NCBI GenBank assembly: GCA_028716665.1
Contig: JAQUPP010000001.1
Location: 477,046 to 541,045 of the forward strand
DNA from: Patescibacteria group bacterium
GTDB taxonomy: Bacteria; Patescibacteriota; Patescibacteriia; UBA2591; JAQUPP01
Length of the DNA stretch: 64,000 bases
Direction of reading: 5' to 3'
The translations under genes and the position numbers were made by a program. The first letter of the stretch is position 1, and each line of letters opens with the position of its first letter. The notes under the pieces were generated by a model. It had not been told where the DNA came from. It did not search any database and saw nothing but the letters and a program-made list of their open reading frames with translations. Of the stretch, positions 1 to 64,000 are shown piece by piece.

Positions 1-1155
1 ATCGGTATCACGGCTATTATTTTGGTTATGTCTTTGGGAAGGGGAGCGCAAAATTTAATTTTGGGACAGATTCAGAGCATGGGTTCAAAAACAATTGCCA
101 TTGCTCCGGGCCGCCAACCCAGCGGTATGACTGATTCGCTTAACACTTTCACCGATTCGTTGAAAAATAAAGATGTGGAAGATTTGCAAAAAAAATCCAA
201 TGTGCCGCATTTGGCTAAAATTATGCCCATAGTTTTCGGTTCGGAATCGGCCACTCGGGAAAATAAAATTCACCAAACTACGATTTTCGGTGTTAATAAT
301 TTTTTCACTCAAATTTATGATATTTATCCGGAAGAAGGACGCATTTTTACCGACGAAGAAATCGCTTCCAAATCAGCCGTGGTGATTATCGGCTCAAAAA
401 TCAAAGAAAAATTATTTGAAACCGACGAACAAGTTTTAGGCCAAAAAATAAAAGTTAAAAATCAGAATTTGCGCATTATCGGAGTTCTGCCCAAAAAAGG
501 ACAATTTTCTTTTATCAGTTTTGATGATGCTTTAATCGTTCCTTATTCAACCGCTCAGCAATATATTTTCGGCATTAAATATTATAATCGTCTTGTTGTG
601 GAAGTTGACGAAGAAAAGAATGTTGATCGGACAATTGAAGATATTAAAATAACATTGCGCAATAATCACAATATTACCGATCCGGACAAAGACGATTTTT
701 TTCTTGAAACGCAAGCTCAAGTAATGGAAATGGTTGGAACGGTAATGAATACTTTAACTCTTTTCTTGACAGCCATGGCTGCTATTTCTTTGGTTGTCGG
801 CGGGGTCGGGATTATGAATATAATGTTGGTTTCGGTTACGGAAAGAACTCATGAAATTGGTTTGCGAAAAGCATTGGGCGCGACCAATCAGGATATTTTA
901 AGTCAGTTTTTGATAGAATCTATGATGCTGACAATCATCGGTGGAATTATCGGCATTCTTTTGGGAGCGGGTTTTTCGTTTTTGATTTCATTGATTTTGT
1001 CAAAAATAATGGCTTTGAATTGGACTTTCGCTTTTCCTGTTTCCGGCGCTTTACTCGGTTTGGGGGTCTCGGCCTTTGTCGGTTTAGTTTTTGGAATTTA
1101 TCCGGCTCGCCGAGCATCTTTGAAAAATCCGATTGAAGCCCTGCGTTATGAGTAA
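1..1155 (+). CDS. ABC transporter permease, MacB/FtsX family (5' end truncated by window edge)
   Basis: The frame is open from position 1. A periplasmic MacB-like core region is followed by a C-terminal four-TM FtsX-type domain ending ...GIYPARRASLKNPIEALRYE. A terminator follows. Confidence 0.75.
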   Translation: MGITAIILVMSLGRGAQNLILGQIQSMGSKTIAIAPGRQPSGMTDSLNTFTDSLKNKDVEDLQKKSNVPHLAKIMPIVFGSESATRENKIHQTTIFGVNNFFTQIYDIYPEEGRIFTDEEIASKSAVVIIGSKIKEKLFETDEQVLGQKIKVKNQNLRIIGVLPKKGQFSFISFDDALIVPYSTAQQYIFGIKYYNRLVVEVDEEKNVDRTIEDIKITLRNNHNITDPDKDDFFLETQAQVMEMVGTVMNTLTLFLTAMAAISLVVGGVGIMNIMLVSVTERTHEIGLRKALGATNQDILSQFLIESMMLTIIGGIIGILLGAGFSFLISLILSKIMALNWTFAFPVSGALLGLGVSAFVGLVFGIYPARRASLKNPIEALRYE

Positions 1156-1176
1156 ATTTAATGTTTTTTATATTTT

Positions 1177-1210
1177 AAAGAGTAGACAAAAACTACTCTT
1201 TTTTATTTTT
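1177..1210 (+). terminator. Rho-independent terminator after the permease gene
   Basis: Hairpin AGAGTAG-N7-CTACTCT followed by a T-run. Confidence 0.6.
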
Positions 1211-1218
1211 TAAAAATA

Positions 1219-1254
1219 TACACTTATTTCACACGGCCGTGTGAAATAAGTGTA
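1219..1254. promoter_or_regulatory. Perfect 36-bp palindrome (candidate operator or structured element) upstream of the RRM-protein gene
   Basis: tacacttatttcacacgg|ccgtgtgaaataagtgta is a perfect 18+18 inverted repeat with no mismatch and no T-run after it. Confidence 0.5.
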
Positions 1255-1289
1255 CAAATAAATGATGCAAAAGCTGTTAATAACTTTTT

Positions 1290-1318
1290 TGACAATTATC
1301 GAAAAAGGTATATATTGA
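1290..1318 (+). promoter_or_regulatory. Sigma-70-like promoter for the RRM-protein gene, giving a ~130-nt structured 5' UTR
   Basis: TTGACA, then 16–17 nt, then TATATT. Downstream hairpins lie before the ATG at 1455, and there is no SD near the start. Confidence 0.4.
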
Positions 1319-1454
1319 AAAAGTAGCCCTGTAGTTAATATAATTTAATATTACGCATCTATATATGATGCGCGGTCGAGTTCAGGGAAATTAATTTAAA
1401 AGAGTTGCGCTTATAAGTGTTAAAACTTACCCGCGCATAAAATGTTAGAGTTAT

Positions 1455-1808
1455 ATGGAAAAGAAACTTTACATCGGAAATTTATCATATAATCTTACTG
1501 AAGATCAATTGAAAGAAACTTTCGGCCAGGCCGGAACAGTTGTCTCAGCGAGTATTATTACCGATAAATATTCTGGTAGAAGCAAAGGATTCGGTTTTGT
1601 GGAAATGTCCACAGAAGACGAAGCCGCAAAAGCTATCGAAATGTTTAACAATAAAGAAATGGACGGTCGCAGTCTCAAGGTTAGCGAAGCTAGACCAAGA
1701 GAAGAAAGACCAAGAACCAGTGGTGGAAGCAGAGGCGGATATGGTGGTGGAAGCCGCGGTGGATACGGCGGTGGAAGCAGCAGAGGCGGATACGGCAGAG
1801 ACAATTAG
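1455..1808 (+). CDS. RNA-binding protein with an RRM domain and a Gly/Arg-rich (RGG/GYGGG) tail
   Basis: RNP2-like LYIGNLSY and RNP1-like KGFGFVEM motifs. The C-terminal repeats are SRGGYGGG. Confidence 0.85.
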   Translation: MEKKLYIGNLSYNLTEDQLKETFGQAGTVVSASIITDKYSGRSKGFGFVEMSTEDEAAKAIEMFNNKEMDGRSLKVSEARPREERPRTSGGSRGGYGGGSRGGYGGGSSRGGYGRDN

Positions 1809-1834
1809 TCCACAGAACGTAAATTCGTTTAGCA

Positions 1835-1870
1835 AAGAGCGAGTCATAGACTCGCTCTTTGTATTTTTGA
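1835..1870 (+). terminator. Rho-independent terminator
   Basis: AGAGCGAGTC-ata-GACTCGCTCT followed by a T-run. Confidence 0.7.
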
Positions 1871-1909
1871 AAAATTGACTGTTGTTGATTTTTAATGTAA
1901 GATAAAGAC

Positions 1910-2179
1910 ATGGAATCAAAAAAATATATTTCAATTGAAGAAGCCAAACAAATAGGCGAATCATTGGGAATTGATTGGACTAAATTTGATGTTGAGCAAT
2001 TTAGAATGGGAATGGATGTGGAGTTGGAACACGGCTTGCAAGATGATCACACCAATGTGACTAATGATGATTTGTTTACAACCGGTAAAATTGCCTTGGC
2101 GCATTTAAATGAATTTCCAGATTATTACACCAGGTTGGATAAAATGGAAAAAGAAGCAGATGTTTTTTGGGGGAAGTAG
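1910..2179 (+). CDS. Small conserved hypothetical protein with an ELEHG motif (resembles phage-associated DUF-type small proteins)
   Basis: 89-aa ORF with good coding periodicity and the motif MGMDVELEHG. Family assignment is tentative. Confidence 0.45.
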   Translation: MESKKYISIEEAKQIGESLGIDWTKFDVEQFRMGMDVELEHGLQDDHTNVTNDDLFTTGKIALAHLNEFPDYYTRLDKMEKEADVFWGK

Positions 2180-2209
2180 ATAAGTTAATAAGTAGATAAG
2201 CTGATAAGT

Positions 2210-3124
2210 ATGTTCAAAAAAAGATTAATAATATTAAGTCCGTTAATTTTGGTGGTTATTATTTTAATTTTGAGATTTTTAATCGGCGGACCGGAAGATA
2301 ATTGGATTTGTTCAAATGGCGGGTGGGTGAAACACGGAAATCCGTCAGCGTCAATGCCGACTCAATCGTGCGGCGATGCTTTAAAAAATAATCAACAGAC
2401 AGAAAATAAAATTACTGACATAAAAGTGACAAAACCTCAGCCCAATGAAATTATTTCCAGTCCTTTGGAAATTGAAGGCGAGGCGCGGGGAACTTGGTTT
2501 TTTGAAGCAAGTTTTCCAGTCAAACTTTTGGATTCTTCGGGCGCGGAAATTGCCAAAGGAATTGCTCAAGCTAAAAGCGACTGGATGACGGAAGATTTTG
2601 TGCCCTTTACCGCCACCTTACAGTTTAACGTACCTGTTGAAACCAAAGGAATTTTAATTTTGGAAAAAGATAATCCTTCGGGTTTGCCGGAAAATGCCGA
2701 TGAGCTGCGAGTGCCGGTTATTATCGCTTCAACTGAAATGACGACAATCAGAGTTTATTTCAATAATAATAAATTAGATCCGGAAATTTCCTGCAATAAA
2801 GTTTTTTCGGTTGAAAGAAAAATTATTAAAACAGAAGCAATCGGACGCGCTGCTTTGGAAGAATTGTTAAAAGGGGCGACTGAAGAGGAAAAAGCGCAAG
2901 GATTTTTTTCCAGTATCAATTCGGGCGTAAAAATTCAAAAATTAATCATTGATAATGGAACGGCAAAAATTGATTTTGACAAGCAATTGGAATTTCAAGT
3001 TGGCGGTTCTTGTCGGGTATCAGCCATCAGAGCCCAAATTGTTGAAACATTAAAACAATTTCCGACTGTTAAAAACGTGGTTATTTCCATTGACGGCCGA
3101 ATTGAAGACATTTTACAGCCATAA
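2210..3124 (+). CDS. Membrane-anchored Gmad2 (Ig-like) plus GerMN domain protein
   Basis: N-terminal TM helix. The C-terminal region ...AALEELLKGATEEEK...VGGSCRVSAIRAQIVETLKQFPTVKNV is typical of GerMN (spore-germination-like) domains. Confidence 0.55.
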   Translation: MFKKRLIILSPLILVVIILILRFLIGGPEDNWICSNGGWVKHGNPSASMPTQSCGDALKNNQQTENKITDIKVTKPQPNEIISSPLEIEGEARGTWFFEASFPVKLLDSSGAEIAKGIAQAKSDWMTEDFVPFTATLQFNVPVETKGILILEKDNPSGLPENADELRVPVIIASTEMTTIRVYFNNNKLDPEISCNKVFSVERKIIKTEAIGRAALEELLKGATEEEKAQGFFSSINSGVKIQKLIIDNGTAKIDFDKQLEFQVGGSCRVSAIRAQIVETLKQFPTVKNVVISIDGRIEDILQP

Positions 3125-3140
3125 AAATAAAATTAGATAA

Positions 3141-3180
3141 AATTAAAAACCCTGCAATTTTTTTGCAAGGTTTTGTGTTT
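3141..3180. terminator. Bidirectional terminator hairpin, copy 1 of a 40-bp direct repeat
   Basis: aattaaaaaccctgcaatttttttgcaaggttttgtgttt. The stem is AACCCTGCAA/TTGCAAGGTT with A-runs 5' and T-runs 3'. Confidence 0.6.
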
Positions 3181-3184
3181 GCGT

Positions 3185-3427
3185 TTATTTCAAAATAAAC
3201 GAGGTAACAGATGATTTTATGTTTTCTATGCTATGAATCTTCTCCGCTATAAGCTGTCCTATTATCCCTATATTTTCACCTTCAACTTTGGCGATAAAAT
3301 CATAAATGCCACTTGTTAAATGTGCCTCCCTTACTCCCTCGATAAGGCGTAATGCTTTTAATACCTTTTCTTGCGCCTCTTCGGACACCGTTGGCGCCTT
3401 TATCTGGACATAGGCTGATATACCCAT
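3185..3427 (-). CDS. Stand-alone Lrp/AsnC-type ligand-binding (RAM) domain protein
   Basis: 80-aa protein with a beta-alpha-beta-beta-alpha-beta pattern, ...AYVQIKAP...VLKALRLIEGVREAHLTSGIYDFIAKVE..., and no HTH. Confidence 0.55.
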   Translation of the reverse strand: MGISAYVQIKAPTVSEEAQEKVLKALRLIEGVREAHLTSGIYDFIAKVEGENIGIIGQLIAEKIHSIENIKSSVTSFILK

Positions 3428-3537
3428 TTCTCCCTCCTTTTTTAATTTGATAGATTTTTATAATATAAATATTATCATATTATAAATTTTTGTCAAGACT
3501 TTATATTTAGAATTTATAAAATAATTTTTGGCAAATG

Positions 3538-3577
3538 AATTAAAAACCCTGCAATTTTTTTGCAGGGTTTTGTGTTT
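3538..3577. terminator. Bidirectional terminator hairpin, copy 2 of the 40-bp direct repeat (39/40 identical to copy 1)
   Basis: aattaaaaaccctgcaatttttttgcagggttttgtgttt lies immediately after the stop of the 3579..4298(-) gene. Confidence 0.6.
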
Positions 3578-3578
3578 T

Positions 3579-4298
3579 TTAAGAAATTAAGCTTTCAATT
3601 CTTAACATAAGAGCAAAGCAACGTCTATTCATATGGTCGACGTAAAGGAATTCACAGTTTCGGCAATCAGCGCAAAATGAACTGTAGGGAGTGCCACACA
3701 TTCTTACTCCCAGAATCGGCGGATTCATTTTATTCCAGCGACTCATTATTTCTATCATGAATTCCGGTTTAAGCACGTAACAGTGGTTTAGAATATGCTT
3801 ATTCAGTTTGTATTTTTTCAAATCAGGAACATTTTCTTTGTTGTAATAACGCATAAAAGTCATCACTACCGGAATTTGGTGTTTTACCCAATAATATTTA
3901 ACCGCTTCATCGGCCTCTTCCAAATTATTGGTGGCCAAACGAAAACGGACAAACATTATGTTTGGGGGAGGGGAATCAACCAAAATTAATTTATGACCAT
4001 TACAGGTGAAAACAACCGGTCCGGGAAAATCAAATTTAGGAATTGAGGTATTGTAGAATTTATTGGGGAAATCTTTAGTTTTCCTGATAACCAATTCTCT
4101 CTGGATATTGGAATCGTGTCCGGAATTAACGCGGACAAGTTTGAATATTGCCTCTTTTTTCGTCGGTATCAGTGGCGTGTCAAGGGGGCGGTAAAATGCG
4201 CCATTATAAAAACATTCAGGGCATTTATTGGGGCATTTACCGGTTTGGGGAATACATTCAATTAAATTTGAACCAACTAATTTTGGATTAGTATCCAT
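3579..4298 (-). CDS. Cys-rich protein with an N-terminal CX3CX2C motif (radical-SAM-like or Gp37/Gp68-DUF5131-like); function unknown
   Basis: ...IECIPQTGKCPNKCPECFYN... near the N-terminus plus a C-terminal CADCRNCEF cluster. A strong SD (TAGGAGG) lies upstream. Confidence 0.4.
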   Translation of the reverse strand: MDTNPKLVGSNLIECIPQTGKCPNKCPECFYNGAFYRPLDTPLIPTKKEAIFKLVRVNSGHDSNIQRELVIRKTKDFPNKFYNTSIPKFDFPGPVVFTCNGHKLILVDSPPPNIMFVRFRLATNNLEEADEAVKYYWVKHQIPVVMTFMRYYNKENVPDLKKYKLNKHILNHCYVLKPEFMIEIMSRWNKMNPPILGVRMCGTPYSSFCADCRNCEFLYVDHMNRRCFALMLRIESLIS

Positions 4299-4602
4299 TT
4301 TTTCCTCCTATTTTTTTCAAGAACTGTCTTAATAAAAACATATTTTTTGATTTTTGTCAACCCTTTTGAATTTATGATTTTGACTACTCAGAGTTATCCA
4401 CAATTGTCCCCACCCTCTCATTTTTAAAGTGCTATAATAAAAGGACATTAAACTTTATATTTTATTTATTTGGAAAAGCAAATTAATTTTGTTTTTCTTT
4501 CATTCATTTATAAAATAAAACAAGGTTATTTAAATTCAGGGGGAGTTTTACTAATTAGAAATTTTATATATATTTTTATTAAATTTATTTTTTAGAAAAA
4601 CT

Positions 4603-7600
4603 ATGAGCAACACAAAAAAGTTTTTTTCAATTTTCGTGACAGCCACAACCATTTTGTGGTCAATGGGGCTGCCAACATTAGCAGGGGCATTAGTACCCAT
4701 AGCCGTAACCAACATTACGGTCTCAACAACTTCCGCGGAAATTACATTTAACGGACAATTTTCCGCAGAGACAAGTCCATCCTCAACAACTGAATTAGGA
4801 AGTGTAACCAATTACGCGACAGATTTGCGTAATTTTATTTTTGAAACAGGAGCAGGACTGACAGACAGAACATTAAGTCGATTTAGTCCTTATGATATGT
4901 CAACTCAAAATTTTCAGGCGGGTGAAAATGATTATCGTTTGAGAGTTTACGGTTTGGAAAGTTTGAAATTAAGTGAAGGACAAGCTTGGCAGATGACAGC
5001 CGGAGATATTAAAAATTTAGCTGGAACTCAAACTATAGAAGATTTTACGGCCAATAATACTGTCACTGCTTCTATTGATCCGACTATCAATTATATAATA
5101 AATAATGTTACCGCTGATTCTTGTTATAATTATCCTTGCGGCAACGTCGGTGATGAAGTAACAATTATTGGTTCTAATTTTGCCACCTCCACTGATGCGA
5201 CAGAAATTTTTTGGAATTTTAATGGAGGAAGCGTAACATCCACTCCCGCAACCGCTTCAGCTACTGAGCTCACCACTACAATTCCAACCGGGTTAAATGG
5301 TAAAGTGGATATGGTGATTAGCGATTTAAATACGCATCGTTTTTCGGCTGACTCCAGGCCGTTTATGATTTGGAATAATACGCAAGCCGTATTAATCGGC
5401 AATCTTACTTCAGATACATCTACTGACATAGATCGTGTTCAAGTTGAAGCTTTTGTTCCCGGACAAATGGGAAATGTCGTACCGGGCGAAACTCATTCCA
5501 ATGGAAAATATGCCTTGGTTTTAAATACGACAGGAAGTTATAATATACAATTTGGCACACCGGCCGGCGCGACTTATGTGGCGCCATCCAAGTTAAGCAG
5601 TCAAACTGCCACTGTCGGCTCAGTAACGCAATTGACCACTCAAGCTTTTAGAGCCGCCACTCTTTCGGGTACAGTTAAATCTCCCAGTGGCGCAACACTA
5701 TTGGAAGGCGTAGAAGTGGTGGCGCGTCCTTTTACATGGGATTATGAACAAAGAACAACAACCGGTCCAAACGGAACATGGAAACTTTATGTACCAAATG
5801 ATACAAGCAGCCAATGTTATGAAATTGAAGCCAGACCTAAAGATTATCAAGACAGGGTTTTACAATATAAAAGCGTCAGAACTACTCAATGTTTAACTTC
5901 AGGTCAAACAGCAACAGGTATTAATATTAATTTATCTGCTCAAAATGTTAAGGTAACGATTAAAGCTCCGGGTACTTTAGGCGATACTCCTACGGCAAGT
6001 AATCCTCAGCCGGGTTTGCCGGTGCCTTATGCCAGTGTTGGTCTTCATACCATGGATTGGAGTTATCAACAATGGGTTCAAGCTGATGCTGACGGTGTGG
6101 CTTATTTTGGGGGAGCAACTGATAGTACTCATTATATTTTAGAACTTGAGCCGCCATATAGCGGTGATTTCAGAAGTTATCCAAGAACAAGAACTGCGGA
6201 ATTTGCCATTGATGTTACGGATGGACAAATCACTGATTTGGGAGTTAAAACTTTTGCTTTGCCAAATGTTTTTGGAAAAGTAAAATGCGGGGGCGTAGCA
6301 ACAGTCGCTTGGATAAATATGAATAAAGATGGTTCTTGGTATGGTGTAAATACTGATGATAGCGGTAATTTCTCTCTTGGCGGCGTGGCGATTGGTACTT
6401 ACAATCTCCAAATTCAACCGGCAAGCGGCAGTACTTGCGCCAGCGGAAATTTTTCCGTTTCCATTACTTCAACTACATCTAATGATTTGAAAGATCAAGC
6501 TGATACTCTTGATGGTGTTGACGATGACGCGTTTACTTTATCAGCACCCAATGTGACAGGTGTAATTAAAGATCCAACCAATACAACCGGACAAAGCGGA
6601 GTTTGGATTAATTTTTGTCCTCATCAAATACCAGGTATGTGCTATGGCGCCAACACGCAAAGTGACGGAACATTCAGTTCAAACGTTCCATCTGGCAATT
6701 GGGATTTAAATGTTAACATTCAATACGGCAGTCTTTATGCTGCGCCGCAAGGCATGGTAATAACTGTTGCCGGCACTACTATTACTGAGACATCAGATCC
6801 GGGCACTGCTTTAACAATTGCTAACAATAGTTTACTTATTTTATTAAGCGATCCGTCAGTTAATGGTTTAACCGGTCGTGTTTGTAAACCAAAACATGAT
6901 GATAATTCAGCTGTGACTCAAGCCGAATGCGATGATCCAGCTGGTTATCCTGATATTGGCGCAACTAATGTTGGTATTAATATGCGATCACAAGGTTCAA
7001 TGTCAGGTTCTCAATGGTCACAAACAGATGCTAGTGGTAATTATGCTATTGGCGGCGTGGCAGTTGGAACTTATGAAATAGAAGCAAATCCTTGGAATGG
7101 TTGCGGCAGTATTAATTGCGGGAGAAAACTTGTTCAAAATGTTACAGTTACCAGCTCTCAAGCAAGTAGAAGAAAAAATATAATTTTAAGCACTCCGAAT
7201 ATTACCGGTACGGTTGTTATTCCAAATACCAGCACAACAGTGGCTAATGCTTGGATTAATTTTCATATTGAAGGACCAATGCAGGGCGGTACTACCGGTG
7301 GTTGGTATGGCACAAACACTAATCAAAACGGTCAATTCTCTTTTGGCGGTGTAGCTGCCGGAACCTATGCTTTGGAAATTGAAGCTCCTCGTTGGGGTTC
7401 AGCCGAAGAACAGGCTGTTTATCGAAATTATTCAACAAAAAAATATTCTAATATTACAATTTCTTCCGCGGTGGCGGCCGGAACTGATAGTTTAGATTTG
7501 GGCACGACTTATGGAACTGATGGAAAACTTATTCTCGGCACGCCGCAAGTTACAGGAAGAGTAATGAATCCGGGTGCGGACGGTATTGCCGAAACCGCAG

Positions 7601-10600
7601 ATGATCAACCGGTTCAATGGTCTTGGATTATGATTCATGATCAAATGTGGCAAAATCAGGGTGGTTCTTCAACTGATGATCAGGGTTATTTTCGAATCGG
7701 CGGTTTGGATGATGCCACCGGATTATCCATGGAAATTAACTTGCCTTCAGGTGGCGATAAAGCTTGGATCCAACCAAGCGGTTTAACGGTTGATATTGTT
7801 AATGATGTAGGCACGGTCAAATTATCCAACGTGACTCAGGCGAATAATTTAGTTACTTTAACCACTCCGACAAAAACTTTAACCGGTACAGTAACTAAAA
7901 AAGGCAGTGGTGCGGTAGTAGCTAACGCGCGTGTTCAAGCTAACCGCGATATGGGTGGTGGATTTTTTGAAACATTAACTGATGCGAATGGTACATATAC
8001 TTTAAAACTTGCCGGCGGCGGTTGGTGGTTGGGAGTGAATCCGGATTGGAGCATGGGTCAGCCGGATTGGGTTTATAATGAAGCGCAAAAGAAAATTACT
8101 TTTACCGAAGATAGCATCGCAGAATGCCGCGGTACAGAAGCAACTTGTCCGGGAGGCGCAACCATACTTGATGTTGGTTTAGATTTTGAAGTTAAAGTGG
8201 CTGATGCTATTATTACCGGTTTGGTTAAAGATCCAACCGGAGCTACGGCGATTGCCAATTCTTGGGTAATGGCTAATAGCGGCGGCATGATGGGTGGAGG
8301 CAATGGTACTAATACTGATTCTGACGGACGCTTTACTTTTAAAGTTCCGGCAGGCACTTATGATTTAGTGGCAAATCCGAACTGGGGTGAACAGGGCCAA
8401 AGTTATGGCGGTTCCACTCCGGTTAAAATCAAAGCCATCTCCGAACAAACAACTGATGCGGGTACACTTATTTTGACAGCAAAAAATTCACATATTAAGG
8501 GAACTGTCACTGATTCAGCCGGTAATGCGATTGGCAGTGTAATGGTTAATGCTTGGCAGATGAACGGACCGGGCTGGGCTAACACACAAACAGATTCCAA
8601 TACGGGCAGATTTGATTTAATAGTCAGTGAAGGAAATTGGGGTGTAATGATTATGCCAATGTCAACTCAATATATTTATCAAGGCGGTCCGCAACAAGTA
8701 ACAATAACCGCCAATCAAACTTCTGATAATAATGACTTTTTATTAAAAGTAGCTGATGGTTTGCTTAAAATAAATATAGTAGATGCCGAAGATAATCGTA
8801 TTTCTGATATTTGGGGTGGTGTTTGGGTTAAAGATACGGATCCGACAGTTAATGATTTTATTGATTTCGGTGATCCGAAAATGATGCAAGGCGGAAGCGG
8901 CGATGCGGGAGCCGGTGGTACGGCAGGCAGTGGTGGCGGAGCAATGGGAGCTGGTATGGATAAAGGCGGTTTTGCCGGCGGAGGATTAGCCAATGGTTAT
9001 ACTGAAATTAAAGTTCCACTTGGCAGTTATGAACTGGGTTTAAATACACCTCCGGGTTCCAAATATACTTTAACTGCGACCAAGACTGTTGTCGTCGGTG
9101 AAGATGATACTTGTACAGATGAAACAACCGGATGCAAAGAAATTACTTTAGTGGTGGCGCCGAATAATGCCACGATTGAAGGTAAATTTTATCTTGATAC
9201 CAACAGCGACGGTTCTTATACCGCAGGAACAGATACGGTTGTGACCGGAGTTCGTGCTTTTATCAATGGTGATAAAGAAAATGGCGGCTGGTCGCAAACA
9301 GAATTTGCTCCAAATAGCGTTACAGATAAATATTCATTAAAAGTTTCGGCAGGCAGTTGGTACGTTGACGCATTTATTGATCCAATGATGAATTTTGGTG
9401 CAGAGAATGATAAATATAAAATAGTAGCCGAAGATATAAAAACAATCGTTAGCGCTGGAGATGCTGAAGATGACGCAGATCCAATCACTCGAAATTTCCA
9501 ACTTAAAAAACTTGATAAAACAATCAGCGGTACAATTACGGATCCGGATGATGTTGGTATGAGCGGAGTTTGGGTCTATGCTGATTTCGGCGATGAAACA
9601 ACCAAAGATGATTTCAAGGGTCCGGGCGGTTTAGGTGTTGGTACTTTTACGAGCAATGACGGTACTTATACTTTAAATGTTACCAGTGGTACTTTCAAAA
9701 TTGGCGCCGGTATTCCGCCATGGGATGCGAGAGATTTGATTAATCCGCCTTTACTTAGCGTAACGGTTGGTGATACTAATGTAACTGGCAAAGATCTTCA
9801 ATTCAGTTTGTCAGATGCCACTATCACCGGTGAAGTTACTTTAGGTGGTACTAAAGAACAGGCCATGATACAAGCTTGGTCTGATGATAAAGGAACCGGT
9901 ACAATGGCTTCTGATGGCACTTATACTTTAAAGGTTAAGTCCGGTGAAACATGGAATGTAAAAGCCACGGCCAAAATTGAAGGAATTCTTTATGAAAGCG
10001 CCGCGACCGAAGTTGTAACTGTAGTTGGCGCTCAAACTCAGAATTTAATTCTTGTCACTACGGGTGTTGCTGTTCCTGAATCAAAGACTACAACCTTTAG
10101 CGCTACTGACAGTAAAACTATTGAACTTACAAATGGTTTAAAACTTGAAATTCCGGCCGGAGCTTTAGCCAGTAGCGGTACAGTGACCGTAACTATCACA
10201 CCGACTGTTGGCGAGGAAAATCAAACTACGGTATCAGTTAAACCTGATGCTAAAGATAAACCACTTGGCGTTAACTATGATTTTGTGGCCAAAGATTCCA
10301 ACGGTCAAGAAATTACTCAGTTTGACAGCGATGTGAAAATTACTTTCCCTTATGATCCGGAATTGATTACCGATAATGGATATACAGAGGAAGATATTAC
10401 GCCAAAATATTTTGATGATACCACGAATACATGGGAAAATTATAAATCAGTGGTTCGCGATGCGACTAATAATGTAATAATTGTCACAACAAACCACTTT
10501 ACGCCCGGCGGTATTACCGGGGGAAAATTTGTTACGGCCGGCGAGGAGGATGATGGTGGTGACACCCCAACAGGTGGAAGTACGGGAGGCAGCGGTAATG

Positions 10601-11547
10601 CCGGCGTAGTCGGCCCGACGAATTTATCTTTAAAGATAAATAGTGGTGCCGCAAAAACTTCTTCCAGAACGGTTACTTTAAATATTACTGCAACCAATGC
10701 CGCGGAAATGATGGTTAGTAATACAATTGATTTTACAGGTATAAATTGGGAACCATATCAAGCTACCCGTTCTTGGTTGTTAACAATCGGCAAAGGAGAG
10801 AAGTCTGTTTATATGCGTTTCAGAGATAAAGATTTTAATCTTTCTTCAATAATTTCTTCAATAATTATTTCTGAATCAGAAGAAACCGATATCATAACTT
10901 ATAATCTCAAAAATAGAGACTTGGTTATTTGTCCGACTTGCACTGTTCAATCAGGCGCGGTTTATATGATTTTGAATGGCGAGAAACACGTCTTCCCGCA
11001 TCTTAATGTTTATCTCTCTTGGGGCTATCCGTCCAATTTCTCAACGGTCAAAAAAGTCACTCCTGAAGAATTGGCGAAATATTCCGAAGGCGTAGCAATG
11101 ACATTCCGCGACGGTTCATTATTCAGAGGCAAGACCACATCGCTCCATGGTTTAAGCGCTTCAGCGGTATTCATGGTTTCGGATGGTAAATTAAGACCGG
11201 TAAAATCTTCGGCGATTTATCAGAAACTTTTCAATGATCCGAAATGGAAATTGGTGACTTGGGTGCCTGATGATTTATTATCCAAATTCAATTATCCTTT
11301 GGGCAATACGATTGATTCCACAACCAAACATCCTAACGGAACATTGGTTAAATACACGGGTACTAGTCAGATTTATTTGATTCAAGACGGCAAGAAATAT
11401 AAATTATCCACCAAGGCTTTAACCAATAATGGTTACAGCAAAGCGCCGGTAATGATTATTTCCAAGGCTGAAACTTATTCTGACGGCGGAACGATTTCTG
11501 ATTTTGCCGAAAATTTGGTTACGCCGAAATTTTTAGCAATGAAATAA
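4603..11547 (+). CDS. Giant secreted surface protein (2314 aa) with many carboxypeptidase-regulatory-like/Ig-like beta-sandwich repeats and three C-terminal copies of a ~50-aa shared module
   Basis: N-terminal signal/TM. The protein is Thr/Gly/Asn-rich with a recurring ...DGSWYGVNTDDSGNFSLGGVAIGTYNLQIQP... motif. The C-terminal repeats have the form VYMILNGEKHVF / AVFMVSDGKLRPVKS / QIYLIQDGKKYKLS. Confidence 0.8.
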   Translation: MSNTKKFFSIFVTATTILWSMGLPTLAGALVPIAVTNITVSTTSAEITFNGQFSAETSPSSTTELGSVTNYATDLRNFIFETGAGLTDRTLSRFSPYDMSTQNFQAGENDYRLRVYGLESLKLSEGQAWQMTAGDIKNLAGTQTIEDFTANNTVTASIDPTINYIINNVTADSCYNYPCGNVGDEVTIIGSNFATSTDATEIFWNFNGGSVTSTPATASATELTTTIPTGLNGKVDMVISDLNTHRFSADSRPFMIWNNTQAVLIGNLTSDTSTDIDRVQVEAFVPGQMGNVVPGETHSNGKYALVLNTTGSYNIQFGTPAGATYVAPSKLSSQTATVGSVTQLTTQAFRAATLSGTVKSPSGATLLEGVEVVARPFTWDYEQRTTTGPNGTWKLYVPNDTSSQCYEIEARPKDYQDRVLQYKSVRTTQCLTSGQTATGININLSAQNVKVTIKAPGTLGDTPTASNPQPGLPVPYASVGLHTMDWSYQQWVQADADGVAYFGGATDSTHYILELEPPYSGDFRSYPRTRTAEFAIDVTDGQITDLGVKTFALPNVFGKVKCGGVATVAWINMNKDGSWYGVNTDDSGNFSLGGVAIGTYNLQIQPASGSTCASGNFSVSITSTTSNDLKDQADTLDGVDDDAFTLSAPNVTGVIKDPTNTTGQSGVWINFCPHQIPGMCYGANTQSDGTFSSNVPSGNWDLNVNIQYGSLYAAPQGMVITVAGTTITETSDPGTALTIANNSLLILLSDPSVNGLTGRVCKPKHDDNSAVTQAECDDPAGYPDIGATNVGINMRSQGSMSGSQWSQTDASGNYAIGGVAVGTYEIEANPWNGCGSINCGRKLVQNVTVTSSQASRRKNIILSTPNITGTVVIPNTSTTVANAWINFHIEGPMQGGTTGGWYGTNTNQNGQFSFGGVAAGTYALEIEAPRWGSAEEQAVYRNYSTKKYSNITISSAVAAGTDSLDLGTTYGTDGKLILGTPQVTGRVMNPGADGIAETADDQPVQWSWIMIHDQMWQNQGGSSTDDQGYFRIGGLDDATGLSMEINLPSGGDKAWIQPSGLTVDIVNDVGTVKLSNVTQANNLVTLTTPTKTLTGTVTKKGSGAVVANARVQANRDMGGGFFETLTDANGTYTLKLAGGGWWLGVNPDWSMGQPDWVYNEAQKKITFTEDSIAECRGTEATCPGGATILDVGLDFEVKVADAIITGLVKDPTGATAIANSWVMANSGGMMGGGNGTNTDSDGRFTFKVPAGTYDLVANPNWGEQGQSYGGSTPVKIKAISEQTTDAGTLILTAKNSHIKGTVTDSAGNAIGSVMVNAWQMNGPGWANTQTDSNTGRFDLIVSEGNWGVMIMPMSTQYIYQGGPQQVTITANQTSDNNDFLLKVADGLLKINIVDAEDNRISDIWGGVWVKDTDPTVNDFIDFGDPKMMQGGSGDAGAGGTAGSGGGAMGAGMDKGGFAGGGLANGYTEIKVPLGSYELGLNTPPGSKYTLTATKTVVVGEDDTCTDETTGCKEITLVVAPNNATIEGKFYLDTNSDGSYTAGTDTVVTGVRAFINGDKENGGWSQTEFAPNSVTDKYSLKVSAGSWYVDAFIDPMMNFGAENDKYKIVAEDIKTIVSAGDAEDDADPITRNFQLKKLDKTISGTITDPDDVGMSGVWVYADFGDETTKDDFKGPGGLGVGTFTSNDGTYTLNVTSGTFKIGAGIPPWDARDLINPPLLSVTVGDTNVTGKDLQFSLSDATITGEVTLGGTKEQAMIQAWSDDKGTGTMASDGTYTLKVKSGETWNVKATAKIEGILYESAATEVVTVVGAQTQNLILVTTGVAVPESKTTTFSATDSKTIELTNGLKLEIPAGALASSGTVTVTITPTVGEENQTTVSVKPDAKDKPLGVNYDFVAKDSNGQEITQFDSDVKITFPYDPELITDNGYTEEDITPKYFDDTTNTWENYKSVVRDATNNVIIVTTNHFTPGGITGGKFVTAGEEDDGGDTPTGGSTGGSGNAGVVGPTNLSLKINSGAAKTSSRTVTLNITATNAAEMMVSNTIDFTGINWEPYQATRSWLLTIGKGEKSVYMRFRDKDFNLSSIISSIIISESEETDIITYNLKNRDLVICPTCTVQSGAVYMILNGEKHVFPHLNVYLSWGYPSNFSTVKKVTPEELAKYSEGVAMTFRDGSLFRGKTTSLHGLSASAVFMVSDGKLRPVKSSAIYQKLFNDPKWKLVTWVPDDLLSKFNYPLGNTIDSTTKHPNGTLVKYTGTSQIYLIQDGKKYKLSTKALTNNGYSKAPVMIISKAETYSDGGTISDFAENLVTPKFLAMK

Positions 11548-11699
11548 AAGGTTAGAATAGGATATTAATTTTAAAGCCCTGACTTAATTAAAAAGTCAGG
11601 GCTTTAGTCTATTGCCAGTTTACAAGGACATGTTATCATATGTTTAAATGATTTGGTTCTTTTAAAAAAGTCTGCCCCCTCGGCAGACAAGGAGGAAAA

Positions 11700-12326
11700 A
11701 TGCTTACACTACGAATTATAGCAGGTGTATGTTTAGTGGTAGCCATTATTGCATTTATTTATCGGAAGATTGAATTTAGTAATGTTGACGAGGATGACAG
11801 AGACAGTCTCAAAAAAAATTCTTTTATCATAAGATTTTTCGGTATCTTGGCTGTATTGTTTTTGTTTTTTTCATGTTTTCAGGTTGTCCCGGTGGGAAAA
11901 ATCGCAATAAAGGTTAAATTGGGCATGGTTTACAGTGTAGAAAAGAGAGGGGTTATATTCGTTTCGCCACTTACAAGAATTGTTTTTATGGATAATCAAA
12001 TCCAATCTTTCACTGTTTCTTCAAGTGATAAATCTAAAGGATTTATCAATCTCCGGATCATGACAAAAGACAGTCTTATCGAAGATTTTGAAGCAACAAT
12101 TTGGATCAGATTGACTTCGGCGACTCGAGTATATGAAGATTGGGGGTCAAAATATACCAGTCGAATGGTTATCCCTATTATTTCTACTTCAATTAAAGAT
12201 GTAATGAGTCAAATGAAAAGAGAAGATTTCTATTTTTCAAAAAGTAAAGTTCAGATTAAAATTACAGAATTGCTCAATAAGGAATTTAAAGATAAGGGAA
12301 TAGTGGTTGTTAGAGTTTTGCTGTAA
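11700..12326 (+). CDS. Membrane protein with an SPFH/band-7-like domain
   Basis: N-terminal TM segments, then VPVGKIAIKVKLGMVYSVEKRGVIFVSPLTRIV..., consistent with a prohibitin/HflC-type fold. Confidence 0.45.
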   Translation: MLTLRIIAGVCLVVAIIAFIYRKIEFSNVDEDDRDSLKKNSFIIRFFGILAVLFLFFSCFQVVPVGKIAIKVKLGMVYSVEKRGVIFVSPLTRIVFMDNQIQSFTVSSSDKSKGFINLRIMTKDSLIEDFEATIWIRLTSATRVYEDWGSKYTSRMVIPIISTSIKDVMSQMKREDFYFSKSKVQIKITELLNKEFKDKGIVVVRVLL

Positions 12327-12342
12327 TTTGTGGAAGAAATAA

Positions 12343-12378
12343 AAAAGGGCGCGATAAATTCGCGCCCTGATTTTTTTT
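12343..12378 (+). terminator. Rho-independent terminator
   Basis: GGGCGCGataaattCGCGCCC followed by a T-run. Confidence 0.7.
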
Positions 12379-12574
12379 GATGTATTAATAAAGATTTATC
12401 TACTTTGTTAAAAATTTTGATAAAAGAGCGGGAATGAATTATAATTATGGCGAACAAAAAATCGAGATTTTAGTTTTAAAATTAGCCCACCCTTATCCAC
12501 TTGTCAGATGTTATATTTTGGTCTATTATTAAATATAGGAAAGGTTTTTAAATATATTAAATAATAATAAATTT

Positions 12575-13891
12575 ATGAAAATCAACAACAAAGCTTTTGT
12601 TCAAATTCCTTTATTGATCGGCTTGGCCTCAGTGGCCGCCGGAGCGGTTTTAATCAGTCGAACTATTGCTCAAAATTCTGAAATTTTATCGCCCTTACCT
12701 CCAATAAATCAGGAGCAGCAAATGATTATTAATCAACCGATGCAAAATCAGCAAGGACAAATTTTACCGGGAAATGAAAATCAGCAAAATTTTCAGCCAG
12801 GACAACCCATGCCAGGCCAACAAATTAATCAGCCAATGAACGGCACGCAACAGCCGGGAATGAATTTTGATCAAAATGGAAATCAGCCAGGACAGACAAC
12901 ATCAGGAGGCGAAGGTCAGAAAACTTTTCAGCCAGGGCAACCCATGCAAGACCAACAAATGAATCCGCCGATGAACGGCACTCAATCAAATCAAATTAAA
13001 CCGAATCAAACCAAACCAAAACAGGTTCAGATGAATCAAAATCAAGATCAAGATCAGAACGAAGAAGAACAAGATCAAAATGATTTTGTAGACCCCCAAG
13101 AAATCAAAGGAGTGACCAAGCAGATAAAAGATATGAAAAAACAGATTAAAACTTTAACTACTGCTTTAAAAAAATTACCGAATTTAACCGAAGAATCGGC
13201 TAATTTGCAAGAAATAAACAGCCAATTAGATACTTTCACAAAAAATATTAAAACTCCGCCAACAGATATGACTCAGCGCGAAGTAATGCAAGAATTTTAT
13301 GACGCCCAACTTTGGGAAACTCTTAATGAAATAAGGATGAAAATTGAATTTCCGAAAGAAACAAAACAAATAGAAACTCAGCTTAAAAAGACGGAAAAAT
13401 TAGTGGCTAACAAAAATTATCAGTCAATCGGTTTGGATATGGTGAAAATTAAAGCTGATGTTGTTGAAGTTAGAACCGCCTTGACCGAAGCTAATACTAA
13501 ATATAAAGCCGGGGAAATAGAAGATGCGATAGATGCTTTAACACCAATGCGGGAGGGGATGCACCCGGGCGATATTTATTGCGTAGTGACTTCTTTCAGA
13601 GATATTAATAAACAGTTTACAAAAGTAAAAGATCCGGAAATTAAACAATCCATCCAGGATATTATTGACCCGATCAAAGAATCCATTGAAAACCAGGATT
13701 ATCGAGATGCTTGCCAGAGTATCAATGATGTTCGCAATGAATTGAACAAGGTAATGAGTTATGCCACCAAAAACAGAACAAATATAGATCCGGCCATTCA
13801 AACAAAAATAGACAAGCTTAATCAATTGATAGACAAAAAATTCGGCACTCAGAAGACCGATTCGACTACAGACGAAGAAAATGCCCAATAG
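12575..13891 (+). CDS. Secreted or membrane-anchored protein with a Gln/Pro/Asn-rich repeat region and a C-terminal coiled coil
   Basis: Signal/TM at the N-terminus. Two ~25-aa direct repeats (FQPGQPMPGQQINQPMNGTQ...) are followed by a long charged helical region. Confidence 0.55.
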   Translation: MKINNKAFVQIPLLIGLASVAAGAVLISRTIAQNSEILSPLPPINQEQQMIINQPMQNQQGQILPGNENQQNFQPGQPMPGQQINQPMNGTQQPGMNFDQNGNQPGQTTSGGEGQKTFQPGQPMQDQQMNPPMNGTQSNQIKPNQTKPKQVQMNQNQDQDQNEEEQDQNDFVDPQEIKGVTKQIKDMKKQIKTLTTALKKLPNLTEESANLQEINSQLDTFTKNIKTPPTDMTQREVMQEFYDAQLWETLNEIRMKIEFPKETKQIETQLKKTEKLVANKNYQSIGLDMVKIKADVVEVRTALTEANTKYKAGEIEDAIDALTPMREGMHPGDIYCVVTSFRDINKQFTKVKDPEIKQSIQDIIDPIKESIENQDYRDACQSINDVRNELNKVMSYATKNRTNIDPAIQTKIDKLNQLIDKKFGTQKTDSTTDEENAQ

Positions 13892-13963
13892 ATTATTATA
13901 AAGTTTTAAATAAAAGAGTGATTTATTCATTAATAAATCACTCTTTTTGACTTTTGGGGACTC

Positions 13964-13992
13964 TTGACAAAAACATAAAAATTTGCTTAAAT
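13964..13992 (+). promoter_or_regulatory. Sigma-70-like promoter for the sigma-factor gene
   Basis: TTGACA, then 17 nt, then TTAAAT. Confidence 0.4.
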
Positions 13993-14047
13993 AATGACAG
14001 TTCTTGAACAAAAAATCCGTCTATCATTAGTAGACAAGGAGGATAAG

Positions 14048-15376
14048 ATGAAAACTTTAATTTTAGGAGATGAAGTAGAAAAGGAAGAATTTTTATACCC
14101 CGAAGAGATTAGTAATAAACAAAGGACAAATTCGCTTCGTCTGTATCTTAAAGATATAGGGGGAAGTAATAAAACCTTGCTTTCTCAAGAGGAAGAAATT
14201 CAGATTTCCAAAACCATAGAGAATGCCTATTTTGAGATGGCAAAAATTCTTTTTTCTAACGATTTTGGTCTTAGTGAGTTCAGAAAGCTCTTTAAGAAAT
14301 CAAAGATAATTGAGATTGAAAAATTCATTAGAATAGGCACTTCATTTTCCAAAGATGTTATTGTCCAAGGGAAAGAAAAATTAAGGTTAATCATGAAACA
14401 GGTCTATAAGACAAGAGAGCTGAATTTGGAAGAGAGAAATTCTCTTACTCGGCAAATAGTGGAATTTGATTTACAATATCGTTATATTAACGAGATTGAA
14501 GGGAGATTCAGGAAATTAATGGAAATAAAAGAAGACGAAAAAATAATGAGAAAAACCGGTTTAAGCAGAGATGTCCTTCTTGAAAATCTTAGAGAGATTG
14601 ATAATCTTAGACAGATAATCAAAAGTGCCACGGAAATAATGTTAGAGGGCAATCTCAGATTATCCGTTTATATGGCGAAAAAGTATAAAGATAGAGGGGT
14701 TGAACTTTCCGACCTGATTTCCGTTGGGAACAATGGGTTAAGAAGAGCAATAACCACTTTTGACTATAGAAGAAAATTTAAATTTTCTACTTATGCCACT
14801 TGGTGGATTAGACAAGAAATGATAACATTAATCAACCAACAGGGAACCTCATTGTGTTTGCCGGTTAATTTGCAGGTTGATATAAGACATTTCAATCTTA
14901 TCGAGAAAGAATTGAAAAGTAAATTGGGAAGAGACATAGATCCGGTGGGAAGAGATCTCAAAAAGATTGCCAAGATAATGAAGGTTTCTCCTGAAAGAGT
15001 AAAAGAGATAGTAACTTTGATTCATAAGAATATGGTCGTCTCAATAGAGAGTCCAATCGATGGTGAAGGGGCAACTATAGGGGATTTAATTCCGCAAAAG
15101 TATGAAGACGAAAGTATGACTCATCTTCATAATACTTGGGCGGCGGAAAAGGCTATGGAAATACTCGAGAGACTGAGAGAAGAGAAGAAAGTCTCAATGA
15201 TAGAATATAAAACTTTCGTATTAAGGTATCCGCTCGGGAATAAACAGCAGATGACTTTGGACGAAATTGGCGTAATTTTTAATCTCTCCAGAGAGAGAAT
15301 CCGCCAGATTGAAATTAGAGTTAAGGAAAAGCTTTCATATCATAGAAGGGAGATTAGAGCGGCTTATCGTCAATAA
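14048..15376 (+). CDS. rpoD: RNA polymerase sigma factor, sigma-70 (RpoD) family
   Basis: Region 2 (...YMAKKYKDRGVELSDLISVGNNGLRRAITTFDYRRKFKFSTYATWWIRQ...) and region 4 (TLDEIGVIFNLSRERIRQIE) are present. I moved the start to the ATG at 14048, which has an AAGGAGGA SD 5 nt upstream; the tracked ATG at 13994 abuts the -10 box. Confidence 0.8.
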   Translation: MKTLILGDEVEKEEFLYPEEISNKQRTNSLRLYLKDIGGSNKTLLSQEEEIQISKTIENAYFEMAKILFSNDFGLSEFRKLFKKSKIIEIEKFIRIGTSFSKDVIVQGKEKLRLIMKQVYKTRELNLEERNSLTRQIVEFDLQYRYINEIEGRFRKLMEIKEDEKIMRKTGLSRDVLLENLREIDNLRQIIKSATEIMLEGNLRLSVYMAKKYKDRGVELSDLISVGNNGLRRAITTFDYRRKFKFSTYATWWIRQEMITLINQQGTSLCLPVNLQVDIRHFNLIEKELKSKLGRDIDPVGRDLKKIAKIMKVSPERVKEIVTLIHKNMVVSIESPIDGEGATIGDLIPQKYEDESMTHLHNTWAAEKAMEILERLREEKKVSMIEYKTFVLRYPLGNKQQMTLDEIGVIFNLSRERIRQIEIRVKEKLSYHRREIRAAYRQ

Positions 15377-15488
15377 GTCACAAATCAACGGCTATTAAAT
15401 AATTTAATAGCCGTTTTTATATTGACATTTTTTTAAAAATCTTCATACTTTAAATTAGCTATTTTGAATATAAAAAAAGGAGGTTAAA

Positions 15489-15608
15489 ATGTTTGAGCGA
15501 TTTATTCATCTATTGCCGTATGCATTGGCGTATTTTGGCGGAATAATAATTTTGTCATATATTGCGGGCAAAGTATCAAAACATTTTTCAGAAAAAAAGA
15601 GCTCTTAA
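15489..15608 (+). CDS. Small hydrophobic peptide (39 aa, single TM), not in the ORF track
   Basis: AAGGAGGT SD 5 nt upstream of the ATG. Sequence is MFERFIHLLPYALAYFGGIIILSYIAGKVSKHFSEKKSS, followed by a hairpin plus T-run. Confidence 0.4.
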   Translation: MFERFIHLLPYALAYFGGIIILSYIAGKVSKHFSEKKSS

Positions 15609-15635
15609 TCAACGGGCTCTTTTTGCTTTATAATG

Positions 15636-15664
15636 GATTGAACAATTAGATTAATTATTGTATA
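15636..15664 (+). promoter_or_regulatory. Near-consensus promoter abutting the histidine-kinase start
   Basis: TTGAAC, then 17 nt, then TATAAT, then 8 nt to the ATG at 15675. Confidence 0.45.
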
Positions 15665-15674
15665 ATATTAGGAT

Positions 15675-18140
15675 ATGAAAGAGAAATTTAGATTCGGGCT
15701 TAATGTTAAATTGATTTTAATATTTACTCTTTTTGCTTTATTGCCGATTGCTTTGATCGGTTTTATTTCAATTTCCAGAACAACAACGGAGCTGGAGAAT
15801 GAAGCCACTAATCGCTTAAAAAGTCTTTCCCAAAGCGAAGCTGATAAAATCAATTTGTCATTGTCAAAAGTAAGTTCGGCCAGCAAAAATTTGGCTGATT
15901 TTGCCACCAATGTTTTTAATAATCCTGATCTTTTTTATCATCCGGATTATTGGTCAGCCGACAGTTTATTCAGAGGGCCGGAAGGGCAATATGGAAATTC
16001 AGCCAAGGAAGTTTCATCGGTCATTGTTTTTAATTGGTGTTCGCTTGATGATCAAGCAAAAAATGATTTGAATTTATCAGCTGATTTGGATTTTATTTTT
16101 CCGACAATAAAAAATGAAAATCCGAATACTGATAATATTTATATTATCGGCAATAAATATTGTTGGTATCGTCTTTATCCGAACTCCGATCCCAATCCTG
16201 ATAATCAAGGCGGTTTTGCCATGGATGTTTTGCCGGCTGATGCCAATAAAAATGGCGTAGCCGCTCCGTTCTGGGATGATTTAACCGAAATCAATAATCC
16301 TAATAAACTTGCCAAGTGGACACCGCCATATGTTGATATAACAGGACATGGTTTGATGATCTCGGCCTTGGCCCCGGTTTATCAAAATGATAAAATGAAA
16401 ATGTTAACCGGCGTTGATTTAACCCTGGAAGACATAACTAATCGTATTTTGAATATTAAATTATGGAAGACAGGTTATGCTTTTATGATTGACAAAGAAG
16501 CAAGATTAATCAGTTTACCGGTGCGAGCCCAGTCTGATTTGGGGATAGAAGAAGAGCAATTAGGAATTTCTGAAATCAGAAAATCAAGCTTGCTGGAAAC
16601 TTCCAATTCCGATTTGAAATACGCGGTAATGTCCATGATTAAAGGCAAGAACGGCATTGAAACAATTAAATTCAATCAATCGGAGAAATATATTGCTTAT
16701 TATCCAATCAAGGATACGGGCTGGAGTTTGGGATTAGTGGTTCCGGTAAATGAAGTTATCGCCAGCGCTCAGAATACCAAAAATTTTATTTTTATCGTTT
16801 TATTGGTTTTGGCTATCATTTTAATCATTCTGGCTTTTTTAAGTTCCAAAATGGTCAGCGCGCCGATTAAAAAATTAACCAGAGGAGCGGAAGAAATCAG
16901 TAAAGGAAATTTATTCTATCAAATAAAAATTAATACTCATGACGAAATTGAACAATTGGCTGACAGTTTCAATCAAATGACTTTAAAACTGAAAGCTTAT
17001 TATGAAACTTTGGAACAAAAAGTGAAAGAAAGAACCGAAGAATTGAGAATAGCCAAGGCGGAAATCGAACAAGAAAAAAACAGATTGGAAACAATTTTAA
17101 TCAGCATCGGTGACGGAGTTTTCGTGATTGATTCGGAAAAAAGATTGGCTCTTATTAATCCGGCTATTACGCGAATTGCATGTTTTACGGAGAAAGATTG
17201 TTTAGGCAAGCCTTATGATCAGGTTTTTAAAATTATCAAAGAAGAAGATAGAACGGAAAATAAAGATTTTATCAATCAAGCTTTAATAAATGGAAAATTA
17301 ACCGGTTTAGTCGATCCTTCTGTTTTATTAACCGGTGACGGGAAGGAGGTTCCGATTGCCAGTTCAGCCGCGCCTTTAAAAGATGAGAATGGTCAAATTA
17401 TCGGAGGAGTGGTTATTCTACACGACATTACCCGGGAGAGAGAAATTGACAAACTTAAATCTCAATTTATTTCTTTGGCTTCTCATCAACTTAGAACCCC
17501 TGCAACCATTATTAAATGGGGGGCGGAAATTTTACTTCAAAAATTAGGCGGGAAACTGGATGATAAAGAAAAAGAAGAAGTCCAGAGAATTTGTCGCGGA
17601 AGCGAGAGAATGGTGGAATTGGTTAATGACCTGCTTAATGTTTCGCGGCTTGATGCCGGTCGATTGGTTTTTAAAACAGAAACAAAACAATTGGAAGAAT
17701 TACTTGATTCTATTTTTGATGAATATAAGTTATATTTGGAAAAGAAAAATATAAAATTAAATGTGGAAAAACCGCCGATTCTTTTGCCAAAAGTTAATAT
17801 TGATTCAGAAAAAATTCGCCAAGTGATTATTATTTTATTGGATAACGCCATTAAATATTCTCCTGATAATTCGGAAATAAAAATAAAAATTGAACAAAAA
17901 GGAGAAGAAATACTTTATCAAACTTCCGATCAGGGCGTAGGCATACCGAAATCACAGCAAGAGAAAATTTTTTCCAGATTTTTTAGAGCTGATAATGTCA
18001 GTCAAAAACCGGGAACCGGCCTCGGGCTTTATTTGGCCAAAGGTTTAGTGGAAGTAAGCGGCGGAAAAATTTGGTTTGAGAGTGAAGAAAATAAAGGCAC
18101 AACTTTTTATTTCACCTTGCCGATTAGTTCACCCCGTTAG
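15675..18140 (+). CDS. Sensor histidine kinase (extracellular Cache-like domain, TM, HAMP, PAS, HisKA, HATPase_c)
   Basis: H-box SHQLRTPAT. G-boxes GTGLGLYLAKGLVEVSGGKIWFES. Two TM segments flank a ~330-aa periplasmic domain. Confidence 0.85.
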   Translation: MKEKFRFGLNVKLILIFTLFALLPIALIGFISISRTTTELENEATNRLKSLSQSEADKINLSLSKVSSASKNLADFATNVFNNPDLFYHPDYWSADSLFRGPEGQYGNSAKEVSSVIVFNWCSLDDQAKNDLNLSADLDFIFPTIKNENPNTDNIYIIGNKYCWYRLYPNSDPNPDNQGGFAMDVLPADANKNGVAAPFWDDLTEINNPNKLAKWTPPYVDITGHGLMISALAPVYQNDKMKMLTGVDLTLEDITNRILNIKLWKTGYAFMIDKEARLISLPVRAQSDLGIEEEQLGISEIRKSSLLETSNSDLKYAVMSMIKGKNGIETIKFNQSEKYIAYYPIKDTGWSLGLVVPVNEVIASAQNTKNFIFIVLLVLAIILIILAFLSSKMVSAPIKKLTRGAEEISKGNLFYQIKINTHDEIEQLADSFNQMTLKLKAYYETLEQKVKERTEELRIAKAEIEQEKNRLETILISIGDGVFVIDSEKRLALINPAITRIACFTEKDCLGKPYDQVFKIIKEEDRTENKDFINQALINGKLTGLVDPSVLLTGDGKEVPIASSAAPLKDENGQIIGGVVILHDITREREIDKLKSQFISLASHQLRTPATIIKWGAEILLQKLGGKLDDKEKEEVQRICRGSERMVELVNDLLNVSRLDAGRLVFKTETKQLEELLDSIFDEYKLYLEKKNIKLNVEKPPILLPKVNIDSEKIRQVIIILLDNAIKYSPDNSEIKIKIEQKGEEILYQTSDQGVGIPKSQQEKIFSRFFRADNVSQKPGTGLGLYLAKGLVEVSGGKIWFESEENKGTTFYFTLPISSPR

Positions 18141-18245
18141 AAGTTTCTTAAATATAAATTTCAAATAAAATTATTTGATAACATTAATAACCGTTGGAAC
18201 TTCCAACGGGGTAAATAAAATATATTAATTAATTAATTTTAAATT

Positions 18246-18629
18246 ATGACAGAAACAATTAAAAAAATTTTAATTGCCGAAGACGAACCGGACATGCGCG
18301 GCATTTTGGCCAGCATGATTGAAAGCGCCGGTTATAATGTGGTTCAAGCCGAAGACGGCGAGCGAGCGCTCAATTTGGCGATTAAAGAAAAACCGGATTT
18401 AATTTTACTTGACCTTTCAATGCCGAAAATGAACGGTTTTGAAGTTTTAGAAAAATTAAAATATGACCCGGTCGGCAGCACAATTCCGGTAGTTATTCTT
18501 TCCAATCTCGGACAGGATAAAGAAGTGGTCAAGGGTAAATCACTTGGCGCAGTGGATTATTTGATTAAATCCAATGTTCACTTGACCGATATTTTGGATA
18601 AAATCAGCAAATATATTGTTGCAAAATAA
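18246..18629 (+). CDS. Response regulator, stand-alone receiver (CheY-like) domain
   Basis: ILIAEDEPDMR...LILLDLSMPKMNGFEVL... with conserved Asp residues. There is no output domain. Confidence 0.85.
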   Translation: MTETIKKILIAEDEPDMRGILASMIESAGYNVVQAEDGERALNLAIKEKPDLILLDLSMPKMNGFEVLEKLKYDPVGSTIPVVILSNLGQDKEVVKGKSLGAVDYLIKSNVHLTDILDKISKYIVAK

Positions 18630-18637
18630 ATTTTATT

Positions 18638-20239
18638 ATGGCTCAAGAAATCATTTTATTTTTGACGGGTTTAATGTTTGTGTTATTTGGTATGATCCGA
18701 TTAAGTTATCGGATGCAAATGGTTTTTAATTCCAGAATTCGCCAATACATTAAATATCTGTCTCAAAAACCGATTTACGGAGTGGGGCTCGGCGCCATCT
18801 CTACGGCGATTTTTCAATGCAGCGCGACTATTATTTTTATTACCATCGGTTTGGTCAGCGCCGGAGTGATTAATGTCGGAAATTCATTGGGCATAATTTT
18901 AGGCGCCAATATCGGCACGGTCCTTACCGCACAATTAGTTGCTTTTAAAATTATGAATATCGCGCCGATTTTTTTGATTATCGGTATGATACTTTGGCTT
19001 GCCGCGTCTGCGGAAAAATTAAAAAATATCGGTAAAGTGTTTTTTTATTTCGGACTTATATTTTTCGGATTAGGTTTGATTAATAATGCAATTATTCCTT
19101 TAAAAGGAAACCAAGATTTTTTGAATTTTTTTCAAAGCATAAAAAATCCTATTTTAGGCATATTAATCGGATTCGCAGCGACAGTTTTGGTTCAATCAAG
19201 TTCTATTATTACCAGTATTCTTGTTCTTTTGGGACAGCAATCTTTAATAACTCTTGAAGTCGGTTTACCTTTAATTTTGGGCGCCAATATCGGCGCGACA
19301 ATAATTCCATTTTTATTCAGTTTGGGTGGAGGAATAAATGCCAGAAGAACAGGCATCGCCAATATATTTTTCAAATCCATAACCGTTATTATTCTTTTTC
19401 CGTTTCTTGGTTATTACATCAATTTTATAAAACATTCAACTCCCAGTATTGCTCAGCAAATCGTGAACAGCCATTTCTTTTTTAGTATTTTAGTAGCTTG
19501 CTTGTTTATTTTTTTAATAAAACCATTTGCCAAATTATTGGAAAAAATAATTCCCGGCCAAGAAAAAATATTGCCGCTTTGGTCGGAATTTTTAGACAAT
19601 CGATATTTAAAAGAACCATCATTGGCGTTAGGAGCGATTCAAAAAGAATTAAAAAGAGGAGTGCAGTTAACCGAAGAAATGTTTAAAAAAGCTTTTGAAA
19701 TAATTTCTACTTTTAGCGACAGGGGATATAGAAGTTTAAATTATTTGGAATTGGTCATTGATAATCTTCAAAAAGAAGTAATGAATTTTATAGACAGAAT
19801 ACCCAAGAATAAATTAACTCCGAAAAATGCCGCTCAACTGATTCAATGTTCAAGTATGGTTGACGACATAGAAAGAGTCGGCGATCACATTATAAATTTG
19901 GTTGAACTGGCAAAATATCGCGTTCAATGTAATGTAAAATTTTCCAAAGCGGCCAAGCAAGAAATAGAAGATATAAAAATAGTTTTGAATAAAATTATTA
20001 AAGATTTGATTATTTTAATTGAAATGCCCGATCAAGAGTTGGCGGAGAAAATTTTAAAAGGTAATGAAGAAATAAGAGAAATGATAATTACGGCAAAAGA
20101 AAAACATTTGGAGAGATTCTATCAACGGGAGTGCAATGCGGCGGACGGGCCTATTTTCAATGATATTCTGGTTAATCTGGGAGGGGTGTCCACTCATTGC
20201 GCCAATATGGCGAAATATTATCAAAAACATCAGGGATAA
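18638..20239 (+). CDS. Na/Pi-cotransporter family protein with C-terminal PhoU-like domains
   Basis: Duplicated ILGANIGT motifs in a polytopic membrane region, and a C-terminal helical region with PhoU-like repeats. Confidence 0.75.
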   Translation: MAQEIILFLTGLMFVLFGMIRLSYRMQMVFNSRIRQYIKYLSQKPIYGVGLGAISTAIFQCSATIIFITIGLVSAGVINVGNSLGIILGANIGTVLTAQLVAFKIMNIAPIFLIIGMILWLAASAEKLKNIGKVFFYFGLIFFGLGLINNAIIPLKGNQDFLNFFQSIKNPILGILIGFAATVLVQSSSIITSILVLLGQQSLITLEVGLPLILGANIGATIIPFLFSLGGGINARRTGIANIFFKSITVIILFPFLGYYINFIKHSTPSIAQQIVNSHFFFSILVACLFIFLIKPFAKLLEKIIPGQEKILPLWSEFLDNRYLKEPSLALGAIQKELKRGVQLTEEMFKKAFEIISTFSDRGYRSLNYLELVIDNLQKEVMNFIDRIPKNKLTPKNAAQLIQCSSMVDDIERVGDHIINLVELAKYRVQCNVKFSKAAKQEIEDIKIVLNKIIKDLIILIEMPDQELAEKILKGNEEIREMIITAKEKHLERFYQRECNAADGPIFNDILVNLGGVSTHCANMAKYYQKHQG

Positions 20240-20395
20240 AAATGCAAAATGTAAATATCAAAAATCAAAATGACAATTCAAAATGTTAAAATTATTTCTT
20301 TCTATTTTTAATTTTACATTGTCATTTTACATTTTGATTTTTAAATTTTAAATTATTCCCGTTTTATAAAATAACTCATCTTATCTATCAATGTC

Positions 20396-20424
20396 TTGAC
20401 CATATTTAAGCCAAATGTTATAAT
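20396..20424 (+). promoter_or_regulatory. Near-consensus promoter abutting the rpsU start (leaderless)
   Basis: TTGACC, then 17 nt, then TATAAT, then 8 nt to the ATG at 20433. No SD. Confidence 0.5.
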
Positions 20425-20432
20425 AATAATAT

Positions 20433-20651
20433 ATGAGTATTGAACTTAAAAGAAAACCAAATGAATCCTTAAATATCTTTTTAAGAAGATTCAGCGAACG
20501 TATTAAAAGAAGCGGCGTACTTGACCTTGCCAAAAAGGGTCAATTTTATGTTAAACCGCAAAGTAAGCTTCTTCGCAGAGCAAGCGCTTTGTGCAGGAAA
20601 ACGTCTCGCGAGAAAATGGAATATTTAAGAAAACTTGGTAAAATTAAATAA
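20433..20651 (+). CDS. rpsU: 30S ribosomal protein S21
   Basis: 72-aa basic protein. ...FLRRFSERIKRSGVLDLAKKGQFYVKPQSKLLRRASA... matches the S21 pattern. It is followed by yqeY, the classic neighbour. Confidence 0.75.
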   Translation: MSIELKRKPNESLNIFLRRFSERIKRSGVLDLAKKGQFYVKPQSKLLRRASALCRKTSREKMEYLRKLGKIK

Positions 20652-20709
20652 AGAGTTTTGTCAAAACTTTCTCGGTTTCTAAATTTAATTTATTAATTAA
20701 TTTTTTAGT

Positions 20710-21165
20710 ATGCTGTTAGAAAGAATTGAAAAAGATTTTAAACAAGCCTTGCGTGAAGGAGAGGGAGACACGAAGGCTGTTTTGCGTATGTTAAAATCAG
20801 CTTTGGCGTATAAGGCCATTGAGTTGAGACCTAAAAAACAAGAATTGACGGACGAGGTGGCTGTTGATATTGTCGGAGGAGAAATTAAAAAACGCAGAGA
20901 AGCGATAGAATTATACGAAAAAGGTAATCGGCCGGAATTAGCCGCCAAAGAAAAAAAAGAATTGGAAATACTTTTCAAATATATGCCTGAACAATTATCT
21001 GGTGATCAAGTGAAAGAAATGGTTTTAAATGTTATTAAAGAAATTAATGCCGCCGGTCCTTCGGATTTCGGCAAGGTGATGGGTTCAGTGTCTAAACAAA
21101 CCAAGGGAAAAGCGGACGGCAATCAAGTCAGCCAAATAGTCAAAGAACAATTAAACAATATCTAA
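20710..21165 (+). CDS. GatB/YqeY domain protein
   Basis: The full YqeY fold signature (...LKSALAYKAIELR...EIKKRREAIELYEKGNRPELAAKEKKELEIL...) is present. Confidence 0.8.
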   Translation: MLLERIEKDFKQALREGEGDTKAVLRMLKSALAYKAIELRPKKQELTDEVAVDIVGGEIKKRREAIELYEKGNRPELAAKEKKELEILFKYMPEQLSGDQVKEMVLNVIKEINAAGPSDFGKVMGSVSKQTKGKADGNQVSQIVKEQLNNI

Positions 21166-21188
21166 AATTTAAACCTAAAATTTTTTTT

Positions 21189-24100
21189 ATGAAAATTGAA
21201 ATAATTCGCCAAACAGCGAACAAAAAACAATTGAAAAAAAATATATTTTTAGGTTTTTTATGTTTATTGATGGTGTCCGGATTTTTATTTTTTATTTTAA
21301 GTCCGGTCATGACAAAAGCGCAAGAAATGAATAATGGTTTGGAAAATTTCCGCAGTGCGGCAAATTATGCCAATACTGATTTGCCGACGGCGATGGGAAG
21401 AATAATGAAAATTGTTTTGGGTGTACTCGGATTGGCGGCAACAGTTATTGTCATTATGGGTGGTTTTAAATGGATGACTTCGGGCGGAGATGAAAATAAA
21501 ATTTCTGAAGCCAAGAAATTAATGATGGCCGGCATTGTCGGCATTTTAATTATTGTTTTAGCTTACGCTATTTCCAGTTTTATTATCGGCAAACTTATGA
21601 GCGTAACTCCTCCTCCACCTCCTTGTGTGGGAAGTTCTTGTCTTAATAATCCATATAACCCTCTACCGGTAGATGTTTTTAAAGTTAAAAGAATTGAGAG
21701 CACCCACGGCAGTTCTTTGAAGGCAGGCTCTTTGCAGACAGATTATCATCAAGATGTTTATTTATGTTCGGCTGTCCAACCGATGTTTAATAATTGGATT
21801 AATGCGGAGGCAATTAAAGATTTGGCTCAGAATGATTTAAGAGTTGAAACAACAACAGGAGGCAATAAAATAAATGGCGAATGGCAAACCAGGGATGGCA
21901 TTATTATATTCAAGCATCAGGATTTATTTAACGAAAATACCGAATATACAACTTATTTGCCCAAAGCGATTCTGAATACAAGCAGTAAAACCTTGCAAGA
22001 TTGTTTGGCTAGCGGAACGGCTAACGGAAAATGTATAGAGAATGGAAGCTATTTTATTTGGAACTTTACAACCGGTACCACCACGGACAAAGTTGCTCCG
22101 ACCATTACTTCCGTTTATCCGATTTTAGACCAAACAAATAAACATTATCCGGATCAAAATGTCTCCCTTAAGCCGGCGATTGAAGTGAATTTTTCGGAAG
22201 CGATTGACGCCACTACAGTTATAGAAGAAGATAGTGTTAATCCGATTTCAGATAATATTTGGCTGGCTGAAATAGACAAACAAGGTGGCATAATTAAAGA
22301 AACTTTACTCCCCGAAGAATTTACAGTAAATATGAGTGATAATGGATTTAGATTAAATTTAAGCGATGCAAATTTATTAAAACCGTTTACATGGTATAGA
22401 ATTCATGTCAGCGATATTAAAGACCTTTGTTCAAATAAAATGGCCGCGGCAATGGAATGGGAGTTCCAAACCAATGATCGGGCACCCGGAATATCATCTG
22501 TCTATCCGGAAGGTAATAAAGTTTGTCTTGATTCTAATATTAGTATTGTCTTCAATACTCAAATGTATGACAATAATATAGACATAGAAATTAGTGATGG
22601 TGTCGATACTTTTACTACGAATATGACGCCAAGCGTTATCGGGGTGCCATATCAAAAAGTGATTACAGGCGGAATTTTTAAAGTGGACAATCCTAAAGAT
22701 CCGATTGATAACGGATTTAGGATTTTTACTTTTGAGCCGACTAATAATTTAAAAAGCAATACGAAGTATACGATAAAAATTAATACTGATTTGGTAATTG
22801 ACCAAAAAGGCGCTCTTTTAGCTCGCGAATGGAATTTTACGACCGCTACGCCGGAAACTTGTTTGTGTTCTCCTTGGATTTCTTCTTTGAATCCCGAACA
22901 AGGTTCAAATGGCCAATGTTTGACTATTAGCGGCGCCTGTTTTACTGGTACTGATTTACAATCTGCTGATCCGAAAATTGAATTTATCTTAAATAGTGTT
23001 TCTAAACCGGCAACAATTGGCGGAAAAGATAAAAATTATATTACTACCGTTGTCCCCTCAGATTATATAAAAAGCGATCAACCCCAAGTTCAAGTGACAA
23101 TTAAATATAGAACTGGAGGAGAAGAATTAGTTAGCAATCCATCCGAATTTACTGTTGATAGCGATGAAACAGCTACCGGTCCTTGTCTTTGGTCAATTAA
23201 TCCTTCCAGCGGTTATCCAAGTGAAACTTCAGTTAATTTAAGCGGTTTGCGTTTTGGCCCTGCTTCAGGTCAAACCACGCAACAAGTTAAATTTTATAAT
23301 AATCAATCAGCTTCTTTTAAAACTTGGTCAGATAACCTGATAGAAAAAACTTTGGTTCCAACGGATGCTGTGACCGGTAATGTCGCGATTATTAATGATG
23401 CAGGTACCAGTAATGGAATACCCTTTACAGTTTTACCGCATGTCGGATCGGCAGGATCTTTATGTCGAGCCAGCGAGTGTCCTTCTAATCCATTGAATAC
23501 TTGTACGGCTCCATATCAATGTAAAAATGAAAGTACTGACACTTGCCGCTGTTGTTGTGATCCAAAAAATGATTTATGCGCTTCACCACTTCATTGTTTA
23601 GCTGATCAAGGTAGTTGTAACAGCACTAGCGCAATCAATCCACGTGGTCTTTGTTGCGGTTGTACGGGAGATGATCAATGCGGCGCCGGCGCCGGTTGCG
23701 GGATGCTTGACTCAAATCGTTGCTGCTATAATCAGCCAACTGTTAAGATTTCTGCCTGCTCTAATCCTCAAAATCCTTCAAAAAAGATTGGCAACAATAC
23801 GGCTATTTCCATAATTTTCAGTGATCTAATGAATTATGGAAGTTTAAAAGAAGAAAATATTAAAATTTTTGAAGAAACAGCGGGAATTTGCAAACTTGAT
23901 AAAATTTGCGAACAAGAAACAAGTTGTAATTGTCAAGTTAAGAATGCGACAGTATGCACAGTCAATAAAAATAATAAAGAGTGTAATTATGAGCATATTC
24001 CTGTTCAGGGAAGAATTATTAATTCAGATGTTCAGAGAGAAGAAATATGTAAATTGGCTACTTTGAATTGTGATAAAGACAAAGGATGTGACTGCAAAAA

Positions 24101-27100
24101 TGGTAATAAAATAGTTTGCACGGTAAAAAAAGATAAAGATTCTTGTGCTTATTATGTTTCTGATCATACTGAAACTGTTTTTTATCCATCAGAGTGTAGG
24201 CTGGAAGAAGAGACTCTTTATAAAGTGACAATCAGAGGGGGGATTAACGGAAAAGGAATAATAAGCAAATCAGGTGTTTCCATAAAGGACAAGGAATTTA
24301 CGTTTACTACCGGAAATAAATATAATTTTTGCGACGTGGATCAAATTAAGGTTTCACCAGTTTCAACTATAATTAAGAGTTTTAAAGAAATAAAAAAATT
24401 TACTGCTCAGGCCAAAGATACAGAAAATAATTCAATTTGTGTTCCTGGATTTATTTGGGGTTTTCCCGATGATATAAATGTGGCAAATTATATAGAATCA
24501 TGCAGTCCTGCTAATTGTGATTGTATTAATTCTCAAGGACCCAGTTGCGCTAGAAATCTAAAAAAGGTTTTAATGAATCCTGCTATTGAAGCAAACGTTC
24601 AGGCGCAAGCTGAAGGAGCAACCGGAGTTTCTGCGTTTACTGCCGGAAAAAATGGCTTGGCAAATCTTGAAGTTGATTTAATTTCACCGGTGATTACGAG
24701 TATTAGTCCGGAGGAAGGCACTAATAATCCAATTATTCCAACTTATGTGACAATTACCGGAATAAATTTTGGTTCAAGTCAAGGCGAAAGTAAAATAATG
24801 TTTGGTAATGTGACTGCGGATATTGCTTGTCAGAATTGGTCTGACAAGAGTATTGTCGCCATTGTGCCGCCAAGTTTAGATAAAGGGTTAAATCAAGTGA
24901 CAATTTTTCAATCAGATCAGGGAGCGAGTAATCAGGTGGGTTTTAAGGTGCAAGATTCTTTTCATCCGGCGATTTGCAAGCTTCAACCGAATTTCGGTAA
25001 AACGGGCGACATTGTTTCTATAAATGGAAAAAATTTTGGAGATACGATGGCTAATAACGGTAAAATTATTATTGGAGATCCTTTAAATGGGGGAGTAGAA
25101 TTAGTGAAAACGGTAAATAATAAATCTAATCCTAATATTTTATCTTGGTCTAATCAGGAAATAAAAATAAAAATGCCTGAAGTTGCTCAAAATGAAGCTG
25201 AGGTGACTGTCTCGGTTCCTTCGCCGATTGAAGCCGGTAATCCTTTAAAAATTAGCAATCCCGTAACATTTCACAAAGCCCCGATAATTACGAGTATTAC
25301 GCCCGGTGATGGTCCGAAAAAAACATGGATAACAATTCATGGTTATAATTTCGGCTCTGTGAAGGGTGTAGTTTCTTTTAAATATAATAATACTAATTAT
25401 TCAGCTGCTGATTTACCAACTTACTGCGGATCGTCTTGGAGCGATACGCAAATTATAGTTGAAGCGCCGCAAATTTTGCCGGACGTGGCGACTGATCAAG
25501 ATTCTTATAATCTTCAAATTGAGGTTGATACCGATTATGGAATAGCCAGTCAGTCGGTTAAATGGACACTTAATAAAAAATTATTGGGTCCGGCGCTTTG
25601 CTCGATTAATCCGTCCAATGGCTGGCCGGGATTTAGTCCGGTTACGATTCAGGGTGAAAGATTTAATTTAGCCAGTGGCGAATCCGCCCGAAGTCTTGTC
25701 TTTAATAAAGACAAGGAAGCGGCAATTTTAACTTGGTCAACTGATGGCGCGATAAACAATATCGCTGTTCCGCAAGACGCAACCAGCGGCAATGTAGTGG
25801 TCACAAAAACAATTCAGACCAACAGCCGTCAAAAATGTATCGGTATTTCTTTTGGCGGAAAGTGTTTTGGTAAAAAGCAAACGGTTTGGGATGAAATTAA
25901 AATGACCAGTAATCCTCTTCATTTTAATATTGTTCCTTTGGGTGGTTGCGGTATTTTCGGCACTTTGGATACTCGAGACAGGGATCCGATTTTAGTTGGC
26001 GAAAAAGAGAATGAATATCCGCCTGTTAATCCTTTTGACAGCCAAAGTGTAGGAACGCTCGCTACTGACGGAAAATATCTTTACACAAAAAGTTGGTCAG
26101 GTTATGATCAATGGCCAAATGGAGTTTACGGATGTACTAATGGCAGCGGCTGTGAAGATAATATGATTAGTAAAATCGGTACCGGTTATCAAGGAACTGT
26201 GTCCGGTAAAATTTATAAAAAAGATTTGGCAACAGTCAATCACAGTCTTACAATGACTTATTTTCCTGATGATTGGCTTTATAACGGTTATACTAATAAT
26301 GGACATAATTTAGAAAGAGTGAATGTGATCACTGGTGCGGTTGATTATGTTGAGATTCCATCGTCAACGCCTTTAATGAATCGGGAAACCGGACGAGATT
26401 TAACTGAATTATATGAAGATCTTTTAATCACTTCTGACGGGAAATATGTTTATAATTTAGCTCATGGTATTAATGGCTCTTATTATAATGGTTTTAGAGT
26501 TAAAATTTTTGACCCGAATAAAAATTGGCAATTAGTGAAAGAATGGACTTCAATTGGTTCGGGCAGTTATATTCCATCTTTTTATACTGACGGTATTATT
26601 GCTGACGGAGACTATATTTATGCGATTCAATGGGGCACCGCAGGAGGCGGAGGTTATCTGATTAGAAAGATGGAGGCTCTAACCGGTAAAGTAATTGCCG
26701 AGTGGACGAGTGAACAAAAACAACTTAATAATCCGCAAGGTAAAAATACGGATATTATTTCCGGACAATATGATTGGGTTAATAATAAAGTTTGGTTGGG
26801 CGACTTGGTTGACCGTAGGAATGCCGATAATAAGTGCGACCAATGTTCGGGCTATTGTCATTGCACTCCGGCTTATATTTATCGTTATGCTTGCCAGGGA
26901 GCAGGTCAGTTGGGCTTACCTCAAGTAATTGGAGATGCCAATTGCGAAACTAATCTTCCGAGTCCTTCACCGGCTGCGGATCTATCCGCTGTTTGCTCTA
27001 ATGCCGTTATCAGTGCGCGTTTTAATCAAAAAGTGAGCGGTTTGACTCCTTTAAATATTCTAGTTCAAAAATGCAATAATGGTTCAGATAATTTTAACTC

Positions 27101-30100
27101 TCAAAATTGTACTGCCGACGTGGCAGGTAGTATTTCTTTAGACAGTTTTAATAGTCAAGGTTTTATTTTTACGCCAACTAATAATTTAGACGCGAATTAT
27201 TGGTATCAGATTACGTTAAAAAGCGGTTCCACCGGAATTAAAAATCTTAATAATTATTCTTTGGATGGCAATAAAAATAATATTCAAGACGGCGAGGATA
27301 ATTATTTTTGGCATTTTAAAACAGGATCAAATCTTTGTTCGCCCGAGAAAGTTAAAATATCTGAAACAGTACTAGTCGGTGAAAAAGCGGGAATAATTAT
27401 TAAACCAGGAACTAGAAATTATTTTGCTCAAGCTTTTGGTCCAAATTGTCAAATTCTAAAATCCGCCAGTTTTTCATGGACTTGGACCTCGACAAAATCT
27501 GAATTTGCCACAGTCGGCAGTTCGGTTAACAATCAGACAACTGCGACAGGAGTTGATTTGGGAGAAACAGATATAACCGTAACAACAACTCAGCCGGATC
27601 CTTCTGATGCCACTAAAGAAATTAAATTATCAAATAAGACCCATTTGATTGTTGCTACTAGGCCAACAGCAATAAATTATCCAGCGGTTGGCAGTACTAA
27701 TATTTGTCTTAATACTTCAATCTCCGCTACTTTTGACCAATTAATGGATGGATCCACGCTTAATTCAAAGACAATTAAATTTTATAAAGTAGTTCCCGAT
27801 TTGGATGAAGAAGAAGAAGGATCTCCGCTTTCATTTAACCAAAATATTAATAAAAATATTTTGGTTAGATTTTTTAATAATTTAAAAAATGTTTTTCTAA
27901 AGAAAACTGAAGCGGCGGAAAAAATTAATATTTCCGTGGTTGATGATGCAAAACAAACTAAAGTTTATTTAAACATTGATTTATTAGATGAAAAGAGTAC
28001 TTATAAAATAGAAATTCTTGGGGGAGAGAATGGCGTAAAAAGTAAATATGGCATTGGGATGACAGCAGATAAATCTTGGACGTTTATCACCGGCAAGGAA
28101 ATTTGTAAATTGAGTGAGGTAAAAACATCCATAACCGGCAATTCTGAAAAATGTACGGTTGGCGCGGATAAAAAATCGGCAGAATGTTCCAAGGAAAATT
28201 CAACAGTTAATTTTAAAGCTATTGCCAAAAATAATAGAGGAGAAGAAATTCAAAGCGTGACCGGTTATCAGTTGGCTTGGTCATGGAAATCTTCTGATAC
28301 AAATGTGGCGACTATTTCTAACACAGTTAATAATGCTGTTGCTACGGTGAAAAATAAAAATGGTTCAGCCCAAATTACGGCCACGGCTGAAATAACGGGG
28401 GGGAAAGAAAAAATTTCCAATAGTGCGTCAATTAAAGTTTTCCTTTGTGAAGTTCCATGGATTTTTGAAGATAAACTCGGTCAAGCGGAGACGAAAGAGC
28501 CTTATACTAATTTCAGATTGCAATATTGCCAGGGAGATTTAAAGAAAAATTTGGTTTCTAATGGAAGTTTTGAAATAGATAAAACCAAAGATGGCATTCC
28601 CGATAATTGGTTAAATCATGGTAAAGAATATAGTACTGATGGTAAAAATAGTTATTCCGGTAAAGCGGCTATCAAGCCGGGTTATTCATGGTGCCAACCC
28701 AGTGATTCATCTGTTATGCAATATGACATTACTATAAAACCAAATACTTTTTATACGTTTTCAGCTTATGTTAAGGGTGAAAATATATATGCGCCGCGCA
28801 TAGATATAAGATTTTATCATGATATTTCCGAAGATCCTCATCAATTTTCCAATAATTGCGCTTGGTATAATGGTGGAGTAGATAAGGCTGATATAAATTG
28901 CAGTTTTTCCGGTGTTTTGGATAAAGATAGTTACAAACGAATTTATTTTACTTTTAATTCCGGATCGAATGATAAAATTCAATATATATCCCTCCAAGGC
29001 GTGGGAGGCGTTTGCAACCCGGCCCAAGCTTGTAATTGTGGAAATTCTTCAGGAAAACCTTGTGATGCCAGTGCGTGTCCGCGCGTAGTTTGGTTCGATA
29101 ATCTCCAATTGGAAGAAGGTAAACAACCAAGTGAATATCAGGATTTTCCATCCTTACCGTATCTTGTCGCAACCGAGACTACGAAATCAAGCGTAGTTAA
29201 AGAATTTATTTTTACCAATAGTGTTAATAATGACGTGATTGGTCTCAAGGTTTTAAAAAATCCTGATTATCTCACTCCTTTTGAATGGTATAAGAAAAAT
29301 GTACCCAATCCCGGTTCACCGACTTCATTAATTGTTAATGGTTATCAGGCGGTTAAAGAAGGAAGAACGGTTTATGTCGGCGCGACAAATGTTGATAATA
29401 ATGAAATAATTGAAGGTCTGATTTATCTCATCTCATATTCTGATAACGCCAAGCCGGAAACAATTGATATTTTTAATAAATTAGTTGAAGATTGGCAATT
29501 TAATACAAATAAAACTGTTGATAAACAACTGATCCAACGGGATTTGTTCCGACTTTATGATTTAAGAACAATGAGCCAAAAATTGGCGGATTATAAATCA
29601 AATTATGATTATTATCCAAAACTTGAGTCGGGCAGTTTTATGAAAGGAATAACCGATTCCAAATGGCCTTCTTGGAAAAATCCTCAAGGGCAATTTATTT
29701 CCAGTATGCCGAATGATCCGATTAATCAATTCTTAAACCCGACAAGCGGTTATTGCGCCGGTTGCAATAATGCTAGCCAATGCGATGGAACATGTTATAA
29801 TCAAAGTACGAGTAAATACGAGTGTCCGGTCGGTTCGCACGTTTATCAATACATGGTTAAAGATGGAGGGGCGGATTATAGTTTGTATTTGAATTTTGAG
29901 ACAGATTCTTTGAAATGGCAGAAAAGTTGCAGCGGCATGGATCAATCCAACTGTGAAATTCATTATTTATGCGGTTGGGCGGCCAATAAATGTCAGTCAA
30001 AATTATTCGGTTATAGCTCAGATATTTACAAATGTTTTGATTCTGTCTATGGTCCGGTTATTGGGAAAACAATAATAGATTCATATGGATCTATTAGCGG

Positions 30101-30125
30101 AATGAATACTAATTATCAGCAATAA
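21189..30125 (+). CDS. Giant multi-domain extracellular protein (2978 aa) with an N-terminal pilin-like two-TM hairpin, Ig-like/IPT domains, a Cys-rich module, a beta-propeller-like region, BIG2-like domains and a CBM/laminin-G-like domain
   Basis: A single ORF with no SD. The N-terminus is ...IVLGVLGLAATVIVIMGGFKWMTSGGDENKISEAKKLMMAGIVGILIIVLAY. Cys-dense segments include CRCCCDPKNDLCASPLHCL. An IPT-like segment is PVITSISPEEG...ITGINFG. The CBM-like segment runs GSFEIDKTKDGIPDNWLNHG...VWFDNLQLEEG. Confidence 0.8.
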   Translation: MKIEIIRQTANKKQLKKNIFLGFLCLLMVSGFLFFILSPVMTKAQEMNNGLENFRSAANYANTDLPTAMGRIMKIVLGVLGLAATVIVIMGGFKWMTSGGDENKISEAKKLMMAGIVGILIIVLAYAISSFIIGKLMSVTPPPPPCVGSSCLNNPYNPLPVDVFKVKRIESTHGSSLKAGSLQTDYHQDVYLCSAVQPMFNNWINAEAIKDLAQNDLRVETTTGGNKINGEWQTRDGIIIFKHQDLFNENTEYTTYLPKAILNTSSKTLQDCLASGTANGKCIENGSYFIWNFTTGTTTDKVAPTITSVYPILDQTNKHYPDQNVSLKPAIEVNFSEAIDATTVIEEDSVNPISDNIWLAEIDKQGGIIKETLLPEEFTVNMSDNGFRLNLSDANLLKPFTWYRIHVSDIKDLCSNKMAAAMEWEFQTNDRAPGISSVYPEGNKVCLDSNISIVFNTQMYDNNIDIEISDGVDTFTTNMTPSVIGVPYQKVITGGIFKVDNPKDPIDNGFRIFTFEPTNNLKSNTKYTIKINTDLVIDQKGALLAREWNFTTATPETCLCSPWISSLNPEQGSNGQCLTISGACFTGTDLQSADPKIEFILNSVSKPATIGGKDKNYITTVVPSDYIKSDQPQVQVTIKYRTGGEELVSNPSEFTVDSDETATGPCLWSINPSSGYPSETSVNLSGLRFGPASGQTTQQVKFYNNQSASFKTWSDNLIEKTLVPTDAVTGNVAIINDAGTSNGIPFTVLPHVGSAGSLCRASECPSNPLNTCTAPYQCKNESTDTCRCCCDPKNDLCASPLHCLADQGSCNSTSAINPRGLCCGCTGDDQCGAGAGCGMLDSNRCCYNQPTVKISACSNPQNPSKKIGNNTAISIIFSDLMNYGSLKEENIKIFEETAGICKLDKICEQETSCNCQVKNATVCTVNKNNKECNYEHIPVQGRIINSDVQREEICKLATLNCDKDKGCDCKNGNKIVCTVKKDKDSCAYYVSDHTETVFYPSECRLEEETLYKVTIRGGINGKGIISKSGVSIKDKEFTFTTGNKYNFCDVDQIKVSPVSTIIKSFKEIKKFTAQAKDTENNSICVPGFIWGFPDDINVANYIESCSPANCDCINSQGPSCARNLKKVLMNPAIEANVQAQAEGATGVSAFTAGKNGLANLEVDLISPVITSISPEEGTNNPIIPTYVTITGINFGSSQGESKIMFGNVTADIACQNWSDKSIVAIVPPSLDKGLNQVTIFQSDQGASNQVGFKVQDSFHPAICKLQPNFGKTGDIVSINGKNFGDTMANNGKIIIGDPLNGGVELVKTVNNKSNPNILSWSNQEIKIKMPEVAQNEAEVTVSVPSPIEAGNPLKISNPVTFHKAPIITSITPGDGPKKTWITIHGYNFGSVKGVVSFKYNNTNYSAADLPTYCGSSWSDTQIIVEAPQILPDVATDQDSYNLQIEVDTDYGIASQSVKWTLNKKLLGPALCSINPSNGWPGFSPVTIQGERFNLASGESARSLVFNKDKEAAILTWSTDGAINNIAVPQDATSGNVVVTKTIQTNSRQKCIGISFGGKCFGKKQTVWDEIKMTSNPLHFNIVPLGGCGIFGTLDTRDRDPILVGEKENEYPPVNPFDSQSVGTLATDGKYLYTKSWSGYDQWPNGVYGCTNGSGCEDNMISKIGTGYQGTVSGKIYKKDLATVNHSLTMTYFPDDWLYNGYTNNGHNLERVNVITGAVDYVEIPSSTPLMNRETGRDLTELYEDLLITSDGKYVYNLAHGINGSYYNGFRVKIFDPNKNWQLVKEWTSIGSGSYIPSFYTDGIIADGDYIYAIQWGTAGGGGYLIRKMEALTGKVIAEWTSEQKQLNNPQGKNTDIISGQYDWVNNKVWLGDLVDRRNADNKCDQCSGYCHCTPAYIYRYACQGAGQLGLPQVIGDANCETNLPSPSPAADLSAVCSNAVISARFNQKVSGLTPLNILVQKCNNGSDNFNSQNCTADVAGSISLDSFNSQGFIFTPTNNLDANYWYQITLKSGSTGIKNLNNYSLDGNKNNIQDGEDNYFWHFKTGSNLCSPEKVKISETVLVGEKAGIIIKPGTRNYFAQAFGPNCQILKSASFSWTWTSTKSEFATVGSSVNNQTTATGVDLGETDITVTTTQPDPSDATKEIKLSNKTHLIVATRPTAINYPAVGSTNICLNTSISATFDQLMDGSTLNSKTIKFYKVVPDLDEEEEGSPLSFNQNINKNILVRFFNNLKNVFLKKTEAAEKINISVVDDAKQTKVYLNIDLLDEKSTYKIEILGGENGVKSKYGIGMTADKSWTFITGKEICKLSEVKTSITGNSEKCTVGADKKSAECSKENSTVNFKAIAKNNRGEEIQSVTGYQLAWSWKSSDTNVATISNTVNNAVATVKNKNGSAQITATAEITGGKEKISNSASIKVFLCEVPWIFEDKLGQAETKEPYTNFRLQYCQGDLKKNLVSNGSFEIDKTKDGIPDNWLNHGKEYSTDGKNSYSGKAAIKPGYSWCQPSDSSVMQYDITIKPNTFYTFSAYVKGENIYAPRIDIRFYHDISEDPHQFSNNCAWYNGGVDKADINCSFSGVLDKDSYKRIYFTFNSGSNDKIQYISLQGVGGVCNPAQACNCGNSSGKPCDASACPRVVWFDNLQLEEGKQPSEYQDFPSLPYLVATETTKSSVVKEFIFTNSVNNDVIGLKVLKNPDYLTPFEWYKKNVPNPGSPTSLIVNGYQAVKEGRTVYVGATNVDNNEIIEGLIYLISYSDNAKPETIDIFNKLVEDWQFNTNKTVDKQLIQRDLFRLYDLRTMSQKLADYKSNYDYYPKLESGSFMKGITDSKWPSWKNPQGQFISSMPNDPINQFLNPTSGYCAGCNNASQCDGTCYNQSTSKYECPVGSHVYQYMVKDGGADYSLYLNFETDSLKWQKSCSGMDQSNCEIHYLCGWAANKCQSKLFGYSSDIYKCFDSVYGPVIGKTIIDSYGSISGMNTNYQQ

Positions 30126-30154
30126 TAAATTTTATAAATTGATAAAATATAATT

Positions 30155-30760
30155 ATGCCAGATGAAATAAAAAATTTAGATGCGGATTTTGCCAATCAAG
30201 ATGGGGGAGTGGAAGATATTTTTGAGGATGTTGAGCGTAAGAATTTTATTTCTGATGAAAATAAAAATTCCGACAATTCATCGTCAAATCGCAAGAAATT
30301 CAATAAGAATTTTGTCCGTGTTGTTTTTATTATTATCATTATCGCGATTGTCGGGGCGGGAGTTTATTATTACGCTTTGCCGAAAATAAAAAATTTAATG
30401 GAACAGGCAAAAATAAAAAAACTCAATCAGACCGGGCAGCCTCAAGCAAATTCGGAAGACAAGACGGCGCCGATAATCATTATTAAGCCGATTGAAATGG
30501 CTCCTGATGCGGATGGTGACGGCTTGACGGATGAAGAAGAAATCACACTGGGCACTGATAAAAATAAATCTGACACTGATAACGATGGTCTTTCCGACCG
30601 AGAAGAAGTTAAAGTTTATTTAACAAATCCCTTAAAACTTGATACTGACGGAGACGGCATTAAAGACAGTCAGGAAATTAAAAATAATACTGATCCGAAT
30701 AATTCAAACCCAAACGCCAAATTATTGGATTTACAAAAAGAAATTGATAAATTAAAGTAA
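30155..30760 (+). CDS. Single-pass membrane protein with thrombospondin type-3-like Ca-binding Asp repeats
   Basis: Acidic N-terminal cytosolic segment, then a TM helix, then DADGDGLTDEEE...DTDNDGLSDREE...DTDGDGIKDSQE repeats. Confidence 0.6.
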   Translation: MPDEIKNLDADFANQDGGVEDIFEDVERKNFISDENKNSDNSSSNRKKFNKNFVRVVFIIIIIAIVGAGVYYYALPKIKNLMEQAKIKKLNQTGQPQANSEDKTAPIIIIKPIEMAPDADGDGLTDEEEITLGTDKNKSDTDNDGLSDREEVKVYLTNPLKLDTDGDGIKDSQEIKNNTDPNNSNPNAKLLDLQKEIDKLK

Positions 30761-30762
30761 AG

Positions 30763-30945
30763 AGTTTTGTTGAAAATTTAGAGGCTGAAAGCCGAATAAA
30801 TTATCATTACAAAACCTTTACCCCCTCCTTTTGAGTGCTTTTAAATTTATGTATTACGTTCTATTTCATAAAATTACAAAAAAACCATATATTGGTTTTT
30901 CGCAAATCTAAAAAAATAATCAAAAGCATCTAAAAGGAGGGGGTA
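30763..30945. repeat. Structured intergenic repeat element, copy A (outer AGTTTTGT/ACAAAAC arms, inner GNRA hairpin, then a 14-bp CCCCCTCCTTTT/AAAAGGAGGGGG stem closing a ~100-nt loop)
   Basis: The motif taaagagttttgt...acaaaacctttaccccctcctttt ... aaaaggagggggtactcaaa is shared with 61681-61845. Confidence 0.6.
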
Positions 30946-31086
30946 CTCAAATTATTAATAAAATTTTTCGCGTTATTGCCAAGCGAGCGAGGGAAAAGAA
31001 AATTTATTTTCTTTTTCGAGCAAGCGCAGGCAACACAGATTTAATAATCTTTATAAATAACTTAAAAATTTTAAAAAATTTGGTAT

Positions 31087-32673
31087 ATGCCAGAAGAAAC
31101 ACCAATTCAACCGGAACCACAAAAAACAAATACTTCCGCGGTGCAGGATATTTTTTCTAATCCTCCGGCGGCGGCGAAAAGGGAGATTACAGAAGAAGTG
31201 ACTCAATACGGGACTACCGGAGAGATGATTTACGTTATGCCGGAAAAATTTCGTAAAGCTCAGCGCAAGCTATCAAAAAAAGATAAAAATAAATCTCTTA
31301 TTTTAATTTTGTGTCTTTTAATTATTATTATCGGCGGAGGATTGGGATTTTATTTTTGGATAAAAAATTATCATCCGAATATTCCGGTTATCACTCAAAT
31401 TCCGGCCATTACTCAACCGGATGAAAATAATTCTTCTTCTGTCCCGGTCGCAAATACTTCAATTGAACAGACTCTAAAAGCGGAAATAAAAGATCAATCA
31501 GGAGAATCTGTCTCTTGGTTGGAATTCTATTTACCTGCCGGAGCGGTCGATTCAAATTTAAAAATTGAATTAACTTCAGAACCGACAACCAATAATGATA
31601 CATATAATGATTATAAGGTTATTGGAGGAATTTATAAAATTCAATCCACTAATCTTGTTTTGCAAAAATCCGCAACCTTAAGAGCTTTTTATCATAATAA
31701 AATTATTGAAAGCAATTGGGAAAGCGATATTGCCTTGGGTTATTTAAAAGATAATATTTGGACTCCCTTATCAAGCACGCAAGATGCGGAAAATAATTTA
31801 GTCACTGTTCAATTAGACCTTCTGCCCTCCGATACATTTGCTTTGATTGTTTCAAAAAATAAAGCAACGCCTAAAATAGAAACATTTCAAGTGGCTCCGC
31901 AAATTTCTTCCACGATTGATTCTGATCAAGACAGTCTAACCGACACTGAAGAAACGATTTATCGTACGGGTATTAATAATCCTGATACTGATGGCGATGG
32001 CATAAGTGACGGTCAAGAAATAGTTAATTTAACCGATCCGTTGCAAGCGGGGGAGAATAAGCTTTCGGCCGCCGGTTTGGTTAATATTTATACCAACTCC
32101 ACTTTTTCCTACAGTTTTTTCTATCCATCTTCTTGGATAACCAGGGCGATTCCGGAAACTAACAACGAAGAAGTTTTGGTGATTACCAATACCGGAGAAT
32201 TTTTCAGCGCGACGGTGGAAAAAAATCCCGACCAATTGTCTTTGATTGATTGGTATTTAAAACAATCGCCGACAACAGAAAGAAATTTATTGACTAATAT
32301 TACGGTTAATAATCAACCTGCTCTTTGGAGTTCGGATCATTTGACAATTTATATTGCCAAAGATGAAAATGTCTATACGGTTTCATATAATGTCGGCACT
32401 GAAAAAGAGGCGAATTTCAAGGCTACTTTTAAAATGTTAATTAACAGCTTTCAATTCATCATTCCGTCCTCACCCGTTTCATCAAGGCCTGATGGAACTT
32501 TAATAAAATATCCGGACAGCGCCATGGTTTATTTGATTGAAAACGGCAGTAAAAGAGTTTTTAAATCAGGAGAAATTTTTGAAAAATTAGGTTATAAATG
32601 GGAAAATGTGATAGAAATTTCAGCGGATGAAACTTTTTTGGATGGTTCTATCATTGATGAAAATGAATCATAA
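31087..32673 (+). CDS. Single-pass membrane/surface protein with a TSP3-like Asp repeat and the shared C-terminal ~50-aa module
   Basis: TM at about residue 70-95. Repeat is DSDQDSLTDTEE...DTDGDGISDGQE. C-terminus is PDGTLIKYPDSAMVYLIENGSKRVFKSGEIFEKLGYKWENVIEI. No SD; start context is ttaaaaaatttggtatATG. Confidence 0.65.
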   Translation: MPEETPIQPEPQKTNTSAVQDIFSNPPAAAKREITEEVTQYGTTGEMIYVMPEKFRKAQRKLSKKDKNKSLILILCLLIIIIGGGLGFYFWIKNYHPNIPVITQIPAITQPDENNSSSVPVANTSIEQTLKAEIKDQSGESVSWLEFYLPAGAVDSNLKIELTSEPTTNNDTYNDYKVIGGIYKIQSTNLVLQKSATLRAFYHNKIIESNWESDIALGYLKDNIWTPLSSTQDAENNLVTVQLDLLPSDTFALIVSKNKATPKIETFQVAPQISSTIDSDQDSLTDTEETIYRTGINNPDTDGDGISDGQEIVNLTDPLQAGENKLSAAGLVNIYTNSTFSYSFFYPSSWITRAIPETNNEEVLVITNTGEFFSATVEKNPDQLSLIDWYLKQSPTTERNLLTNITVNNQPALWSSDHLTIYIAKDENVYTVSYNVGTEKEANFKATFKMLINSFQFIIPSSPVSSRPDGTLIKYPDSAMVYLIENGSKRVFKSGEIFEKLGYKWENVIEISADETFLDGSIIDENES

Positions 32674-32695
32674 TAATAATCTTTAAATATAATAT

Positions 32696-33499
32696 ATGTC
32701 AACGGCTGATTTAATCATTAAAAAAAGAGTGGTTATTTTTTTTATAGTAATAGTTTTACTTTTTTTTGCTTTTTCCAATGGAGGAAAAAATACTCTATTT
32801 TTTTTATTGAAACCTTTCGAAAAATTATCTTATAAAATTTCGGGTCATCCGAAAAATTATATTGAATGTCAAAATTGGCAAAATGATAAATTGGCGTTGG
32901 AAAAAGAAATAAATAATCTTAAAACCGAAAATACCAAATTTCAAATATATCAAACGGAAAATCAAGTTTTAAAAAATCATTTAAATTTTTTAGAAACCTC
33001 CAAGGATTCATTTGTCATAACTAATGTTATAGGTAAAAGAATAGAAGCAGGTTATACTTGGTTTTTACTTGATAAAGGTAAAAAAGACGGTGTGAATATT
33101 GATCTGGCAGTTGTTGATGAAAATGGAATATTGGTTGGCACGATAATAAAAGTTGAAGATTATATTTCATTTTTACAGCCGGTTTTTGACAGTCATTCGC
33201 AAATTACCGCTGATATTATCATAAAGGGAGAGAGCCCTAATTCTGTCTCAGGGATAGTGCAGGGAGAATACGGCTTGACTATGAAAATGAATTATATCCC
33301 GCTTGATAAACCGATAAAAACCGGAGATATTATCATTACTTCGGGATTGGAAGAAAATATCAGGAGGGGATTGATAATTGGCGAGGTGGCGGAGATTAGC
33401 AAAAAACCAAATGCAGTTTTTCAGGAAGCAACTATTAAATCACCTAAGTCTCTCTTGGATTTAAGAATCGCGTCAATAATTTTAAAAAATACCCCATAA
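32696..33499 (+). CDS. mreC: Rod shape-determining protein MreC
   Basis: N-terminal TM, a coiled-coil and a C-terminal beta domain ending ...GLIIGEVAEISKKPNAVFQEATIKSP. It is followed by mreD and PBP2. Confidence 0.65.
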   Translation: MSTADLIIKKRVVIFFIVIVLLFFAFSNGGKNTLFFLLKPFEKLSYKISGHPKNYIECQNWQNDKLALEKEINNLKTENTKFQIYQTENQVLKNHLNFLETSKDSFVITNVIGKRIEAGYTWFLLDKGKKDGVNIDLAVVDENGILVGTIIKVEDYISFLQPVFDSHSQITADIIIKGESPNSVSGIVQGEYGLTMKMNYIPLDKPIKTGDIIITSGLEENIRRGLIIGEVAEISKKPNAVFQEATIKSPKSLLDLRIASIILKNTP

Positions 33500-33539
33500 A
33501 GTTTTAAAATATAAAAATGATTTTTAAATTTTTAGATTT

Positions 33540-34052
33540 TTGTATTCTAATATGGCCAAATTGAAACTTATATTATTATTTTTTTCAATAATCTGTTTAA
33601 ATATTTTACAGATTTCTTTTTTATTTAAATCTTCGGTTCTAAGGTATTTGAATCTTGCTCTGATTTTAATAATTCTTTTGCTAATTTTTAATAAATTTAA
33701 ATTTGCTATTTTGGCTGTGTTAACGAGCGGTGTTCTATTGGATTTATACTCTATTTTTAAGCCGGGAGTTTTTTTTCTGACATTTTTATTGACTTTGATT
33801 ATCTCTTATAAAATTATCAAAGAATTCAGTCAGATGTCGACGAACAGTGTTTTAATTGTGGCTATTTTAAGTAATATAGTTTATCAAATTATTATTTTAA
33901 TTATTGTTTGGCTTGCTTATTTTTTAAATTTTCAAGATTTTATGGTGGTGACAGACAGATTCTATTGGTTTAATTTTGGCTGGTCTGTTTTAGTAAACAG
34001 CATGGCAATAATCATGGGATATTCAATTATTAAAACTTTACGTCAAAAATAA
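33540..34052 (+). CDS. mreD: Rod shape-determining protein MreD (polytopic membrane protein)
   Basis: 170-aa, highly hydrophobic, five predicted TM segments, in the canonical position between mreC and mrdA. Confidence 0.5.
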   Translation: MYSNMAKLKLILLFFSIICLNILQISFLFKSSVLRYLNLALILIILLLIFNKFKFAILAVLTSGVLLDLYSIFKPGVFFLTFLLTLIISYKIIKEFSQMSTNSVLIVAILSNIVYQIIILIIVWLAYFLNFQDFMVVTDRFYWFNFGWSVLVNSMAIIMGYSIIKTLRQK

Positions 34053-34075
34053 AACAATGATAAGAAATATTTCTT

Positions 34076-36001
34076 ATGGACGATCCATTTAAAATTCAAC
34101 AAGAAGATAAGAATATCAGAGATGGAAATTTAGAAGGATTTAATCAGCGACGATATACGGGAAATTATTGGCCGCCGGAAGAAAATTGGGCCGGGCCGAT
34201 AGTTTTGCCTATGGAGAAAAAATCTCTTAATGTTTTTATTTTTTTAATGATCGCGGTTTTGACGATTGTATTCGGCAGAATTTTTTGGCTTCAAGTTTTT
34301 TCCGGACAGGAATTTAGGAATATGGCCGAGGGCAATAGAATCCGTGTTGAAACGATTAAGGCGGATAGAGGGCTTATCTATGATCGCTATCAGACTCCGC
34401 TTGTTAAAAATATGCCAAATTTTTCTTTAATAATAATACCTGTGGATTTGCCTAAAAATAAAGAAACAAGGATAGAAATTGTTAATAAAATTTCATCTTT
34501 TTTGGGGAAATCATTAGAAGATTCAATTAAAGAGGAATTGTCTAAGCTTACGGCTGATCAGCCCAATCAATCAGTATACCCCGTTGTTTTAAAAGATAGT
34601 TTGAGTTATGAAGAAGCGATGAAGTTAAAATTGGAAGAAATACCAGGCATCTCCGTAATTGTAGAACCAAAAAGGCAATATTTGGATCCTACTTATTTTT
34701 CGCACGTTATCGGTTATATGGGTAAAATTACACCCGAAGAATTGACTGATAATAAAGGATATTCAAGAACAGATTCTCTTGGTAAAACCGGATTGGAATT
34801 AAATTATGAAAATATTTTAAAAGGAGAAAATGGAGAAACAAATATTGAAGTTGATTCGCTTGGAAGAGAAAAAAGAATCGCCAGTCAAAAAACACCTCAA
34901 ACCGGACAAGATTTGATTTTAACCATTGACGCTGGTTTGCAAAAAAAAGTTACTGACGTTTTGAGTCATTATATTAAAGCGGCCGGCGCTCGCGCCGGAT
35001 CAGCCGTAGCAATAGATCCACGAAACGGCGAGATTCTGGCCATTGTCAGTTGGCCGACTTTTGATAATAATATTTTTATTCAAGCAAGCGCCAGTGATTT
35101 TAAAACTTTAATAGAAGATTCTTTCAAACCATTATTCTTCAGGGCAATCAGCGGTCAATATCCGTCAGGTTCAATTTTTAAGCCGATTGAAATAGCTGCC
35201 GCTTTTGCCGAAGGCATTATTAACGAGAAAACAACAATTCTTTCAACCGGAGGAGTGAGAATCGGACAATGGTTTTTCGGTGATTGGAAAACAGAAGGAC
35301 ATGGTATTACTGATTTTAGAAAAGCTTTGGCCGAATCGGTAAATACTTTTTTTTATTATATCGGCGGAGGATTTGGAAATTTTAAAGGCCTTGGACCGGA
35401 AAAAATTATTCAGTATGCCGAACTTTTCGGTTTAAACAGCAAAACAGGGGTTGATTTAAAAGGCGAGTCATCGGGTTTTTTATTAACACCTGCTTACAAA
35501 GAAAATGTTCAAAAACAGCCGTGGTATATCGGTGATACTTATCATTTATCCATCGGCCAGAGCAATATTTTAGTAACGCCGATTCAAGTGGCGAATTATA
35601 CGGCGGCCATTGCCAATGGCAAAACTCTTTTTCAACCTCGTTTGGTCAAGGAAATTGACAATTCGGAAACCGGCCAAAAAATAATAATTCAGCCGCAAAT
35701 TATCAGAGAAAATTTTATTGATCCAAAATATTTGGAATTAGTCAGAGAAGGAATGCGTCAAACAATAACTGTGGGCAGCGCGCGCAGTTTAAATACTTTG
35801 CCGATTCAAGTAGCCGGTAAAACAGGCACAGCCCAGGTGGAAGGAAAAGGCAATCACGCTTGGTTTACTTGTTTCGCGCCTTATGAAAATCCGGAAATAG
35901 CTCTAACTATTTTAGTGGAAAATGGAGGCGAGGGCTCATCTTTTGCCGCGCCGGCAGCCAAAGAAATTTTATCCTGGTGGGCAGAGCAAAAGAAAAAATA
36001 A
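34076..36001 (+). CDS. mrdA: Penicillin-binding protein 2 (peptidoglycan D,D-transpeptidase)
   Basis: PBP dimerisation domain plus transpeptidase motifs: SxxK (SGSIFKP), SxN (SVN) and KTGT (KTGTAQV). Confidence 0.85.
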   Translation: MDDPFKIQQEDKNIRDGNLEGFNQRRYTGNYWPPEENWAGPIVLPMEKKSLNVFIFLMIAVLTIVFGRIFWLQVFSGQEFRNMAEGNRIRVETIKADRGLIYDRYQTPLVKNMPNFSLIIIPVDLPKNKETRIEIVNKISSFLGKSLEDSIKEELSKLTADQPNQSVYPVVLKDSLSYEEAMKLKLEEIPGISVIVEPKRQYLDPTYFSHVIGYMGKITPEELTDNKGYSRTDSLGKTGLELNYENILKGENGETNIEVDSLGREKRIASQKTPQTGQDLILTIDAGLQKKVTDVLSHYIKAAGARAGSAVAIDPRNGEILAIVSWPTFDNNIFIQASASDFKTLIEDSFKPLFFRAISGQYPSGSIFKPIEIAAAFAEGIINEKTTILSTGGVRIGQWFFGDWKTEGHGITDFRKALAESVNTFFYYIGGGFGNFKGLGPEKIIQYAELFGLNSKTGVDLKGESSGFLLTPAYKENVQKQPWYIGDTYHLSIGQSNILVTPIQVANYTAAIANGKTLFQPRLVKEIDNSETGQKIIIQPQIIRENFIDPKYLELVREGMRQTITVGSARSLNTLPIQVAGKTGTAQVEGKGNHAWFTCFAPYENPEIALTILVENGGEGSSFAAPAAKEILSWWAEQKKK

Positions 36002-36036
36002 TATTTTTGTAAAATGTGATATAATTTAAAATAAAT

Positions 36037-36687
36037 ATGGGTTTTGATATTTTATCAAATAAAAATACAAGAGTTCTTCTGTTAGTAGCTCATCCCGATG
36101 ATGAAACTATTTTTTGTGGCGGTACAATGCTTCTTTATCCCTATTGCCAATGGGCGGTGGTTTGTATGACCGATGGACCAGGAAATGCTCCGCGTGAAGA
36201 ATTCGAAAAGGCCATAGAAAAATTTAAAAAATTAGGAGTCAATATTATTTCATACTTATGGCTTGGGCAGGAAAAATTTAAGAAAACAAAAAAGGAAATG
36301 AGCGAAGCAGAAAAAAGGGTTATAGAATCAGGAAACAATACCCTAAGATTAAAATGGAAAACCGAAATTGAACAATGTAATTTTAATCCAGACATTGTAA
36401 TAACTCACAACGAAAGAGGCGAATATGGTCATATAGATCATAAAGAGCTACATTTAATTATAAAAAGTTTATTTTCTAATGTTTGGGATTTTTTTTATCC
36501 TAAGCACAATGAAAATAAAATCACCTACAAAAAAAGAGAAAATATTGAATTAAATAATGCAATATTAAAAATAAAAAGAGATATCATCCACGATATCTAT
36601 AAGTCCCAAGTTGATAATTTAAAAGGTCTTCCGGATTTATGTGACTACGAACTTAATAAGGGACCAGAAATATTTATCTCAAGTTAG
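36037..36687 (+). CDS. PIG-L/LmbE family N-acetylglucosaminyl deacetylase
   Basis: RVLLLVAHPDDETIFCGGTML signature, and HIDHKEL (His-rich metal site). Confidence 0.75.
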   Translation: MGFDILSNKNTRVLLLVAHPDDETIFCGGTMLLYPYCQWAVVCMTDGPGNAPREEFEKAIEKFKKLGVNIISYLWLGQEKFKKTKKEMSEAEKRVIESGNNTLRLKWKTEIEQCNFNPDIVITHNERGEYGHIDHKELHLIIKSLFSNVWDFFYPKHNENKITYKKRENIELNNAILKIKRDIIHDIYKSQVDNLKGLPDLCDYELNKGPEIFISS

Positions 36688-36702
36688 TTTTAATATTTTA
36701 AT

Positions 36703-39129
36703 TTGAATTATATGAAAAAACAATTTAAAATTTTATCAATTCTAGCTATTTGTGTGATATTAAATTTTGTATTAATTAAACAAGCTTGTGCTGAAACTGA
36801 AGTTTCGGGTAATATCACGACGGATACTACTTGGACGTTGGCAAATAGTCCTTATATTGTAACTGCCACTGCGCAGGTTTTGGGAGGCGTTAGGCTTACG
36901 ATTGAACCAGGGGCTACGATTAAGTTTAATGAAGGTACGGGGTTAAATGTTGGCGGAGAGTTAATAGCGAGAGGAACTCAAATAAATATTATTAATTTTA
37001 TGCCCAATCAAAGTCTAAATTGGGGTGGAGTTAAATTTTTAGACTCAAGTATAGACGCTGTTTTTGACGAAAATGGAAATTATAAAAACGGAAGTATTAT
37101 AGAATATAGCAATATAGAAAAAGCAGGATATTATTCTACTGTAGTTGGGAAGAGGTATGCTATTGATATTGATAGTGCTTCCCCCTTTATTAGCAAAAAT
37201 ACAATAGTCGACAATCTCTCTGAAGCTATTTGGGCTATGCATTCTTTTGCTCAAATTACAAATAATGTTATTAGCAATAATACGGCTGGGATAACCATTA
37301 TTTATGATTCGCCCACAATCAAAAATAATAAAATATTTAGCAATAATAACTCAGGAATCCATTTTTATAATGGAGCAAATCCTATTATTACTTCAAACAG
37401 TATATACGACAATAATTATGGGATTTCTACTTGTTTATATCCCAATCCACCAAAGATAAATAATAATAATATTTTTAGCAATAATTATAATATTTTTTTA
37501 CAAAATTGTGGTGTATTCAGCGAGATAGACATGACTAAAAATTGGTGGGGGACAACAGACATTTCTTCTATTAATTCAAAAATTTATGATTATTATGATG
37601 ATATTTCTTTGGGTAAAGTAAATTATGAACCTTATGGCCTATCTGAACTAAAATTCGACGGAACAGATGCATTTAGTTCCGCACCTATAGTCGCTTGTAC
37701 ATCTTTTGTATATAGCGACTGGTCTACTTGCCAATCTAATGGCATACAAACCAGAACCGTAATTTCATCTTCCCCCTCTAGTTGTACAGGCGGTAATCCA
37801 GTGTTGACACAATCCTGCACATATACTTCGCCGACTTGTACTTCTTGGACATACTCAGACTGGAGCACCTGCTCCACTGATGGCCAACAAAGAAGAACAG
37901 TTGTTTCTTCTTTCCCTCTCGACTGTATTGGCGGTAATCCTATATTAACTCAGTCTTGTATTTATATTCCGTCAACCTGTATTTCATGGATTTATTCCGA
38001 TTGGTCTGTTTGTCAATCTAATAATATGCAAAATAGGTCTATAATTTATTCTTCTCCAAGTGGTTGCTCTAATGGAAATCCAATATTGACTCAATCTTGC
38101 ACATATATTTATACTCCACCAACTTGTACTTCGTGGACATATTCTAATTGGAGTGCTTGTATTAATAATCAACAAAGCAGAACAATGATATCGTCACAGC
38201 CTACAAGCTGTATTGGCGGTAATCCTATATTAATACAAACTTGTAGTCTTACACCAGCCTGTTCAGAAAACGACTGGACGTCTATTCTAACTCCAACGGC
38301 CTGTCCAAATAACAGTCAACAAACAAAAACATGGTATAAAATAGGACAATGCCAAGAAGGGGTTACTCATCCATCTACAGAAACAATTAGTTGTAATTAT
38401 CAAGCACTTACTTGTACTGATTTCATATACAATGATTGGAGTGCGTGCGGTTTAAGCGGTGTGCAATCAAGGACAGTATTTTCTTCTTCTCCAGCAAATT
38501 GTATAGGTGGAAATCCCATATTAAATCAAACCTGTACTTATATTCCTACCTGTATAGCTAATAATTGGTCTTGTGGTAATTGGTCTAGTTGTTCTTCAAA
38601 TGGTACTCAAACTAGAATATGCAATAAAATTTTAAATTGCGATGGAGGCGTATTGTCGCCTGCAACTACACAATCATGTATTTATACATCGCCAGAAAAA
38701 CAAGAAAATATCGGTTCACTTTCGGACGGAACATTGGCCAGAATAAAAGGTACGGCCGGTGTTTATTTAATCTATAATAACCAAAAACGCCCCATTAAGA
38801 GCGCTGCGGTATTTCTGGGCAGAGGTTATAAATGGAAAAATATAATTGACGTTGATGCGAATATATTAAATGTTTATCCTACGGGCTCAGAATTAACAAT
38901 TTCAGAAGCAATAAATATAGTGCCAAAAAATCAAGGTATTAAAATAAAGATTAATGTCCCAAGTTTGCGAGTCAGAAGTTTACCTAATGCGAGTGGAAAA
39001 ATTATTACTTCAGTTAAGAGCGGAAAAGAATATCAAGTGATTGAAGAACAAACCGGTTGGTATAAAATAAATTATAGTGTTAATAAAACAGGCTGGATAA
39101 TGAGCCAATATACTAAAATAATTAAATAG
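36703..39129 (+). CDS. Secreted protein with a right-handed beta-helix repeat region, about six TSP1-like Cys/Trp repeats, the shared C-terminal module and a terminal SH3b domain
   Basis: Signal peptide. NN(V/I)xSNN beta-helix repeats. Repeats of the form TCTSWTYSDWSTCSTDGQQRRTVVSS.P..C.GGNPILTQSC. Then DGTLARIKGTAGVYLIYNNQKRPIKS...GYKWKNII, then SLRVRSLPNASGKIITSVKSGKEYQVIEEQTGWYKINY. Confidence 0.75.
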   Translation: MNYMKKQFKILSILAICVILNFVLIKQACAETEVSGNITTDTTWTLANSPYIVTATAQVLGGVRLTIEPGATIKFNEGTGLNVGGELIARGTQINIINFMPNQSLNWGGVKFLDSSIDAVFDENGNYKNGSIIEYSNIEKAGYYSTVVGKRYAIDIDSASPFISKNTIVDNLSEAIWAMHSFAQITNNVISNNTAGITIIYDSPTIKNNKIFSNNNSGIHFYNGANPIITSNSIYDNNYGISTCLYPNPPKINNNNIFSNNYNIFLQNCGVFSEIDMTKNWWGTTDISSINSKIYDYYDDISLGKVNYEPYGLSELKFDGTDAFSSAPIVACTSFVYSDWSTCQSNGIQTRTVISSSPSSCTGGNPVLTQSCTYTSPTCTSWTYSDWSTCSTDGQQRRTVVSSFPLDCIGGNPILTQSCIYIPSTCISWIYSDWSVCQSNNMQNRSIIYSSPSGCSNGNPILTQSCTYIYTPPTCTSWTYSNWSACINNQQSRTMISSQPTSCIGGNPILIQTCSLTPACSENDWTSILTPTACPNNSQQTKTWYKIGQCQEGVTHPSTETISCNYQALTCTDFIYNDWSACGLSGVQSRTVFSSSPANCIGGNPILNQTCTYIPTCIANNWSCGNWSSCSSNGTQTRICNKILNCDGGVLSPATTQSCIYTSPEKQENIGSLSDGTLARIKGTAGVYLIYNNQKRPIKSAAVFLGRGYKWKNIIDVDANILNVYPTGSELTISEAINIVPKNQGIKIKINVPSLRVRSLPNASGKIITSVKSGKEYQVIEEQTGWYKINYSVNKTGWIMSQYTKIIK

Positions 39130-39371
39130 ATAACTATCCGGAATATAAATTTTATCCACGCCTCAAATCCGAAGAGGGTTTGTATAAAAAAATAGTTTAG
39201 TTCACGGAAGCGCCTTCGTTCCTCGACAAGCTCGGGACTTCGGCTTCTTCTAATTTTAAATTGATTTTATTCAGAGATTTGAAGCGGGATTCTCAAGGTT
39301 ATAGCAAAAATTGCTTCATTTTTTTGAACTCGCAATTTTTGATAACCTTGGAAAGTTTTCCACAAGGGGAT

Positions 39372-39399
39372 TTGACTTTTACTAAATACCTGCTACAAT
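39372..39399 (+). promoter_or_regulatory. Sigma-70-like promoter for greA
   Basis: TTGACT, then 16 nt, then TACAAT, about 45 nt upstream of the greA ATG. Confidence 0.5.
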
Positions 39400-39444
39400 G
39401 ATATGAACTAATACCAATTAACTCGGTGTTTTTTTAATTTATTT

Positions 39445-39903
39445 ATGACATTTTTCTTAACGCCTGAAGGGCGAAAAAAAATTGAACAAGAATTGGAAGA
39501 ATTAAGAAGCGTAAGAAGGCCGCAAGTTGCGGACCGGATTCGTGCTGCCAAAGAATTGGGGGATTTAAGTGAAAATGCGGAATATACGACAGCCAAAGAA
39601 GAACAGGGATGGATTGAAAATGAAATAATAAGATTGGAAAATTTATTGAGAAATGTTGAAATTATAGATAACCACCAGAAAAATAAAGATGTGGTCAGAA
39701 TAGGTTCAACGGTTAAAATTAAAATTAAAGATGATTTTAAGACCTTTATGATTGTGGACAGCGAAGAATCTGATCCGGCGCAAGGCAGAATTTCCTATGA
39801 ATCTCCTATGGGACAAGCTCTTTTAAATAAGAGACTTAATGAAAAAATTGAATTTCAGGTTCCAAGCGGTTCTACAACTTTTACGATTATTGAAATTAAA
39901 TAA
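39445..39903 (+). CDS. greA: Transcription elongation factor GreA
   Basis: N-terminal coiled-coil (...ELRSVRRPQVADRIRAAKELGDLSENAEY...) plus a C-terminal FKBP-like domain. Confidence 0.85.
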   Translation: MTFFLTPEGRKKIEQELEELRSVRRPQVADRIRAAKELGDLSENAEYTTAKEEQGWIENEIIRLENLLRNVEIIDNHQKNKDVVRIGSTVKIKIKDDFKTFMIVDSEESDPAQGRISYESPMGQALLNKRLNEKIEFQVPSGSTTFTIIEIK

Positions 39904-39922
39904 AATAATTATTTATCAATAA

Positions 39923-39952
39923 AAAAGACCTTCTCAAAAGGTCTTTTTTAAT
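39923..39952 (+). terminator. Rho-independent terminator
   Basis: AAAAAAGACCTTctcaAAAGGTCTTTTTT. Confidence 0.7.
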
Positions 39953-40011
39953 TGTGGATAACATTTTATAAATATGCTATAATGATATAAGTGATAAAAA
40001 GGAGGTGAAAA

Positions 40012-40272
40012 ATGAAGGAACCATTGAGATTTAATTACTTTTCGAGTATGATAATAATCATATTCGGGGTAACAATATTGATGGGAGTATTTTACCTTAT
40101 CGGTTTTGGACTTTGCCAAATTGCAGTTATCCCAAGCATAGTAACTCAATGTCTCGGATTTGAGATAATGAGTTGTTTTATGCCGATGTTGGTTGGCGAT
40201 TTGGCAGTATGTGTGGTTTTGGCAATCTGGTTTGCTTATTGGTATGTTAACATTTTAATCTGGGGTTCCTAA
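40012..40272 (+). CDS. Small Cys-containing membrane protein (two TM segments)
   Basis: AAAGGAGGTG SD 6 nt upstream. The 86-aa protein is hydrophobic, and a terminator hairpin follows. Confidence 0.5.
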   Translation: MKEPLRFNYFSSMIIIIFGVTILMGVFYLIGFGLCQIAVIPSIVTQCLGFEIMSCFMPMLVGDLAVCVVLAIWFAYWYVNILIWGS

Positions 40273-40381
40273 AATAGGGCTTCTGTAAAAACAGAGCCCT
40301 ATTAATTTAACAACAATATTAGGGGATTGTTTATTTTTAAAATAATGTTATAATTATTTTATTAAATTTAGTCGCAAATCT

Positions 40382-41848
40382 ATGATTAACGAAGAACAAT
40401 CAAGAATAGAAAAATTAGAAAAAATCAAATCAAGCCAAGTCAATCCATATCCGGCTTTATCCGAGAGGTCTCATACTGTAAAACAAGCGATTGATGATTT
40501 TGATAAATTATCGGAAAAAGAAACTTTGGTAATCTTGGTTGGACGTTTGGTTTTATTGCGTCTGCATGGTAAGGCGTGTTTTGCCAATTTGGAAGATGGA
40601 ACGGGCCGTTTTCAGATTTTTTTCGCCCAAGACAATGTTGGAGAAAAAGAATATCAATTCTTTACGGAAAATATTGATGTCGGAGATTTTTTGGAAATAA
40701 AGGGTCATCTTTTTATTACCAAAAGAGGCGAAAAAACCATTAAAGCGACAAGTTGGAAACTTTTATCCAAGGCTCTTCTACCGCTTCCGGAAAAATGGCA
40801 CGGTTTGTCTGATGTGGAAACCAGATATCGCCAAAGATATTTGGATTTAATCGCCAATCAAGAAGTAAAAGATATTTTCGTTAAACGGACAAAAATGATA
40901 AAATTAATCAGAGATTTTTTCAATCTCCGAGATTATATGGAAGTCAGCACGCCTGTTCTCCAAGGAATAGCCGGCGGAGCAATTGCCCGACCGTTTGTCA
41001 CTCATAATCACGCTTTGGATATTGATTTATATTTAAGAATTGCGCCCGAACTTTATTTAAAAAGATTGATTATCGGCGGATTTGAAAGAGTTTATGAAAT
41101 TGCCAAATGTTTTCGCAATGAGGGCATTGATGCTTCTCATAATCCCGAATTTACTCAAATAGAATTTTATCAATCATATGCCGATTATAATGTTCTGATG
41201 AGACTAACCGAAGAATTATTTGAATATTTATTATCAAATTTGGAAGGAAAATTAACCATTGAATATCAAAATAATACTTTGAATTTCAAATCGCCTTATC
41301 CGCGATTGGAATTCAGACAAGCGATTAAAAATGAAACAGGTCTTGATATTGAAGAATATCGAGATTTAAAAGGATTGATTGAACAAGTGAAAAAACTTGG
41401 CATAACAGTTGAAAAATCATGGGATAGAGGCAAAATTTTGGACGAACTTTTTAAAGAGCGCGTCAGGCCAAAACTCATTAATCCAACTTTTTTAATTCAT
41501 CACCCGATTGAACTTTCACCCTTGGCCAAAAAATGTCCGGATAATCCGAATTATGTGGAAAGATTTCAATTATTGGTGGCCGGAATGGAAATTTGCAATG
41601 CTTTTTCCGAATTAAACGATCCTTTGGATCAAGAATCAAGATTTAATGAGCAAGATAAATTACGCGAAAAAGGGGATCAAGAAGCACAAGGTCTTGATGA
41701 AGATTTTGTTAAAGCTTTAAAATACGGCATGCCGCCTACAGCCGGCGAAGGAATTGGCATTGATCGTTTAGCTCTTATTTTAACCAATACTTGCAACATT
41801 CGGGAAGTAATTTTGTTTCCAATTTTGCGACCTAAGTCGGAAAAATAA
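40382..41848 (+). CDS. lysS: Lysine--tRNA ligase (class II)
   Basis: OB-fold anticodon-binding N-terminal domain plus class II motifs (...FRNEGIDASHNPEFTQIEFYQSYADY...). Confidence 0.9.
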   Translation: MINEEQSRIEKLEKIKSSQVNPYPALSERSHTVKQAIDDFDKLSEKETLVILVGRLVLLRLHGKACFANLEDGTGRFQIFFAQDNVGEKEYQFFTENIDVGDFLEIKGHLFITKRGEKTIKATSWKLLSKALLPLPEKWHGLSDVETRYRQRYLDLIANQEVKDIFVKRTKMIKLIRDFFNLRDYMEVSTPVLQGIAGGAIARPFVTHNHALDIDLYLRIAPELYLKRLIIGGFERVYEIAKCFRNEGIDASHNPEFTQIEFYQSYADYNVLMRLTEELFEYLLSNLEGKLTIEYQNNTLNFKSPYPRLEFRQAIKNETGLDIEEYRDLKGLIEQVKKLGITVEKSWDRGKILDELFKERVRPKLINPTFLIHHPIELSPLAKKCPDNPNYVERFQLLVAGMEICNAFSELNDPLDQESRFNEQDKLREKGDQEAQGLDEDFVKALKYGMPPTAGEGIGIDRLALILTNTCNIREVILFPILRPKSEK

Positions 41849-41875
41849 TCCGTTAATTGAGTAATTTAATTCATT

Positions 41876-43204
41876 ATGTTAGATATTAAATTCATCAGAG
41901 AAAATAAAGAAAAAATCAAGCAGAATATTATTAATCGGAAAATGGATCCGCAAAAAGCTGATGTGGATGCGTTATTGGAATTGGACGAAGAATACAGAAA
42001 AAAATTAACAGAAGTGGAAAATATTCGCGCTGAGAGAAATAATTTAACTGCAGGCAAGGATGAGGCGATAAGGGCCAAAGGAAAAGAATTGAAAGAAAAA
42101 TTAAAAACCACCGAAGAATCCCTTGAAGAAATTAAAACTAAAATGGACAAATTGGCTGTTTGGATTCCGAATTTAATGAGTGAAGACACGCCGATCGGCA
42201 AGAGCGAAGACGATAATATTGATGTCAGAGTTTGGACGCCGGAAAAAGGATATTTGGATAAATCTTTACTGGGAAAGGGATTTGAAGTCGCCACCCAGAT
42301 GCCAAAATCTGATTTTCCGGGCAAAGATCATATTGAATTGGGCAAGGATTTGGATATTATTGATGTGGAACAAAGCGCCCTGACTTCAGGTTCAAGATTT
42401 TGTTACTTGAAAAAAGAAGCGGTTATTTTGCAATTCGCGATTATTGATTTGTTATTCAAAGAACTTTTAAGAAGAAATTTTATGCCCATGGTTGTGCCTT
42501 TAATGGTCAGAGAAAGAGTTCTTTTCGGCACCAGTCATTTTCCGGAAGGATATGATCAGGTTTACAAAATCAGCGATGAAAACGTGGAAGATAAAAATAA
42601 ATTATTTTTAGTCGGTTCTTCCGAGCCTTCTCTTTTCGGTTATGGAATGGACAAAAGATTTTCAGAAAAAGATATGCCTTTTAAAATGTGTTCTTTGTCT
42701 TCTTGTTTCAGAAGCGAAGTCGGTTCTTGGGGAAAAGACGTTCGCGGAATAAAAAGAGTCCATCAATTTGATAAATTGGAAATGGATGTTATTTGTCTCC
42801 CCGAACAAGCAGATGAAATTTTTGAAGAATTGGTGTCTATTAACGAATGGCTGTTGCAACAACTTAAAATGCCTTATCGGGTGATTCAGAAATGCACCGG
42901 TGATGCCGGTTATGCGGCCAGCCACAAGCAATATGATGTTGAAACTTGGAGAATAGCGGCTAATGAATTTATGGAAACAATGACTGATACCAATGCGACT
43001 GATTTTCAAGCCAGAAGATTGAATATCCGTTATCAAAAAAATAATAATGAAAAAGGATATTGTTATACTGTTAATGATACGGGCGTGGCCTTGGGAAGAA
43101 TGATTTTGGCCGTTCTGGAAAATTATCAGCAAAAAGACGGATCAATCTTGATCCCCGAAGCTTTGCAAAAATATTGCGGTTTTTCAAAAATTGAAAAAAA
43201 GTAA
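41876..43204 (+). CDS. serS: Serine--tRNA ligase
   Basis: N-terminal coiled-coil arm plus a class II core (...GSRFCYLK..., ...FRSEVGSWGKDVRGIKRVHQFDKLEM...). Confidence 0.9.
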   Translation: MLDIKFIRENKEKIKQNIINRKMDPQKADVDALLELDEEYRKKLTEVENIRAERNNLTAGKDEAIRAKGKELKEKLKTTEESLEEIKTKMDKLAVWIPNLMSEDTPIGKSEDDNIDVRVWTPEKGYLDKSLLGKGFEVATQMPKSDFPGKDHIELGKDLDIIDVEQSALTSGSRFCYLKKEAVILQFAIIDLLFKELLRRNFMPMVVPLMVRERVLFGTSHFPEGYDQVYKISDENVEDKNKLFLVGSSEPSLFGYGMDKRFSEKDMPFKMCSLSSCFRSEVGSWGKDVRGIKRVHQFDKLEMDVICLPEQADEIFEELVSINEWLLQQLKMPYRVIQKCTGDAGYAASHKQYDVETWRIAANEFMETMTDTNATDFQARRLNIRYQKNNNEKGYCYTVNDTGVALGRMILAVLENYQQKDGSILIPEALQKYCGFSKIEKK

Positions 43205-43213
43205 ATATTGTAT

Positions 43214-43262
43214 TTATAGATTTGTTAAATAAAAAAATAAGGTGCCAGTTAAAATTTGAACT
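43214..43262. terminator. Bidirectional terminator hairpin
   Basis: AAAAAAATAAGGTGCCAGTTaaaatttgAACTGGCACTTTATTTTTTT. Confidence 0.7.
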
Positions 43263-43282
43263 GGCACTTTATTTTTTTATCT

Positions 43283-43507
43283 CTAAGGTAATGAAGCCAA
43301 ACTTAAGTAAAATACGACCATACCACAAATGGATACTATATGGCTTATAATTGTGGTTTTGCTTATTGGTATGGGCTTATAATACTGAGGATATTTCTGT
43401 GTCATATAGTCATTATACGAATTACTACAATATGACGAAGCTGCTGTAAGTTGACCAAAAATAAACATTCCAAAGCCAACCCACACCAAAATCAATTTGA
43501 CTTCCAT
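43283..43507 (-). CDS. Small secreted or membrane protein (signal peptide, Tyr-rich middle region, C-terminal TM)
   Basis: AAAGGAGG SD. A consensus promoter lies 50 nt upstream. The 74-aa protein is MEVKLILVWVGFGMFIFGQLTAASS... Confidence 0.55.
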   Translation of the reverse strand: MEVKLILVWVGFGMFIFGQLTAASSYCSNSYNDYMTQKYPQYYKPIPISKTTIISHIVSICGMVVFYLSLASLP

Positions 43508-43560
43508 TTTTTCCTCCTTTGTAAAAAATCACTTTTTTAATGAGTAATCTTTATATTTAA

Positions 43561-43588
43561 ATTATAGCAAAAATTTTATATTTGTCAA
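43561..43588 (-). promoter_or_regulatory. Consensus sigma-70 promoter (minus strand) for the 43283..43507 gene
   Basis: The minus strand reads TTGACA, 16 nt, TATAAT. It sits in one copy of a duplicated ~30-bp block (see 44052-44084). Confidence 0.6.
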
Positions 43589-43637
43589 GTTATTTTTATA
43601 ATTTAAAAAGGACTGATTTTTTATATCAAGTCCTTTT

Positions 43638-44036
43638 TTATTTTTGTTCTTTTGGAGCCGGCAAAGCCTTTATAAAAGGATATCCGATGGTAATTAACAT
43701 TAAGAAATCACCCGGATAAGCCTTAGACATTTGGCGTAGAATTTCGAAACGTATTTTTTCTTCTTCCTTTCTACTCAAAAGTTTATATTTTTTTATATAA
43801 TCTTCCAAGCTCGATTTTAACTCCAGTTTGCATAATCTTCTATCCATTTCATCTACCTCTTTCTTCATGTCATCAATTAATTTACCCAACTGATCCATGG
43901 ATTCACCCAGTTGATCAAAAGGTTTTTTTATACTTGATAACCAATTACTGGAACGCCATAGAAATATGATTATGGCAATCGTAGCAGCTAAAGAAAGAAT
44001 CGGTTGAAGAAATCTAAAAATTTCAAGAACAATCAT
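43638..44036 (-). CDS. Membrane-anchored coiled-coil protein (N-terminal TM, charged helical core, C-terminal hydrophobic segment)
   Basis: AAAGGAGG SD. A consensus promoter lies upstream. The 132-aa protein begins MIVLEIFRFLQPILSLAATIAIIIFLW... Confidence 0.55.
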   Translation of the reverse strand: MIVLEIFRFLQPILSLAATIAIIIFLWRSSNWLSSIKKPFDQLGESMDQLGKLIDDMKKEVDEMDRRLCKLELKSSLEDYIKKYKLLSRKEEEKIRFEILRQMSKAYPGDFLMLITIGYPFIKALPAPKEQK

Positions 44037-44055
44037 TTTTCCTCCTTTTTAATTT

Positions 44056-44084
44056 ATTATATCAAAAATTTTATACTTGTCAAA
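44056..44084 (-). promoter_or_regulatory. Consensus sigma-70 promoter (minus strand) for the 43638..44036 gene
   Basis: The minus strand reads TTGACA, 17 nt, TATAAT. Confidence 0.6.
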
Positions 44085-44104
44085 TCGTTTATTTCTGATA
44101 AAAT
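44077..44104 (+). promoter_or_regulatory. Divergent plus-strand promoter abutting the alr start (leaderless)
   Basis: TTGTCA, 16 nt, TAAAAT, then 7 nt to the ATG at 44112. It overlaps the minus-strand -35 box. Confidence 0.45.
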
Positions 44105-44111
44105 ATACATC

Positions 44112-45305
44112 ATGCTCACTTGGATTGAAATTAAAAAACAAGCGATTAAACATAATCTTGGCCAATTCAGGAAAATTATCGGGCCGAAGGTGAAATTAAT
44201 GGCTGTGGTTAAAAGCAATGCTTACGGCCACGGAATAGTTGAAATAGCCAAAATTGCCTTAAAATCAGGGGCTAATTGGCTGGGGGTGGTTAATTTAGAC
44301 GAAGCGCTGATGCTTAGGCGGGCGAAAATCAAAGCCCCGATTTTTATTTTAAGCTACTGGCCCCTCACTTGCGGGCAAGAGAGAGACTACTGGGAAATGA
44401 TTGACCAAGTAAAAGAGGCGATTAAGCAAAATATTGATTTTCCTGTTTATACTTTTGAGCAAGCTGAATTTTTATCAAAAACCGCTAAAAGCATTAGAAA
44501 AAAAGTTAATATTCATATTAAAATTGATACCGGCGCGACCAGAATAGGCGTCTCAACCGAAGAAGCGGTTAATTTTATAAAAAGTATTAAGAATCTGCCA
44601 AATTTGAATATTGTCGGAATTTTTACTCATTACGCCGAATCAGAATCAAAAGATCAATCTTATACCAATCAACAAACGGAAAAATTTCAAAAAATATTAT
44701 CTTTGTTAAAATTTTTCGGCATTAAAATACCCTTGATTCACAGCGGTTGTTCGGCTTCAACAATTAATAATTCAAAAACATTTTTTAATTTGGTCAGAGT
44801 CGGCCTTGGCATGTACGGCCTTTATCCATCTGATTATACGAAAGTAAATGCTCAAAATAAAAAAAAATCCGCCCGAGGCGGATCGGCCTTGGGTCGAAAA
44901 GTTAAATTTGAACCGGCCTTATCATGGAAAACAAGAATTATTCAAATTAAAAATGTGCCTGCCGGAACTTTTGTCGGATATGACAGAACTTATCAAACAG
45001 ATAAAACGACAAAATTGGCTATTTTGCCAATCGGTTATTTCGACGGTTATGATCGCCATCTTTCAGACTGCGGCCAAGTTTTGATTCGCGGTAAATATTG
45101 CCCGATTCGCGGAAGAATTTGCATGAATTTAATAATGGTTGATGTCAGCAAAATACCTGACATCAAAGAAGGGGAAGAAGTGGTTTTAATCGGTAAACAA
45201 AATAAAAACGAAATTACAGTTGATGATTTGGCCAAGAAAATAGGCACTATCAATTACGAAGTAGTTTGCAGGATTAATTCATTAATTTTAAGAAAATATG
45301 TCTAA
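44112..45305 (+). CDS. alr: Alanine racemase
   Basis: MLTWIEIKKQAIKHNL...AVVKSNAYGHG (the PLP-Lys motif). I moved the start to 44112, because the tracked start at 44004 overlaps the upstream gene. Confidence 0.85.
   Translation: MLTWIEIKKQAIKHNLGQFRKIIGPKVKLMAVVKSNAYGHGIVEIAKIALKSGANWLGVVNLDEALMLRRAKIKAPIFILSYWPLTCGQERDYWEMIDQVKEAIKQNIDFPVYTFEQAEFLSKTAKSIRKKVNIHIKIDTGATRIGVSTEEAVNFIKSIKNLPNLNIVGIFTHYAESESKDQSYTNQQTEKFQKILSLLKFFGIKIPLIHSGCSASTINNSKTFFNLVRVGLGMYGLYPSDYTKVNAQNKKKSARGGSALGRKVKFEPALSWKTRIIQIKNVPAGTFVGYDRTYQTDKTTKLAILPIGYFDGYDRHLSDCGQVLIRGKYCPIRGRICMNLIMVDVSKIPDIKEGEEVVLIGKQNKNEITVDDLAKKIGTINYEVVCRINSLILRKYV
44859..44901. repeat. In-frame GC-rich palindromic insertion element inside alr, copy 1 of 3
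   Basis: aaaaaaaaatccGCCCGAGGCggatcgGCCTTGGGTCgaaaag. It encodes KKKSARGGSALGRK, and the stem CCCGAGGC/GCCTTGGG includes a G-U wobble. Confidence 0.6.
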
Positions 45306-45576
45306 ACAAAATCAAAAATCGCTTAAATTGGAAATCTTGGAAAAATTATCTTCTTTAATTACAGCCGGTTTCGGTTTAGTGGCGGCCTTGGCTTGGAATG
45401 AAGTAATTCAAGATTTTTTTGCTACAATTTTTCCAAAACCAAATATGCTCTTGGGAAAATTTATTTATGCCGTTATTATTACTTTGATTATCGTTATTAT
45501 TACCGTGAAACTGGGCAATATTATAAGCAAGCTTAAAGAGGCGATTAGCGAGGAAGAGAAAAATGAACCCCGCTAG
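45298..45576 (+). CDS. Small membrane protein (two TM segments), translationally coupled to alr
   Basis: The ATG overlaps the alr stop (ATGTCTAA). 92 aa with hydrophobic helices. Confidence 0.5.
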   Translation: MSKQNQKSLKLEILEKLSSLITAGFGLVAALAWNEVIQDFFATIFPKPNMLLGKFIYAVIITLIIVIITVKLGNIISKLKEAISEEEKNEPR

Positions 45577-45626
45577 AAATTTTTGTATTAGTAAGTTATT
45601 TAGCGGGTTATTTATGTAATAAATTT

Positions 45627-47351
45627 ATGGCAATTTCTAACGGGGTGAACAATAAAAAATGGGAGTTATCCCAAAAAATGCCAAATGATTTTAAAGATAA
45701 ATTTCCGGAAATTCATCCGGTGATTTTGCAATTGTTTTACAGTCGCGGACTTAAAACCCAAGAAGTGATTGATGAATTTCTTTTGCCTGATTATTCGCAA
45801 GACTTGCACGATCCTTTTATTTTTCAAGATATGGCCAAAGCGGTAGACAGAATTTATCAGGCCATTGAAAAAAAAGAAAAAATTTTAATTTACGGAGATT
45901 ATGATGCTGACGGAGTCACGTCTTCAGCTGTTCTGTTCAATGCTTTCACAAAATTGGGGACGGAATTTTTAAAAGTGTATATACCAGATCGAGAAAAAGA
46001 AGGATACAGCTTGCATAAAAAAGCGATTGAAAAATTTATTGAAGAGGGAATCAATTTGATTGTTACTTGCGATTGCGGCACTACGAATAAAGAAGAAGTG
46101 GAACAAATAAATCAGGCAAAGATGGATATTATTATCACTGATCATCATCCCACCACTCAAGAACTGCCCCCGGCTTATGCTATTATTAATCCTCAATTGC
46201 CGCGCGAAAAATATCCATTTCGTTCTTTGGCTGGCGTGGGAGTTGCCTTTAAATTGATTCAAGCTTTATTAAAAGATAAAAGATGCTTAATTCCGAATAA
46301 AGAATCTTTTGAAAAATGGATACTTGATTTGGTGGCTATCGGCACTATTTCTGACGTTATGCCGCTTTTGGGCGAGAATAGAACTTTAGTTAAATATGGA
46401 TTGGTTGTTTTGAATAAAACTTCCAATATAGGTTTAAAAGCTTTAATCACTCAGGCAGGCTTGACTTTGGGCGCGCTGGATACTTGGAGTGTTAATTTTC
46501 AAATTGGGCCCAGAATTAATGCCGCGGGCCGAGTCAGTCACGCTAATGATGTTTTAAACTTATTTTTAGAGACAGACCAGGAGAAGGTTAATGATTTAGC
46601 TATACATTTAAATTCTTTGAATACAAAACGGCAAAAGGCGGTGGATAAAATTTTAAAAGATATTAAAAAATCTCTAGGCGAAGAGGTTAAAGATAAAATA
46701 ATTGTGGTTTGCGGTGAAGATTGGCCAGCCGGTCTTCTGGCAATAATTGCCGGAAATTTAATGGATAAATATTTTAGACCGGCAATAGCTATATCAATTC
46801 ATAAGGAAGAAATATCTATGCGAGGTTCGGGCAGATCCATTCATGGTTTTGATTTGGCTAAAGTTTTAGAAAAATTTCATCATTACTTTTCTCATTATGG
46901 CGGCCACGCAAAAGCTTGCGGTTTTACATTGAAAGATAAAAATAATTTGGAAATTTTTATTAAAGAATTGACTCAACTGGCAAATGATAAATTAAAGGAT
47001 GAAGATTTGTGTCCAAGACTTTCAATTGACGCGGAAGTTAGTTTATCCGAAGTTGATTGGAGTTTATATGACGACTTAAAAAAACTTGAACCGTTTGGAC
47101 AGAATAATAATTGCCCTAATTTTTTGGTTTCCAATGTTAAATTGGACAATATTGAATCAGTCGGAAAAACCAGTCAGCATTCCAGATTAATCATTGAGAA
47201 GAGAAAAATGATTTATTTTAACGGCAATCAAAAAATGACTGAATTGAAAATAGGTGATAAAATAGATGTGGTGTTTCAACTAAGTATTAATCAGTGGAAC
47301 GGCCAGCAAGAATTGCAAATGAAAATTGTTGATATTAAAAAAGCTAACTAA
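45627..47351 (+). CDS. recJ: Single-stranded-DNA-specific exonuclease RecJ
   Basis: DHH motifs (ILIYGDYDADGVTSSAV, ...ITDHH...) plus a DHHA1 domain with a GGH motif. Confidence 0.85.
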   Translation: MAISNGVNNKKWELSQKMPNDFKDKFPEIHPVILQLFYSRGLKTQEVIDEFLLPDYSQDLHDPFIFQDMAKAVDRIYQAIEKKEKILIYGDYDADGVTSSAVLFNAFTKLGTEFLKVYIPDREKEGYSLHKKAIEKFIEEGINLIVTCDCGTTNKEEVEQINQAKMDIIITDHHPTTQELPPAYAIINPQLPREKYPFRSLAGVGVAFKLIQALLKDKRCLIPNKESFEKWILDLVAIGTISDVMPLLGENRTLVKYGLVVLNKTSNIGLKALITQAGLTLGALDTWSVNFQIGPRINAAGRVSHANDVLNLFLETDQEKVNDLAIHLNSLNTKRQKAVDKILKDIKKSLGEEVKDKIIVVCGEDWPAGLLAIIAGNLMDKYFRPAIAISIHKEEISMRGSGRSIHGFDLAKVLEKFHHYFSHYGGHAKACGFTLKDKNNLEIFIKELTQLANDKLKDEDLCPRLSIDAEVSLSEVDWSLYDDLKKLEPFGQNNNCPNFLVSNVKLDNIESVGKTSQHSRLIIEKRKMIYFNGNQKMTELKIGDKIDVVFQLSINQWNGQQELQMKIVDIKKAN

Positions 47352-47362
47352 GCTTATATACT

Positions 47363-47767
47363 ATGAAACTTATATTATATACAGATGGAGGCGCGAGAGG
47401 CAATCCCGGTCCGGCCGGCGCGGGGGGTGTAATTTATGATACTGACAAAAAAGTCGTAAAAAAATTTGCCCAATTTTTAGGCAAAGCAACCAATAATCAG
47501 GCTGAATATCAGGCCCTGGTTTTAGGGTTGGAATTGGCCAAAAAATTGTCCGCAAGTGAAGTAGATTGTTATTTGGACAGTTTATTGGTGGTTGAACAGA
47601 TGAATCAAAAATGGAAAATAAAAAATAAAGAATTAAGCGTTTTATTTGTTAAGGTTTGGAATCTTGCACAATCTTTTGAAAAAGTTAATTTTTATCATAT
47701 CCCGCGCGAAAAAAATGAGGAAGCGGATAAACTAGTTAATGAAATTATTGACAAAAATACTCTTTGA
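47363..47767 (+). CDS. rnhA: Ribonuclease HI
   Basis: LYTDGGARGNPGPAGAGGVIYD... with the RNase H type 1 catalytic DEDD pattern. Confidence 0.85.
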   Translation: MKLILYTDGGARGNPGPAGAGGVIYDTDKKVVKKFAQFLGKATNNQAEYQALVLGLELAKKLSASEVDCYLDSLLVVEQMNQKWKIKNKELSVLFVKVWNLAQSFEKVNFYHIPREKNEEADKLVNEIIDKNTL

Positions 47768-47828
47768 TATTGACAAAAATTAAAAATAATTTAAAATTAA
47801 ATGCAAATAGTTCTTTAAGGAGGTAATT

Positions 47829-48128
47829 ATGCAAAAACAAGAATGGTCAATAGAGAAACCATGGTGCGTATGTCTTGGATCATCAGGTCCAATATTTATC
47901 GGTAAAGTGCAAGAAGATGATATTGGAGGTGTTTACGTAAAACGCTCAGAAAAACCAGGATATTACAGGGAACTATGGAATCCGCCGTATGTTTTGAGAT
48001 TTGAAACAATAATTGAGGCAATTATAAAATTTGCCAATCTTTCTCATAAACATTTGAGACAAATAAAAGATAGCGCATTATTCTGTTTTCCATCTGAAGA
48101 AGAACGCATTCAGGAGATTAAATCCTAG
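47829..48128 (+). CDS. Hypothetical protein (99 aa)
   Basis: Strong SD TAAGGAGGT. A perfect terminator hairpin follows at 48150-48182. Confidence 0.5.
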   Translation: MQKQEWSIEKPWCVCLGSSGPIFIGKVQEDDIGGVYVKRSEKPGYYRELWNPPYVLRFETIIEAIIKFANLSHKHLRQIKDSALFCFPSEEERIQEIKS

Positions 48129-48149
48129 GATGCACGGTTTTTGTAAAAG

Positions 48150-48182
48150 AGGGGTATAGGCGCCTACCCCTCTTTTTTATTT
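48150..48182 (+). terminator. Rho-independent terminator
   Basis: AAAGAGGGGTAGGCGCCTACCCCTCTTTTTT. Confidence 0.8.
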
Positions 48183-48198
48183 TTAAAAAACTAGAAGA

Positions 48199-48227
48199 TT
48201 GACAAATACATGATTTTCTGCTATTAT
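48199..48227 (+). promoter_or_regulatory. Near-consensus promoter for rnpB
   Basis: TTGACA, 17 nt, TATTAT. Confidence 0.5.
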
Positions 48228-48235
48228 TTAACAGC

Positions 48236-48628
48236 AGACTGGATAATTGCCCCCCACCACTTTTAGACCTTATTTATGTTTATTTATTATAGAGTCTAAA
48301 AGTGGTGCGGGGAGGAAAGTCCGAACACTTCCCTGGCTTTAGTCAGGGAGCAGGGTAGCGGGTAACGCCCGTCCACAGTAATGTGAGAGGTGCGAACAGT
48401 GACGCCGCAATCCGAAAGGGTTGAGGCTTCCGAACTTGTTCGGAAGAATCCCAAAAGTAATTTTGGGAGTGAAACGGCCAAATCCTTACCTGAGTGAAAG
48501 ACCAAAGGCTTTGTGCTTTGCACAAGGCAAGGTAGGTCGCCAGAACCTTGATGTAAATCAGGGTCCAGATAAATAATTATCGCCTTTCGGGGTACAGAAT
48601 TCGGCTTATAGGTCTACAACAAAAAAAT
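48236..48628 (+). ncRNA. rnpB: RNase P RNA (bacterial type A)
   Basis: The P4 strands GGAGGAAAGTCCGAAC and ACAGAATTCGGCTTA are universally conserved. GGGTAACGCCCGTCC (P10-P12 region). A 15-bp P3 hairpin with an AT-rich loop lies at 48256-48312. A terminator hairpin follows at 48629-48660. The ends are approximate. Confidence 0.8.
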
Positions 48629-48660
48629 GGGCATTCTTGCCCATTTTTTATTTTTTTGAT
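48629..48660 (+). terminator. Rho-independent terminator after rnpB
   Basis: AATGGGCAttctTGCCCATT followed by a T-run. Confidence 0.7.
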
Positions 48661-48679
48661 ATACTAATACTGTATTCTT

Positions 48680-50056
48680 ATGAAAAAATCAGATCTCATA
48701 TTTTCTACAATTTTACTGCCGGTTGATTATTTAATGTTGATTTTATCGGGTATTTTTGTTTATTATTTAAGATTTGCCGCTTTAACCGAGTTGCGGCCGG
48801 TAATTTACGAAATACCGTTTGGCAGATTTTTTATTACCATTATTTTTGTCGCCTTGACTTGGTTGGGAGTTTTTGCTTTAACCGGATTATATGCTTTGGG
48901 AGAAAGAAGGCATTTTTCTCAAGAATTCGGCAAGATTTTTTTGGCTTCCACGGTTGGGATAATGTTGATTGTTCTTTTTATATTTTTTAATGGTATTTAT
49001 TTTTCTTCCCGTTTTATTATTTTGGCCTGTTGGATTATGGCGATTGTTTTTGTCAGTTTGGGCAGAATCTCGGTTCATCTTATACAATTACTTTCTTATC
49101 GGCGCGGTAAAGGATTGGAGCCGATTTTAATTTTTGGAAAAGGAAAAATTGCCGAAGAAATAATGCAAAATATTAAAAATAATTCAGGTTTGGGTTATAA
49201 AATTTTAGACAACCCGTTAACAATTGATGAGCTTTTAATAAAATGGAAAAATCAAGCCAGTAATATTACTCAAATTATTCAGGCAGATCCTAATCTCGAA
49301 CAAGATCAAGCATTAAAATTGATTGATTTTTGCAATGAACATCAAATCACGCTTAAATATATACCTAATGTTTTTGGGACATTATTCAGTAATATAAGAA
49401 CTGAAACTTTTTGCGGTTTGCCGATTATTTCCATTAAAAGAACCGCGTTGGAAGGATGGGGAAGGGTGATAAAAAGATCTATTGATATAATTTTATCAAT
49501 TTTCAGTTTGATAATCCTGTTGCCGTTTTTTTTGATTATCGCAATATTGATTAAATTAAATTCAAAAGGGCCGGTTTTTGTAAAATTAAAAAGAGTGGGA
49601 GGGCGCGGAAAAAAATTCAAACTTTATAAGTTTCGTTCAATGGTTAATAATGCGGAAGTTTTTAAAAAAGATTTAATGAAATATAATGAACGTACCGGAC
49701 CGCTTTTTAAAATAAAAAATGATCCGCGCATTACCAAGGTTGGTAAATTTATTCGCCGTTATTCAATTGACGAATTGCCTCAACTTTTCAATGTTTTAAA
49801 AGGAGAAATGAGTTTGGTGGGGCCTCGGCCGCATGAACCGGAAGAAGTGGAAAGTTATCAAAAACATTATAAGCAACTGTTGATTTTAAAACCGGGCATT
49901 ACCGGTTTGGCGCAAATTTCGGGTCGTTCCGCTTTATCCTTTGAAGAAGAAGCAGAACTGGATATTTATTATATTGAAAATTGGTCTTTAAGCTTAGATC
50001 TGCAAATTTTATTAAAAACAATACCTGTTGTTTTAAGCGCCCGAGATGCCGCATAA
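48680..50056 (+). CDS. Undecaprenyl-phosphate sugar phosphotransferase (WbaP/bacterial sugar transferase family)
   Basis: N-terminal TM block plus a C-terminal domain with ...PGITGLAQISGRS... and ...SLVGPRPHEPEE.... Confidence 0.8.
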   Translation: MKKSDLIFSTILLPVDYLMLILSGIFVYYLRFAALTELRPVIYEIPFGRFFITIIFVALTWLGVFALTGLYALGERRHFSQEFGKIFLASTVGIMLIVLFIFFNGIYFSSRFIILACWIMAIVFVSLGRISVHLIQLLSYRRGKGLEPILIFGKGKIAEEIMQNIKNNSGLGYKILDNPLTIDELLIKWKNQASNITQIIQADPNLEQDQALKLIDFCNEHQITLKYIPNVFGTLFSNIRTETFCGLPIISIKRTALEGWGRVIKRSIDIILSIFSLIILLPFFLIIAILIKLNSKGPVFVKLKRVGGRGKKFKLYKFRSMVNNAEVFKKDLMKYNERTGPLFKIKNDPRITKVGKFIRRYSIDELPQLFNVLKGEMSLVGPRPHEPEEVESYQKHYKQLLILKPGITGLAQISGRSALSFEEEAELDIYYIENWSLSLDLQILLKTIPVVLSARDAA

Positions 50057-50071
50057 TAATTTAATAAAAAA

Positions 50072-51592
50072 ATGAAAAAATTAGAATTAGAAACAATAAT
50101 CGGTTTGGAAATTCATTTGGAAAGCAAAACTCAGAGCAAGCTTTTTTGTTCTTGTTCCAATAATACCAAATTAACCGAACCGAATGTTCAGATTTGCCCG
50201 ATTTGTCTGGGTCAACCCGGCGTATTGCCTGTATTTAATAAAGAAGCTTTAAAAAATGTTTTGATTTTAGGATTGGCATTAAAAGGAAAAATAAATTTAA
50301 TTTCTTGGTTTGACAGAAAAAATTATTTTTATCCAGACTTGCCGAAGGGTTATCAAGTCAGCCAATACAGTTTGCCTTTTATCAAAGGCGGATGCGTTGA
50401 AATTGACAGCGCGGATGGCATCAGAAAAATATCTTTGGAAAGAATTCATCTTGAAGAAGATACGGCCAAACTGATACATTCTTCTGATGATCAATGGAGT
50501 TTGCTTGATTTTAATCGGGCCGGCGTGCCGTTGATGGAGATAGTGACAGAACCGTGTCTAAAATCTCCATTTGAAGCAAAAATATTTTTACAAGAACTTC
50601 GCACCATTGCCAGATATTTGAATATTTCCGAAGCAGATATGGAAAAAGGACAATTTCGCTGCGACGCCAATATTTCATTAAGGCCGCAAGGAGAGAAAAA
50701 ATATTTTCCAAAAACGGAAATTAAAAATTTAAATTCGTTTAAAGCGGTGGAAGATGCCTTGGAATATGAAATAGAAAGACAAACAAAACTTTGGCAAGAA
50801 AAAAAACAACCCAAAATATCGTCTACTCGGGGCTGGAATGAAAAGAAAAAAAATACTTATCCTCAGAGAAGCAAAGAAGATGTCCAAGATTATCGTTATT
50901 TTCCCGAGCCGGATCTTCCCTCAATTGATTTTAATGAACTTAAAAAAGAGGATATAGATTTGGAGCTATTGGAAAAAAATATTATTGAATTACCCGGAAT
51001 TCGCAAGAAACGCCTTATTCAAATGTATAATTTTTCTTCAATTGATGCGAATATTTTAATTGAAAATAAAGGATTGGTTGATTTTATTGAAGAAACACTG
51101 GTTAAATTAAGAGAATGGATTGTTTCTACTGATATAATTGATGGCACGGAAGAGGAAATTTGGGAAACATCCAAACATCAAATTTCAAAAGTAACCGCCA
51201 ATTGGCTGATTAATCGTCTATTACCCTTACTTAAAAAGGCGGGAAAAAATGAAAAAGATATTTCATCGGAAAAATTCGTTGAATTCATTGTTTTGATTTA
51301 TGAAAAAAAGATTTCAAGCACTCTGGCGCAGACGATACTGGAAAGAATGTTTATTAAAGATGAAAATTTGAGCCAAATTATGGATCATCCCAGTGTTAAA
51401 CAAATTGACAGCGAAGATAATTTAATTGATATTGTAAAAGAGGTTATTAAAAATAACCAAGATACGGTTATTAGATATAAACAGGGGAAACACCAGGTTG
51501 TTCAATATCTGATCGGACAAGTAATGAAAAAGACCAACGGGCAGGCAAATCCCAAGTTGGTCCAGGAATTATTTGAGAAAGAATTAAGCTAA
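50072..51592 (+). CDS. gatB: Asp-tRNA(Asn)/Glu-tRNA(Gln) amidotransferase subunit B
   Basis: IIGLEIHLESKTQSKLFCSCS...PGVLPV... plus a C-terminal GatB/YqeY domain. Confidence 0.9.
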   Translation: MKKLELETIIGLEIHLESKTQSKLFCSCSNNTKLTEPNVQICPICLGQPGVLPVFNKEALKNVLILGLALKGKINLISWFDRKNYFYPDLPKGYQVSQYSLPFIKGGCVEIDSADGIRKISLERIHLEEDTAKLIHSSDDQWSLLDFNRAGVPLMEIVTEPCLKSPFEAKIFLQELRTIARYLNISEADMEKGQFRCDANISLRPQGEKKYFPKTEIKNLNSFKAVEDALEYEIERQTKLWQEKKQPKISSTRGWNEKKKNTYPQRSKEDVQDYRYFPEPDLPSIDFNELKKEDIDLELLEKNIIELPGIRKKRLIQMYNFSSIDANILIENKGLVDFIEETLVKLREWIVSTDIIDGTEEEIWETSKHQISKVTANWLINRLLPLLKKAGKNEKDISSEKFVEFIVLIYEKKISSTLAQTILERMFIKDENLSQIMDHPSVKQIDSEDNLIDIVKEVIKNNQDTVIRYKQGKHQVVQYLIGQVMKKTNGQANPKLVQELFEKELS

Positions 51593-52567
51593 AAATTTTT
51601 TAATTAAAATTTGAGCTTGGTTTAATTTTTTAATCCACTTTATACGTTTGTCGCGTTTAAACCATGTAATTTGACGCTTGGCATAATGCCGAGTGTTTTT
51701 TTTAATCAAATCTGTGGCTTCAGGAAGAGTTATTTCATTTCGCAGATAAGAAATAATTTCTTTATAACCGATTCCGCTAAAAGCCCGCGAATGAGCAAGA
51801 CCTGTCTTTGCCAAGGCTCCGGTAGGCAGGTATTTTTTTATCAATTTTTTAACTTCATCTATTAATCCTATATCAATCATTTTATCAACGCGCTGATTGA
51901 TTTTTTGATATAAAGTCTGACGAGGCAAATTGATGCCGATTAAAAGAGTTTTAAAAAGCGGTTCACCTTTTTGACGCGCCTGAGAGAAAGGTTTTTTGGT
52001 TTTTAAACAAACTTCCAGGGCGCGAATAACGCGGCGAATATTTTCTTTTTGAATGAATTTTTTTGCTTCAGGGTCAAGTTTGATTAATTTTTTCCAGAGG
52101 TAATCAGGTCCGTATTGATTAGCCATTTTTTCCAGTTTTTTTCTTAATTTTTCATCAGGCGCGATTGCCGGAATATCAAAATTATCCACCAGAGAGCTGA
52201 TATATAAACCGGTTCCGCCCACTAAAAACGGAGTTTTATTTCTTTTTTGAATATCATCAATGATTTCTATCGCTTTTTGTTTGAATTGCGCTACGGTGAA
52301 TTCTTGATTCGGCTGTATAATATCAATCATGTGATGCTGAATTCCATTAATAATATATCTGTTCCGGGTTTTGGGCACTGCTTTGGCGGTACCAATATCC
52401 ATTCCTTTATAAATTGTCCGGCTGTCGGCGCAAATAATTTCTACGCCATGCCAGCCCGAGGCTGGTCGGCCTTGGGCCGAAATTTTTTTTGCCAATTTTA
52501 AAGCTATATCAGTTTTGCCTGAAGCGGTAGGACCTAAAATAACAATGAGTTTTTTACGATTTGACAT
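51584..52567 (-). CDS. miaA: tRNA dimethylallyltransferase
   Basis: P-loop LIVILGPTASGKT, then ...ICADSRTIYKGMDIGTAK.... It carries a 12-aa in-frame insertion (see the repeat at 52449-52490). Confidence 0.85.
   Translation of the reverse strand: MSNRKKLIVILGPTASGKTDIALKLAKKISAQGRPASGWHGVEIICADSRTIYKGMDIGTAKAVPKTRNRYIINGIQHHMIDIIQPNQEFTVAQFKQKAIEIIDDIQKRNKTPFLVGGTGLYISSLVDNFDIPAIAPDEKLRKKLEKMANQYGPDYLWKKLIKLDPEAKKFIQKENIRRVIRALEVCLKTKKPFSQARQKGEPLFKTLLIGINLPRQTLYQKINQRVDKMIDIGLIDEVKKLIKKYLPTGALAKTGLAHSRAFSGIGYKEIISYLRNEITLPEATDLIKKNTRHYAKRQITWFKRDKRIKWIKKLNQAQILIKKFLA
52449..52490. repeat. In-frame GC-rich palindromic insertion element inside miaA, copy 2 of 3
   Basis: The plus strand reads gccaGCCCGAGGCtggtcgGCCTTGGGCcgaaatttttttt. 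On the minus strand it encodes SAQGRPASGWHG between the P-loop and the ICADS segment. Confidence 0.6.
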
Positions 52568-52607
52568 AACAAATACTTCATTTATACTTAAAGAATCAGT
52601 TAAATTT

Positions 52608-53369
52608 ATGAATATTTTTATAAAAACATTACTTGGCGAAACTCATCCTCTTAATTTATTGTTTTATTTATTGCTTTGCGCCGGCCCGACATTATTATGG
52701 TTCTTCTTTTGTTTAAGATTTGATCGCCGGCAGCCGGAACCAAAACGCGAGATTTTTAAATTTTTCAGTTTGGGGGCGATTATTACCATCCCTTTAATTT
52801 TTATTGCCGGGCCAATAACGAATTGGGTGGAACAAAATTTGTTATTAAATTCAATTTTAATAATTTTTATTTTGTCTTTTTTGGTTGATGGCCTGATTGA
52901 AGAATTGGCTAAATACGTTTTATTAAATTGGAGTCTTTATCGTTGCCGTTATTTTGATGAGATAAAAGACGGTTTTGTTTACGGTATGAGTCTCAGTTTG
53001 GGTTTGGCATTTACGGAAAATATTCTTTATGCTCTTTTTTCTAAAGATTTAGCCAACGGATCTGTGATTTTATTATTCAGGGGTTTCACCACTACTTTTA
53101 TGCATTATTTGTCAGGAGGAATTATCGGTTATCATTTGGCAATGGCTAAATTTTATAAGGGTAAAAGAATGACTCAGAAAATGTTTAAGTTTAGGGGTTT
53201 GATTTTAGCCATTCTGCTCCACGGATTATATAACAGCATTATCAGATTTAATTTTATGTGGGGTTTTATACCTCTGGCGATTATTCTCTGGATTGTATAT
53301 TTTATTATTGTTTACGAAATGAAAGCGACTACAAACAACCTTCTAGGCCCCACGAAGCCGCTTGAGTAA
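52608..53369 (+). CDS. PrsW-family intramembrane protease (CPBP-like)
   Basis: EELAKY (the EExxK motif), FTENxLY, an HxxxN/D-like motif (LLHGLYN) and multiple TM helices. I moved the start to the ATG at 52608 to avoid overlapping miaA. Confidence 0.5.
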   Translation: MNIFIKTLLGETHPLNLLFYLLLCAGPTLLWFFFCLRFDRRQPEPKREIFKFFSLGAIITIPLIFIAGPITNWVEQNLLLNSILIIFILSFLVDGLIEELAKYVLLNWSLYRCRYFDEIKDGFVYGMSLSLGLAFTENILYALFSKDLANGSVILLFRGFTTTFMHYLSGGIIGYHLAMAKFYKGKRMTQKMFKFRGLILAILLHGLYNSIIRFNFMWGFIPLAIILWIVYFIIVYEMKATTNNLLGPTKPLE

Positions 53370-54624
53370 TTTTTACATTGTAAAACTCGTTAATTTTTAT
53401 TAATGAGTTTTCCTGCCCAGGGCCGGTCAGCCTTGGGCTGATATTTTTTAAAAATATTTTAATATGTTTAAAAGTATCAGTCACACCGTAAAGATTATTT
53501 TTTTTATCATAACCGATTATTAACACTTCTATAATTTTTCCGATATATTTTTTATTATTTTCCAAAGCCGTTTTTTTTAAAATTTCATTTAAAATTTCTT
53601 CGCGTTGTTTTTTTTCTTCCTTGGTTACGTTATCTTTAAAAGTTTTGGCCGCCAAGGTTTGAGGACGAGGGGAGTATTGGGCAAGATAAGCCATGTCAAA
53701 TTTTAGAGAGCGCATCAATTTAGCTGTATCGTTAAATTGTTTTTTTGTTTCGCCCGGAAAACCGACAATAATGTCAGTGGAAATGCTGAGATTTTGTATT
53801 TTTCCACGAAGCTTTTTAATCAGATTCTTATAATAAGATACGGTATAATGCCGGTTCATTTTTTTAAGTATTTCGTTATTGCCGGCCTGTATCGGCAAGT
53901 GCATATATGGCCCGACTTTCTTACATTCAGCGATGGTATTAATGAGTTCGTCAGTCAAATCTTTTGGATGATTGGTGATAAATCTTAACCAAAATTTACC
54001 CGGCAAATTATCCACCATTTTTAAAAGTTGGGAAAAATTAACATCGTTTTTTTGATAAGAATTTACGTTTTGTCCCAATAAAATTATTTCTTTATAATTG
54101 TCTTTTAATAATTTTTTAATTTCGGAAATAATGATTTTTGGAGATCTGGAGGTTTCTCGGCCTCGGGTGTAGGGGACGACGCAATAAGCGCAGAAGTTGT
54201 TGCAGCCGGTCATAATCGGCACATAAGCGGTAATAGGCGAAGAAATAACGGGTAAAATGGATAAATAGTCATCGGTTTGTTTGTTCTGTTGTTTGGTTAA
54301 AAATTTTGTTAATTTTGGCAAATCTTTTATATCAAATATCAAATCAAATTTTTCTTTTAATTTATTTTTATCTTTTAAGAGAACGCAGCCGGTTAAAATA
54401 ATTTTAAGATTAGGATTCTGTTTTTTAATTCGATTAAAATTTTTAATCATTCCGTAAACCCGATCTACAGCTTTTTGGCGAACCGAACACATATTAACAA
54501 TAATCAAATCCGCCTCGTTAATTTTTGAGGTTTCTTTATATCCGATATTTTCCAAAACTGCGGCGATTCTTTCTGAATCGCTTTTATTCATTTGGCAACC
54601 GAAAGTGATAAGATTGTATTTCAT
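53329..54624 (-). CDS. miaB: tRNA-i6A37 methylthiotransferase MiaB (radical SAM)
   Basis: MKYNLITFGCQMNKSDSE (MTTase N-terminus), radical SAM CxxxCxxC (CNNFCAYC) and a C-terminal TRAM domain. The start is set at the ATG at 54622-54624; the tracked start is a TTG 30 nt upstream. The 3' end overlaps prsW by 41 nt. Confidence 0.85.
   Translation of the reverse strand: MKYNLITFGCQMNKSDSERIAAVLENIGYKETSKINEADLIIVNMCSVRQKAVDRVYGMIKNFNRIKKQNPNLKIILTGCVLLKDKNKLKEKFDLIFDIKDLPKLTKFLTKQQNKQTDDYLSILPVISSPITAYVPIMTGCNNFCAYCVVPYTRGRETSRSPKIIISEIKKLLKDNYKEIILLGQNVNSYQKNDVNFSQLLKMVDNLPGKFWLRFITNHPKDLTDELINTIAECKKVGPYMHLPIQAGNNEILKKMNRHYTVSYYKNLIKKLRGKIQNLSISTDIIVGFPGETKKQFNDTAKLMRSLKFDMAYLAQYSPRPQTLAAKTFKDNVTKEEKKQREEILNEILKKTALENNKKYIGKIIEVLIIGYDKKNNLYGVTDTFKHIKIFLKNISPRLTGPGQENSLIKINEFYNVKITQAASWGLEGCL
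53411..53449. repeat. In-frame GC-rich palindromic element inside the miaB TRAM-domain region, copy 3 of 3 (diverged)
   Basis: tcctGCCCAGGGCcggtcaGCCTTGGGCtgatatttttt, which encodes ...ISPRLTGPGQ... on the minus strand. Confidence 0.5.
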
Positions 54625-54724
54625 ATGAGTTGATAATAAATTAACGAGCCCCAAAGGGGCCCCGTTGGGGTCAACGAATCTTTTACTCGTTAACTTGCCA
54701 AACTCGTTAATTATTTTGCTTTGA

Positions 54725-56494
54725 TTATTTTTTATCTTTTATTTCTTTCAGCACTTTATCAATAAATTTCTTTTTTGCCATATTTTTAACCACATTGCCG
54801 CGCATTCTGACATTGAGTTTTTTGCTTTTTATTTCTTTGTCCCCGATAATCAAGATATAAGGAATTTTTTGTTTTTCCGCCTTGCGGACTTTATAGCCGA
54901 TAGTTTCATTTGAATCATCAAACAAAACACTGATGCCGGATGATTCCAGCTCTTTGGCTATTTTTTGGCTCGCTTTAAAATGGTTTTTACCGATAGGAGT
55001 GATATAAACTTGAACAGGGGAAAGCCAGACGGGTAAAGCGCCGGCGAAATGTTCCAGTAAAATACCCATAAATCTTTCAAAAGAACCCATAATCGTGCGA
55101 TGAATCATTACCGGAGTTTTTTCTTTTCCGTCTTTATCAATATATTTGCAATTAAATTTCAAAGGCATTTGAAAATCCAATTGAATTGTCGCGCATTGCC
55201 AAGTTCTTCCCAAACTGTCTTTCAATTGAAAATCAATTTTTGGTCCGTAAAAAGCGCCGTCTTTTTCTTTAAGTCCGTAATCATCGCCGTAGACATCTTT
55301 TAAAATTATTTTAAGAGATTTTTCCGCTTTGTCCCAAACTTTAATATCACCCATAAAATCGTCAGGTCTGGTTGACAGATAGGCTTTATATTCCAAACCA
55401 AACGGCTGATATATTTTTTTAACTAATTTGATCACATCTTTTATTTCAGATTCAATTTGATCTTCGGTGATAAACATGTGCGCGTCATCTTGAACGAATT
55501 GTTGGACTCTGAATAAGCCGGCTAATTGTCCTGATTTTTCTTTGCGGGTAATCAATCCCGGTTCGGCGTAACGAATAGGCAAGTCGCGATAAGATTTTAA
55601 AGAATTGTTATAAATTAAAATCGCGCCCGGACAATCCATTGGCCGCAAAGCGAAAGTTTTATTTTCGTCAGCCTTAATAAAGTACATATCATCTTTATAA
55701 TGATCCCAATGACCGGATTGTTTCCAAATGGAAACATCAAGCATTGAAGGGCAAATGACGATGTCATACTTAAATTCTTTCTGCGCTTCCAGCCAAAAAT
55801 TCTTTAATTTGTTGTAAATAATGGCGCCCTTGGGATGGAAAAACGGCATGCCAGGCGCTTCATCATGCATTGAAAATAGATCCAATTCTTTGCCTAATTT
55901 TCGATGATCTCTTCTTTCCGCTTCTTCTTGAAGTTTCAGATAATCGCTTAATTCTTGCTGATTTTCAAAAGCCACCCCGTAAACGCGCTGAAGCATTTTA
56001 TTTTTTTCGTCGCCACGCCAATAAGCACCGGCGATTTTAGTTAATTTAAAAGCGCCTAAACTTTGAGTTGAACTGATATGAGGACCACGGCATAAATCAA
56101 CAAAATTACCAAGCGTATAAATACTGACTTTATTATTGGAAGGTTCTTTTATTTCAGTTTGTTTGTTAACATCAGTGGTCCCGAATTTTTTAATATCATT
56201 TAATAATTCTATCTTATATGGCTGATCAGTTTTTTGAAACAAGGCGATGGCTTCATTAATATCAATTTCCTGACAGACAAACTTTATATTTTTTTTAAGA
56301 ATTTGTCTGGCCACTTTGTCTATTTTCGGAAGATCTTCCGGAGTGAGAGAACGAGGCAAATCAAAGTCATAATAAAAGCCGTTCTCCACGGTCGGTCCAA
56401 CGCCGAATTTGGCATTGGGAAATAATTCCAAAATTGCCGCCGCAATTAAATGCGCGGTAGAATGACGGATAATTTCTATTTTATTTTCTGTCAT
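54725..56494 (-). CDS. thrS: Threonine--tRNA ligase (lacks the N-terminal TGS domain)
   Basis: An editing domain with HSTAHL, a class II catalytic core and an anticodon-binding domain. Confidence 0.9.
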   Translation of the reverse strand: MTENKIEIIRHSTAHLIAAAILELFPNAKFGVGPTVENGFYYDFDLPRSLTPEDLPKIDKVARQILKKNIKFVCQEIDINEAIALFQKTDQPYKIELLNDIKKFGTTDVNKQTEIKEPSNNKVSIYTLGNFVDLCRGPHISSTQSLGAFKLTKIAGAYWRGDEKNKMLQRVYGVAFENQQELSDYLKLQEEAERRDHRKLGKELDLFSMHDEAPGMPFFHPKGAIIYNKLKNFWLEAQKEFKYDIVICPSMLDVSIWKQSGHWDHYKDDMYFIKADENKTFALRPMDCPGAILIYNNSLKSYRDLPIRYAEPGLITRKEKSGQLAGLFRVQQFVQDDAHMFITEDQIESEIKDVIKLVKKIYQPFGLEYKAYLSTRPDDFMGDIKVWDKAEKSLKIILKDVYGDDYGLKEKDGAFYGPKIDFQLKDSLGRTWQCATIQLDFQMPLKFNCKYIDKDGKEKTPVMIHRTIMGSFERFMGILLEHFAGALPVWLSPVQVYITPIGKNHFKASQKIAKELESSGISVLFDDSNETIGYKVRKAEKQKIPYILIIGDKEIKSKKLNVRMRGNVVKNMAKKKFIDKVLKEIKDKK

Positions 56495-56601
56495 AATGTT
56501 AATTTTTTTAGGCGAGGGTTATATCGCGAGAAAAGCGTTTCGCAGGCCGAAGCGGTCCGCCAGCTGGCGGAGTCTTTTTGAGCGATTGTGACCCGAGCCC
56601 G

Positions 56602-57744
56602 TTACTTGATAATTTTTATATTAATTTTATCCAGAGAAGTCGGCGCTTTTTTTAAGAAGGGCGGCCAAAATTTTACTTGGACTTTTTTGATTAAAATGTC
56701 GCCGTCTTTCAAAGAAGAAAAATAATTTTTAATTTCAGTGGAATTTAATCCTCTAAGATGATTTTTTTCCAAGATTTGATTTTCCGAATTAATAACCATG
56801 GATCCGCGCATTTGGATTTGGATATCAGCGGTTTGTTTATTTGTGTCGTAATTAAGCAAACGATAAGACAAACTGGCCGGTTCATAAGATAAAAATTCTT
56901 TTCCTTGAGGAATTTTTTTCTTTAAAGCATTTAAAGCAATATCTAAAACTTTTTTTTCATCAAAAGCCGCTGCGCCTATTTTAATTTTTTCAGAAACAGT
57001 AAATTCGGTTTTTTCTTCATTGGGTTTGGCATCGCAAGATTCTTGCAAAACAGTTGACTTGGTGACAATTTTAAAATCAGATTGAGGAACTTGATTCTCT
57101 ATTTCGATCATTCCTTTCTTGGAAAGTTTATCGCTCAAATCTTGTTTTAAGTCATCAATATCAGAGGCCATTATTATGCCGGCTTTTTTCAGACCGCCGG
57201 TCATCGCTTTTTCGCTTACAACTGATATTTTTTTTATCAGATCAGCGCTTTTTAAATTAGGGACAGTAAACGTGGATGGCCCGATTTCATAAGCCGCGCC
57301 CATTTTATCCGCCCGTACCATGGCTTTCATTTTGCCTTTGGCGGGAATTGAAGTTTGTTTTTCCAATCTAAAAACCAGGCCGTCAGGAGACAAGAAGCGG
57401 GTTGTGGCAATAAAATTTACTGACGAAGCAGTATTATTGGTAATAATCACTTCTCCTTCGGCAAAATCTTCGGCCGAGACCGTAGATTTAGGTTGGCCTT
57501 TTTCTTCTGATTCCTGGGTATTTTCCAGAATGGTCGCCTGAATAGAATCTGAATTAGAAGAAACAGCAGATTGAGCTTTTAAAGTCATATCAAGATCAAT
57601 TTCCTCGGGTTCTGGCGTAAGGGTGATTGTGACTCCATACGAAGCGACAAATAATCCCCAAATTAAACCAATAATCATTAAGGCTACCAAAATGAAAAAT
57701 ATGTAGCTGATTTTTTGATGAGGAGAAATGAAAATTGTTGGCAT
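56602..57744 (-). CDS. Hypothetical membrane-anchored exported protein (380 aa)
   Basis: An N-terminal TM helix and a Lys/Ser/Thr-rich ectodomain. No recognisable family. Confidence 0.5.
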   Translation of the reverse strand: MPTIFISPHQKISYIFFILVALMIIGLIWGLFVASYGVTITLTPEPEEIDLDMTLKAQSAVSSNSDSIQATILENTQESEEKGQPKSTVSAEDFAEGEVIITNNTASSVNFIATTRFLSPDGLVFRLEKQTSIPAKGKMKAMVRADKMGAAYEIGPSTFTVPNLKSADLIKKISVVSEKAMTGGLKKAGIIMASDIDDLKQDLSDKLSKKGMIEIENQVPQSDFKIVTKSTVLQESCDAKPNEEKTEFTVSEKIKIGAAAFDEKKVLDIALNALKKKIPQGKEFLSYEPASLSYRLLNYDTNKQTADIQIQMRGSMVINSENQILEKNHLRGLNSTEIKNYFSSLKDGDILIKKVQVKFWPPFLKKAPTSLDKINIKIIK

Positions 57745-57897
57745 ACTAAAATTATTTAAAAATTAAGTTTGAGCTCTGCGAAAACGCAAAATTTTTAACT
57801 ATAATTTTGTGTACCCGCCCAGATTTTTGGATATTTAATTATTATTTTTTAAGATAACTTGATTTTTTTAATAATCCAAAAACTTGGGCGGGTGAAT

Positions 57898-57933
57898 GTT
57901 TTGTTGTTCCGACTTAACGTCCGGAGACAAAAC
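57898..57933. repeat. Hairpin element (GTTTTGT-TTCCGAC-ttaac-GTCCGGAG-ACAAAAC), an inverted copy of 61681-61717
   Basis: The reverse complement matches agttttgtctccggacgttaagtcgga(g/a)c(t/a)acaaaac at 61681. Confidence 0.6.
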
Positions 57934-57953
57934 TATTCATATTATACCATTTT

Positions 57954-60900
57954 TTACGATTTAAGCAACAACTCGTCCAATTTATGTTTGTTTATTTCTT
58001 TTACTTCTTCAGCGATTAATTTAGGCACTCCGTCTTTATCTGAAACGCGGCCGGTAACGGAAACTATTTTATTTTCTTGCCATAGGTTGGGATTTTCTTT
58101 GTATAGGTTGGGGAAAACAATAACTTCTATATCGCCGGTATGATCTTCCATCTTTACGAAAAGCATCATTTCTTTCTTCGCCGTAATGATTTTTTTAATT
58201 TTACCAACCAAACCGATAATTTTAACGCTTGAATTATTACTTATTTTCCCAATCGGAATTGAATATTTTTTTAAAATTTCGCTGTATTCCTGTAAGGGAT
58301 GCTCGGAAATGAATAATCCCAACAATTCTCTTTCCCAAAGAAGTTTTTGCTGATGTTCGGTGGGCGGCACAGTTTGAAGTTTTAAACCCATTGTTTGTCC
58401 GACTGATGTTGCCCCGAATAAATTTGATTGGCCGTTTTCTTTGTCTTTTTGATTTTGCTTGGCGAATTCCAATATATTTTCCACATTGCCAAGAAGTTGT
58501 CCGCGTTCGCCGAAATAATCCATGGCTCCGCTTTTTATCAAACTTTCTATGGATTTTTTATTCAGATCTTTTGTTTGGACGCGATTTAGAAAGTCTTCCA
58601 AGTTTTGATAGGCGCCGTTTTCTTGAAGTTGTTCAATAATTGTTCTCACTATTCCGGTGCCGATATTTTTAACCGCCAAAAGTCCGAATCTGATTTTATT
58701 TTTATCAGTAACCGTAAAATTTTCAAAACTTTCATTGACATCAGGCGGCAGAATTTCAATTTTCATTTTTTTGGCATCTTCCACCAGAATGGAAATTCTA
58801 TCAGTGTCGTTTTGATCAGAGGTAAGCAAGGCAGCCATAAATTCAGTGGGGTAATTGGCTTTTAAATAAGCGGTTTGATAAGCAATAACGGCATAACAAG
58901 TAGCGTGAGCCAAATTAAAACCATATCCGGCAAAAGGTTCTATAAAAGCGAAAATATTTTCCGCTGTTTCTTTGGGAATTTTATTTTTTACGCATCCGCT
59001 GACAAATTTTTCTTTTTGTTCTTTAAGCAAGGCGGGAATTTTTTTACCAACCGCTTTTCTTAAAACATCAGCTTCTGATAAAGTAAAACCGGCTAAGTCG
59101 CGGGCGATTTGCAATAATTGTTCCTGATATACGGCTACGCCATAAGTTTTTGCCAAAATAGGTTCCAGTTTCGGATGCAAATAAGAAATGGTTTTCAGAC
59201 CGTGTTTTCCGGCAATATAATCTGGGATAAGCTCCATTGGTCCGGGGCGGTACAGGGCCACCATGGCAATAATATCTCTTAAATCAGTCGGTTTTAATTG
59301 TTTTAAATAACGTCGCATTCCGTCACTTTCTAATTGAAAGACGCCGGTACATTCTCCTTTTTTTAATAAAGAAAATGTTTTTTTGTCATCAACGGGAATT
59401 TTATTAATATCAATTTCTTTTTGTTGTGTTTTTTTGATAATTTTAAGCGCAGTTTCAACGACAGTTAAATTTTTTAGACCCAAAAAATCAATTTTTAACA
59501 ATCCAAGATTTTCAATGGCATGCATTTCATATTGAGAAATAACCGTTTTTTCATCACCGGAAATATCATATTGAACTGGAAGATAATGATCTAATGGTTT
59601 TTGTGTGACTACAACGCCGCAGGCATGTTTTGAAGCATGGCGGCAGACGCCTTCCAATTTTATGGCAATGTCAATAATTTTTTTGGCGTCAGCATTGCTG
59701 CTGTAAAAAGATTTTAAATCACTGGCTTTATCCAAGGCATCTTTAAGATTGGTTCCAAAAGGAATCATTTTTGCCAATTGATCGCAGAAAGAATAGGGAA
59801 TATCCAAAACTCGGCCCACATCTCTGATTCCGGCTCGGGCAGCTATGGTTCCAAAAGTAATAATTTGGGCAACATGATCGTGTCCGTATTTTTGTTCAAC
59901 ATAATTAATAACTTCATCGCGTCGCGTATCAGCGAAATCCAAATCAATATCAGGCATGACAATACGATCAGGATTAAGGAAACGCTCAAAAATAAGTTCA
60001 TATTTTATGGGATCAATATCAGTGATGTTTAAAATATAAGAAATAATTGAACCGGGCGCGCTGCCTCGTCCGGGACCGACGATTATTTTATTTTCTTTGG
60101 CCCAATTGACGAAATCTTGAACGATTAAAAAGTAAGAAGCAAAGCCGGTTTTTTCAATAACAGAAAGTTCGTAATTGAATCTTTCCAAAATACTTTTATC
60201 AGGATTCGGATAATGGTGATCCATTCTTTCTTGACATAATTTTTCCAAATATTGATTGGCGGTTTGTCCTTCAGGAATAGGGAAATGGGGGAGCTGGACT
60301 TTTCCGAGTTCAATTTCCACATTGCACGCTTGGACGATTTTTTCGGTATTTTCTACGGCTCCGGGATAATCTTTAAAATCTTCAATCATTTTTTCCGGCG
60401 AACGAAAAGAAAAATCATCGAAAAGCATAGACATCCGATTTTGGTCGGTTTTTTTCTTCTTGGTTTGAATACAAAGCAAAATATCTTGAATTTCCGCGTC
60501 TTCTGATTTCACATAATGCACGTCATTTGTCGCTACCAATGGGACGTCGTATTTTTGCGATAATTTCAAAAGAGTTTTATTGACTTTTTCCTGTTCCGGA
60601 CTATTGGGATGACATTGAACCTCTAAATAAAAATCTCCCGGCGCGAAAATTTCTTTGTATTTTAAAATAATTTGCTCAGCTTTTTCCAGCTGATTGTTAA
60701 GAATTGATTGAGGAATTTCTCCTTGAAGACAAGCAGTCAGGGCAATAAGTCCGGACGAATGTTTAATCAGTGTTTCATGGTCAATTCTCGGTTTATAATA
60801 AAAGCCCTCCAAGTGGGCAATGGTTGTTAGCTTGATTAAATTTTTATATCCTTCCTGATTTTTTGCCAAGAGAACCAAATGATATGGTTTTTCGTCTATT

Positions 60901-61136
60901 CTTGATTTTTTATCCAATCGGCTGTGCGGGGCAACATAAGCTTCTACACCGATAATCGGTTTAAGTCCGGCTTTTTTCGCTTTTTGATAAAATTCAATCA
61001 CGCCGTACATTACGCCGTGATCGGTTAGTGCCAAAGCGGTCATCTCATATTTTTTCGCTTCGGCGATCAGATCATCAATTTTCGGCAAACCGTCCAAAAG
61101 CGAATAATGGCTATGAATGTGCAAATGAGAAAACAT
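57954..61136 (-). CDS. dnaE: DNA polymerase III alpha subunit
   Basis: N-terminal PHP domain (HLHIHSHYSLLDG), polymerase core, HhH and OB domains. Confidence 0.9.
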   Translation of the reverse strand: MFSHLHIHSHYSLLDGLPKIDDLIAEAKKYEMTALALTDHGVMYGVIEFYQKAKKAGLKPIIGVEAYVAPHSRLDKKSRIDEKPYHLVLLAKNQEGYKNLIKLTTIAHLEGFYYKPRIDHETLIKHSSGLIALTACLQGEIPQSILNNQLEKAEQIILKYKEIFAPGDFYLEVQCHPNSPEQEKVNKTLLKLSQKYDVPLVATNDVHYVKSEDAEIQDILLCIQTKKKKTDQNRMSMLFDDFSFRSPEKMIEDFKDYPGAVENTEKIVQACNVEIELGKVQLPHFPIPEGQTANQYLEKLCQERMDHHYPNPDKSILERFNYELSVIEKTGFASYFLIVQDFVNWAKENKIIVGPGRGSAPGSIISYILNITDIDPIKYELIFERFLNPDRIVMPDIDLDFADTRRDEVINYVEQKYGHDHVAQIITFGTIAARAGIRDVGRVLDIPYSFCDQLAKMIPFGTNLKDALDKASDLKSFYSSNADAKKIIDIAIKLEGVCRHASKHACGVVVTQKPLDHYLPVQYDISGDEKTVISQYEMHAIENLGLLKIDFLGLKNLTVVETALKIIKKTQQKEIDINKIPVDDKKTFSLLKKGECTGVFQLESDGMRRYLKQLKPTDLRDIIAMVALYRPGPMELIPDYIAGKHGLKTISYLHPKLEPILAKTYGVAVYQEQLLQIARDLAGFTLSEADVLRKAVGKKIPALLKEQKEKFVSGCVKNKIPKETAENIFAFIEPFAGYGFNLAHATCYAVIAYQTAYLKANYPTEFMAALLTSDQNDTDRISILVEDAKKMKIEILPPDVNESFENFTVTDKNKIRFGLLAVKNIGTGIVRTIIEQLQENGAYQNLEDFLNRVQTKDLNKKSIESLIKSGAMDYFGERGQLLGNVENILEFAKQNQKDKENGQSNLFGATSVGQTMGLKLQTVPPTEHQQKLLWERELLGLFISEHPLQEYSEILKKYSIPIGKISNNSSVKIIGLVGKIKKIITAKKEMMLFVKMEDHTGDIEVIVFPNLYKENPNLWQENKIVSVTGRVSDKDGVPKLIAEEVKEINKHKLDELLLKS

Positions 61137-61202
61137 ATTTTTTATAGTTTATATAGTTTTTAGTTGATAGTTATGGTTATTCAGTTATTAGTTAAAAACC
61201 AA

Positions 61203-61244
61203 CTCCGACGTTTCGGTCGGAGCTCCGACCCATTGGCGTCGGAG
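61203..61244. repeat. Tandem pair of hairpins with an identical CTCCGAC/GTCGGAG stem
   Basis: CTCCGAC-gtttcg-GTCGGAG immediately followed by CTCCGAC-ccattggc-GTCGGAG. Confidence 0.6.
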
Positions 61245-61254
61245 AAACCAAAAA

Positions 61255-61551
61255 CTATTTTTTATTTTCGTTATTTTCGTTATTTTCTTTTTCTTCTTTT
61301 TTTGCTTTAACAAAAGAGAATATTTCTTTTAAGCCTTGAGTAACCAAGCCCATAAAAGCGAGGGAGGTTACTTTCTCTTTTATTTTATCCATGGTATCTT
61401 CGGCTTTTTTGGAAACATTTAAAAATCGGCCGGCGGCTTTAGCGATTCTTATAGCAATAACCACGGCGATAATGCCCAAGAGAATATAAAAAAAAGCTAT
61501 AAAAATAACAGCGACGCTGGTGGTGATATAGAAAAGATTTTGACTGGCCAT
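61255..61551 (-). CDS. Small membrane protein (N-terminal TM, amphipathic/charged C-terminus with ENNENNENK)
   Basis: 98-aa ORF. The 3' end contains a 9-bp x3 tandem repeat (cgttatttt). Confidence 0.5.
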   Translation of the reverse strand: MASQNLFYITTSVAVIFIAFFYILLGIIAVVIAIRIAKAAGRFLNVSKKAEDTMDKIKEKVTSLAFMGLVTQGLKEIFSFVKAKKEEKENNENNENKK

Positions 61552-61680
61552 ATGATTTTTTTTGATTATTATTTTATTAAAATAAACATTATTTGACCTG
61601 TCTTAATTTTAGTCCTTAAATAGAAATTTTGCAATACCCATTGCCATATTTTAGCATATTTGTTAAAATAATTATAAAGA

Positions 61681-61845
61681 GTTTTGTCTCCGGACGTTAA
61701 GTCGGAGCTACAAAACCTTTACCCCCTCCTTTATCCCAACAATAAACTTTTGATAATCATTAGGGTAAAAGGCGAAGCCGCTTCGCTTACATAAGATTAT
61801 AAATCAATAGACCTTCGATGGAGTAAAGGAGGGGGTACTCAAAAT
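61681..61845. repeat. Structured intergenic repeat element, copy B (AGTTTTGT-CTCCGGAC-gtta-AGTCGGAG-ct-ACAAAAC, then a 13-bp CCCCCTCCTTT/AAAGGAGGGGG stem)
   Basis: It shares arms and stem sequences with copy A at 30763-30945. Both lie upstream of SD-less genes with the start context aaaaaattt(t)ggtATG. Confidence 0.6.
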
Positions 61846-61895
61846 TTTAGTAAAAATTTATTCAACTTCGTCTCTAAATTTTAAAAAATTTTGGT

Positions 61896-62750
61896 ATGGG
61901 AGAAAATATTATTTTCAAACAACTTAGGGCCGCTCAATGGTTGCTGGCGCACAAAAAAGATATCCGCAAAGCCAAGGTGATTTTTCTAATTATTTTGAAC
62001 GCGGTTTTTTGGGGGATTGCCATTTGGCAGGGTATAATATATTTTACTTTAACCAAGAGCCATCAAGAAATGTTAGTGGAATTGACCAAAGAAAGAATTG
62101 ATTGGACCAGTATGCATGAGCATTTCAAACCGCAAGACATCGTGATCAGTAATGAAACCGCTATTTTGACTTTGGCCAATGGACAGGAGTCGCAATATGA
62201 TTTTGTGGTTCAAGCGCAAAATTTAAATGAAAAATGGATGATGTCTTCCATTGAATATTATTTTACTTTTAATGGCGGCCAAACGCTTGTGAAAAAAAGT
62301 TTTATTCTTCCTGATGAAAAAAAATATCTTTTTATTTTGGGTCAAAAAAATGCCTCTTCAGAAGATGTTAATTTTCAAATTTCAAAAATCAATTGGCAAA
62401 GAATTCGCCATCCTCGTGAAGCCAATTTGGAGATTTTATCAAAACTGATTATTCATGATCCTCAATTAAATTTAGTTATGACTTCTCAGGGTGTTGAATT
62501 CCCTCAAATTTCATTTACCGCCGAAAATCAATCAGTTTATGATTTTTGGGAAATTAATTTTACAATTGCACTTTATCAAAATTCAAGAATTGTCGGCATC
62601 AATACTATTCCGCTCCAATATTTTAAAAATGAAGAAAAGAAAATTATAGAATTACCTTGGGGGAAAATTGCGCCGCAAGCAACCAGTGTCGATATCAGGC
62701 CGGAAGTCAATGTTTTGGATTTAAGTGTTTTTATGCCGCCTAGTTTTTAA
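61896..62750 (+). CDS. Hypothetical membrane-anchored protein (284 aa)
   Basis: N-terminal TM after a ~25-aa basic segment. No SD. Its 4-bp gap to the SEDS gene suggests an operon. Confidence 0.5.
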   Translation: MGENIIFKQLRAAQWLLAHKKDIRKAKVIFLIILNAVFWGIAIWQGIIYFTLTKSHQEMLVELTKERIDWTSMHEHFKPQDIVISNETAILTLANGQESQYDFVVQAQNLNEKWMMSSIEYYFTFNGGQTLVKKSFILPDEKKYLFILGQKNASSEDVNFQISKINWQRIRHPREANLEILSKLIIHDPQLNLVMTSQGVEFPQISFTAENQSVYDFWEINFTIALYQNSRIVGINTIPLQYFKNEEKKIIELPWGKIAPQATSVDIRPEVNVLDLSVFMPPSF

Positions 62751-62753
62751 ATT

Positions 62754-63863
62754 ATGTTGTTCAGTCGTTTCAAAAATTTTGACAGCACTTTATTTGTTTT
62801 AATGGTTCTTTTAATTATTATCGGTTTAAGTGTTCAATACAGCCTTTCGCTTTCACAAGTAAATTTTAAATCCAGTAATTTTGTCAAACAATCAATTTTT
62901 GCGGTTTTCGGGCTTGTTTTATTTTTTGTCATAGCTTCTCTGGATTTTCGTTTTATTAAAGCGATTAACTTGGTTTTTTATATTTTAGTCGTGTTGTTGC
63001 TTTTGGGCGTCTTGATATTCGGACAAGTTTCCCACGGAGTAAAAGGATGGTTTAACTTGGGCTTTTTTAATTTTCAGCCCATTGAGTTGGCAAAATTGGC
63101 AGCGCTTTTAGCTCTGGCTCAGTTTTGGGGTTTTAGTCGACAACCGATAAGAATTCTTCATATTATTGTCAGTTTTATTATAATTCTTCCGTTGTTATTT
63201 TTAATTATGCGTCAGCCGGATTTCGGTTCAGCGATGATGATAGTAATTTTATGGTTTGGGCTTCTTCTAATGATGGATAGAAACAAAAAGCATATTTTGG
63301 GATTATTATTAATAATAATTTTGATTGGCGCCTTGGGCTGGTCATTTTTTTTAAAAGATTATCAGCAAGATCGTATTTTAACTTATTTGAATCCGCAAAG
63401 CGATCAAGCGGGACGAGGTTATCAAATTACGCAATCGACCATTGCGGTTGGGTCCGGCCAGATTTTCGGCCGAGGATTCGGTCTTGGAACGCAAAGTCAG
63501 CTAAGATTTTTACCGGCCAGTGAGACGGATTTTATTTTCGCGGCATTAACCGAGGAATTCGGATTAATGGGTACTATTTTACTTTTGGGTTTTTATATCG
63601 CTCTTATTTCCCGTCTTGTTAAAATTGCCAAAAGCGCTTACGATAATTTCAGCCAAATTTTTGTTTTGGGAGCGGTAATTTATTTTTTCTCCCAAGCGAT
63701 CATAAATATAGGAATGAATGTCGGGTTATTTCCGATTGTCGGTATTCCACTGCCGTTTATCAGTTATGGCGGAAGTTCTTTATTGGTCAGTATGTTGATT
63801 TTGGCAATTATTGAAAGTATACTTTTATATCAGCCCTTTACCCACACACCAGAACAAAAATAA
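62754..63863 (+). CDS. SEDS-family peptidoglycan glycosyltransferase (FtsW/RodA)
   Basis: Ten-TM profile with ...GWFNLGFFNFQPIELAKLA... and ...LPASETDFIFAAL...GLMGT.... Confidence 0.8.
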   Translation: MLFSRFKNFDSTLFVLMVLLIIIGLSVQYSLSLSQVNFKSSNFVKQSIFAVFGLVLFFVIASLDFRFIKAINLVFYILVVLLLLGVLIFGQVSHGVKGWFNLGFFNFQPIELAKLAALLALAQFWGFSRQPIRILHIIVSFIIILPLLFLIMRQPDFGSAMMIVILWFGLLLMMDRNKKHILGLLLIIILIGALGWSFFLKDYQQDRILTYLNPQSDQAGRGYQITQSTIAVGSGQIFGRGFGLGTQSQLRFLPASETDFIFAALTEEFGLMGTILLLGFYIALISRLVKIAKSAYDNFSQIFVLGAVIYFFSQAIINIGMNVGLFPIVGIPLPFISYGGSSLLVSMLILAIIESILLYQPFTHTPEQK

Positions 63864-64000
63864 TGCTCGCCCCAGTATTTTTTTAAAATTATTTTTTAAT
63901 ATAGCAATAAGTAAATTAAGTATAATTTAATTTGGGGGCTCACATTAAAAAATACATTTTTGTTTGGTGGGGGGTTTACAAAAAAAGGGGAGGTGGTATA

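Follow-up and report, generated by a model that had tools for sequence, protein, structure and literature searches.

A perfect promoter block present twice between serS and alr of a Patescibacteria genome, with small membrane-protein genes that vary behind it

A 28-nt block that reads as a perfect extended -10 promoter occurs twice between serS and alr of a Patescibacteria genome, and related genomes carry other genes behind it: the promoter, and in three relatives also the terminator, is nearly invariant while the ORF differs between close genomes. Taken as one joint reading, we consider it likely that the block is a strong housekeeping-sigma promoter of the sigma-70, extended -10 type, and that it anchors a small-gene cassette which was inserted between serS and alr. 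Every part of the arrangement is of a known kind: extended -10 and back-to-back divergent promoters, leaderless genes, moron-like units, and a variable islet with genes for small orphan membrane proteins. Their combination in Patescibacteria is mildly new, in that one locus keeps a perfect promoter unchanged while the gene behind it is swapped or stacked. Below, the window denotes the whole stretch of 64 kb that was analysed, and all coordinates refer to it (Table 1).

On the + strand the two copies read ATTATAGCAAAAATTTTATATTTGTCAA (P1) and ATTATATCAAAAATTTTATACTTGTCAA (P2), which corresponds to the pattern ATTATA[G/T]CAAAAATTTTATA[T/C]TTGTCAA with 26 of 28 positions identical. An earlier note on this DNA had described them as - strand TTGACA-N16/17-TATAAT promoters. 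The promoters themselves stand, as does the position of P1, but the spacer is N16 in both copies, and the second copy ends at 44083 rather than at 44084, one base too far. When both strands of the 64 kb were scanned, P1 and P2 were the sole sigma-70 sites that match at 12 of 12 positions, and both have the TG of an extended -10 (TGCTATAAT in P1, TGATATAAT in P2). The window holds no third copy at up to three mismatches, and the block was matched in none of 100 dinucleotide-preserving shuffles. The ORF starts ~20 nt past the -10 of P2 and ~54 nt past that of P1. Hexamers with N16, TG, placement with respect to a gene and conservation at orthologous loci are all as in a sigma-70-type extended -10 promoter. 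Compared with the extended -10 (TGnTATAAT) sigma-70/sigma-A promoters of Firmicutes and E. coli, the hexamers, N16 and TG are the same, and the position of the block, 13-47 nt upstream of an ORF led by a Shine-Dalgarno sequence (SD), presents no anatomical difference. Unusual for that class is that 12/12 is reached twice, in a genome where most genes are without clear promoter or SD. This agrees with the earlier remark that several genes of this genome show no such promoter.

Since the consensus fixes 14 of the 28 block positions, spacers were compared among the window's 137 promoter-like N16 sites. The two 16-nt spacers match at 14 of 16 positions, the top value among 9,311 pairs (runner-up 12/16), so the likeness of P1 and P2 exceeds what is expected for two independent consensus promoters, with part of it being shared consensus, as other window promoters also read TTGACAAA...TTTGCTAtAAT. 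Convergence or gene conversion cannot be separated from one duplication event in this likeness. The block was also considered as a dispersed repeat or regulon motif and rejected as such: each relative contig has one copy and just two JGI contigs have the block.

Table 1. Features of the serS-alr locus in the window
Feature	Coordinates	Strand	Details
Bidirectional intrinsic terminator, serS (+) / 74-aa gene (-)	43229..43280	both	26-nt inverted repeat, 92% complementary
74-aa ORF	43283..43507	-	Predicted 2-TM hairpin; hydrophobic segments residues 1-23, 50-74
Shine-Dalgarno AAAGGAGG of 74-aa gene	43513..43520	-	GGAGG 5 nt before ATG at 43507
Promoter copy P1	43561..43588	-	TTGACA 43588-43583, 16-nt spacer, TGC, TATAAT 43566-43561; 12/12 + TG
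Intrinsic terminator of 132-aa gene	43600..43638	-	Hairpin -12.5 kcal/mol (z -5.4), then UUUUU
132-aa ORF	43638..44036	-	Predicted N-terminal TM (residues 1-30) + helical soluble part
Shine-Dalgarno AAAGGAGG of 132-aa gene	44041..44048	-	GGAGG 4 nt before ATG at 44036
Bidirectional promoter region, 62 nt (P2 + alr-facing promoter)	44046..44107	both	61/62 identical between window and L059
Promoter copy P2	44056..44083	-	TTGACA 44083-44078, 16-nt spacer, TGA, TATAAT 44061-44056; 12/12 + TG
alr-facing promoter TTGTCA-N16-TGATAAAAT	44077..44104	+	10/12 + TG; TTGTCA 44077-44082
alr (alanine racemase)	44112..45305	+	Pfam Ala_racemase_N 6e-63, Ala_racemase_C 8e-48

Downstream of each copy of the block come AAAGGAGG, a small ORF and an intrinsic terminator, and the SD previously proposed to follow each promoter is indeed present. 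The 5'UTR would be ~47 nt long for the 74-aa gene ('TTAAATA...' type) and ~13 nt for the 132-aa gene; the former folds weakly (-5.2 kcal/mol, z -1.3) and leaves its SD unpaired. The terminator of the 132-aa gene, inverted repeat I17, has a homologous hairpin in the related locus L005. The 74-aa gene shares its terminator with serS, which ends on the + strand at 43204; this hairpin, which a terminator scan flagged as well, has T/A runs on both sides and a folding energy of -25.2 kcal/mol (z -9.0) when read on the - strand and of -27.3 kcal/mol (z -7.2) when read on the + strand. SD, ATG, TM segments and terminator are kept in every allele.

To our knowledge, there is almost no experimental knowledge of transcription and translation signals in Patescibacteria (CPR), and our literature search on CPR promoters or leaderless genes found nothing specific. 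The window itself gives some indications. RNase P RNA (48231-48624) lies directly behind TTGACA-17-TGCTATTAT at 48199, so that a non-coding gene independently shows this promoter type in use. GGAGG precedes the first start codon in only ~5 of 37-40 genes, and as the two small genes are among those, they stand out. Several genes that are first in their run have a TG-extended -10 that ends 6-8 nt before the ATG. The distance is 7 nt at alr and 6 nt at the gene that starts at 30155, and the S21-like rpsU at 20433 has TTGACC-17-TGTTATAAT ending 8 nt before the ATG; the pattern of alr is found also at rpsU and at two or three other window genes.

The two small ORFs exist and, as claimed, are unlike each other (local alignment z = -0.15). 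That they encode small membrane proteins is borne out by topology prediction, with two TM segments in the smaller and one N-terminal TM in the larger product. In the 132-aa protein the TM helix is followed by ~100 mostly helical, charged residues, and its AF2 model is all-helical at low confidence (pLDDT 63, pTM 0.38). Comparison with the 84%-identical allele of L005 yields a dN/dS of 0.10 at a dS of 0.79, third codon positions accounting for 39 of the 62 differences, which indicates a real gene under purifying selection. Past that allele, no relative turned up in a set of 5.8 billion clustered proteins. When 1.84 billion representatives were searched exhaustively with HMMER, a profile of the 132-aa protein recovered its own cluster and four weak, unconvincing matches (E about 1e-4) to long proteins of 424, 1,413, 714 and 213 aa. 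The 74-aa protein is a near-orphan as well: the 5.8 billion proteins contain a 100% copy and one relative in a second lineage, in which the ORF is intact at 88% identity. No small-ORF allele matched a family above threshold in Pfam, PHROGs or PADLOC; DUF4064 scored 15.1 bits against the 74-aa protein (gathering threshold 32.1) and DUF948 14.4 bits against the 132-aa protein (gathering threshold 37.2).

Window-like DNA is found in the Patescibacteria MAGs GCA_028690995.1 and GCA_028713475.1. Searching genome contigs with a loose pattern of the block returned at least 120 unrelated AT-rich promoters, mostly of Campylobacter and Clostridia, and became informative once matches were filtered again with the strict block TTGACAARTATAAAATTTTTGMTATAAT. 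Outside the source strain, the strict block is exact in L005, L059 and L098 and has an N-variant in L127, and these are the only ones among the matches listed. In relatives it always lies at the same serS-alr locus; L098 is identical to the JGI locus L126.

What lies behind the block at these loci varies. The alr-adjacent promoter is followed by the 132-aa ORF in the window, by its 84%-identical allele in L005, and by ORFs of 64, 58 and 54 aa in L059, L098 and L127. Behind the second copy the window has the 74-aa ORF and L005 an unrelated ORF of 93 aa, whereas L059, L098 and L127 have no second copy. The short ORFs, of which the 93-aa ORF is the longest, are all 2-TM hairpins. Weak collinear similarity connects the 74-aa protein with the 54-aa allele of L127 (29% over 66 aa, z 7.4) and the 64-aa with the 58-aa protein (32% identity, z 7-8 versus shuffles), scores that are inflated by the common TM-loop-TM layout. 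The earlier note had named lack of conservation of the small ORFs in relatives as evidence against its reading. On this point the outcome is divided: each relative does have a different ORF behind the same promoter, while the dN/dS of the 132-aa gene speaks for that ORF.

The change is sharply delimited. Between L059 and L098 the alr and serS flanks are ~95% identical and the intergenic region between alr and the promoter 100%, but over precisely the small ORF identity is down to 36-70%, and it is regained at the terminator. L059, L098 and L127 are very close, and identical intergenic DNA among them says little. The conservation argument is therefore drawn mainly from the window compared with L059 and with L005, over about 60 nt. 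The window's recJ, alr and serS share 85-92.5% identity with those of L059, and the 62 nt at 44107-44046 differ at a single position, in line with the shared divergent control region that had been suggested. L004, of the window type, and L005 come from one sample (SRR22315506), so variants coexist.

The other arm of this region faces alr, which heads the gene run alr-DUF5654-recJ-rnhA. With DGR-type diversification in mind, we also considered the nearest RVT_3 match (47363-47767); accompanied by an RNase H domain, it resembles rnhA. The alr-facing promoter was found as described earlier. The -35 boxes of this promoter and of P2 have 5 bp in common, and its -10 TGATAAAAT, the same in L059, L098 and L127, ends 7 nt before the ATG at 44112. 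That ATG is taken as the start of alr because the N-terminus M(L/F)(T/S)W(I/V)EIKK is common to orthologues. No SD was found upstream of alr, where the best match to GGAGG is 3/5.

Leaderless genes whose -10 box lies 6-8 nt ahead of the ATG have been described for Actinobacteria and Deinococcus and are modelled by GeneMarkS-2 (PMC6028130, PMC3160421). With these alr shares the ATG start, the lack of an SD and a TG-extended -10 that ends 7 nt upstream. In the window strain, the alr transcript would start at or beside the A of the ATG, a leaderless reading that is well supported by geometry and by recurrence. The 7-nt geometry returns at the alr of a distant relative (L129, ~59% identical; ATGACA-17-TGTTATAAT, 7 nt, ATG), and the one at rpsU is similar, in line with the leaderless alr promoter proposed earlier. 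Unlike in such genes, three close relatives of the window strain (L059, L098 and L127) have a structured leader of ~200 nt between the same -10 and the ATG, so a leaderless alr is not general. Rfam gave no meaningful match for either the window locus or the alr leader of the relatives.

As in other back-to-back divergent promoters with overlapping -35 boxes, the two arms point opposite ways, TTGACA on the - strand and TTGTCA on the + strand sharing 5 bp, and here the whole 62-nt unit is conserved. Mutual exclusion of the arms, by comparison with that class, is something we infer from the geometry.

Gene order in more distant genomes bears on the origin of the locus. In L128, L129 and L131, whose alr genes are ~60% identical, no reversed gene precedes alr and the neighbours are co-directional: serS lies 13 nt before alr in L128 and 114 nt before it in L129, and hisS precedes alr in L131. 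With serS or hisS directly before alr in distant relatives, the reversed cassette is a lineage-specific insertion that split a gene run, and it may now supply the promoter of alr.

A further relative in ENA (alr 93% identical) has the order alr, 111 nt, a homologue of the 74-aa gene, 76 nt, serS, and lacks the 132-aa gene. If one repeat and the intervening DNA were removed from the window, 109 nt would be expected in place of these 111 nt, which argues that the two blocks bound an indel of the 132-aa cassette. Judged from this gene spacing, contig ERZ1426824 would have a single-block junction. The indel may be an insertion as well as a deletion of that cassette.

Alignment of the seven promoter-to-ATG segments gives two 5'UTR types, a short 'AAATT' type (window P2, L005 P2, L059 and L098) and a long 'TTAAATA' type (L127, window P1 and L005 P1'). 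By these types the 74-aa cassette looks like an older, L127-type allele that once lay directly at the alr-adjacent promoter. P1 is a hybrid, with an upstream flank and 5'UTR orthologous to L005 P1' and a core equal to P2. As L005 P1' has drifted (17-nt spacer, TATCAT), the equality of the P1 core with P2 suggests that the promoter underwent recombination or gene conversion. We take P2 to be the ancestral, alr-adjacent copy and P1 to be a copy of P2 placed before the older 74-aa cassette.

Together, these comparisons suggest the following course. A small autonomous unit, in which the bidirectional promoter region is followed by a consensus SD, the ORF of a small membrane protein and an intrinsic terminator, was inserted in reverse orientation between serS and alr. 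Its strong arm P2 (12/12 + TG) would transcribe the small gene and its weaker arm (10/12 + TG) alr and the genes behind it, and given the 5-bp overlap of their -35 boxes, the two arms would not be occupied at once. Allelic replacement of the cassette could then use the conserved promoter and terminator as anchors of homology. The two tandem cassettes of the window strain may have come about when the promoter recombined or, later, underwent gene conversion, and the 28-nt direct repeats could delete the 132-aa cassette again. The small proteins would be membrane-inserted and strain-specific, and are probably made at a high constitutive level. Our best guess for their role is immunity or exclusion at the level of the envelope.

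A bolder extension of this course, which we offer tentatively and think rather unlikely to hold as a whole, is that the invariant promoter and, in some genomes, an equally invariant terminator make the locus a recombination-anchored expression slot, at which populations keep and exchange numerous highly divergent small membrane-protein alleles under frequency-dependent selection. Recombination inside the promoter could stack additional cassettes there. For episymbiotic Patescibacteria one can think of, for instance, phage or toxin exclusion or recognition of a host or partner, with the consensus promoter as integrase-free attachment homology.

Delivery of the units by a phage or mobile element, as remnants or 'morons' kept for superinfection exclusion or immunity, is an unlikely alternative, though one that concerns origin and role and overlaps the inserted cassette rather than excluding it. 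A single ORF between its own sigma-70 promoter and an intrinsic terminator is the formal layout of a moron, and the lineage-specific insertion between conserved housekeeping genes and the strain-variable gene content are alike too. The units described here are chromosomal, however, and no phage or mobile-element genes adjoin the locus, whose neighbours are lysS, serS, alr, DUF5654 and recJ. The block is absent from IMG/VR, the 132-aa protein was unmatched in phage and plasmid collections, and PHROG and PADLOC matches were all below significance.

The spacer might instead act as an operator, its ATAAAATTTT core binding a dimeric repressor that co-regulates both small genes and, by way of the overlapping -35, alr. 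It is conserved in all seven promoter instances, AAAATTTT is itself palindromic, and L005 P1' has a perfect 16-bp palindrome (GCATAAAATTTTATGC, L005 520-535). In P1 and P2, on the other hand, the palindrome spans just 8-10 bp, which is unremarkable in DNA of 34% GC, no regulator gene is adjacent, and an AT-rich spacer with a T-tract before an extended -10 is expected from promoter strength alone. We regard the operator as quite improbable.

Small hydrophobic orphan proteins in autonomous units with own promoter and terminator, together with hypervariable alleles, also recall type I toxin-antitoxin loci, in which hydrophobic membrane toxins are checked by antisense RNA and fast turnover is typical of such addiction modules. 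There is even a promoter-like TTTATA-N16-TATAAT on the + strand at 43575-43602, inside P1 and facing the 3' end of the 132-aa gene. This site matches at 10/12 without TG, and its start would fall inside the terminator hairpin. Both genes have a perfect promoter and an unsequestered consensus SD, neither 5'UTR masks the SD, and no Rfam sRNA or antitoxin was matched; neither an antisense RNA nor an SD-sequestering leader was found, and translation signals are strong. Both products (two TM segments in 74 aa; one TM and ~100 soluble residues in 132 aa) are larger than typical type I toxins. Where single-TM peptides are usual, the 132-aa protein consists mostly of soluble helix and the others form 2-TM hairpins, and the dN/dS fits an ordinary protein. 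We hold this explanation to be very improbable, and membership in either the phage morons or the type I toxin-antitoxin class fails on defining features. Since both SDs are accessible, no antisense gene is credible and the SD is not covered by folding of the 5'UTR, we rank immunity or exclusion roles first and a type I toxin role low.

Least likely of all is that P1 and P2 reached the consensus independently in an AT-rich genome, with no shared history or regulation: the consensus does account for half of the block, other window promoters share the TTGACAAA and TTTGCTAT motifs and the loose pattern occurs in at least 120 unrelated genomes, but the spacer match is the single top value of all promoter-like pairs, no shuffle reproduced the full block, and identity of the P1 core with P2, next to the more diverged second promoter of L005, points to copying or conversion.

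The locus is a clean and comparatively validated example of the strongest promoter type of Patescibacteria, in a genome most of whose genes are without SD, and it includes a probable leaderless housekeeping gene. The hypervariable serS-alr locus is compact and easily amplified, which makes it a possible strain marker and a way into the study of small membrane proteins by which co-occurring strains differ. If these proteins have no part in exclusion or immunity, the two genes would be a well-annotated pair of orphans; if they do act there, the locus would model, in minimal form, how cassettes turn over where there are no dedicated recombinases.

Between the conserved alr-facing -10 box and the alr start codon, the related loci L059, L098 and L127 carry a leader of about 200 nt, 100% identical across these three close relatives. 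The leader is missing from the window, where the junction falls directly after 44107. It is predicted to fold into a multi-branch structure with a long-range closing stem, at -48.7 kcal/mol (z -4.1; 0 of 200 shuffles). A search of Rfam with the relatives' leader gave no match. The leader could be a novel cis-regulatory RNA or an inserted element.

The alr coding sequence itself also hosts a short, GC-rich palindromic element (core CCGCCCGAGGCGGATC), which lies in frame within housekeeping genes and is translated as KK(K/I)SA(R/Q)G(G/R)(S/P)A(L/S)G... The alr orthologues are about 90-95% identical, yet the element varies in presence and position: of two sites, one is occupied in the window, the other one in L059, both in L127 and neither in L098. 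Its minus strand was flagged in the terminator scan. It resembles a small mobile element with insertion sites inside coding sequence, and is reminiscent of the Rickettsia palindromic elements. In L001, the locus of the matching MAG GCA_028690995.1, alr was called as two ORFs, 93 aa and 289 aa long, and this split is indicative of an assembly error or a frameshift. The called genes of L001 do not include the 74-aa ORF, which may therefore be lacking from public annotation.

P1, the promoter before the 74-aa gene, contains a promoter-like site on the plus strand (TTTATA-N16-TATAAT, 43575-43602, 10/12, no TG). This site belongs to an inverted repeat of 21 nt with imperfect arms (43556-43576 / 43587-43607), and transcription from it would run antisense to the 132-aa gene, through its terminator and into its 3' end. 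The second promoter of the related locus L005 has its 17-nt spacer filled by a perfect 16-bp palindrome, GCATAAAATTTTATGC, at 520-535; this hints at the conserved ATAAAATTTT core as a possible operator. The gene for RNase P RNA, a 121-bit match to the bacterial class A, lies directly downstream of TTGACA-17-TGCTATTAT, a promoter similar to P1 (TTGACAAATA...TTTTnTGCTAT). The window also contains two very large plus-strand ORFs of 2,314 and 2,978 aa.

Positions of the features in the window and in related loci
Feature	Source	Position	Strand	Remark
RNase P RNA and its promoter	window	48199-48624		
Palindromic element	window	44860-44905		inside alr
Palindromic element	window	52454-52482		inside miaA (51584-52567, -)
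Palindromic element	L059	1110-1125; 4072-4087		
Palindromic element	L127	1423-1438; 1807-1822		
Locus coordinates	L001	1732-2925; 3399-3833		
alr leader	L059	4452-4650	-	
Very large ORF	window	4603-11547	+	2,314 aa
Very large ORF	window	21189-30125	+	2,978 aa
GGAGG-led gene	window	3579-4298	-	
GGAGG-led gene	window	11700-12326		
GGAGG-led gene	window	43283-43507	-	
GGAGG-led gene	window	43638-44036	-	
GGAGG-led gene	window	47829-48128		
-10 box 6-8 nt before ATG	window	15655-15677		
-10 box 6-8 nt before ATG	window	20396-20435		S21-like rpsU (20433-20651)
-10 box 6-8 nt before ATG	window	30135-30157		

Across the whole window, a GGAGG Shine-Dalgarno sequence precedes only about 5 of the 37-40 genes. 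Several genes that are first in their run have a -10 box 6-8 nt upstream of the ATG, TG-extended in rpsU, alr and the gene at 30155. Taken together, the rarity of GGAGG and the placement of these boxes suggest that leaderless and Shine-Dalgarno-independent initiation are dominant in this genome.

Follow-up and report, generated by a model that had tools for sequence, protein, structure and literature searches.

A 30-bp double-hairpin palindrome inserted in frame into alr, miaA and miaB of a Patescibacteria group bacterium, and its pairing with a tRNA-linked GIY-YIG nuclease gene in other genomes

Introduction

Patescibacteria have tiny, streamlined genomes, yet they carry odd insertions in their rRNA genes and encode unusually divergent proteins. 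A preliminary description of a 64-kb stretch of DNA from a Patescibacteria group bacterium (hereafter the window, 64,000 nucleotides) reported that one GC-rich palindrome lies in frame within three housekeeping genes, alr, miaA and miaB, and compared it with the Rickettsia palindromic elements (RPEs). Here we ask what this palindrome is, whether it was inserted into these genes, whether it is translated, and by what means it may spread.

Results

A 30-nt double hairpin lies in frame in three genes of the window

On the + strand of the 64-kb window, the pattern GCCCRRGGC-N6-GCCTTGGG matched at 44871, 52454 and 53415, that is, three matches against 0.01 expected (100 shuffles), which confirms that the same GC-rich palindrome is present in alr, miaA and miaB. 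The unit common to the three copies, however, is exactly 30 nt rather than the ~26 bp first described, and their flanks are mutually unalignable. No degenerate copy beyond these three was found in the 64 kb with a looser 22-point score.

The first copy (44868..44897, + strand; TCCGCC-CGA-GGCGGA / TCGGCC-TTG-GGTCGA, with hairpin 1 at 44868-44882 and hairpin 2 at 44883-44897) lies in the alanine racemase gene alr (44112..45305, + strand) and is read in the sense of the gene as SARGGSALGR (...KKK[SARGGSALGR]KV...). The second copy (52451..52480, + strand; CCAGCC-CGA-GGCTGG / TCGGCC-TTG-GGCCGA) lies in miaA (51584..52567, - strand), whose product, a tRNA dimethylallyltransferase, matches an NCBI Patescibacteria MAG protein (P0121) at 100% identity; here the reverse complement is read, giving SAQGRPASGW (...KKI[SAQGRPASGW]HGV...). 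The third copy (53412..53441, + strand; CCTGCC-CAG-GGCCGG / TCAGCC-TTG-GGCTGA), which has one stem mismatch in its first hairpin, lies in the C-terminal part of miaB (53329..54624, - strand; start ATG at 54624, set by sister-genome alignment) and is read on the - strand as (I)SPRLTGPGQ (...KN[ISPRLTGPGQ]EN...) in a phase that avoids its own TGA. Each of the three copies is in frame within a long ORF, as had been noted, although the addition amounts to 10 residues (30 nt) plus 0-2 extra rather than to 10-16 residues. The three copies do share the + strand orientation, but this says little, since the unit is near-palindromic and both orientations relative to genes occur in the larger sample described below.

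The element is a 30-bp GC-rich unit composed of two inverted 15-nt hairpins, with the formula N3-GCC-(N-R-A)-GGC-N3' followed by N3-GCC-(T-Y-N)-GGC-N3', in which the loops N-R-A and T-Y-N make the two hairpins inverted copies of one asymmetric hairpin. Its minimum-energy DNA fold consists of two hairpins of 6 bp each in tandem, and the computed stability of the RNA hairpins is -16 to -19.5 kcal/mol. Outer-stem covariation was scored where the search pattern imposes no base: in hairpin 1 this stem is paired throughout by Watson-Crick pairs in 92/105 copies, with six stem types (shuffles: mean 35, maximum 46), compared with 1/18 of the high-GC chance matches, and the outer stem of hairpin 2 shows a coordinated switch from G-C to A-T. 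These tandem hairpins are better supported than the single 8-bp stem with a G-U wobble proposed earlier. The long single hairpin (8/9 bp) was rejected because its central pairs are not kept across copies, and is retained as an alternative conformation. With both loops free in the search, the loop pairs are fully complementary in just 15/128 copies and the middle pair has no excess over shuffles; because the loops of the two hairpins are so weakly complementary, the cruciform or long-hairpin form is not clearly under selection.

Copies with CGA/TTG loops form one subfamily within a far larger family, in which the loops vary. A/T-rich flanks, likewise reported before, hold for the family, with T at -2 in 70% and A at +2 in 67% of 100 copies. 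Some copies are followed by a T-run, and neither a GTAG nor a CGTC tag is present in the consensus or flanks.

The element is absent from the sister genome at all three sites

The sister MAG GCA_028717225.1 (86-90% nucleotide identity) has Alr, MiaA and MiaB without the segments. The window is longer than the sister by 36 nt in alr, 33 nt in miaA and 30 nt in miaB, the alignment with the sister locus L246 giving a 33-nt gap in miaA and a difference of exactly 30 nt (10 aa) in miaB. Solved structures also lack the residues, the Alr segment being a gap against PDB 5irp and the MiaA segment a gap against PDB 2qgn. Reciprocally, the sister genome carries copies at two sites that are empty in the window, one in alr (44488..44495, + strand), where the sister copy has the opposite orientation and reads SAQGRSASGG, and one in rnhA (47552..47556, + strand), where the sister has a 30-nt copy, TCGGCCCAAGGCCGATCCGCCTCGGGCGGA. 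Altogether five indels were found in ~8.9 kb between two genomes ~11% diverged, and the element is quickly gained and lost. The empty sister sites, together with the copies found elsewhere, support the original proposal of an integrating palindromic repeat inserted in frame.

The history of the individual copies could be followed in further relatives. The alr copy is present in a homologue of 96% identity (P0001) and absent in one of 90% identity (P0002). The miaA copy is absent in three MiaA proteins of 81-86% identity (P0122-P0124), and the same site is filled by a variant element in two distant lineages (P0125 and P0136). Three scattered lineages are thus occupied at this site, with the common junction ...[element]-(H/N)GV-EII. 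A recent insertion in miaA is therefore likely but not certain, and the shared junction could reflect an old insertion with losses afterwards.

The element is widespread in Patescibacteria

Scans of sequence collections revealed at least 230 copies, mostly in MAGs labelled Patescibacteria. Among the matches listed, the named loci are mostly Patescibacteria and cover at least 12 candidate classes, while ~15 low-GC loci stand under non-CPR taxonomic labels, such as Gammaproteobacteria and Bdellovibrionales, as recorded. Strict double hairpins numbered 225 in 1.53 Mb of the loci retrieved among the matches listed, compared with 0 in shuffles. The copies are abundant beyond the window; they have unrelated flanks, lie inside as well as outside coding DNA, and take both orientations and all reading phases. 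In three loci (L112, L252 and L229) elements are nested within elements. Direct repeats of at least 9 nt flank 16.4% of copies versus 0.9-1.5% in controls; since the flanking duplications vary between 0 and 40 nt and most copies have none, no simple transposase fits.

A strict-pattern search of IMG/VR viral contigs gave just two matches, both high-GC chance matches without the outer stems, and a viral origin was rejected on this chance-level result. In Rfam, no family matched over the three copies at E values up to 10 apart from chance-level VrrA (20.5 against a 50-bit threshold), and nothing relevant was found in 18 related loci with recurrent flanks. Full-text literature searches, with the exact DNA and the two most frequent peptides among the queries, gave no account of the element; closest in subject is a paper on insertions in CPR rRNA genes (PMC11270868).

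The insert is compatible with translation in either direction

None of the six frames of the G-C stem variant contains a stop codon. This property and the length of 10 codons account for the tolerance of the element within genes. Among the matches listed, 31/58 copies of the G-C variant (53%) lie inside ORFs, compared with 55.5% at random positions, whereas the A-T variant, which carries a TGA, lies inside ORFs in 19/154 copies and in stop-free phases only, a depletion of about four-fold; for all variants together, 50/212 scorable copies among those listed are within long ORFs. Configurations with the stop in frame never interrupt the interior of a gene. Six apparent cases were rejected as gene interruptions, four of the six being, on inspection, gene 3' ends or weak ORFs, such as an element between rplJ and rplL (L045), and the remaining two being tandem copies beside a tRNA (L165). 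Therefore, as judged from these frame statistics, the insert is most likely kept in the mRNA and translated as a 10-residue loop rich in Gly, Ser, Ala, Pro and Arg at tolerant positions of the protein. The dominant phases are the most benign ones, encoding SAQGRSASGG and SARGGSALGR.

The element is a constant part of a tRNA-linked GIY-YIG cassette

Among the matches listed, 36/230 copies have a tRNA gene no more than 100 nt away, about six-fold more than the 2.7% at random positions, and none of these 230 lies within an intact tRNA. The commonest neighbouring protein family in the ~240 loci listed is GIY-YIG (PF01541; E = 4e-14 to 5e-12), represented by 31 genes in 27 loci; for 16 of the genes, the element precedes the start codon by 6-200 nt. 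These genes form a cassette ordered as a 5' tRNA fragment with the element, a few nucleotides, the GIY-YIG ORF and an intact tRNA. The fragment is the 12-45 nt 5' part of a tRNA, with the element at the D-loop or anticodon-loop position; the ORF of 80-100 aa encodes a bare catalytic domain of ~85 aa without a DNA-binding domain; and the intact copy of the same tRNA is located at or overlapping the ORF stop codon. The element is a constant part of this tRNA-linked cassette: the layout of element, ORF and tRNA was found in 5/5 GIY-YIG genes chosen solely by protein homology.

The nearest solved relatives of the cassette nuclease are UPF0213 proteins (E = 1e-5) and SLX1, with I-TevI at just E = 0.89, and its matches to PHROG homing endonuclease families are weak. 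The nuclease may be a very small structure-specific enzyme. In the 64-kb window, neither a nuclease nor a transposase gene was detected by tblastn and no tRNA gene is present, so the link to the nuclease rests, for this genome, on other genomes. Within the cassette, the element might serve the nuclease gene otherwise than as a substrate, for instance by forming a structure in the 5'-UTR or by disrupting the leftover tRNA fragment.

Discussion

Taken as a whole, these results are best explained by a mobile mini-palindrome that is possibly mobilised by an SLX1/UPF0213-like nuclease, a reading that we consider probable. For the narrower claim that the nuclease recognises the element and makes the breaks that spread the cassette and the solo copies, the chance appears somewhat less than even. 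By this route the nuclease, whose UPF0213/SLX1-like kin are structure-specific, would recognise the hairpins of the element or an extruded cruciform, and its breaks would lead to copying of the cassette and of solo copies to new sites. T/A-rich or loop-forming DNA would be the favoured target, and repair synthesis would generate the variable flanking duplications. The solo copies in alr, miaA and miaB would then be non-autonomous passengers of the nuclease system, standing to it much as REP/REPIN elements stand to the RAYT transposase. More tentatively still, the element and the cassette may constitute an undescribed two-part mobile system, in which a GIY-YIG-only nuclease, residing in a tRNA-splitting cassette that regenerates the intact tRNA, would disperse a 30-bp 'mini-REPIN' by acting on DNA structure and not sequence, while the stop-free 10-codon element would colonise housekeeping genes at a near neutral rate and add 10-residue loops to CPR proteins. 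If true, this system would parallel the RAYT-REPIN partnership, with a GIY-YIG enzyme in place of RAYT, and would be one origin of many small insertions known from CPR proteins and RNAs.

Bertels and Rainey reportedly described REP/REPIN elements and their RAYT transposases, and the element could be of that type, moved by a RAYT-like HUH (Y1) tyrosine transposase and not by the GIY-YIG nuclease. The two inverted short hairpins have a miniature REPIN layout, and Y1_Tnp-like genes (PF01797, HxH motif) occur in 5 of the ~240 loci among the matches listed. These genes, however, lie 1-6 kb from the element and have no element-like hairpins at their sides, whereas the adjacency to GIY-YIG genes is much tighter and was seen in all five genes picked without bias. 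RAYT was accordingly set aside as the partner, and a transposase of this kind is improbable here. What the element does share with REP/REPIN elements (PMC3733652) is the arrangement of short GC-rich hairpins as inverted doublets and a probably high copy number per genome, together with a presumed mobilisation in trans by a nuclease whose single-copy gene adjoins repeats. In contrast, REPs are extragenic, carry a GTAG or CGTC tag and are paired with an HUH Y1 enzyme, whereas the element is intragenic as well as intergenic and tagless, and its adjoining gene encodes a GIY-YIG nuclease.

About equally improbable is a cis element that benefits the host, such as a site bound by a conserved CPR protein, a sequence that stabilises or terminates an mRNA, or a processing signal of tRNA operons, which would have spread by usefulness and not by selfishness. 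The stem sequence is kept across deep lineages, the element has a fixed place upstream of GIY-YIG ORFs and beside tRNAs, and its RNA hairpins are stable and in some copies followed by T-runs, all of which would suit such a function. On the other hand, the T-run and the position relative to gene ends are inconsistent, the element matches no Rfam family, copies turn over between genomes ~11% apart and sit in unrelated host genes in both orientations and all phases, and a useful site needs no placement within alr, miaA, miaB or rnhA.

It is very unlikely that the segments date from an ancestor and were lost from relatives by precise deletion, with no insertion having taken place. Hairpins are able to promote deletion, and three scattered lineages have the miaA site occupied, with a junction common to all; but the segments are missing from the solved structures and from the majority of Alr and MiaA homologues, whether close or distant, copies of this 30-mer are found at hundreds of unrelated sites, the sister genomes differ reciprocally at five sites, and elements are nested in elements. 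Equally unlikely is removal of the insert ahead of translation or in its course, whether through an intron-like excision from the RNA or through a bypass by the ribosome like that of mitochondrial byp elements, which would leave the proteins unchanged. The hairpins are strong, and CPR rRNA-gene insertions are known to be removed from transcripts (PMC11270868). However, in-frame stops would be harmless in an insert that is removed, so the four-fold rarity of the TGA variant in ORFs and its never interrupting a gene interior count against removal; moreover, the length fixed as a multiple of three and the dominance of benign phases point to selection on the peptide. An artefact of assembly or sequencing, or a GC island arisen by chance, for which only the small size of the feature speaks, can be dismissed in view of hundreds of independent assemblies from many projects, compensatory stem variants, preserved reading frames and zero matches in shuffles.

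RPEs are about 100-150 bp long, occur in Rickettsia only and are not especially GC-rich, and we know of no partner enzyme for them. The parallel drawn earlier holds in that both are palindromic repeats which are inserted in frame in conserved protein genes, are readable in either direction and differ between close relatives. Membership, however, is excluded by length (30 bp) and host (Patescibacteria) alone, and the element is further distinguished by its superphylum-wide distribution and its tie to tRNA genes and the GIY-YIG cassette. As for MITEs, no parent IS was found for the element, which has neither the TIRs of one nor a target-site duplication of fixed length, its duplications of 0-40 nt being confined to a minority of copies.

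The GC clusters of yeast mtDNA and the double-hairpin or palindromic elements known from fungal mitochondria (PMC4478555, PMC7218506) are similar in being GC-rich palindromic mini-elements of 30-60 bp in AT-rich genomes; they vary between strains, lie in some cases within genes, in the coding part, show short target duplications and encode no transposase themselves. They differ in forming organellar, species-specific families for which an association with tRNA fragments or a nuclease cassette is not described. The cassette has a GIY-YIG catalytic domain in common with free-standing homing endonuclease genes, and segB in a tRNA gene cluster of phage T4 (PMC2330249) is likewise a small GIY-YIG gene among or inside tRNA genes, presumably spread by double-strand break and repair. 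For the CPR cassette, the duplicated 5' tRNA fragment at the side of the ORF would be indirect evidence of site-specific cutting of the cassette-free allele and gene conversion. SegB-type enzymes, however, have a DNA-binding domain, whereas the CPR proteins are bare catalytic domains; in the CPR cassette, moreover, the tRNA is duplicated in its 5' part and the double hairpin is always present. The CPR rRNA-gene insertions, found at the tips or bases of stem-loops (PMC11270868), come from the same organisms and include short ORF-less non-intron inserts as well as GIY-YIG-encoding ones, but they concern rRNA genes alone, with no 30-bp double hairpin, protein-gene insertion or tRNA cassette.

A selfish 30-bp palindrome that enters essential genes in frame, near the rate at random positions, would account for part of the divergence of CPR proteins, and its constant pairing with a minimal GIY-YIG nuclease in a tRNA-splitting cassette makes the two a candidate new nuclease-palindrome partnership. 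Some Saccharibacteria can now be grown in co-culture and genetically manipulated, so the element system is open to experiment. Since copies turn over between genomes ~11% apart, they could serve as a fine-scale marker for strain tracking, and the inserts could mislead gene callers, alignments and structure predictions.

Apart from the element, alr of the window has another segment of 33 nt (44361-44393) that is missing in both close relatives. TACTGG repeats lie at its sides, Bacillus Alr has residues at this position, and the segment may represent either an insertion or a deletion.

Three in-frame copies of a GC-rich double hairpin in alr, miaA and miaB

The preliminary description had reported the same GC-rich palindrome inside three genes, and its pattern indeed matched the window (~35% GC) at exactly these sites, against 0.01 matches expected from shuffles. 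The copies are 30-nt units located at 44868-44897 in alr (TCCGCCCGAGGCGGATCGGCCTTGGGTCGA; gene on the + strand), at 52451-52480 in miaA (CCAGCCCGAGGCTGGTCGGCCTTGGGCCGA; - strand) and at 53412-53441 in miaB (CCTGCCCAGGGCCGGTCAGCCTTGGGCTGA; - strand), and, as described, each of them keeps the reading frame of a long ORF. No fourth copy was found in the 64 kb with a looser 22-point score, and alignment of the three neighborhoods detected no similarity beyond the 30-nt unit.

Comparison with orthologues, which had been proposed as a check, indicated that these segments are insertions. At the DNA level, all three sites are empty in the sister genome GCA_028717225.1, relative to which the window has an additional 36 nt in alr (89.9% identity), 33 nt in miaA (86.3%) and 30 nt in miaB (90.2%), with 6, 3 and 0 extra nucleotides beyond the unit, respectively. 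Two further copies are found only in the sister, one in alr (around window position 44492) and one in rnhA (around 47554), and five element indels were counted in ~8.9 kb of aligned sequence. In NCBI, the Patescibacteria MAGs GCA_028713475.1 and GCA_028690995.1 encode a protein with 100% identity to the MiaA of the window. The peptide SARGGSALGR is present in the nearest Alr homologue (P0001, 96% identity) and missing from P0002 (90%), which has SAQGRSASGG, the reverse-complement reading of the element that gives SARGGSALGR, elsewhere in the protein. Against solved Alr and MiaA structures, the alignment gaps fall exactly at the inserts. As a caveat, the miaA site is filled by a variant element with the same junction in the distant MiaA proteins P0125 (72%) and P0136 (63%). 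MiaA relatives closer than these two have this site without the element. Two readings apply to the miaA site, a hot spot or a long-standing polymorphism.

Structure and distribution of the element

When folded as single-stranded DNA, the alr and miaA copies form two adjoining 6-bp hairpins with 3-nt loops (-9 and -12.5 kcal/mol), and in the miaB copy the first stem is mismatched and a long 9-bp hairpin is favored. As RNA, the double and long hairpins compete (-16 to -19.5 kcal/mol). A free-loop metagenome scan with TCCGCCNNNGGCGGATCRGCCNNNGGCYGA, in which the commonest stems are fixed and both loops are open, yielded at least 120 matches. Among the matches listed, the CGA/TTG loops of the initial motif are a minority, the common pairs being AAA/TCT, AGA/TTT and AGA/TCT. 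Loop 1 follows the rule N-R-A and loop 2 T-Y-N, indicating that a single asymmetric hairpin is present twice in the unit, in inverted orientation. Full loop-loop complementarity occurs in 15 of 128 pairs among the matches listed, and the loops covary only at the outermost position (77 Watson-Crick pairs versus 52 in shuffles). The outer stem of hairpin 1 occurs in six or more forms that are all fully complementary (TCC/GGA, CCA/TGG, CCC/GGG, TCA/TGA, TGA/TCA and TGG/CCA), and in hairpin 2 G-C changes to A-T in concert. Because the stems are complementary and covarying and the loops are free, the double hairpin, rather than the long G-U hairpin initially proposed, is the conserved structure. 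A count of strict double hairpins gave 225 in the fetched loci (1.53 Mb in total) and zero after shuffling.

A one-genome-per-species scan with GCCCRRGGCNNNTCRGCCTTGGG gave at least 120 matches, so the element does occur elsewhere. Most of those listed are in MAGs of 32-58% GC named Patescibacteria, Paceibacteria, Saccharibacteria, Doudna-, Morani-, Uhr-, Kaiser-, Magasanik-, Giovannoni-, Falkow-, Wildermuth-, Portnoy-, Niyogi-, Vogel- or Buchananbacteria. High-GC matches such as Methylobacterium were rejected as chance, the outer stem being paired in 1 of 18 versus 92 of 105 in the rest, and a search of viral contigs (IMG/VR) returned only two matches, both chance. About 15 low-GC loci with perfect elements (L088, L092, L095-L097, L109, L113, L116, L118 and others) are TPA_asm MAG records labelled Gammaproteobacteria, Pseudomonadales, Bdellovibrionales and Elusimicrobiaceae; several also contain the GIY-YIG-tRNA cassette described below, and these loci may be mislabelled Patescibacteria bins.

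Flanks and nesting

The A/T-rich flanks noted in the window recur across copies, with T at -2 in 70% and A at +2 in 67%. Exact direct repeats of at least 9 nt surround 16.4% of copies versus 0.9-1.5% in two controls, and reach 19 nt (locus L077) or, in a tandem array (L165), 40 nt. Elements also lie inside elements (L112, L229 and L252) and in loops of other palindromes (L135 and the L126 group). In L126, L132, L154, L202 and L214 the host palindrome, GTCATTCCGG(G/C)CAAGCTGGCGAT[element]AGCTAGCG...CCGGAAT, is itself repeated. Seven soil contigs of 50-59% GC (L139, L151, L159, L175, L186, L188 and L197) share the context ..AG(G/A)CCCATT[element]GCCTTCG..CGGAAGGC.., conserved for ~20-60 nt on each side and without an Rfam match; a RAYT-like gene lies 1.4 kb from the element in L188.

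Coding copies

The G-C version of hairpin 2 is stop-free in all six frames, and in the A-T version (TCAGCC...GGCTGA) one phase of each strand contains a TGA. Counting a copy as within an ORF if at least 50 codons are open on both sides, 31 of 58 G-C copies are in ORFs, matching the 55.5% for random positions in the same loci, versus only 19 of 154 A-T copies, all 19 in stop-free phases. The commonest peptide readings are SAQGRSASGG and SARGGSALGR. In six cases a gene seems to continue through the element's TGA; two of these are tandem copies beside a tRNA in L165, and the other four were inspected. In L021 and L045 (between rplJ and rplL) the element is at the gene 3' end, giving a short tail and a stop codon; the L206 and L214 cases are weak, and the upstream ORF of L214 looks non-coding. 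Since stops would escape selection were the insert removed from the RNA, the simplest reading of these frame statistics is that the insert is translated.

A cassette of tRNA fragment, element and GIY-YIG nuclease

Of 230 copies, 36 have a tRNA gene no more than 100 nt away, versus 2.7% for random positions, and none of the 230 is within an intact tRNA. The tRNA-side copies sit in incomplete duplicates of the adjacent tRNA, where they are positioned in the D-loop, anticodon loop or T-loop. A decayed tRNA-Ile duplicate in L106 (1436-1530) contains the element and the GC-rich palindromes CCCGCCCGAACGACTGACGTCGTTCAGTCGGGCGGG and CCCGCCTAGGCGGG, and such tRNA pseudo-copies apparently accumulate hairpins of several families. 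An array-like structure beside a tRNA-Arg gene in L165 (2550-2789) repeats a 70-nt unit (element plus 40 nt) four or more times in tandem.

Clustering of all ORFs of ~240 loci identified a small GIY-YIG protein (PF01541; 31 genes in 27 loci) as the most widespread neighbor family. The element is 6-200 nt, mostly 6-35 nt, upstream of the start codon in 16 of the 31 genes and just downstream in four more. The order is constant: a tRNA 5' fragment bearing the element in its loop, a few nucleotides, an ATG opening an 80-100-aa ORF, and an intact tRNA. The stop codon of the ORF often falls within the 5' end of this tRNA. Because the loci had been chosen for the element, the layout was re-tested on GIY-YIG proteins found by homology alone, and recurred in 5/5 contigs; all named homologues are from Patescibacteria. 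Among proteins of solved structure, the nuclease is closest to UPF0213 proteins (E = 1e-5) and to SLX1, a structure-specific nuclease; the I-TevI match reached only E = 0.89. Y1/RAYT-like genes, present in five loci, were rejected as the partner, being kilobases from the element without element-like hairpins alongside. Neither GIY-YIG, Y1/RAYT-like nor tRNA genes were found in the 64-kb window.

Proposed mobilization and relationship to known systems

These data show that the element is a fast-turnover, superphylum-wide miniature palindrome entering genes in frame. We tentatively propose the GIY-YIG nuclease as its mobilizing partner, at somewhat less than even probability; the cassette would then be the autonomous form, and solo copies, including those of alr, miaA and miaB, would be its passengers. 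Alternatively, the element could act for the cassette in cis instead of as a nuclease-mobilized unit. Break-and-repair insertion fits better than a classical transposase, because flank duplications are variable and loop-forming or A/T-rich DNA is preferred.

The element behaves like Rickettsia palindromic elements (RPEs) and mitochondrial GC clusters, and its architecture resembles REPINs. The RPE parallel drawn earlier stands for behavior but not for membership, a comparison of length and host setting the element apart. It also differs from REP/RAYT systems in that it is not confined extragenically, has no GTAG tag and flanks no Y1 gene, and from MITEs in lacking a parent IS and a fixed target-site duplication. 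The nearest CPR literature concerns insertions in rRNA genes only (PMC11270868), and the element sequence, peptides and cassette were not found in open-access papers and bioRxiv.

Other variable segments

In the thrS-miaB spacer (54649-54670), the window has a 22-nt double hairpin (CCCCAACGGGG|CCCCTTTGGGG, - strand) that belongs to another family and is missing from the sister at the same spot, apparently a second group of mini-palindromes that vary between genomes. In alr, a 33-nt segment at 44361-44393 (CCCCTCACTTGCGGGCAAGAGAGAGAC plus TACTGG), an imperfect hairpin between TACTGG direct repeats, is missing from both close relatives, P0001 and P0002; Bacillus Alr has residues there, and the difference may be an insertion or a deletion. 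A second variable MiaA segment at 51794-51830 (LPTGALAKTGLA) is a gap in solved structures, and the sister (L246, ~4740-4790) has a different sequence there with a single 16-nt hairpin, TCCGCCAGCTGGCGGA, whose loop is 4 nt long and which resembles half of the element. An RNase P RNA class A (bacterial) lies at 48231-48624, between rnhA-side genes and a sugar transferase gene (121 bits, above the gathering score). The MiaA homologue P0209 carries the same ~45-aa stretch (…NEAPRSNLRGIKRNPP…GGF.GFSAPASPQRTAEYSAT) at two places, suggesting in-frame insertion of a larger, RPE-like repeat into CPR proteins as well.

Follow-up and report, generated by a model that had tools for sequence, protein, structure and literature searches.

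The question raised by this locus is what kind of sequence it is that occurs as a GC-rich palindrome inside miaA, an essential tRNA-modification gene of a Patescibacteria genome, and how it came to be translated there. The stretch of DNA analysed, called the window below, is 64 kb in length and has a GC content of 35.5%, against 73–77% in the core of the palindromic sequence. The first-pass annotation had quoted a 29-mer, GCCCGAGGCTGGTCGGCCTTGGGCCGAAA, and had taken this segment of miaA for the second copy of a repeated element that is also present in alr. Both statements hold, as the 29-mer is matched exactly at 52454–52482 on the plus strand, the alr copy (44871–44899) is identical to it at 26 of 29 positions and differs at the other three, and dinucleotide-preserving shuffles give 0.00 expected matches with up to three mismatches. 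However, the repeat unit is not this 29-mer, and the exact core is 30 nt long (52451–52480). Moreover, a Hamming scan and a covariance model (R1, built from 101 aligned copies) over the 64 kb found exactly three copies, the third of which had been missing from the earlier annotation and lies inside the gene next to miaA, encoding a MiaB-family methylthiotransferase (radical-SAM; 53329–54624, minus strand). The R1 scores of the three are 54, 50 and 48 bits, all best on the minus strand, and the next match in the window reaches 9 bits. The features dealt with in the following are:

51584–52567, minus strand: miaA, encoding tRNA dimethylallyltransferase (Pfam IPPT, E=6.4e-83; sequence matches to MiaA entries of the PDB; AF2/Foldseek match to 3foz/2zm5)
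52451–52480, minus strand: core copy in miaA (R1, 54.3 bits, E=2.7e-16), encoding S30–W39 (SAQGRPASGW)
44868–44897, minus strand: core copy in alr (R1, 50.5 bits), TCGACC-CAA-GGCCGA and TCCGCC-TCG-GGCGGA
53412–53441, minus strand: core copy in the MiaB-family gene (R1, 48.1 bits), TCAGCC-CAA-GGCTGA and CCGGCC-CTG-GGCAGG
52483–52490, plus strand: T8 homopolymer (A8 on the sense strand of miaA) adjoining the element, in codons K27, K28 and I29
51800–51829, minus strand: second in-frame insertion in miaA, 30 nt, LPTGALAKTG

The three genes read their copies in three different frames or strands. In miaA the minus strand, which is the sense strand of the gene, carries two perfect hairpins (TCGGCC-CAA-GGCCGA and CCAGCC-TCG-GGCTGG), and the element is translated as SAQGRPASGWHG (K28-I29-S30 A Q G R P A S G W39-H40 G41 V42). 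As had been noted before, this is the strand opposite to that used by alr, which translates its core from the plus strand as SARGGSALGR; these residues belong to the linker that joins the N-terminal domain of Alr to the C-terminal one. The MiaB-family gene reads its copy in a third frame as SPRLTGPGQ, and the Ser/Ala/Gly frame of that copy contains a TGA. Since there are three copies in three frames or strands and no common peptide, it is the DNA that is conserved and not a peptide.

The core had been described as one single palindrome, and this description has to be given up in favour of two adjacent mini-hairpins arranged head to tail, each being a 15-nt unit in which a stem of 6 bp closes a loop of 3 nt. 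The minimum-energy fold of the miaA core as single-stranded DNA is the double hairpin on both strands (−12.4/−12.5 kcal/mol), with fold-energy z values of −3.1/−3.5 on the two strands, and among the copies found by pattern scan the units never occur in arrays of more than two. Covariation points in the same direction. In the alignment of 101 sequences, 99.3% of the cells of the double mini-hairpin are paired, and 88 cells have changed on both sides compared with 23.9 in shuffles, none of 500 shuffles reaching 88. The pairs (2,12) and (17,27) show a mutual information of 0.95 and 0.91 bit, with Watson-Crick pairing in 115 and 114 of 119 copies, respectively, while the long-range pairs needed by a single hairpin have 0.03 bit; these values are to be read with regard to the selection of the copies by a pattern, which leaves only three free pairs informative. 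A single long palindrome was rejected on the same alignment, since its variable positions are unpaired in 43–45% of the sequences and paired in 55–57%, in comparison with 99% for the double hairpin. A known RNA family was also rejected, as no Rfam match to the element was obtained at either gathering or permissive thresholds. An intrinsic terminator was rejected as well, because in the family consensus the hairpins are preceded by T and followed by A, which is the reverse orientation, and the T8 run at miaA, which begins 5 nt away from the stem on the antisense strand, does not qualify as a terminator-type U-run.

In the protein, SAQGRPASGWHG sits between the P-loop helix and strand beta-2. 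An AF2 model of MiaA built on 104 homologues has a mean pLDDT of 91.3 and agrees with the E. coli MiaA-tRNA structure 3foz_A (TM 0.84/0.90, rmsd 2.5 Å); it places the insert between helix 18–32 and strand 42–46, with an average pLDDT of 63 over residues 31–40. In sequence alignment, the solved MiaAs have an 11-residue gap exactly at this point. Thus, the model and the alignment bear out both the placement in a loop and the position directly after the Walker-A (P-loop) helix that had been proposed, with an insert of about 11 residues. In the MiaA fold as it is known, helix 18–32 has the P-loop at its N-terminal end, so the insert would be at the far end of this helix and would make no contact with the active site. 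We infer that it is a passenger loop with no catalytic role, and miaA is very probably intact and functional despite this loop. A segment conserved in MiaAs of diverse taxa would have spoken against an acquired insert, and this is not what was found in general: 112 of the 120 closest MiaAs do not have it, including the nearest three (77–83% identity). In part, however, it was found, as seven scattered Patescibacteria MiaAs have a related insert at the same site.

Two syntenic relatives (L003 and L004), with the same gene order and a MiaA 80–83% identical to that of the window, show what the loci look like without the element. All three window sites are empty in both, and R1 gave no match at the three positions in either of them. 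The net length differences from these relatives are 33 nt in miaA, 30 nt in the MiaB-family gene and 36 nt in alr, always in frame, and the MiaB-family copy is a clean 30-nt insertion with respect to both L003 and L004. In the case of Alr, when the window protein was compared with 120 listed homologues, the insert was present in only two of the 121 proteins, that of the window and P0121, with 93% identity; the remaining 119 homologues are shorter by exactly ten residues at the insert point. By this limited distribution, at least the alr copy is a recent gain.

The element is not confined to this genome. A scan for the pattern TCNRCCSAAGGCNGAYCNGCCNNNGGC, with every species represented by one genome, gave at least 120 loci, most of them in Patescibacteria of many classes, including Saccharibacteria, Kaiser-, Portnoy-, Moran-, Magasanik-, Falkow-, Kerfeld-, Lipton- and Buchananbacteria, Paceibacter and single-cell genomes. 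Among the matches listed there are also several Omnitrophota MAGs with multiple copies each and five matches on viral contigs, and a few in GC-rich genomes, which are probably due to chance. The family consensus is TTT-TCCGCC-CAA-GGCGGA-TCCGCC-TCG-GGCGGA-AAA, with T-rich 5′ and A-rich 3′ flanks whose T/A preference is not pairwise correlated. In the window, the copies in miaA and alr have the same first unit, TCGRCC-CAA-GGCCGA, which is seldom seen outside it (3 of 119 copies). About 20 further copies were found in 680 kb around 95 seed copies, and the density is about one per 20–35 kb in these flanks and in the window alike. Within a genome the copies differ at 3.47 of 30 positions, compared with 5.84 between genomes (0 of 5000 permutations), and two copies of one locus (L132) differ by a compensatory pair. 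No direct repeat of 2–5 nt beyond the permutation expectation was detected at the ends of 92 copies, that is, there is no sign of a target-site duplication among them.

Many of the copies are in genes. If a copy is counted as genic when it lies well within an ORF that runs for 120 codons or more without a stop, 44 of the 93 low-GC loci are clearly genic, 25 are intergenic-like and 24 are ambiguous. The host genes tested with Pfam encode the CCA-adding enzyme, tRNA-guanine transglycosylase (TGT), DNA polymerase I, AspRS, CysRS, [FeFe] hydrogenase and a PMT_2-family (dolichyl-phosphate-mannose protein mannosyltransferase-like) glycosyltransferase. The element is in sense orientation to the gene in 32 cases and in antisense in 12. 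Furthermore, the two frames that give S-A-x-G-G-[SP]-A-x-G-[GW] account for 32 of the 44 genic copies (binomial p against one third, 1e-7), and this bias to the Ser/Ala/Gly frames fits selection for an innocuous, linker-like peptide.

Considering the repetition, the insertion polymorphism, the genome-specific subfamilies, the absence of target duplication and the compensated stems, we think it likely that the sequence is a mobile or recently mobile DNA element of very small size, non-autonomous, dependent on its hairpins and tolerated in surface loops. As its 30 nt amount to ten codons that are usually free of stops, the host genes stay in frame. The hairpins would be the feature recognised during copying, which would probably involve single-stranded DNA and a structure-specific enzyme provided in trans, and selection would then retain those copies that fall in tolerant surface loops and in frames with a harmless Ser/Ala/Gly- or Pro-rich peptide. 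It is known that Y1 transposases recognise DNA hairpins and leave no duplication, and for these two reasons a Y1/HUH-type (IS200/IS605-type) transposase would be the most natural and leading candidate for the enzyme.

The search for such an enzyme gave one gene. A tblastn search with an approximate IS200 TnpA query over about 1 Mb of element-bearing loci found a single Y1 transposase (L066), of the IS200 type and located 150 nt from an element-bearing cysS, and no RAYT or IS200-type gene flanked by the element was seen in these flanks with the same approximate query. In 80 metagenome loci with relatives of the L066 transposase, all of one IS200 family, the double hairpin is absent from the IS ends, and the L066 family is thus not established as the parent. 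The lack of a mobilising enzyme in this 1 Mb counts against a mobile element. So does the fact that the near-identity of the core across classes and phyla would also fit a conserved host function, and the compensatory changes would also fit selection on a functional DNA or RNA structure. At the right ends of the relatives of the L066 transposase there is a 13-nt hairpin, CCGCC-TYT-GGCGG, identical to the core of unit 2, while the L066 IS copy itself has different hairpins and L177 has one unrelated full element copy 1.2 kb from its IS copy. This 13-nt resemblance is confined to one homologous IS family and is a single observation.

Rather than a mobile element, the double hairpin could be a nucleic-acid signal of benefit to the host and kept by selection, such as a site for a DNA- or RNA-binding protein, a structure that stabilises mRNA or stops antisense transcripts, or a DNA-uptake tag, the genic copies then being a side effect of many sites in a gene-dense genome. 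The core that is almost the same over many classes of Patescibacteria and in Omnitrophota, and the stems maintained by compensatory change, would be expected of such a signal, and in miaA and the MiaB-family gene the plus strand, antisense to both, does present a hairpin followed by a T-run. However, the flanks of the family, T-rich upstream and A-rich downstream, are the reverse of those of an intrinsic terminator, and the T-run at miaA lies 5 nt beyond the stem and is older than the insert. Moreover, one copy per 20–35 kb is far below the density of known uptake sequences, the orientation with respect to genes is mixed (32 sense and 12 antisense), the sites are missing from close relatives and Rfam has no match. 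We therefore regard a host signal as rather unlikely. The further idea that the sequence is a GC-rich palindrome arising by chance, or an artefact of assembly or sequencing, was rejected and can be given practically no weight, given that no match is expected in shuffled sequence, that independent assemblies and single-cell genomes alike contain the element, that its copies in long ORFs are without exception in frame, and that its stems covary.

A different kind of alternative concerns miaA itself, namely that the insert is a functional, lineage-specific MiaA loop under selection at the protein level, inherited from an ancient ancestor and lost repeatedly. It draws on the recurrence of the site. 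Among the 120 MiaAs compared, the motif SAxGGxASGWxG[VAI] is present in eight (that of the window and seven homologues), which share both its codon position and its reading frame, and all six copies for which DNA is available, the window included, have one extra codon after the retained 'xG' and a net gain of 33 nt, while other filled/empty pairs differ by 30 nt net. The shared codon position, frame and extra codon look like one origin and not like repeated hits, which speaks against the mobile-element explanation, though the nearest relatives are empty. In the DNA of five of the seven homologues, the double hairpins are intact in three (L005, L213 and L214) and partly decayed in two (L007 and L215), and these two keep a similar peptide without the hairpin complementarity. 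On the other hand, every insert-bearing MiaA has nearest neighbours (62–86% identity) without the insert, the loop is missing from the solved MiaAs and predicted with low confidence by pLDDT, and the same DNA, which also occurs in intergenic copies, is translated into other, unrelated peptides by alr and by the MiaB-family gene. In addition, the window miaA copy shares its rare first unit with the recent alr copy. A protein-selected loop is thus improbable in our judgement. For the site as such, it is difficult to set out a simple history, because independent hits would leave the extra codon unexplained and a single ancient insertion would need many precise losses. Improbable to a still higher degree is a role of the adjoining homopolymer as a slippage-prone switch for phase-variable expression of miaA. 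The tract, given earlier as T8–10, is exactly T8, and it had been called slippage-prone; the empty-site relatives have A7 at the same place, which means that the run predates the insert and was not created by it. It is true that an A8 located in the fifth to tenth percent of the ORF and adjoining a stable hairpin is suggestive of slippage. But the run encodes the conserved Lys-Lys of LAKK[FI], also in the relatives without the element, there are 31 A/T runs of at least 8 nt in the 64-kb window, and two independent assemblies (contigs of two Patescibacteria MAGs) encode the identical full-length MiaA. Judging from these comparisons, the T-run is an ordinary one.

If the sequence is a mobile element, it can be compared with several known systems. 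Rickettsia palindromic elements (RPEs) are repeated palindromes found in frame in unrelated housekeeping genes of a small AT-rich genome, where they add a surface peptide compatible with the fold (PMC10969869). Like them, the element described here is a translated, in-frame, genic palindromic repeat, present in three window genes and in 44 of 93 low-GC loci. However, RPEs are about 100–150 bp long and form about ten families, each with a conserved peptide, in one genus, whereas the present element has 30 nt and two mini-hairpins, is read in several frames and occurs across a phylum and apparently beyond it; it is set apart by these descriptions of RPEs, although by analogy its behaviour would be closest to theirs. 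In architecture, the closest analogues would be the double-hairpin elements and GC clusters of mitochondria. Mitochondrial double-hairpin elements are GC-rich repeats of AT-rich, gene-dense genomes, situated in intergenic regions, rRNA genes and occasionally protein genes, and they are kept in transcripts, with conserved stems and varying loops (PMC2800124); repetitive hairpin-forming elements and the GC clusters of yeast mitochondria are described, at least in outline, as short GC-rich hairpin repeats (PMC4478555). The two adjacent GC-rich hairpins, the AT-rich genome and the occurrence in both spacers and genes are common to the mitochondrial double-hairpin elements and ours. In contrast, the mitochondrial ones belong to organelles, vary in length without keeping to multiples of three and are found mostly between genes, while ours has a fixed 30 nt, lives in free-living or epibiotic bacteria and is in ORFs in about half of the cases, so that the likeness is an analogy only.

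Bacterial repeats have been compared in the same way. REPINs are characterised in general terms as short imperfect palindromes in many copies per genome that act in pairs (PMC3337134). The REP/REPIN system with its RAYT (Y1) enzyme resembles the present one in the lack of target duplication, the compensated stems, the genome-specific subfamilies and the paired action. The differences are that REPs are extragenic by definition and have a 5′ GTAG, and that REPINs are inverted pairs with a spacer, whereas the hairpins here are head to tail without spacer and often intragenic (44 genic against 25 intergenic-like copies). The ends of IS200/IS605 elements share with ours the GC-rich subterminal hairpins with short loops, the absence of target duplication and the insertion beside a short AT-rich motif, but those of 80 related IS copies do not have the full double hairpin. 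Classical MITEs have a target-site duplication, terminal inverted repeats and another size, unlike the present element, which has no duplication. HIP1 and DUS/USS are words of 8–12 nt that occur roughly once per kb, lie in genes in preferred frames and are not insertions, in contrast to a discrete insertion of 30 nt found about once in 20–35 kb. No description of such an element in Patescibacteria was found in the literature, also when exact DNA and peptide strings were searched, with a coverage that is incomplete, and the family could have been described elsewhere.

Going beyond the window, one may suppose an active or recent family of 30-nt, 'codon-neutral' double-hairpin elements in Patescibacteria and possibly Omnitrophota, which would be the smallest in-frame mobile elements known, would spread within genomes and between distant lineages by means of a hairpin-recognising machinery, and would time and again furnish essential enzymes with loops of ten residues, the alpha1-beta2 loop of MiaA being one of the hot spots. 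We put this wider proposal forward tentatively, as a serious possibility that falls somewhat short of a probable one. If it is true, ultra-small bacteria with almost no intergenic space would host a mobile element built for essential genes, offering a compact and tractable model of hairpin-DNA mobilisation, and conserved enzymes would keep acquiring new surface loops from it. In practice, the inserts would then also disturb alignments, phylogenies and structure predictions made with Patescibacteria proteins, and the sequence tag together with the covariance model could serve to follow horizontal exchange between lineages that have not been cultivated. The consequence for miaA itself would be modest.

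A second in-frame insertion in miaA, at 51800–51829, has the same length of 30 nt, and the block it encodes (residues 251–260, LPTGALAKTG) averages a pLDDT of 63 in the AF2 model. At this site L003 has nothing, and L004 has a different insert of 39 nt with TCCGCC-AGCT-GGCGGA, which is a weak match to R1 (10.9 bits, E=0.039). From these sequences, the insertion at 51800–51829 is possibly a decayed or a different hairpin insert.

The window also carries further inserts besides the three copies of the element, the 30-nt GC-rich core made of two adjacent 15-nt mini-hairpins (6-bp stem and 3-nt loop). The alr gene contains an in-frame insert of 33 nt at 44355-44387, which encodes the peptide YWPLTCGQERD and is absent from the alr orthologue of L003, a close syntenic relative of the window. 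This insert repeats its own first six bases at its end (TACTGG ... TACTGG), and it is another kind of insert than the double hairpin. Moreover, miaA on the minus strand has a second in-frame insertion of 30 nt compared with L003, at 51800-51829 (residues 247-256, LPTGALAKTG), where the AlphaFold2 model of MiaA is predicted with low confidence. At the corresponding site, miaA of L004, the other close syntenic relative, bears a different insert of 39 nt with the hairpin TCCGCC-AGCT-GGCGGA. In addition, upstream of the MiaB-family gene, the spacer contains at 54647-54668 a GC-rich mini double hairpin different from the 30-nt element, GCCCC-AAA-GGGGC followed by CCC-GTT-GGGG, which is a 22-nt insertion relative to the empty site in L004 and is found in a diverged form in L003.

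Outside the window, in two different Patescibacteria genomes (L018 and L035), the element occupies an identical position in the CCA-adding enzyme (F-SAQGGPA[AS]GW-[NE]IE), possibly a further shared or hot-spot site. L060, a contig of 43% GC labelled Pseudomonadota, has three intergenic copies spread over less than 300 nt (3760-4054) and two further copies within 3 kb. In locus L066, an IS200-type Y1 transposase (PF01797, E=1e-35) is encoded at 3485-3904, 150 nt downstream of the cysS gene that bears the element. This transposase has GC-rich hairpins with the triloops GAA and TTG on its flanks, and CCGCC-TYT-GGCGG is present in the right ends of its relatives.

As for the other repeats in the window, dnaE is flanked by a 52-nt pair (57890-57941 and 61673-61724) with 88% complementarity, both arms of which appear hairpin-prone, and a large gene contains at 37744-38536 diverged tandem coding repeats of TCxxWxYSDW-like units at spacings of 141-291 nt. 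The Rfam scan of the window gave a single family above threshold, the bacterial class A RNase P RNA, at 48231-48624 with 121 bits. Near 52 kb (~52000), the gene orientation switches from plus to minus, the AT skew changes its sign and the cumulative GC skew flattens, which would fit converging replication, the window being too short to say.

What the first reader, a model, noticed from the sequence alone, without database searches (positions are those of the whole stretch)
53383..53449. miaB 3' end carries a diverged copy of the element plus a near-perfect AT palindrome, all inside the 41-nt convergent overlap region with prsW
miaB (-) and the PrsW-like gene (+) overlap by 41 nt. The last ~25 MiaB codons contain AACTCGTTAAT-tttt-ATTAATGAGTT (53383-53409, one mismatch) and then the GC element GCCCAGGGCCGGTCAGCCTTGGGC. 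That element encodes an extra ISPRLTGPGQ segment in the TRAM domain. Coding sequence, a terminator-like hairpin for the converging gene and a repeat element are therefore superimposed here.
Basis: seen in the sequence. Interest (0 to 1): 0.55.

Follow-up and report, generated by a model that had tools for sequence, protein, structure and literature searches.

The report
Mobile 30-base hairpin insert in miaB
The end of the tRNA-modification gene miaB carries a decayed copy of a 30-base, two-hairpin DNA module that is scattered in-frame through housekeeping genes of many Patescibacteria, and it landed beside a conserved hairpin that probably ends transcription of the gene coming the other way.

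Summary
However, both lie 13-72 nt past the prsW stop codon, not inside the 41-nt miaB/prsW overlap.

The GC segment is a diverged member (36 bits, E 5e-8) of a 30-nt module made of two 6-bp hairpins.

MiaB orthologues 92-94% identical lack the insert. One carries a different 72-nt palindromic element in the loop of the neighbouring AT hairpin, and another carries the 30-mer elsewhere in miaB. In the protein, the insert is a predicted disordered loop in the TRAM domain.

The module occurs across many Patescibacteria classes. About 78% of sampled copies sit inside genes, and 68 of 97 of those share one frame, encoding SAQGGPASGW. It also sits next to small GIY-YIG nuclease genes beside class II tRNA genes.

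The AT hairpin kept its pairing through four double substitutions and kept a strand-asymmetric G.U pair. It looks like this genome's other terminators, so a prsW terminator inside miaB codons is likely but unproven.

I found no description of the module in the papers searched.

The parts
52608..53369 (+). prsW-like intramembrane protease gene. The mechanical ORF starts at TTG 52515. ATG 52608 gives 253 aa, the length in the relatives.
   Evidence: PF13367, 1e-32
53329..54654 (-). miaB (tRNA methylthiotransferase). The true start is probably the ATG at 54624, as in P0001 and P0002.
53329..53369 (.). 41-nt convergent coding overlap of miaB and prsW. It is 41/41 identical to L001, against about 90-92% in the flanks.
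53382..53411 (+). AT-rich stem-loop with a 13-bp stem, TTTT loop and one G.U pair. It has an A-tract/stem/T-tract layout and starts 13 nt after the prsW stop. It encodes MiaB residues around ENSLIKINEF. It is the candidate prsW terminator.
53412..53441 (+). Diverged copy of the 30-nt double-hairpin module. Hairpin 1 (CCTGCC-CAG-GGCCGG) has one mismatch. Hairpin 2 (TCAGCC-TTG-GGCTGA) is intact. Read on the minus strand, it encodes the SPRLTGPGQ loop of MiaB.
53441..53457 (.). Small AT palindrome ATATTTTT-T-AAAAATAT. It lies within the 14-15 extra AT-rich bases that accompany the 30-mer relative to L004. Its origin is unexplained.
52451..52480 (+). Well-preserved copy of the module inside miaA (minus-strand gene), encoding SAQGRPASGW. 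It is absent from L001.
44868..44897 (+). Copy of the module inside alr (plus-strand gene), encoding SARGGSALGR. It is shared with L001.

Best explanation
Two separate things lie side by side just past the prsW stop codon, both inside the last 40 or so codons of miaB.

(1) An AT-rich stem-loop at 53382-53411. Relatives have the same structure with a different sequence. It most likely acts on the prsW-sense transcript as its factor-independent terminator or 3'-end hairpin. On the miaB-sense transcript it is weaker, because the G.U pair becomes an A/C mismatch, and translating ribosomes would keep it unfolded.

(2) Directly after its 3' arm, in what is a T-tract in relatives, sits a decayed copy of a 30-nt module (53412-53441) built of two 6-bp GC hairpins with 3-nt loops.
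- The module is mobile DNA. It is gained and lost between genomes about 90% identical.
- One clean case adds exactly 30 nt (10 codons) with no target duplication.
- It has no stop codon in any frame.
- It survives where the encoded decapeptide falls in a tolerant loop.

Here it lies in a rarely used frame. It has since accumulated changes (canonical SPRLIRLGR to SPRLTGPGQ) that soften the peptide and break hairpin 1. It forms a predicted disordered loop between two TRAM strands.

Shown: family membership, insertion polarity, the two-hairpin covariation, the frame bias and the loop position.
Inferred: the terminator function, peptide-level selection, and how the module moves.
For: Family membership and structure:
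- Model R1 scores the copy at 36.2 bits, and there are exactly three copies in the window.
- The double hairpin is paired in 98.9% of cells. Pairs (1,15), (3,13) and (18,28) switch between C-G, T-A, A-T and G-C. Covariation is 0.273 against 0.091 in shuffles, 0 of 500.

Insertion polarity:
- P0002 and P0003 (93-94% identity) and all orthologues at 58-66% identity have a short loop at this site.
- At the DNA level the window has +30 nt net against L001 and +45 nt against L004.

Mobility:
- Six coding sites differ by presence or absence between the window and L001, at 88-91% nucleotide identity.
- One is a clean +30: GAGATTTT|GTATTTTT becomes GAGATTTT[30 nt]ATATTTTT.
- L004 and L005 carry a different 72-nt palindromic element in the loop of the same AT hairpin.

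Tolerance in the protein:
- AlphaFold pLDDT is below 50 for residues 405-416 (ISPRLTGPGQEN), between strands 397-401 and 424-433.

Frame bias:
- 68 of 97 coding copies share one orientation and frame.

AT hairpin:
- It is only 21/30 identical to L001 yet fully paired in both. There are four double compensatory changes, and the G.U is kept at the same stem position.
- Energies are -11.7 and -11.9 kcal/mol in the prsW sense, against -7.9 and -5.1 in the miaB sense.
- T8 follows the stem in L001 and L003.
- It has the same A-tract/stem/T-tract design as the window's intergenic terminator-like hairpins.
- L126 and L127 have a hairpin plus T-run at the same place.
Against: - There are no transcript 3'-end data.
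- A broader test gave nothing. The 80-nt folding energy downstream of the prsW stop in 9 convergent loci is not distinguishable from control windows. L128 has almost no hairpin.
- In the window itself the T-tract after the AT stem is interrupted by the insert.
- The compensatory changes could come from a mutational process (templated correction within quasi-palindromes) rather than from selection.
- No transposase, target duplication or donor copy was identified, and only one empty/filled pair is perfectly clean.
- The 14-15 extra AT-rich bases next to the insert are unexplained.
- The window's exact miaB allele was seen in this one assembly only. The best database hit is 90-91% identical.
Confidence: 0.7

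Rival explanations
1. The inserted GC module itself now serves as the prsW terminator, alone or together with the AT hairpin. Its intact second hairpin (UCAGCC-UUG-GGCUGA) is followed at once by UAUUUUUU on the prsW-sense strand. On this reading the insert was retained because it strengthened termination between the converging genes.
For: - The consensus scan ranks 53415-53438 plus TGATATTTTT second among terminator-like sites in 51-56 kb.
- The prsW-sense fold of 53375-53460 is three consecutive hairpins at -31.6 kcal/mol, z = -5.8.
- The miaA copy also has a T8 run after it on the same strand.
Against: - Relatives do without it and have AT hairpin plus T8.
- Across 124 copies the usual 3' flank is AA(A/T), not a T-run.
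- Most copies lie inside genes, and 80 of 97 of those are antisense to the host gene.
- The miaA copy has no nearby upstream plus-strand gene to terminate.
- There is no expression evidence.
Confidence: 0.2
2. The AT hairpin has no transcriptional role. It is a DNA-level quasi-palindrome that persists and 'self-corrects' by intrastrand template switching. It matters only as a preferred landing site for hairpin-type mobile elements.
For: - Two different elements landed in or next to it in sister lineages: the 72-nt element in its loop in L004 and L005, and the 30-mer at its 3' foot here.
- Paired double changes are what templated palindrome correction produces.
- The broad energy test was negative.
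Against: - Templated correction should make the palindrome perfect. Instead the same G.T/A.C asymmetry is kept in both sequence versions.
- Its position 13 nt after a stop codon and its A-tract/stem/T-tract design match the window's other terminator-like hairpins.
Confidence: 0.2
3. The 30-mer is not mobile DNA but a functional recognition sequence that accumulates by biased uptake and recombination, like the DNA uptake sequences of Neisseria and Haemophilus. Those also show reading-frame bias and sit in tolerant protein regions.
For: - The sequence is conserved across many Patescibacteria classes.
- There is a strong frame bias, and copies sit in linker-like regions such as the DnaJ G/F region.
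Against: - Copies differ from empty sites by clean 30-nt indels, not by point mutations.
- Density is low: 3 per 64 kb here and about 1 per 110-140 kb in MiaB-anchored Patescibacteria loci not chosen for the element. Uptake sequences occur about once per kb (own knowledge).
- Hairpin covariation is not expected for a duplex recognition site.
Confidence: 0.05
4. Assembly or annotation artefact: the insert or the overlap comes from a mis-assembly or a frameshift.
For: The window's own miaB allele was not found in any other sample.
Against: - The reading frame stays open through the insert, and the C-terminus aligns to orthologues to the last residue.
- The overlap is reproduced in eight independent contigs from JGI, NCBI and ENA.
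- Family copies occur in more than 100 independent assemblies, including single-cell genomes.
Confidence: 0.02

Closest known systems
Rickettsia palindromic elements (RPE; 'selfish DNA in protein-coding genes', own knowledge)
   Same: - Palindromic repeat inserted in-frame into housekeeping genes of a reduced, AT-rich genome.
- Presence or absence varies between close relatives.
- The encoded peptide sits in surface or loop regions and is tolerated.
   Different: - RPEs are roughly 100-150 bp and confined to Rickettsia. This module is 30 nt and consists of two direct mini-hairpins.
- It is conserved almost base for base across many Patescibacteria classes.
- It shows one dominant frame.
- It has a resident copy beside GIY-YIG/tRNA cassettes.
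REP/REPIN elements mobilised by RAYT (Y1, IS200-like) transposases
   Same: - Size of 20-40 nt.
- A GC-rich imperfect hairpin whose stem covaries.
- No terminal inverted repeats and no target duplication.
- Often terminator-adjacent.
   Different: - REPs are extragenic and carry a GTAG or CGTC head (PMC3733652). Here 78% of copies are intragenic and there is no such head.
- No Y1 or RAYT homologue was found in about 1 Mb of held sequence.
GC clusters of yeast mitochondria, double-hairpin elements of Allomyces, and repetitive hairpin elements of sponge mitochondrial DNA (PMC4478555, PMC2800124)
   Same: - Short GC-rich hairpin modules spreading in AT-rich compact genomes.
- Sometimes found inside coding regions.
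- A two-hairpin architecture in the double-hairpin elements.
   Different: - Those are organellar and lineage-restricted, with variable sequence.
- No comparable frame bias has been reported, and no link to a nuclease-tRNA cassette.
Intrinsic (often bidirectional) terminators between convergent genes
   Same: The AT hairpin has an A-tract/stem/T-tract layout just after a stop codon, like the window's intergenic terminator-like hairpins.
   Different: - It lies wholly inside the coding sequence of the opposing gene.
- A conserved G.U/A.C asymmetry favours one strand.
- Function is untested.
Free-standing GIY-YIG homing endonuclease genes
   Same: A small GIY-YIG ORF sits at a fixed place next to a conserved gene (class II tRNA). 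Part of the target is duplicated, and an insertion interrupts the duplicated target.
   Different: - Known homing does not scatter a 30-nt module into unrelated genes.
- No cleavage or homing has been shown for this 80-94 aa protein family.

Membership tests
Patescibacterial 30-nt double-hairpin module (defined here, model R1) | Significant match to the covariance model built from foreign copies | tested here: met
   36.2 bits, E 4.6e-8 at 53409-53444 (+). The reverse strand scores 27.4 bits.
Patescibacterial 30-nt double-hairpin module (defined here, model R1) | Two adjacent 6-bp stems with 3-nt loops (CGA and TTG) | tested here: inconclusive
   Hairpin 2 (TCAGCC-TTG-GGCTGA) is intact and carries a compensatory A-T pair. 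Hairpin 1 (CCTGCC-CAG-GGCCGG) has a T/C mismatch and an altered loop. This makes it a decayed member.
Patescibacterial 30-nt double-hairpin module (defined here, model R1) | Insertion, in multiples of three, relative to orthologues that lack it | tested here: met
   +30 nt net against L001 and +45 nt against L004. Orthologues at 58-94% identity have a short loop.
Rickettsia palindromic elements (RPE) | Length around 100-150 bp, Rickettsia sequence families | tested here: not met
   The unit is 30 nt and the host is Patescibacteria.
Rickettsia palindromic elements (RPE) | In-frame insertion into protein-coding genes | tested here: met
   97 of 125 sampled copies lie inside ORFs of at least 120 aa, and all three window copies are in genes.
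REP / REPIN (RAYT-mobilised) | Extragenic location | tested here: not met
   About 78% of copies are intragenic.
REP / REPIN (RAYT-mobilised) | Conserved GTAG or CGTC tetranucleotide at one end | tested here: not met
   Position matrix of 124 copies: the ends are YCN...NGA, and the flanks are T at -2 and AA at +31/+32.
REP / REPIN (RAYT-mobilised) | Cognate Y1 (RAYT) transposase in the genome | tested here: inconclusive
   tblastn with IS200 TnpA, IS608 TnpA and E. coli RAYT gave no hit at E <= 1 in the window and all loci held at that point (L001-L208). Whole genomes were not available.
MITE | Terminal inverted repeats plus target-site duplication | tested here: not met
   The module is two direct hairpins. 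The clean filled/empty pair in miaB shows no duplication. By contrast, the window's other family (CCCCGYTAGAA ends, TGAAC duplication) does fit.
IS200/IS605-derived hairpin elements (PATE-like) | A hairpin at each end, no inverted repeats, no duplication, insertion 3' of a short conserved target | tested here: inconclusive
   The hairpins and the lack of duplication fit. The target signal is weak: T at -2 in 75% of copies. No TnpA was found.
Intrinsic terminator (AT hairpin, prsW sense) | Stable stem-loop followed by a U-tract shortly after the stop codon | tested here: met
   The 13-bp stem starts 13 nt after the TAA. T8 follows in L001 and L003. In the window the tract is split by the insert.
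Intrinsic terminator (AT hairpin, prsW sense) | Transcripts actually end there | not testable with these tools
   No RNA data. The comparative energy test was uninformative.
DNA uptake sequences (USS/DUS) | High density, arising by point substitution | tested here: not met
   Density is 1 per 21 kb here and about 1 per 110-140 kb in MiaB-anchored loci not chosen for the element. Copies are clean indels.
RNA-excised insertion (intron-like) | No dependence on reading frame | tested here: not met
   68 of 97 coding copies are in one of six frames, so the module is evidently read by ribosomes.

The most novel reading that the evidence does not exclude
The 30-nt module may be the recognition or mobile end of a previously unrecognised nuclease system of Patescibacteria. 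The system is a small (80-94 aa) GIY-YIG nuclease gene lodged directly upstream of class II tRNA genes. A resident copy of the module interrupts a duplicated tRNA 5' fragment at the D-loop. On this reading the nuclease, or repair of its breaks, copies the module into T-rich sites of housekeeping genes. That would be a new kind of nuclease-driven mobile DNA that writes a 10-residue linker into proteins.
Probability: 0.3. Interest if true: 0.85.

Novelty: new variant of a known kind. Interest (0 to 1): 0.7.

Why it matters
A 30-base sequence is kept almost letter for letter across a whole bacterial superphylum and is repeatedly written in-frame into essential genes such as DnaJ, SecA, MiaA, MiaB, Alr and Hsp70. 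This bears on three things.

- **How minimal genomes tolerate selfish DNA.** This is about the smallest self-propagating DNA unit one could imagine. It gives a natural experiment on which protein loops accept a 10-residue insert.
- **Annotation of Patescibacteria.** The inserts break domain models. The TRAM domain is no longer detected in this MiaB.
- **A mobilising enzyme.** The tight link to GIY-YIG/tRNA cassettes gives a concrete, testable candidate.

The local arrangement also offers a compact case of a terminator-like hairpin written into the codons of the opposing gene.

Tried and rejected
- **Single 9-12 bp hairpin model of the GC element.** The sequence is compatible with it, but the free positions show no covariation.
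- **Rfam.** No family matches at the site. The only window hit is RNase P RNA.
- **Literature.** I searched by element sequence, by encoded peptides and by topic (Patescibacteria with MITE/REP/palindromic/intragenic terms; GIY-YIG with tRNA). Nothing describes it. This covers the held library only.
- **Viral contigs.** Zero matches in IMG/VR, so there is no sign of a phage vector.
- **Y1/RAYT transposase search.** No hits.
- **Metagenome scan for close MiaB relatives.** It found only one close relative, already known as L002. The other 79 loci served as a set not chosen for the element, used to estimate its density.
- **Folding-energy test of a terminator across 9 convergent loci.** Uninformative.
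- **Replication-strand bias as the cause of orientation.** All three window copies are on the + strand, but L001 has three on one strand and two on the other. Outside frame 0 the orientation split is only 12 to 7. Peptide-level selection explains the bias better.
- **Uptake-sequence, RNA-excision and artefact readings.** Rejected for the reasons given under the rival explanations.
Full report
**1. Checking the observation**

The window is AT-rich (35.5% GC) and comes from a member of the Patescibacteria. MiaB's best hits are Patescibacteria MAGs.

The prsW-like ORF on the + strand ends with TAA at 53367-53369. miaB on the - strand ends at 53329. They share 41 nt. Pfam confirms PrsW-protease (1e-32). 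It finds Radical_SAM and UPF0004 in MiaB.

The convergent overlap is not an annotation accident.
- It recurs in eight independent contigs: 41 nt in L001, L002, L004 and L005, 65 nt in L003 where the stop is mutated, and 32, 44 and 48 nt in relatives with 62-66% MiaB identity.
- It is 41/41 identical between the window and L001, while the two genes are otherwise 90-92.5% identical.

The AT palindrome is real and slightly longer than reported. The stem is 13 bp (53382-53394 with 53399-53411), the loop is TTTT, and the one mismatch is a G.T. Energy is -11.7 kcal/mol with z = -7.4.

The GC string is at 53415-53438 exactly.

One thing is wrong in the finding. Neither feature is in the overlap. Both lie 13-72 nt beyond the prsW stop, in sequence that codes only for MiaB.

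**2. What the GC element is**

The repeat finder groups it with two other copies, all on the + strand: one in alr (44871) and one in miaA (52454).

A syntenic relative, L001 (88-91% nucleotide identity), has five copies in 21 kb. Aligning copies with their flanks shows that the unit is 30 nt, not 24:

[YCNGCC-CGA-GGCNGR][TCNGCC-TTG-GGCNGA]

That is two adjacent 6-bp hairpins with 3-nt loops.

Nearly all are Patescibacteria, from many classes: Magasanik-, Falkow-, Sacchari-, Moran-, Nealson-, Staskawicz-, Nomura-, Doudna-, Giovannoni-, Uhr-, Kaiser- and Paceibacteria. Two GC-rich hits (L031, L072) look like chance matches.

The positions left free by the pattern covary exactly as the double hairpin predicts.
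- Pair (1,15): C-G 61, T-A 59.
- Pair (3,13): A-T 62, C-G 53, T-A 4, G-C 3.
- Pair (18,28): C-G 81, G-C 25, A-T 11, T-A 2.
- Overall, 98.9% of cells are paired, and the covariation score is 0.273 against 0.091 in shuffles (0 of 500).

A covariance model of 109 distinct copies (R1) finds exactly three copies in the window.

| Host gene | Model hit | Score |
|---|---|---|
| miaA | 52448-52483 | 58.5 bits |
| alr | 44865-44900 | 52.5 bits |
| miaB | 53409-53444 | 36.2 bits, E 4.6e-8 |

So 'a diverged copy' is correct. In the miaB copy, hairpin 2 is intact and carries a compensatory A-T pair. Hairpin 1 has a T/C mismatch and a changed loop.

**3. History of the miaB site**

The TRAM loop reads as follows in the protein alignment.

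| Source | MiaB identity to window | Loop sequence |
|---|---|---|
| Window | - | HIKIFLKNISPRLTGPGQENSLIKINEF |
| P0002, P0003 | 93-94% | HILVKFGQKKLPIKIGNF |
| P0004-P0010 | 63-66% | NVKIKDPKGSLKIGQF |
| P0001 | 92% | HIKINSLI[HPVRSHSAKGTVTVTLGQPASNGV]KINEF |

The short loop is therefore ancestral, and the window's extra residues are a gain.

At the DNA level, the P0001 extra is a different 72-nt palindromic element with ends CCCCGTTAGAAGC...GCTTCTAACGGGG. It is inserted in the loop of the same AT hairpin. Relative to that locus (L004), the window has 45 extra bases: the 30-mer plus 14-15 AT-rich bases of unknown origin.

P0003 carries the 30-mer at another place in miaB (KKISAQGGPASGWKNL, in the radical-SAM domain). 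There the window has the empty site, and the comparison is clean: GAGATTTT|GTATTTTT against GAGATTTT[30 nt]ATATTTTT, with no target duplication.

In all, six coding sites differ by presence or absence of the module between the window and L001. They lie in alr, the RNase H gene, miaA (two sites) and miaB (two sites).

An AlphaFold model of the window's MiaB (mean pLDDT 82.9) has pLDDT below 50 for residues 405-416 (ISPRLTGPGQEN). This is coil between TRAM strands 397-401 and 424-433. The Pfam TRAM model is no longer detected in this MiaB or in P0001. It is detected in the uninserted relatives.

**4. The family at large**

Of 125 sampled copies, 97 lie inside ORFs of at least 120 aa.

| Orientation and frame | Copies | Encoded peptide |
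|---|---|---|
| Reverse, frame 0 | 68 | SAQGGPASGW, SAQGRSASGG and close variants |
| Forward, frame 0 | 10 | SARGGSALGR, PARGGSALGG |
| Other four frames combined | 19 | various |

The common variants have no stop codon in any of the six frames. The forward-frame exception is the GGCTGATCC variant.

The bias therefore means that the module is translated and that the small, flexible peptide is the best tolerated. Outside frame 0 the orientation split is only 12 to 7, which argues against a purely mechanical orientation bias.

The miaB copy is in a rare frame, whose canonical peptide is SPRLIRLGR. Its substitutions (I to T, R to G, L to P, R to Q) replace bulky or charged residues with small or uncharged ones, at the cost of hairpin 1. 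I read this as amelioration, which is an inference.

Host genes are diverse. There are 166 Pfam families among 96 ORFs: DnaJ 9, SecA 3, MiaA 3, CCA-adding enzyme 3, Hsp70 2, PheS 2 and others. DnaJ G/F regions hold intact and decayed copies side by side.

The flanks show T at -2 (75%) and A at +31 and +32 (62% and 78%). Empty sites are T-rich on the 5' side.

Density varies widely.
- In 422 kb of MiaB-anchored Patescibacteria loci, not chosen for the element, there are only 3-4 copies.
- The window has 3 in 64 kb, and L001 has 5 in 21 kb. The module has therefore expanded in this lineage.

IMG/VR viral contigs have no match.

**5. An unexpected partner**

Several non-coding copies sit 10-48 nt upstream of a small ORF starting MYYVYIL... 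This is a GIY-YIG nuclease (PF01541). The ORF is followed within a few bases by a tRNA-Ser gene and preceded by a duplicated 5' fragment of that tRNA (L014, L026, L050, L079, L122; L070 is divergent).

In all five, the ORF is followed 3-7 nt later by a class II tRNA (Ser in four, Tyr in one).

| Locus | Position of the module |
|---|---|
| L209 | 11 nt upstream of the ATG, forward |
| L213 | 18 nt upstream of the ATG, forward |
| L212 | 14 nt upstream of the ATG, reverse |
| L210 | Upstream, as a nested or variant form (14 bits) |
| L214 | 15 nt after the tRNA |

Where it is upstream, the module interrupts the duplicated tRNA fragment between positions 12/13 and 14, which is the D-loop.

Given a background of about one copy per 100 kb, this association cannot be chance. 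It offers an explanation for the module's conservation across the superphylum, namely a resident copy in a conserved cassette. It also gives a candidate mobilising enzyme. That step is hypothesis only.

No such ORF is in the window or in L001. No Y1 or RAYT transposase was detected in any held sequence.

**6. The AT hairpin**

Between the window and L001/L003, this 30-nt stretch is only 70% identical. It is the most diverged piece of the region, lying right next to the 100% identical overlap. Yet both versions form a 13-bp stem.

- Window: AAAACTCGTTAAT-TTTT-ATTAATGAGTTTT
- L001/L003: AGAAATTGCCAAT-TTTT-ATTGGTAATTTTT

Four pairs changed on both sides, and the G.T is kept at the same stem position. 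The amino acids change with them: NSLIKINEF against KLPIKIGNF.

The asymmetry makes the hairpin stronger on the prsW-sense transcript (-11.7 and -11.9 kcal/mol) than on the miaB-sense transcript (-7.9 and -5.1).

In L001 and L003, T8 follows the stem. L126 and L127 have AAAGATCC-TTTT-GGATCTTT plus a T-run at the same place. L128 has hardly any hairpin.

The window's other long hairpins are mostly A-tract/stem/T-tract structures at gene ends, for example at the 3' end of RNase P RNA. The miaB one has the same design.

I therefore think it is the prsW terminator. It would be shielded on the miaB strand by translation (established principle) and by the A/C mismatch. A cruder test, the 80-nt folding energy downstream of the prsW stop in nine convergent loci, did not separate the site from controls. 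The function therefore stays inferred. Templated correction within a quasi-palindrome is a live alternative for the paired changes.

**7. How the two fit together**

The 30-mer sits directly at the 3' foot of the AT stem, where relatives have the T-tract. This matches the family's preference for a T-rich 5' flank.

In a sister lineage, a different element entered the loop of the same hairpin. This spot, a terminator-like hairpin in a tolerant protein loop, is thus a recurrent landing site.

After insertion, hairpin 2 followed by UAUUUUUU could itself terminate prsW transcripts. I rate that as a secondary possibility.

**8. Comparison with known systems, and novelty**

Functionally, the module behaves like Rickettsia palindromic elements: in-frame selfish palindromes in housekeeping genes. 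Structurally it is nearest to REP-type hairpins and to mitochondrial double-hairpin or GC-cluster elements.

It fails the defining tests of each (size and host for RPE; extragenic location and the GTAG/CGTC head for REP; inverted repeats and duplication for MITEs). It also differs from all of them in three ways.
- Its sequence is constant across the superphylum.
- It has one dominant reading frame.
- It has a GIY-YIG/tRNA partner.

I found no description of it by sequence, by peptide or by topic in the searchable library. That is not proof of absence.

I file it as a new variant of a known kind.

Caveats:
- The genome scan was truncated and used a strict pattern, so the sampled copies are the best-preserved ones.
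- Many MAG labels are automatic.
- Nothing here is backed by RNA, protein or biochemical data.

Noticed in passing
L209, L212, L213, L210/L211, L214, L014, L026, L050, L079, L122 (e.g. L209:1140-1555): There is a conserved cassette in Patescibacteria. Its order is: a duplicated 5' fragment of a class II tRNA interrupted by the 30-mer at the D-loop, then an 80-94 aa GIY-YIG ORF (MYYVYIL...), then 3-7 nt, then an intact tRNA-Ser or tRNA-Tyr. It was found in 5 of 5 GIY-YIG homologues that were not selected for the element.
   Followed up: partly
window 18132-18211 and 45564-45645; L004 about 6015-6086: This is a second, unrelated small element of about 72-80 nt. It has inverted ends CCCCGYTAGAA and, at 45564-45645, a TGAAC duplication against the empty site in L001. 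A copy sits in the loop of the miaB AT hairpin in L004 and L005.
   Followed up: partly
window 48231-48624: Bacterial RNase P RNA (121 bits). The orthologous gene in L001 carries several extra segments (28, 37 and 11 nt near window position 48260-48305, and 148 nt near 48589). The RNA gene is therefore also an indel hotspot.
   Followed up: no
window 44351-44383: A further 33-nt in-frame gain in alr relative to L001 (AAGCTACTGGCCCCTCACTTGCGGGCAAGAGAG, encoding ...SYWPLTCGQE...). It is GC-rich and not a member of the 30-mer family.
   Followed up: no
window 57874-57948 and 61673-61724 (also 57746-57829, 61784-61828): Two 52-nt arms, 88% complementary and 3.7 kb apart (GGGTGAATGTTTTGTTGTTCCGACTTAACGTCCGGAGACAAAAC...). 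The first arm lies within a 75-nt window-only gain relative to L001. Several other window-only segments of 45-84 nt lie nearby. They may belong to a third small repeat family.
   Followed up: no
window 54636-54715 (thrS-miaB spacer): The GC palindrome CCCCAAAGGGGCCCCGTTGGGG, a likely thrS terminator, lies between TTAACGAG and CTCGTTAA arms. The 11-mer AACTCGTTAAT of the miaB 3' hairpin recurs exactly at 54701. The layout resembles 'AT hairpin with a GC element in its loop'.
   Followed up: partly
L023, L034, L040, L055, L065, L067, L071, L073, L100, L028 (dnaJ): The G/F-rich linker of DnaJ in many Patescibacteria holds one intact 30-mer (FSAQGGPASGWDF). It often also holds decayed or opposite-orientation copies, such as SARGGSAFGG, GGQAASGW and SAQGGPAEGW. 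The linker is partly built from this module.
   Followed up: partly
L003:8224-8288: In GCA_028717225.1 the miaB stop codon is lost. MiaB runs on for 8 more residues, which lengthens the overlap with prsW to 65 nt.
   Followed up: no
window about 51.5-53 kb: Gene orientation switches here: mostly + strand before gatB ends at 51592, mostly - strand after. AT skew changes sign, and cumulative GC skew flattens after about 53 kb. This may be a replication landmark.
   Followed up: no
L103:2262-2334; L100:2353-2544; L090:898-1200: Some loci hold two or three copies of the 30-mer within 40-300 nt. One pair in L103 is directly tandem.
   Followed up: no
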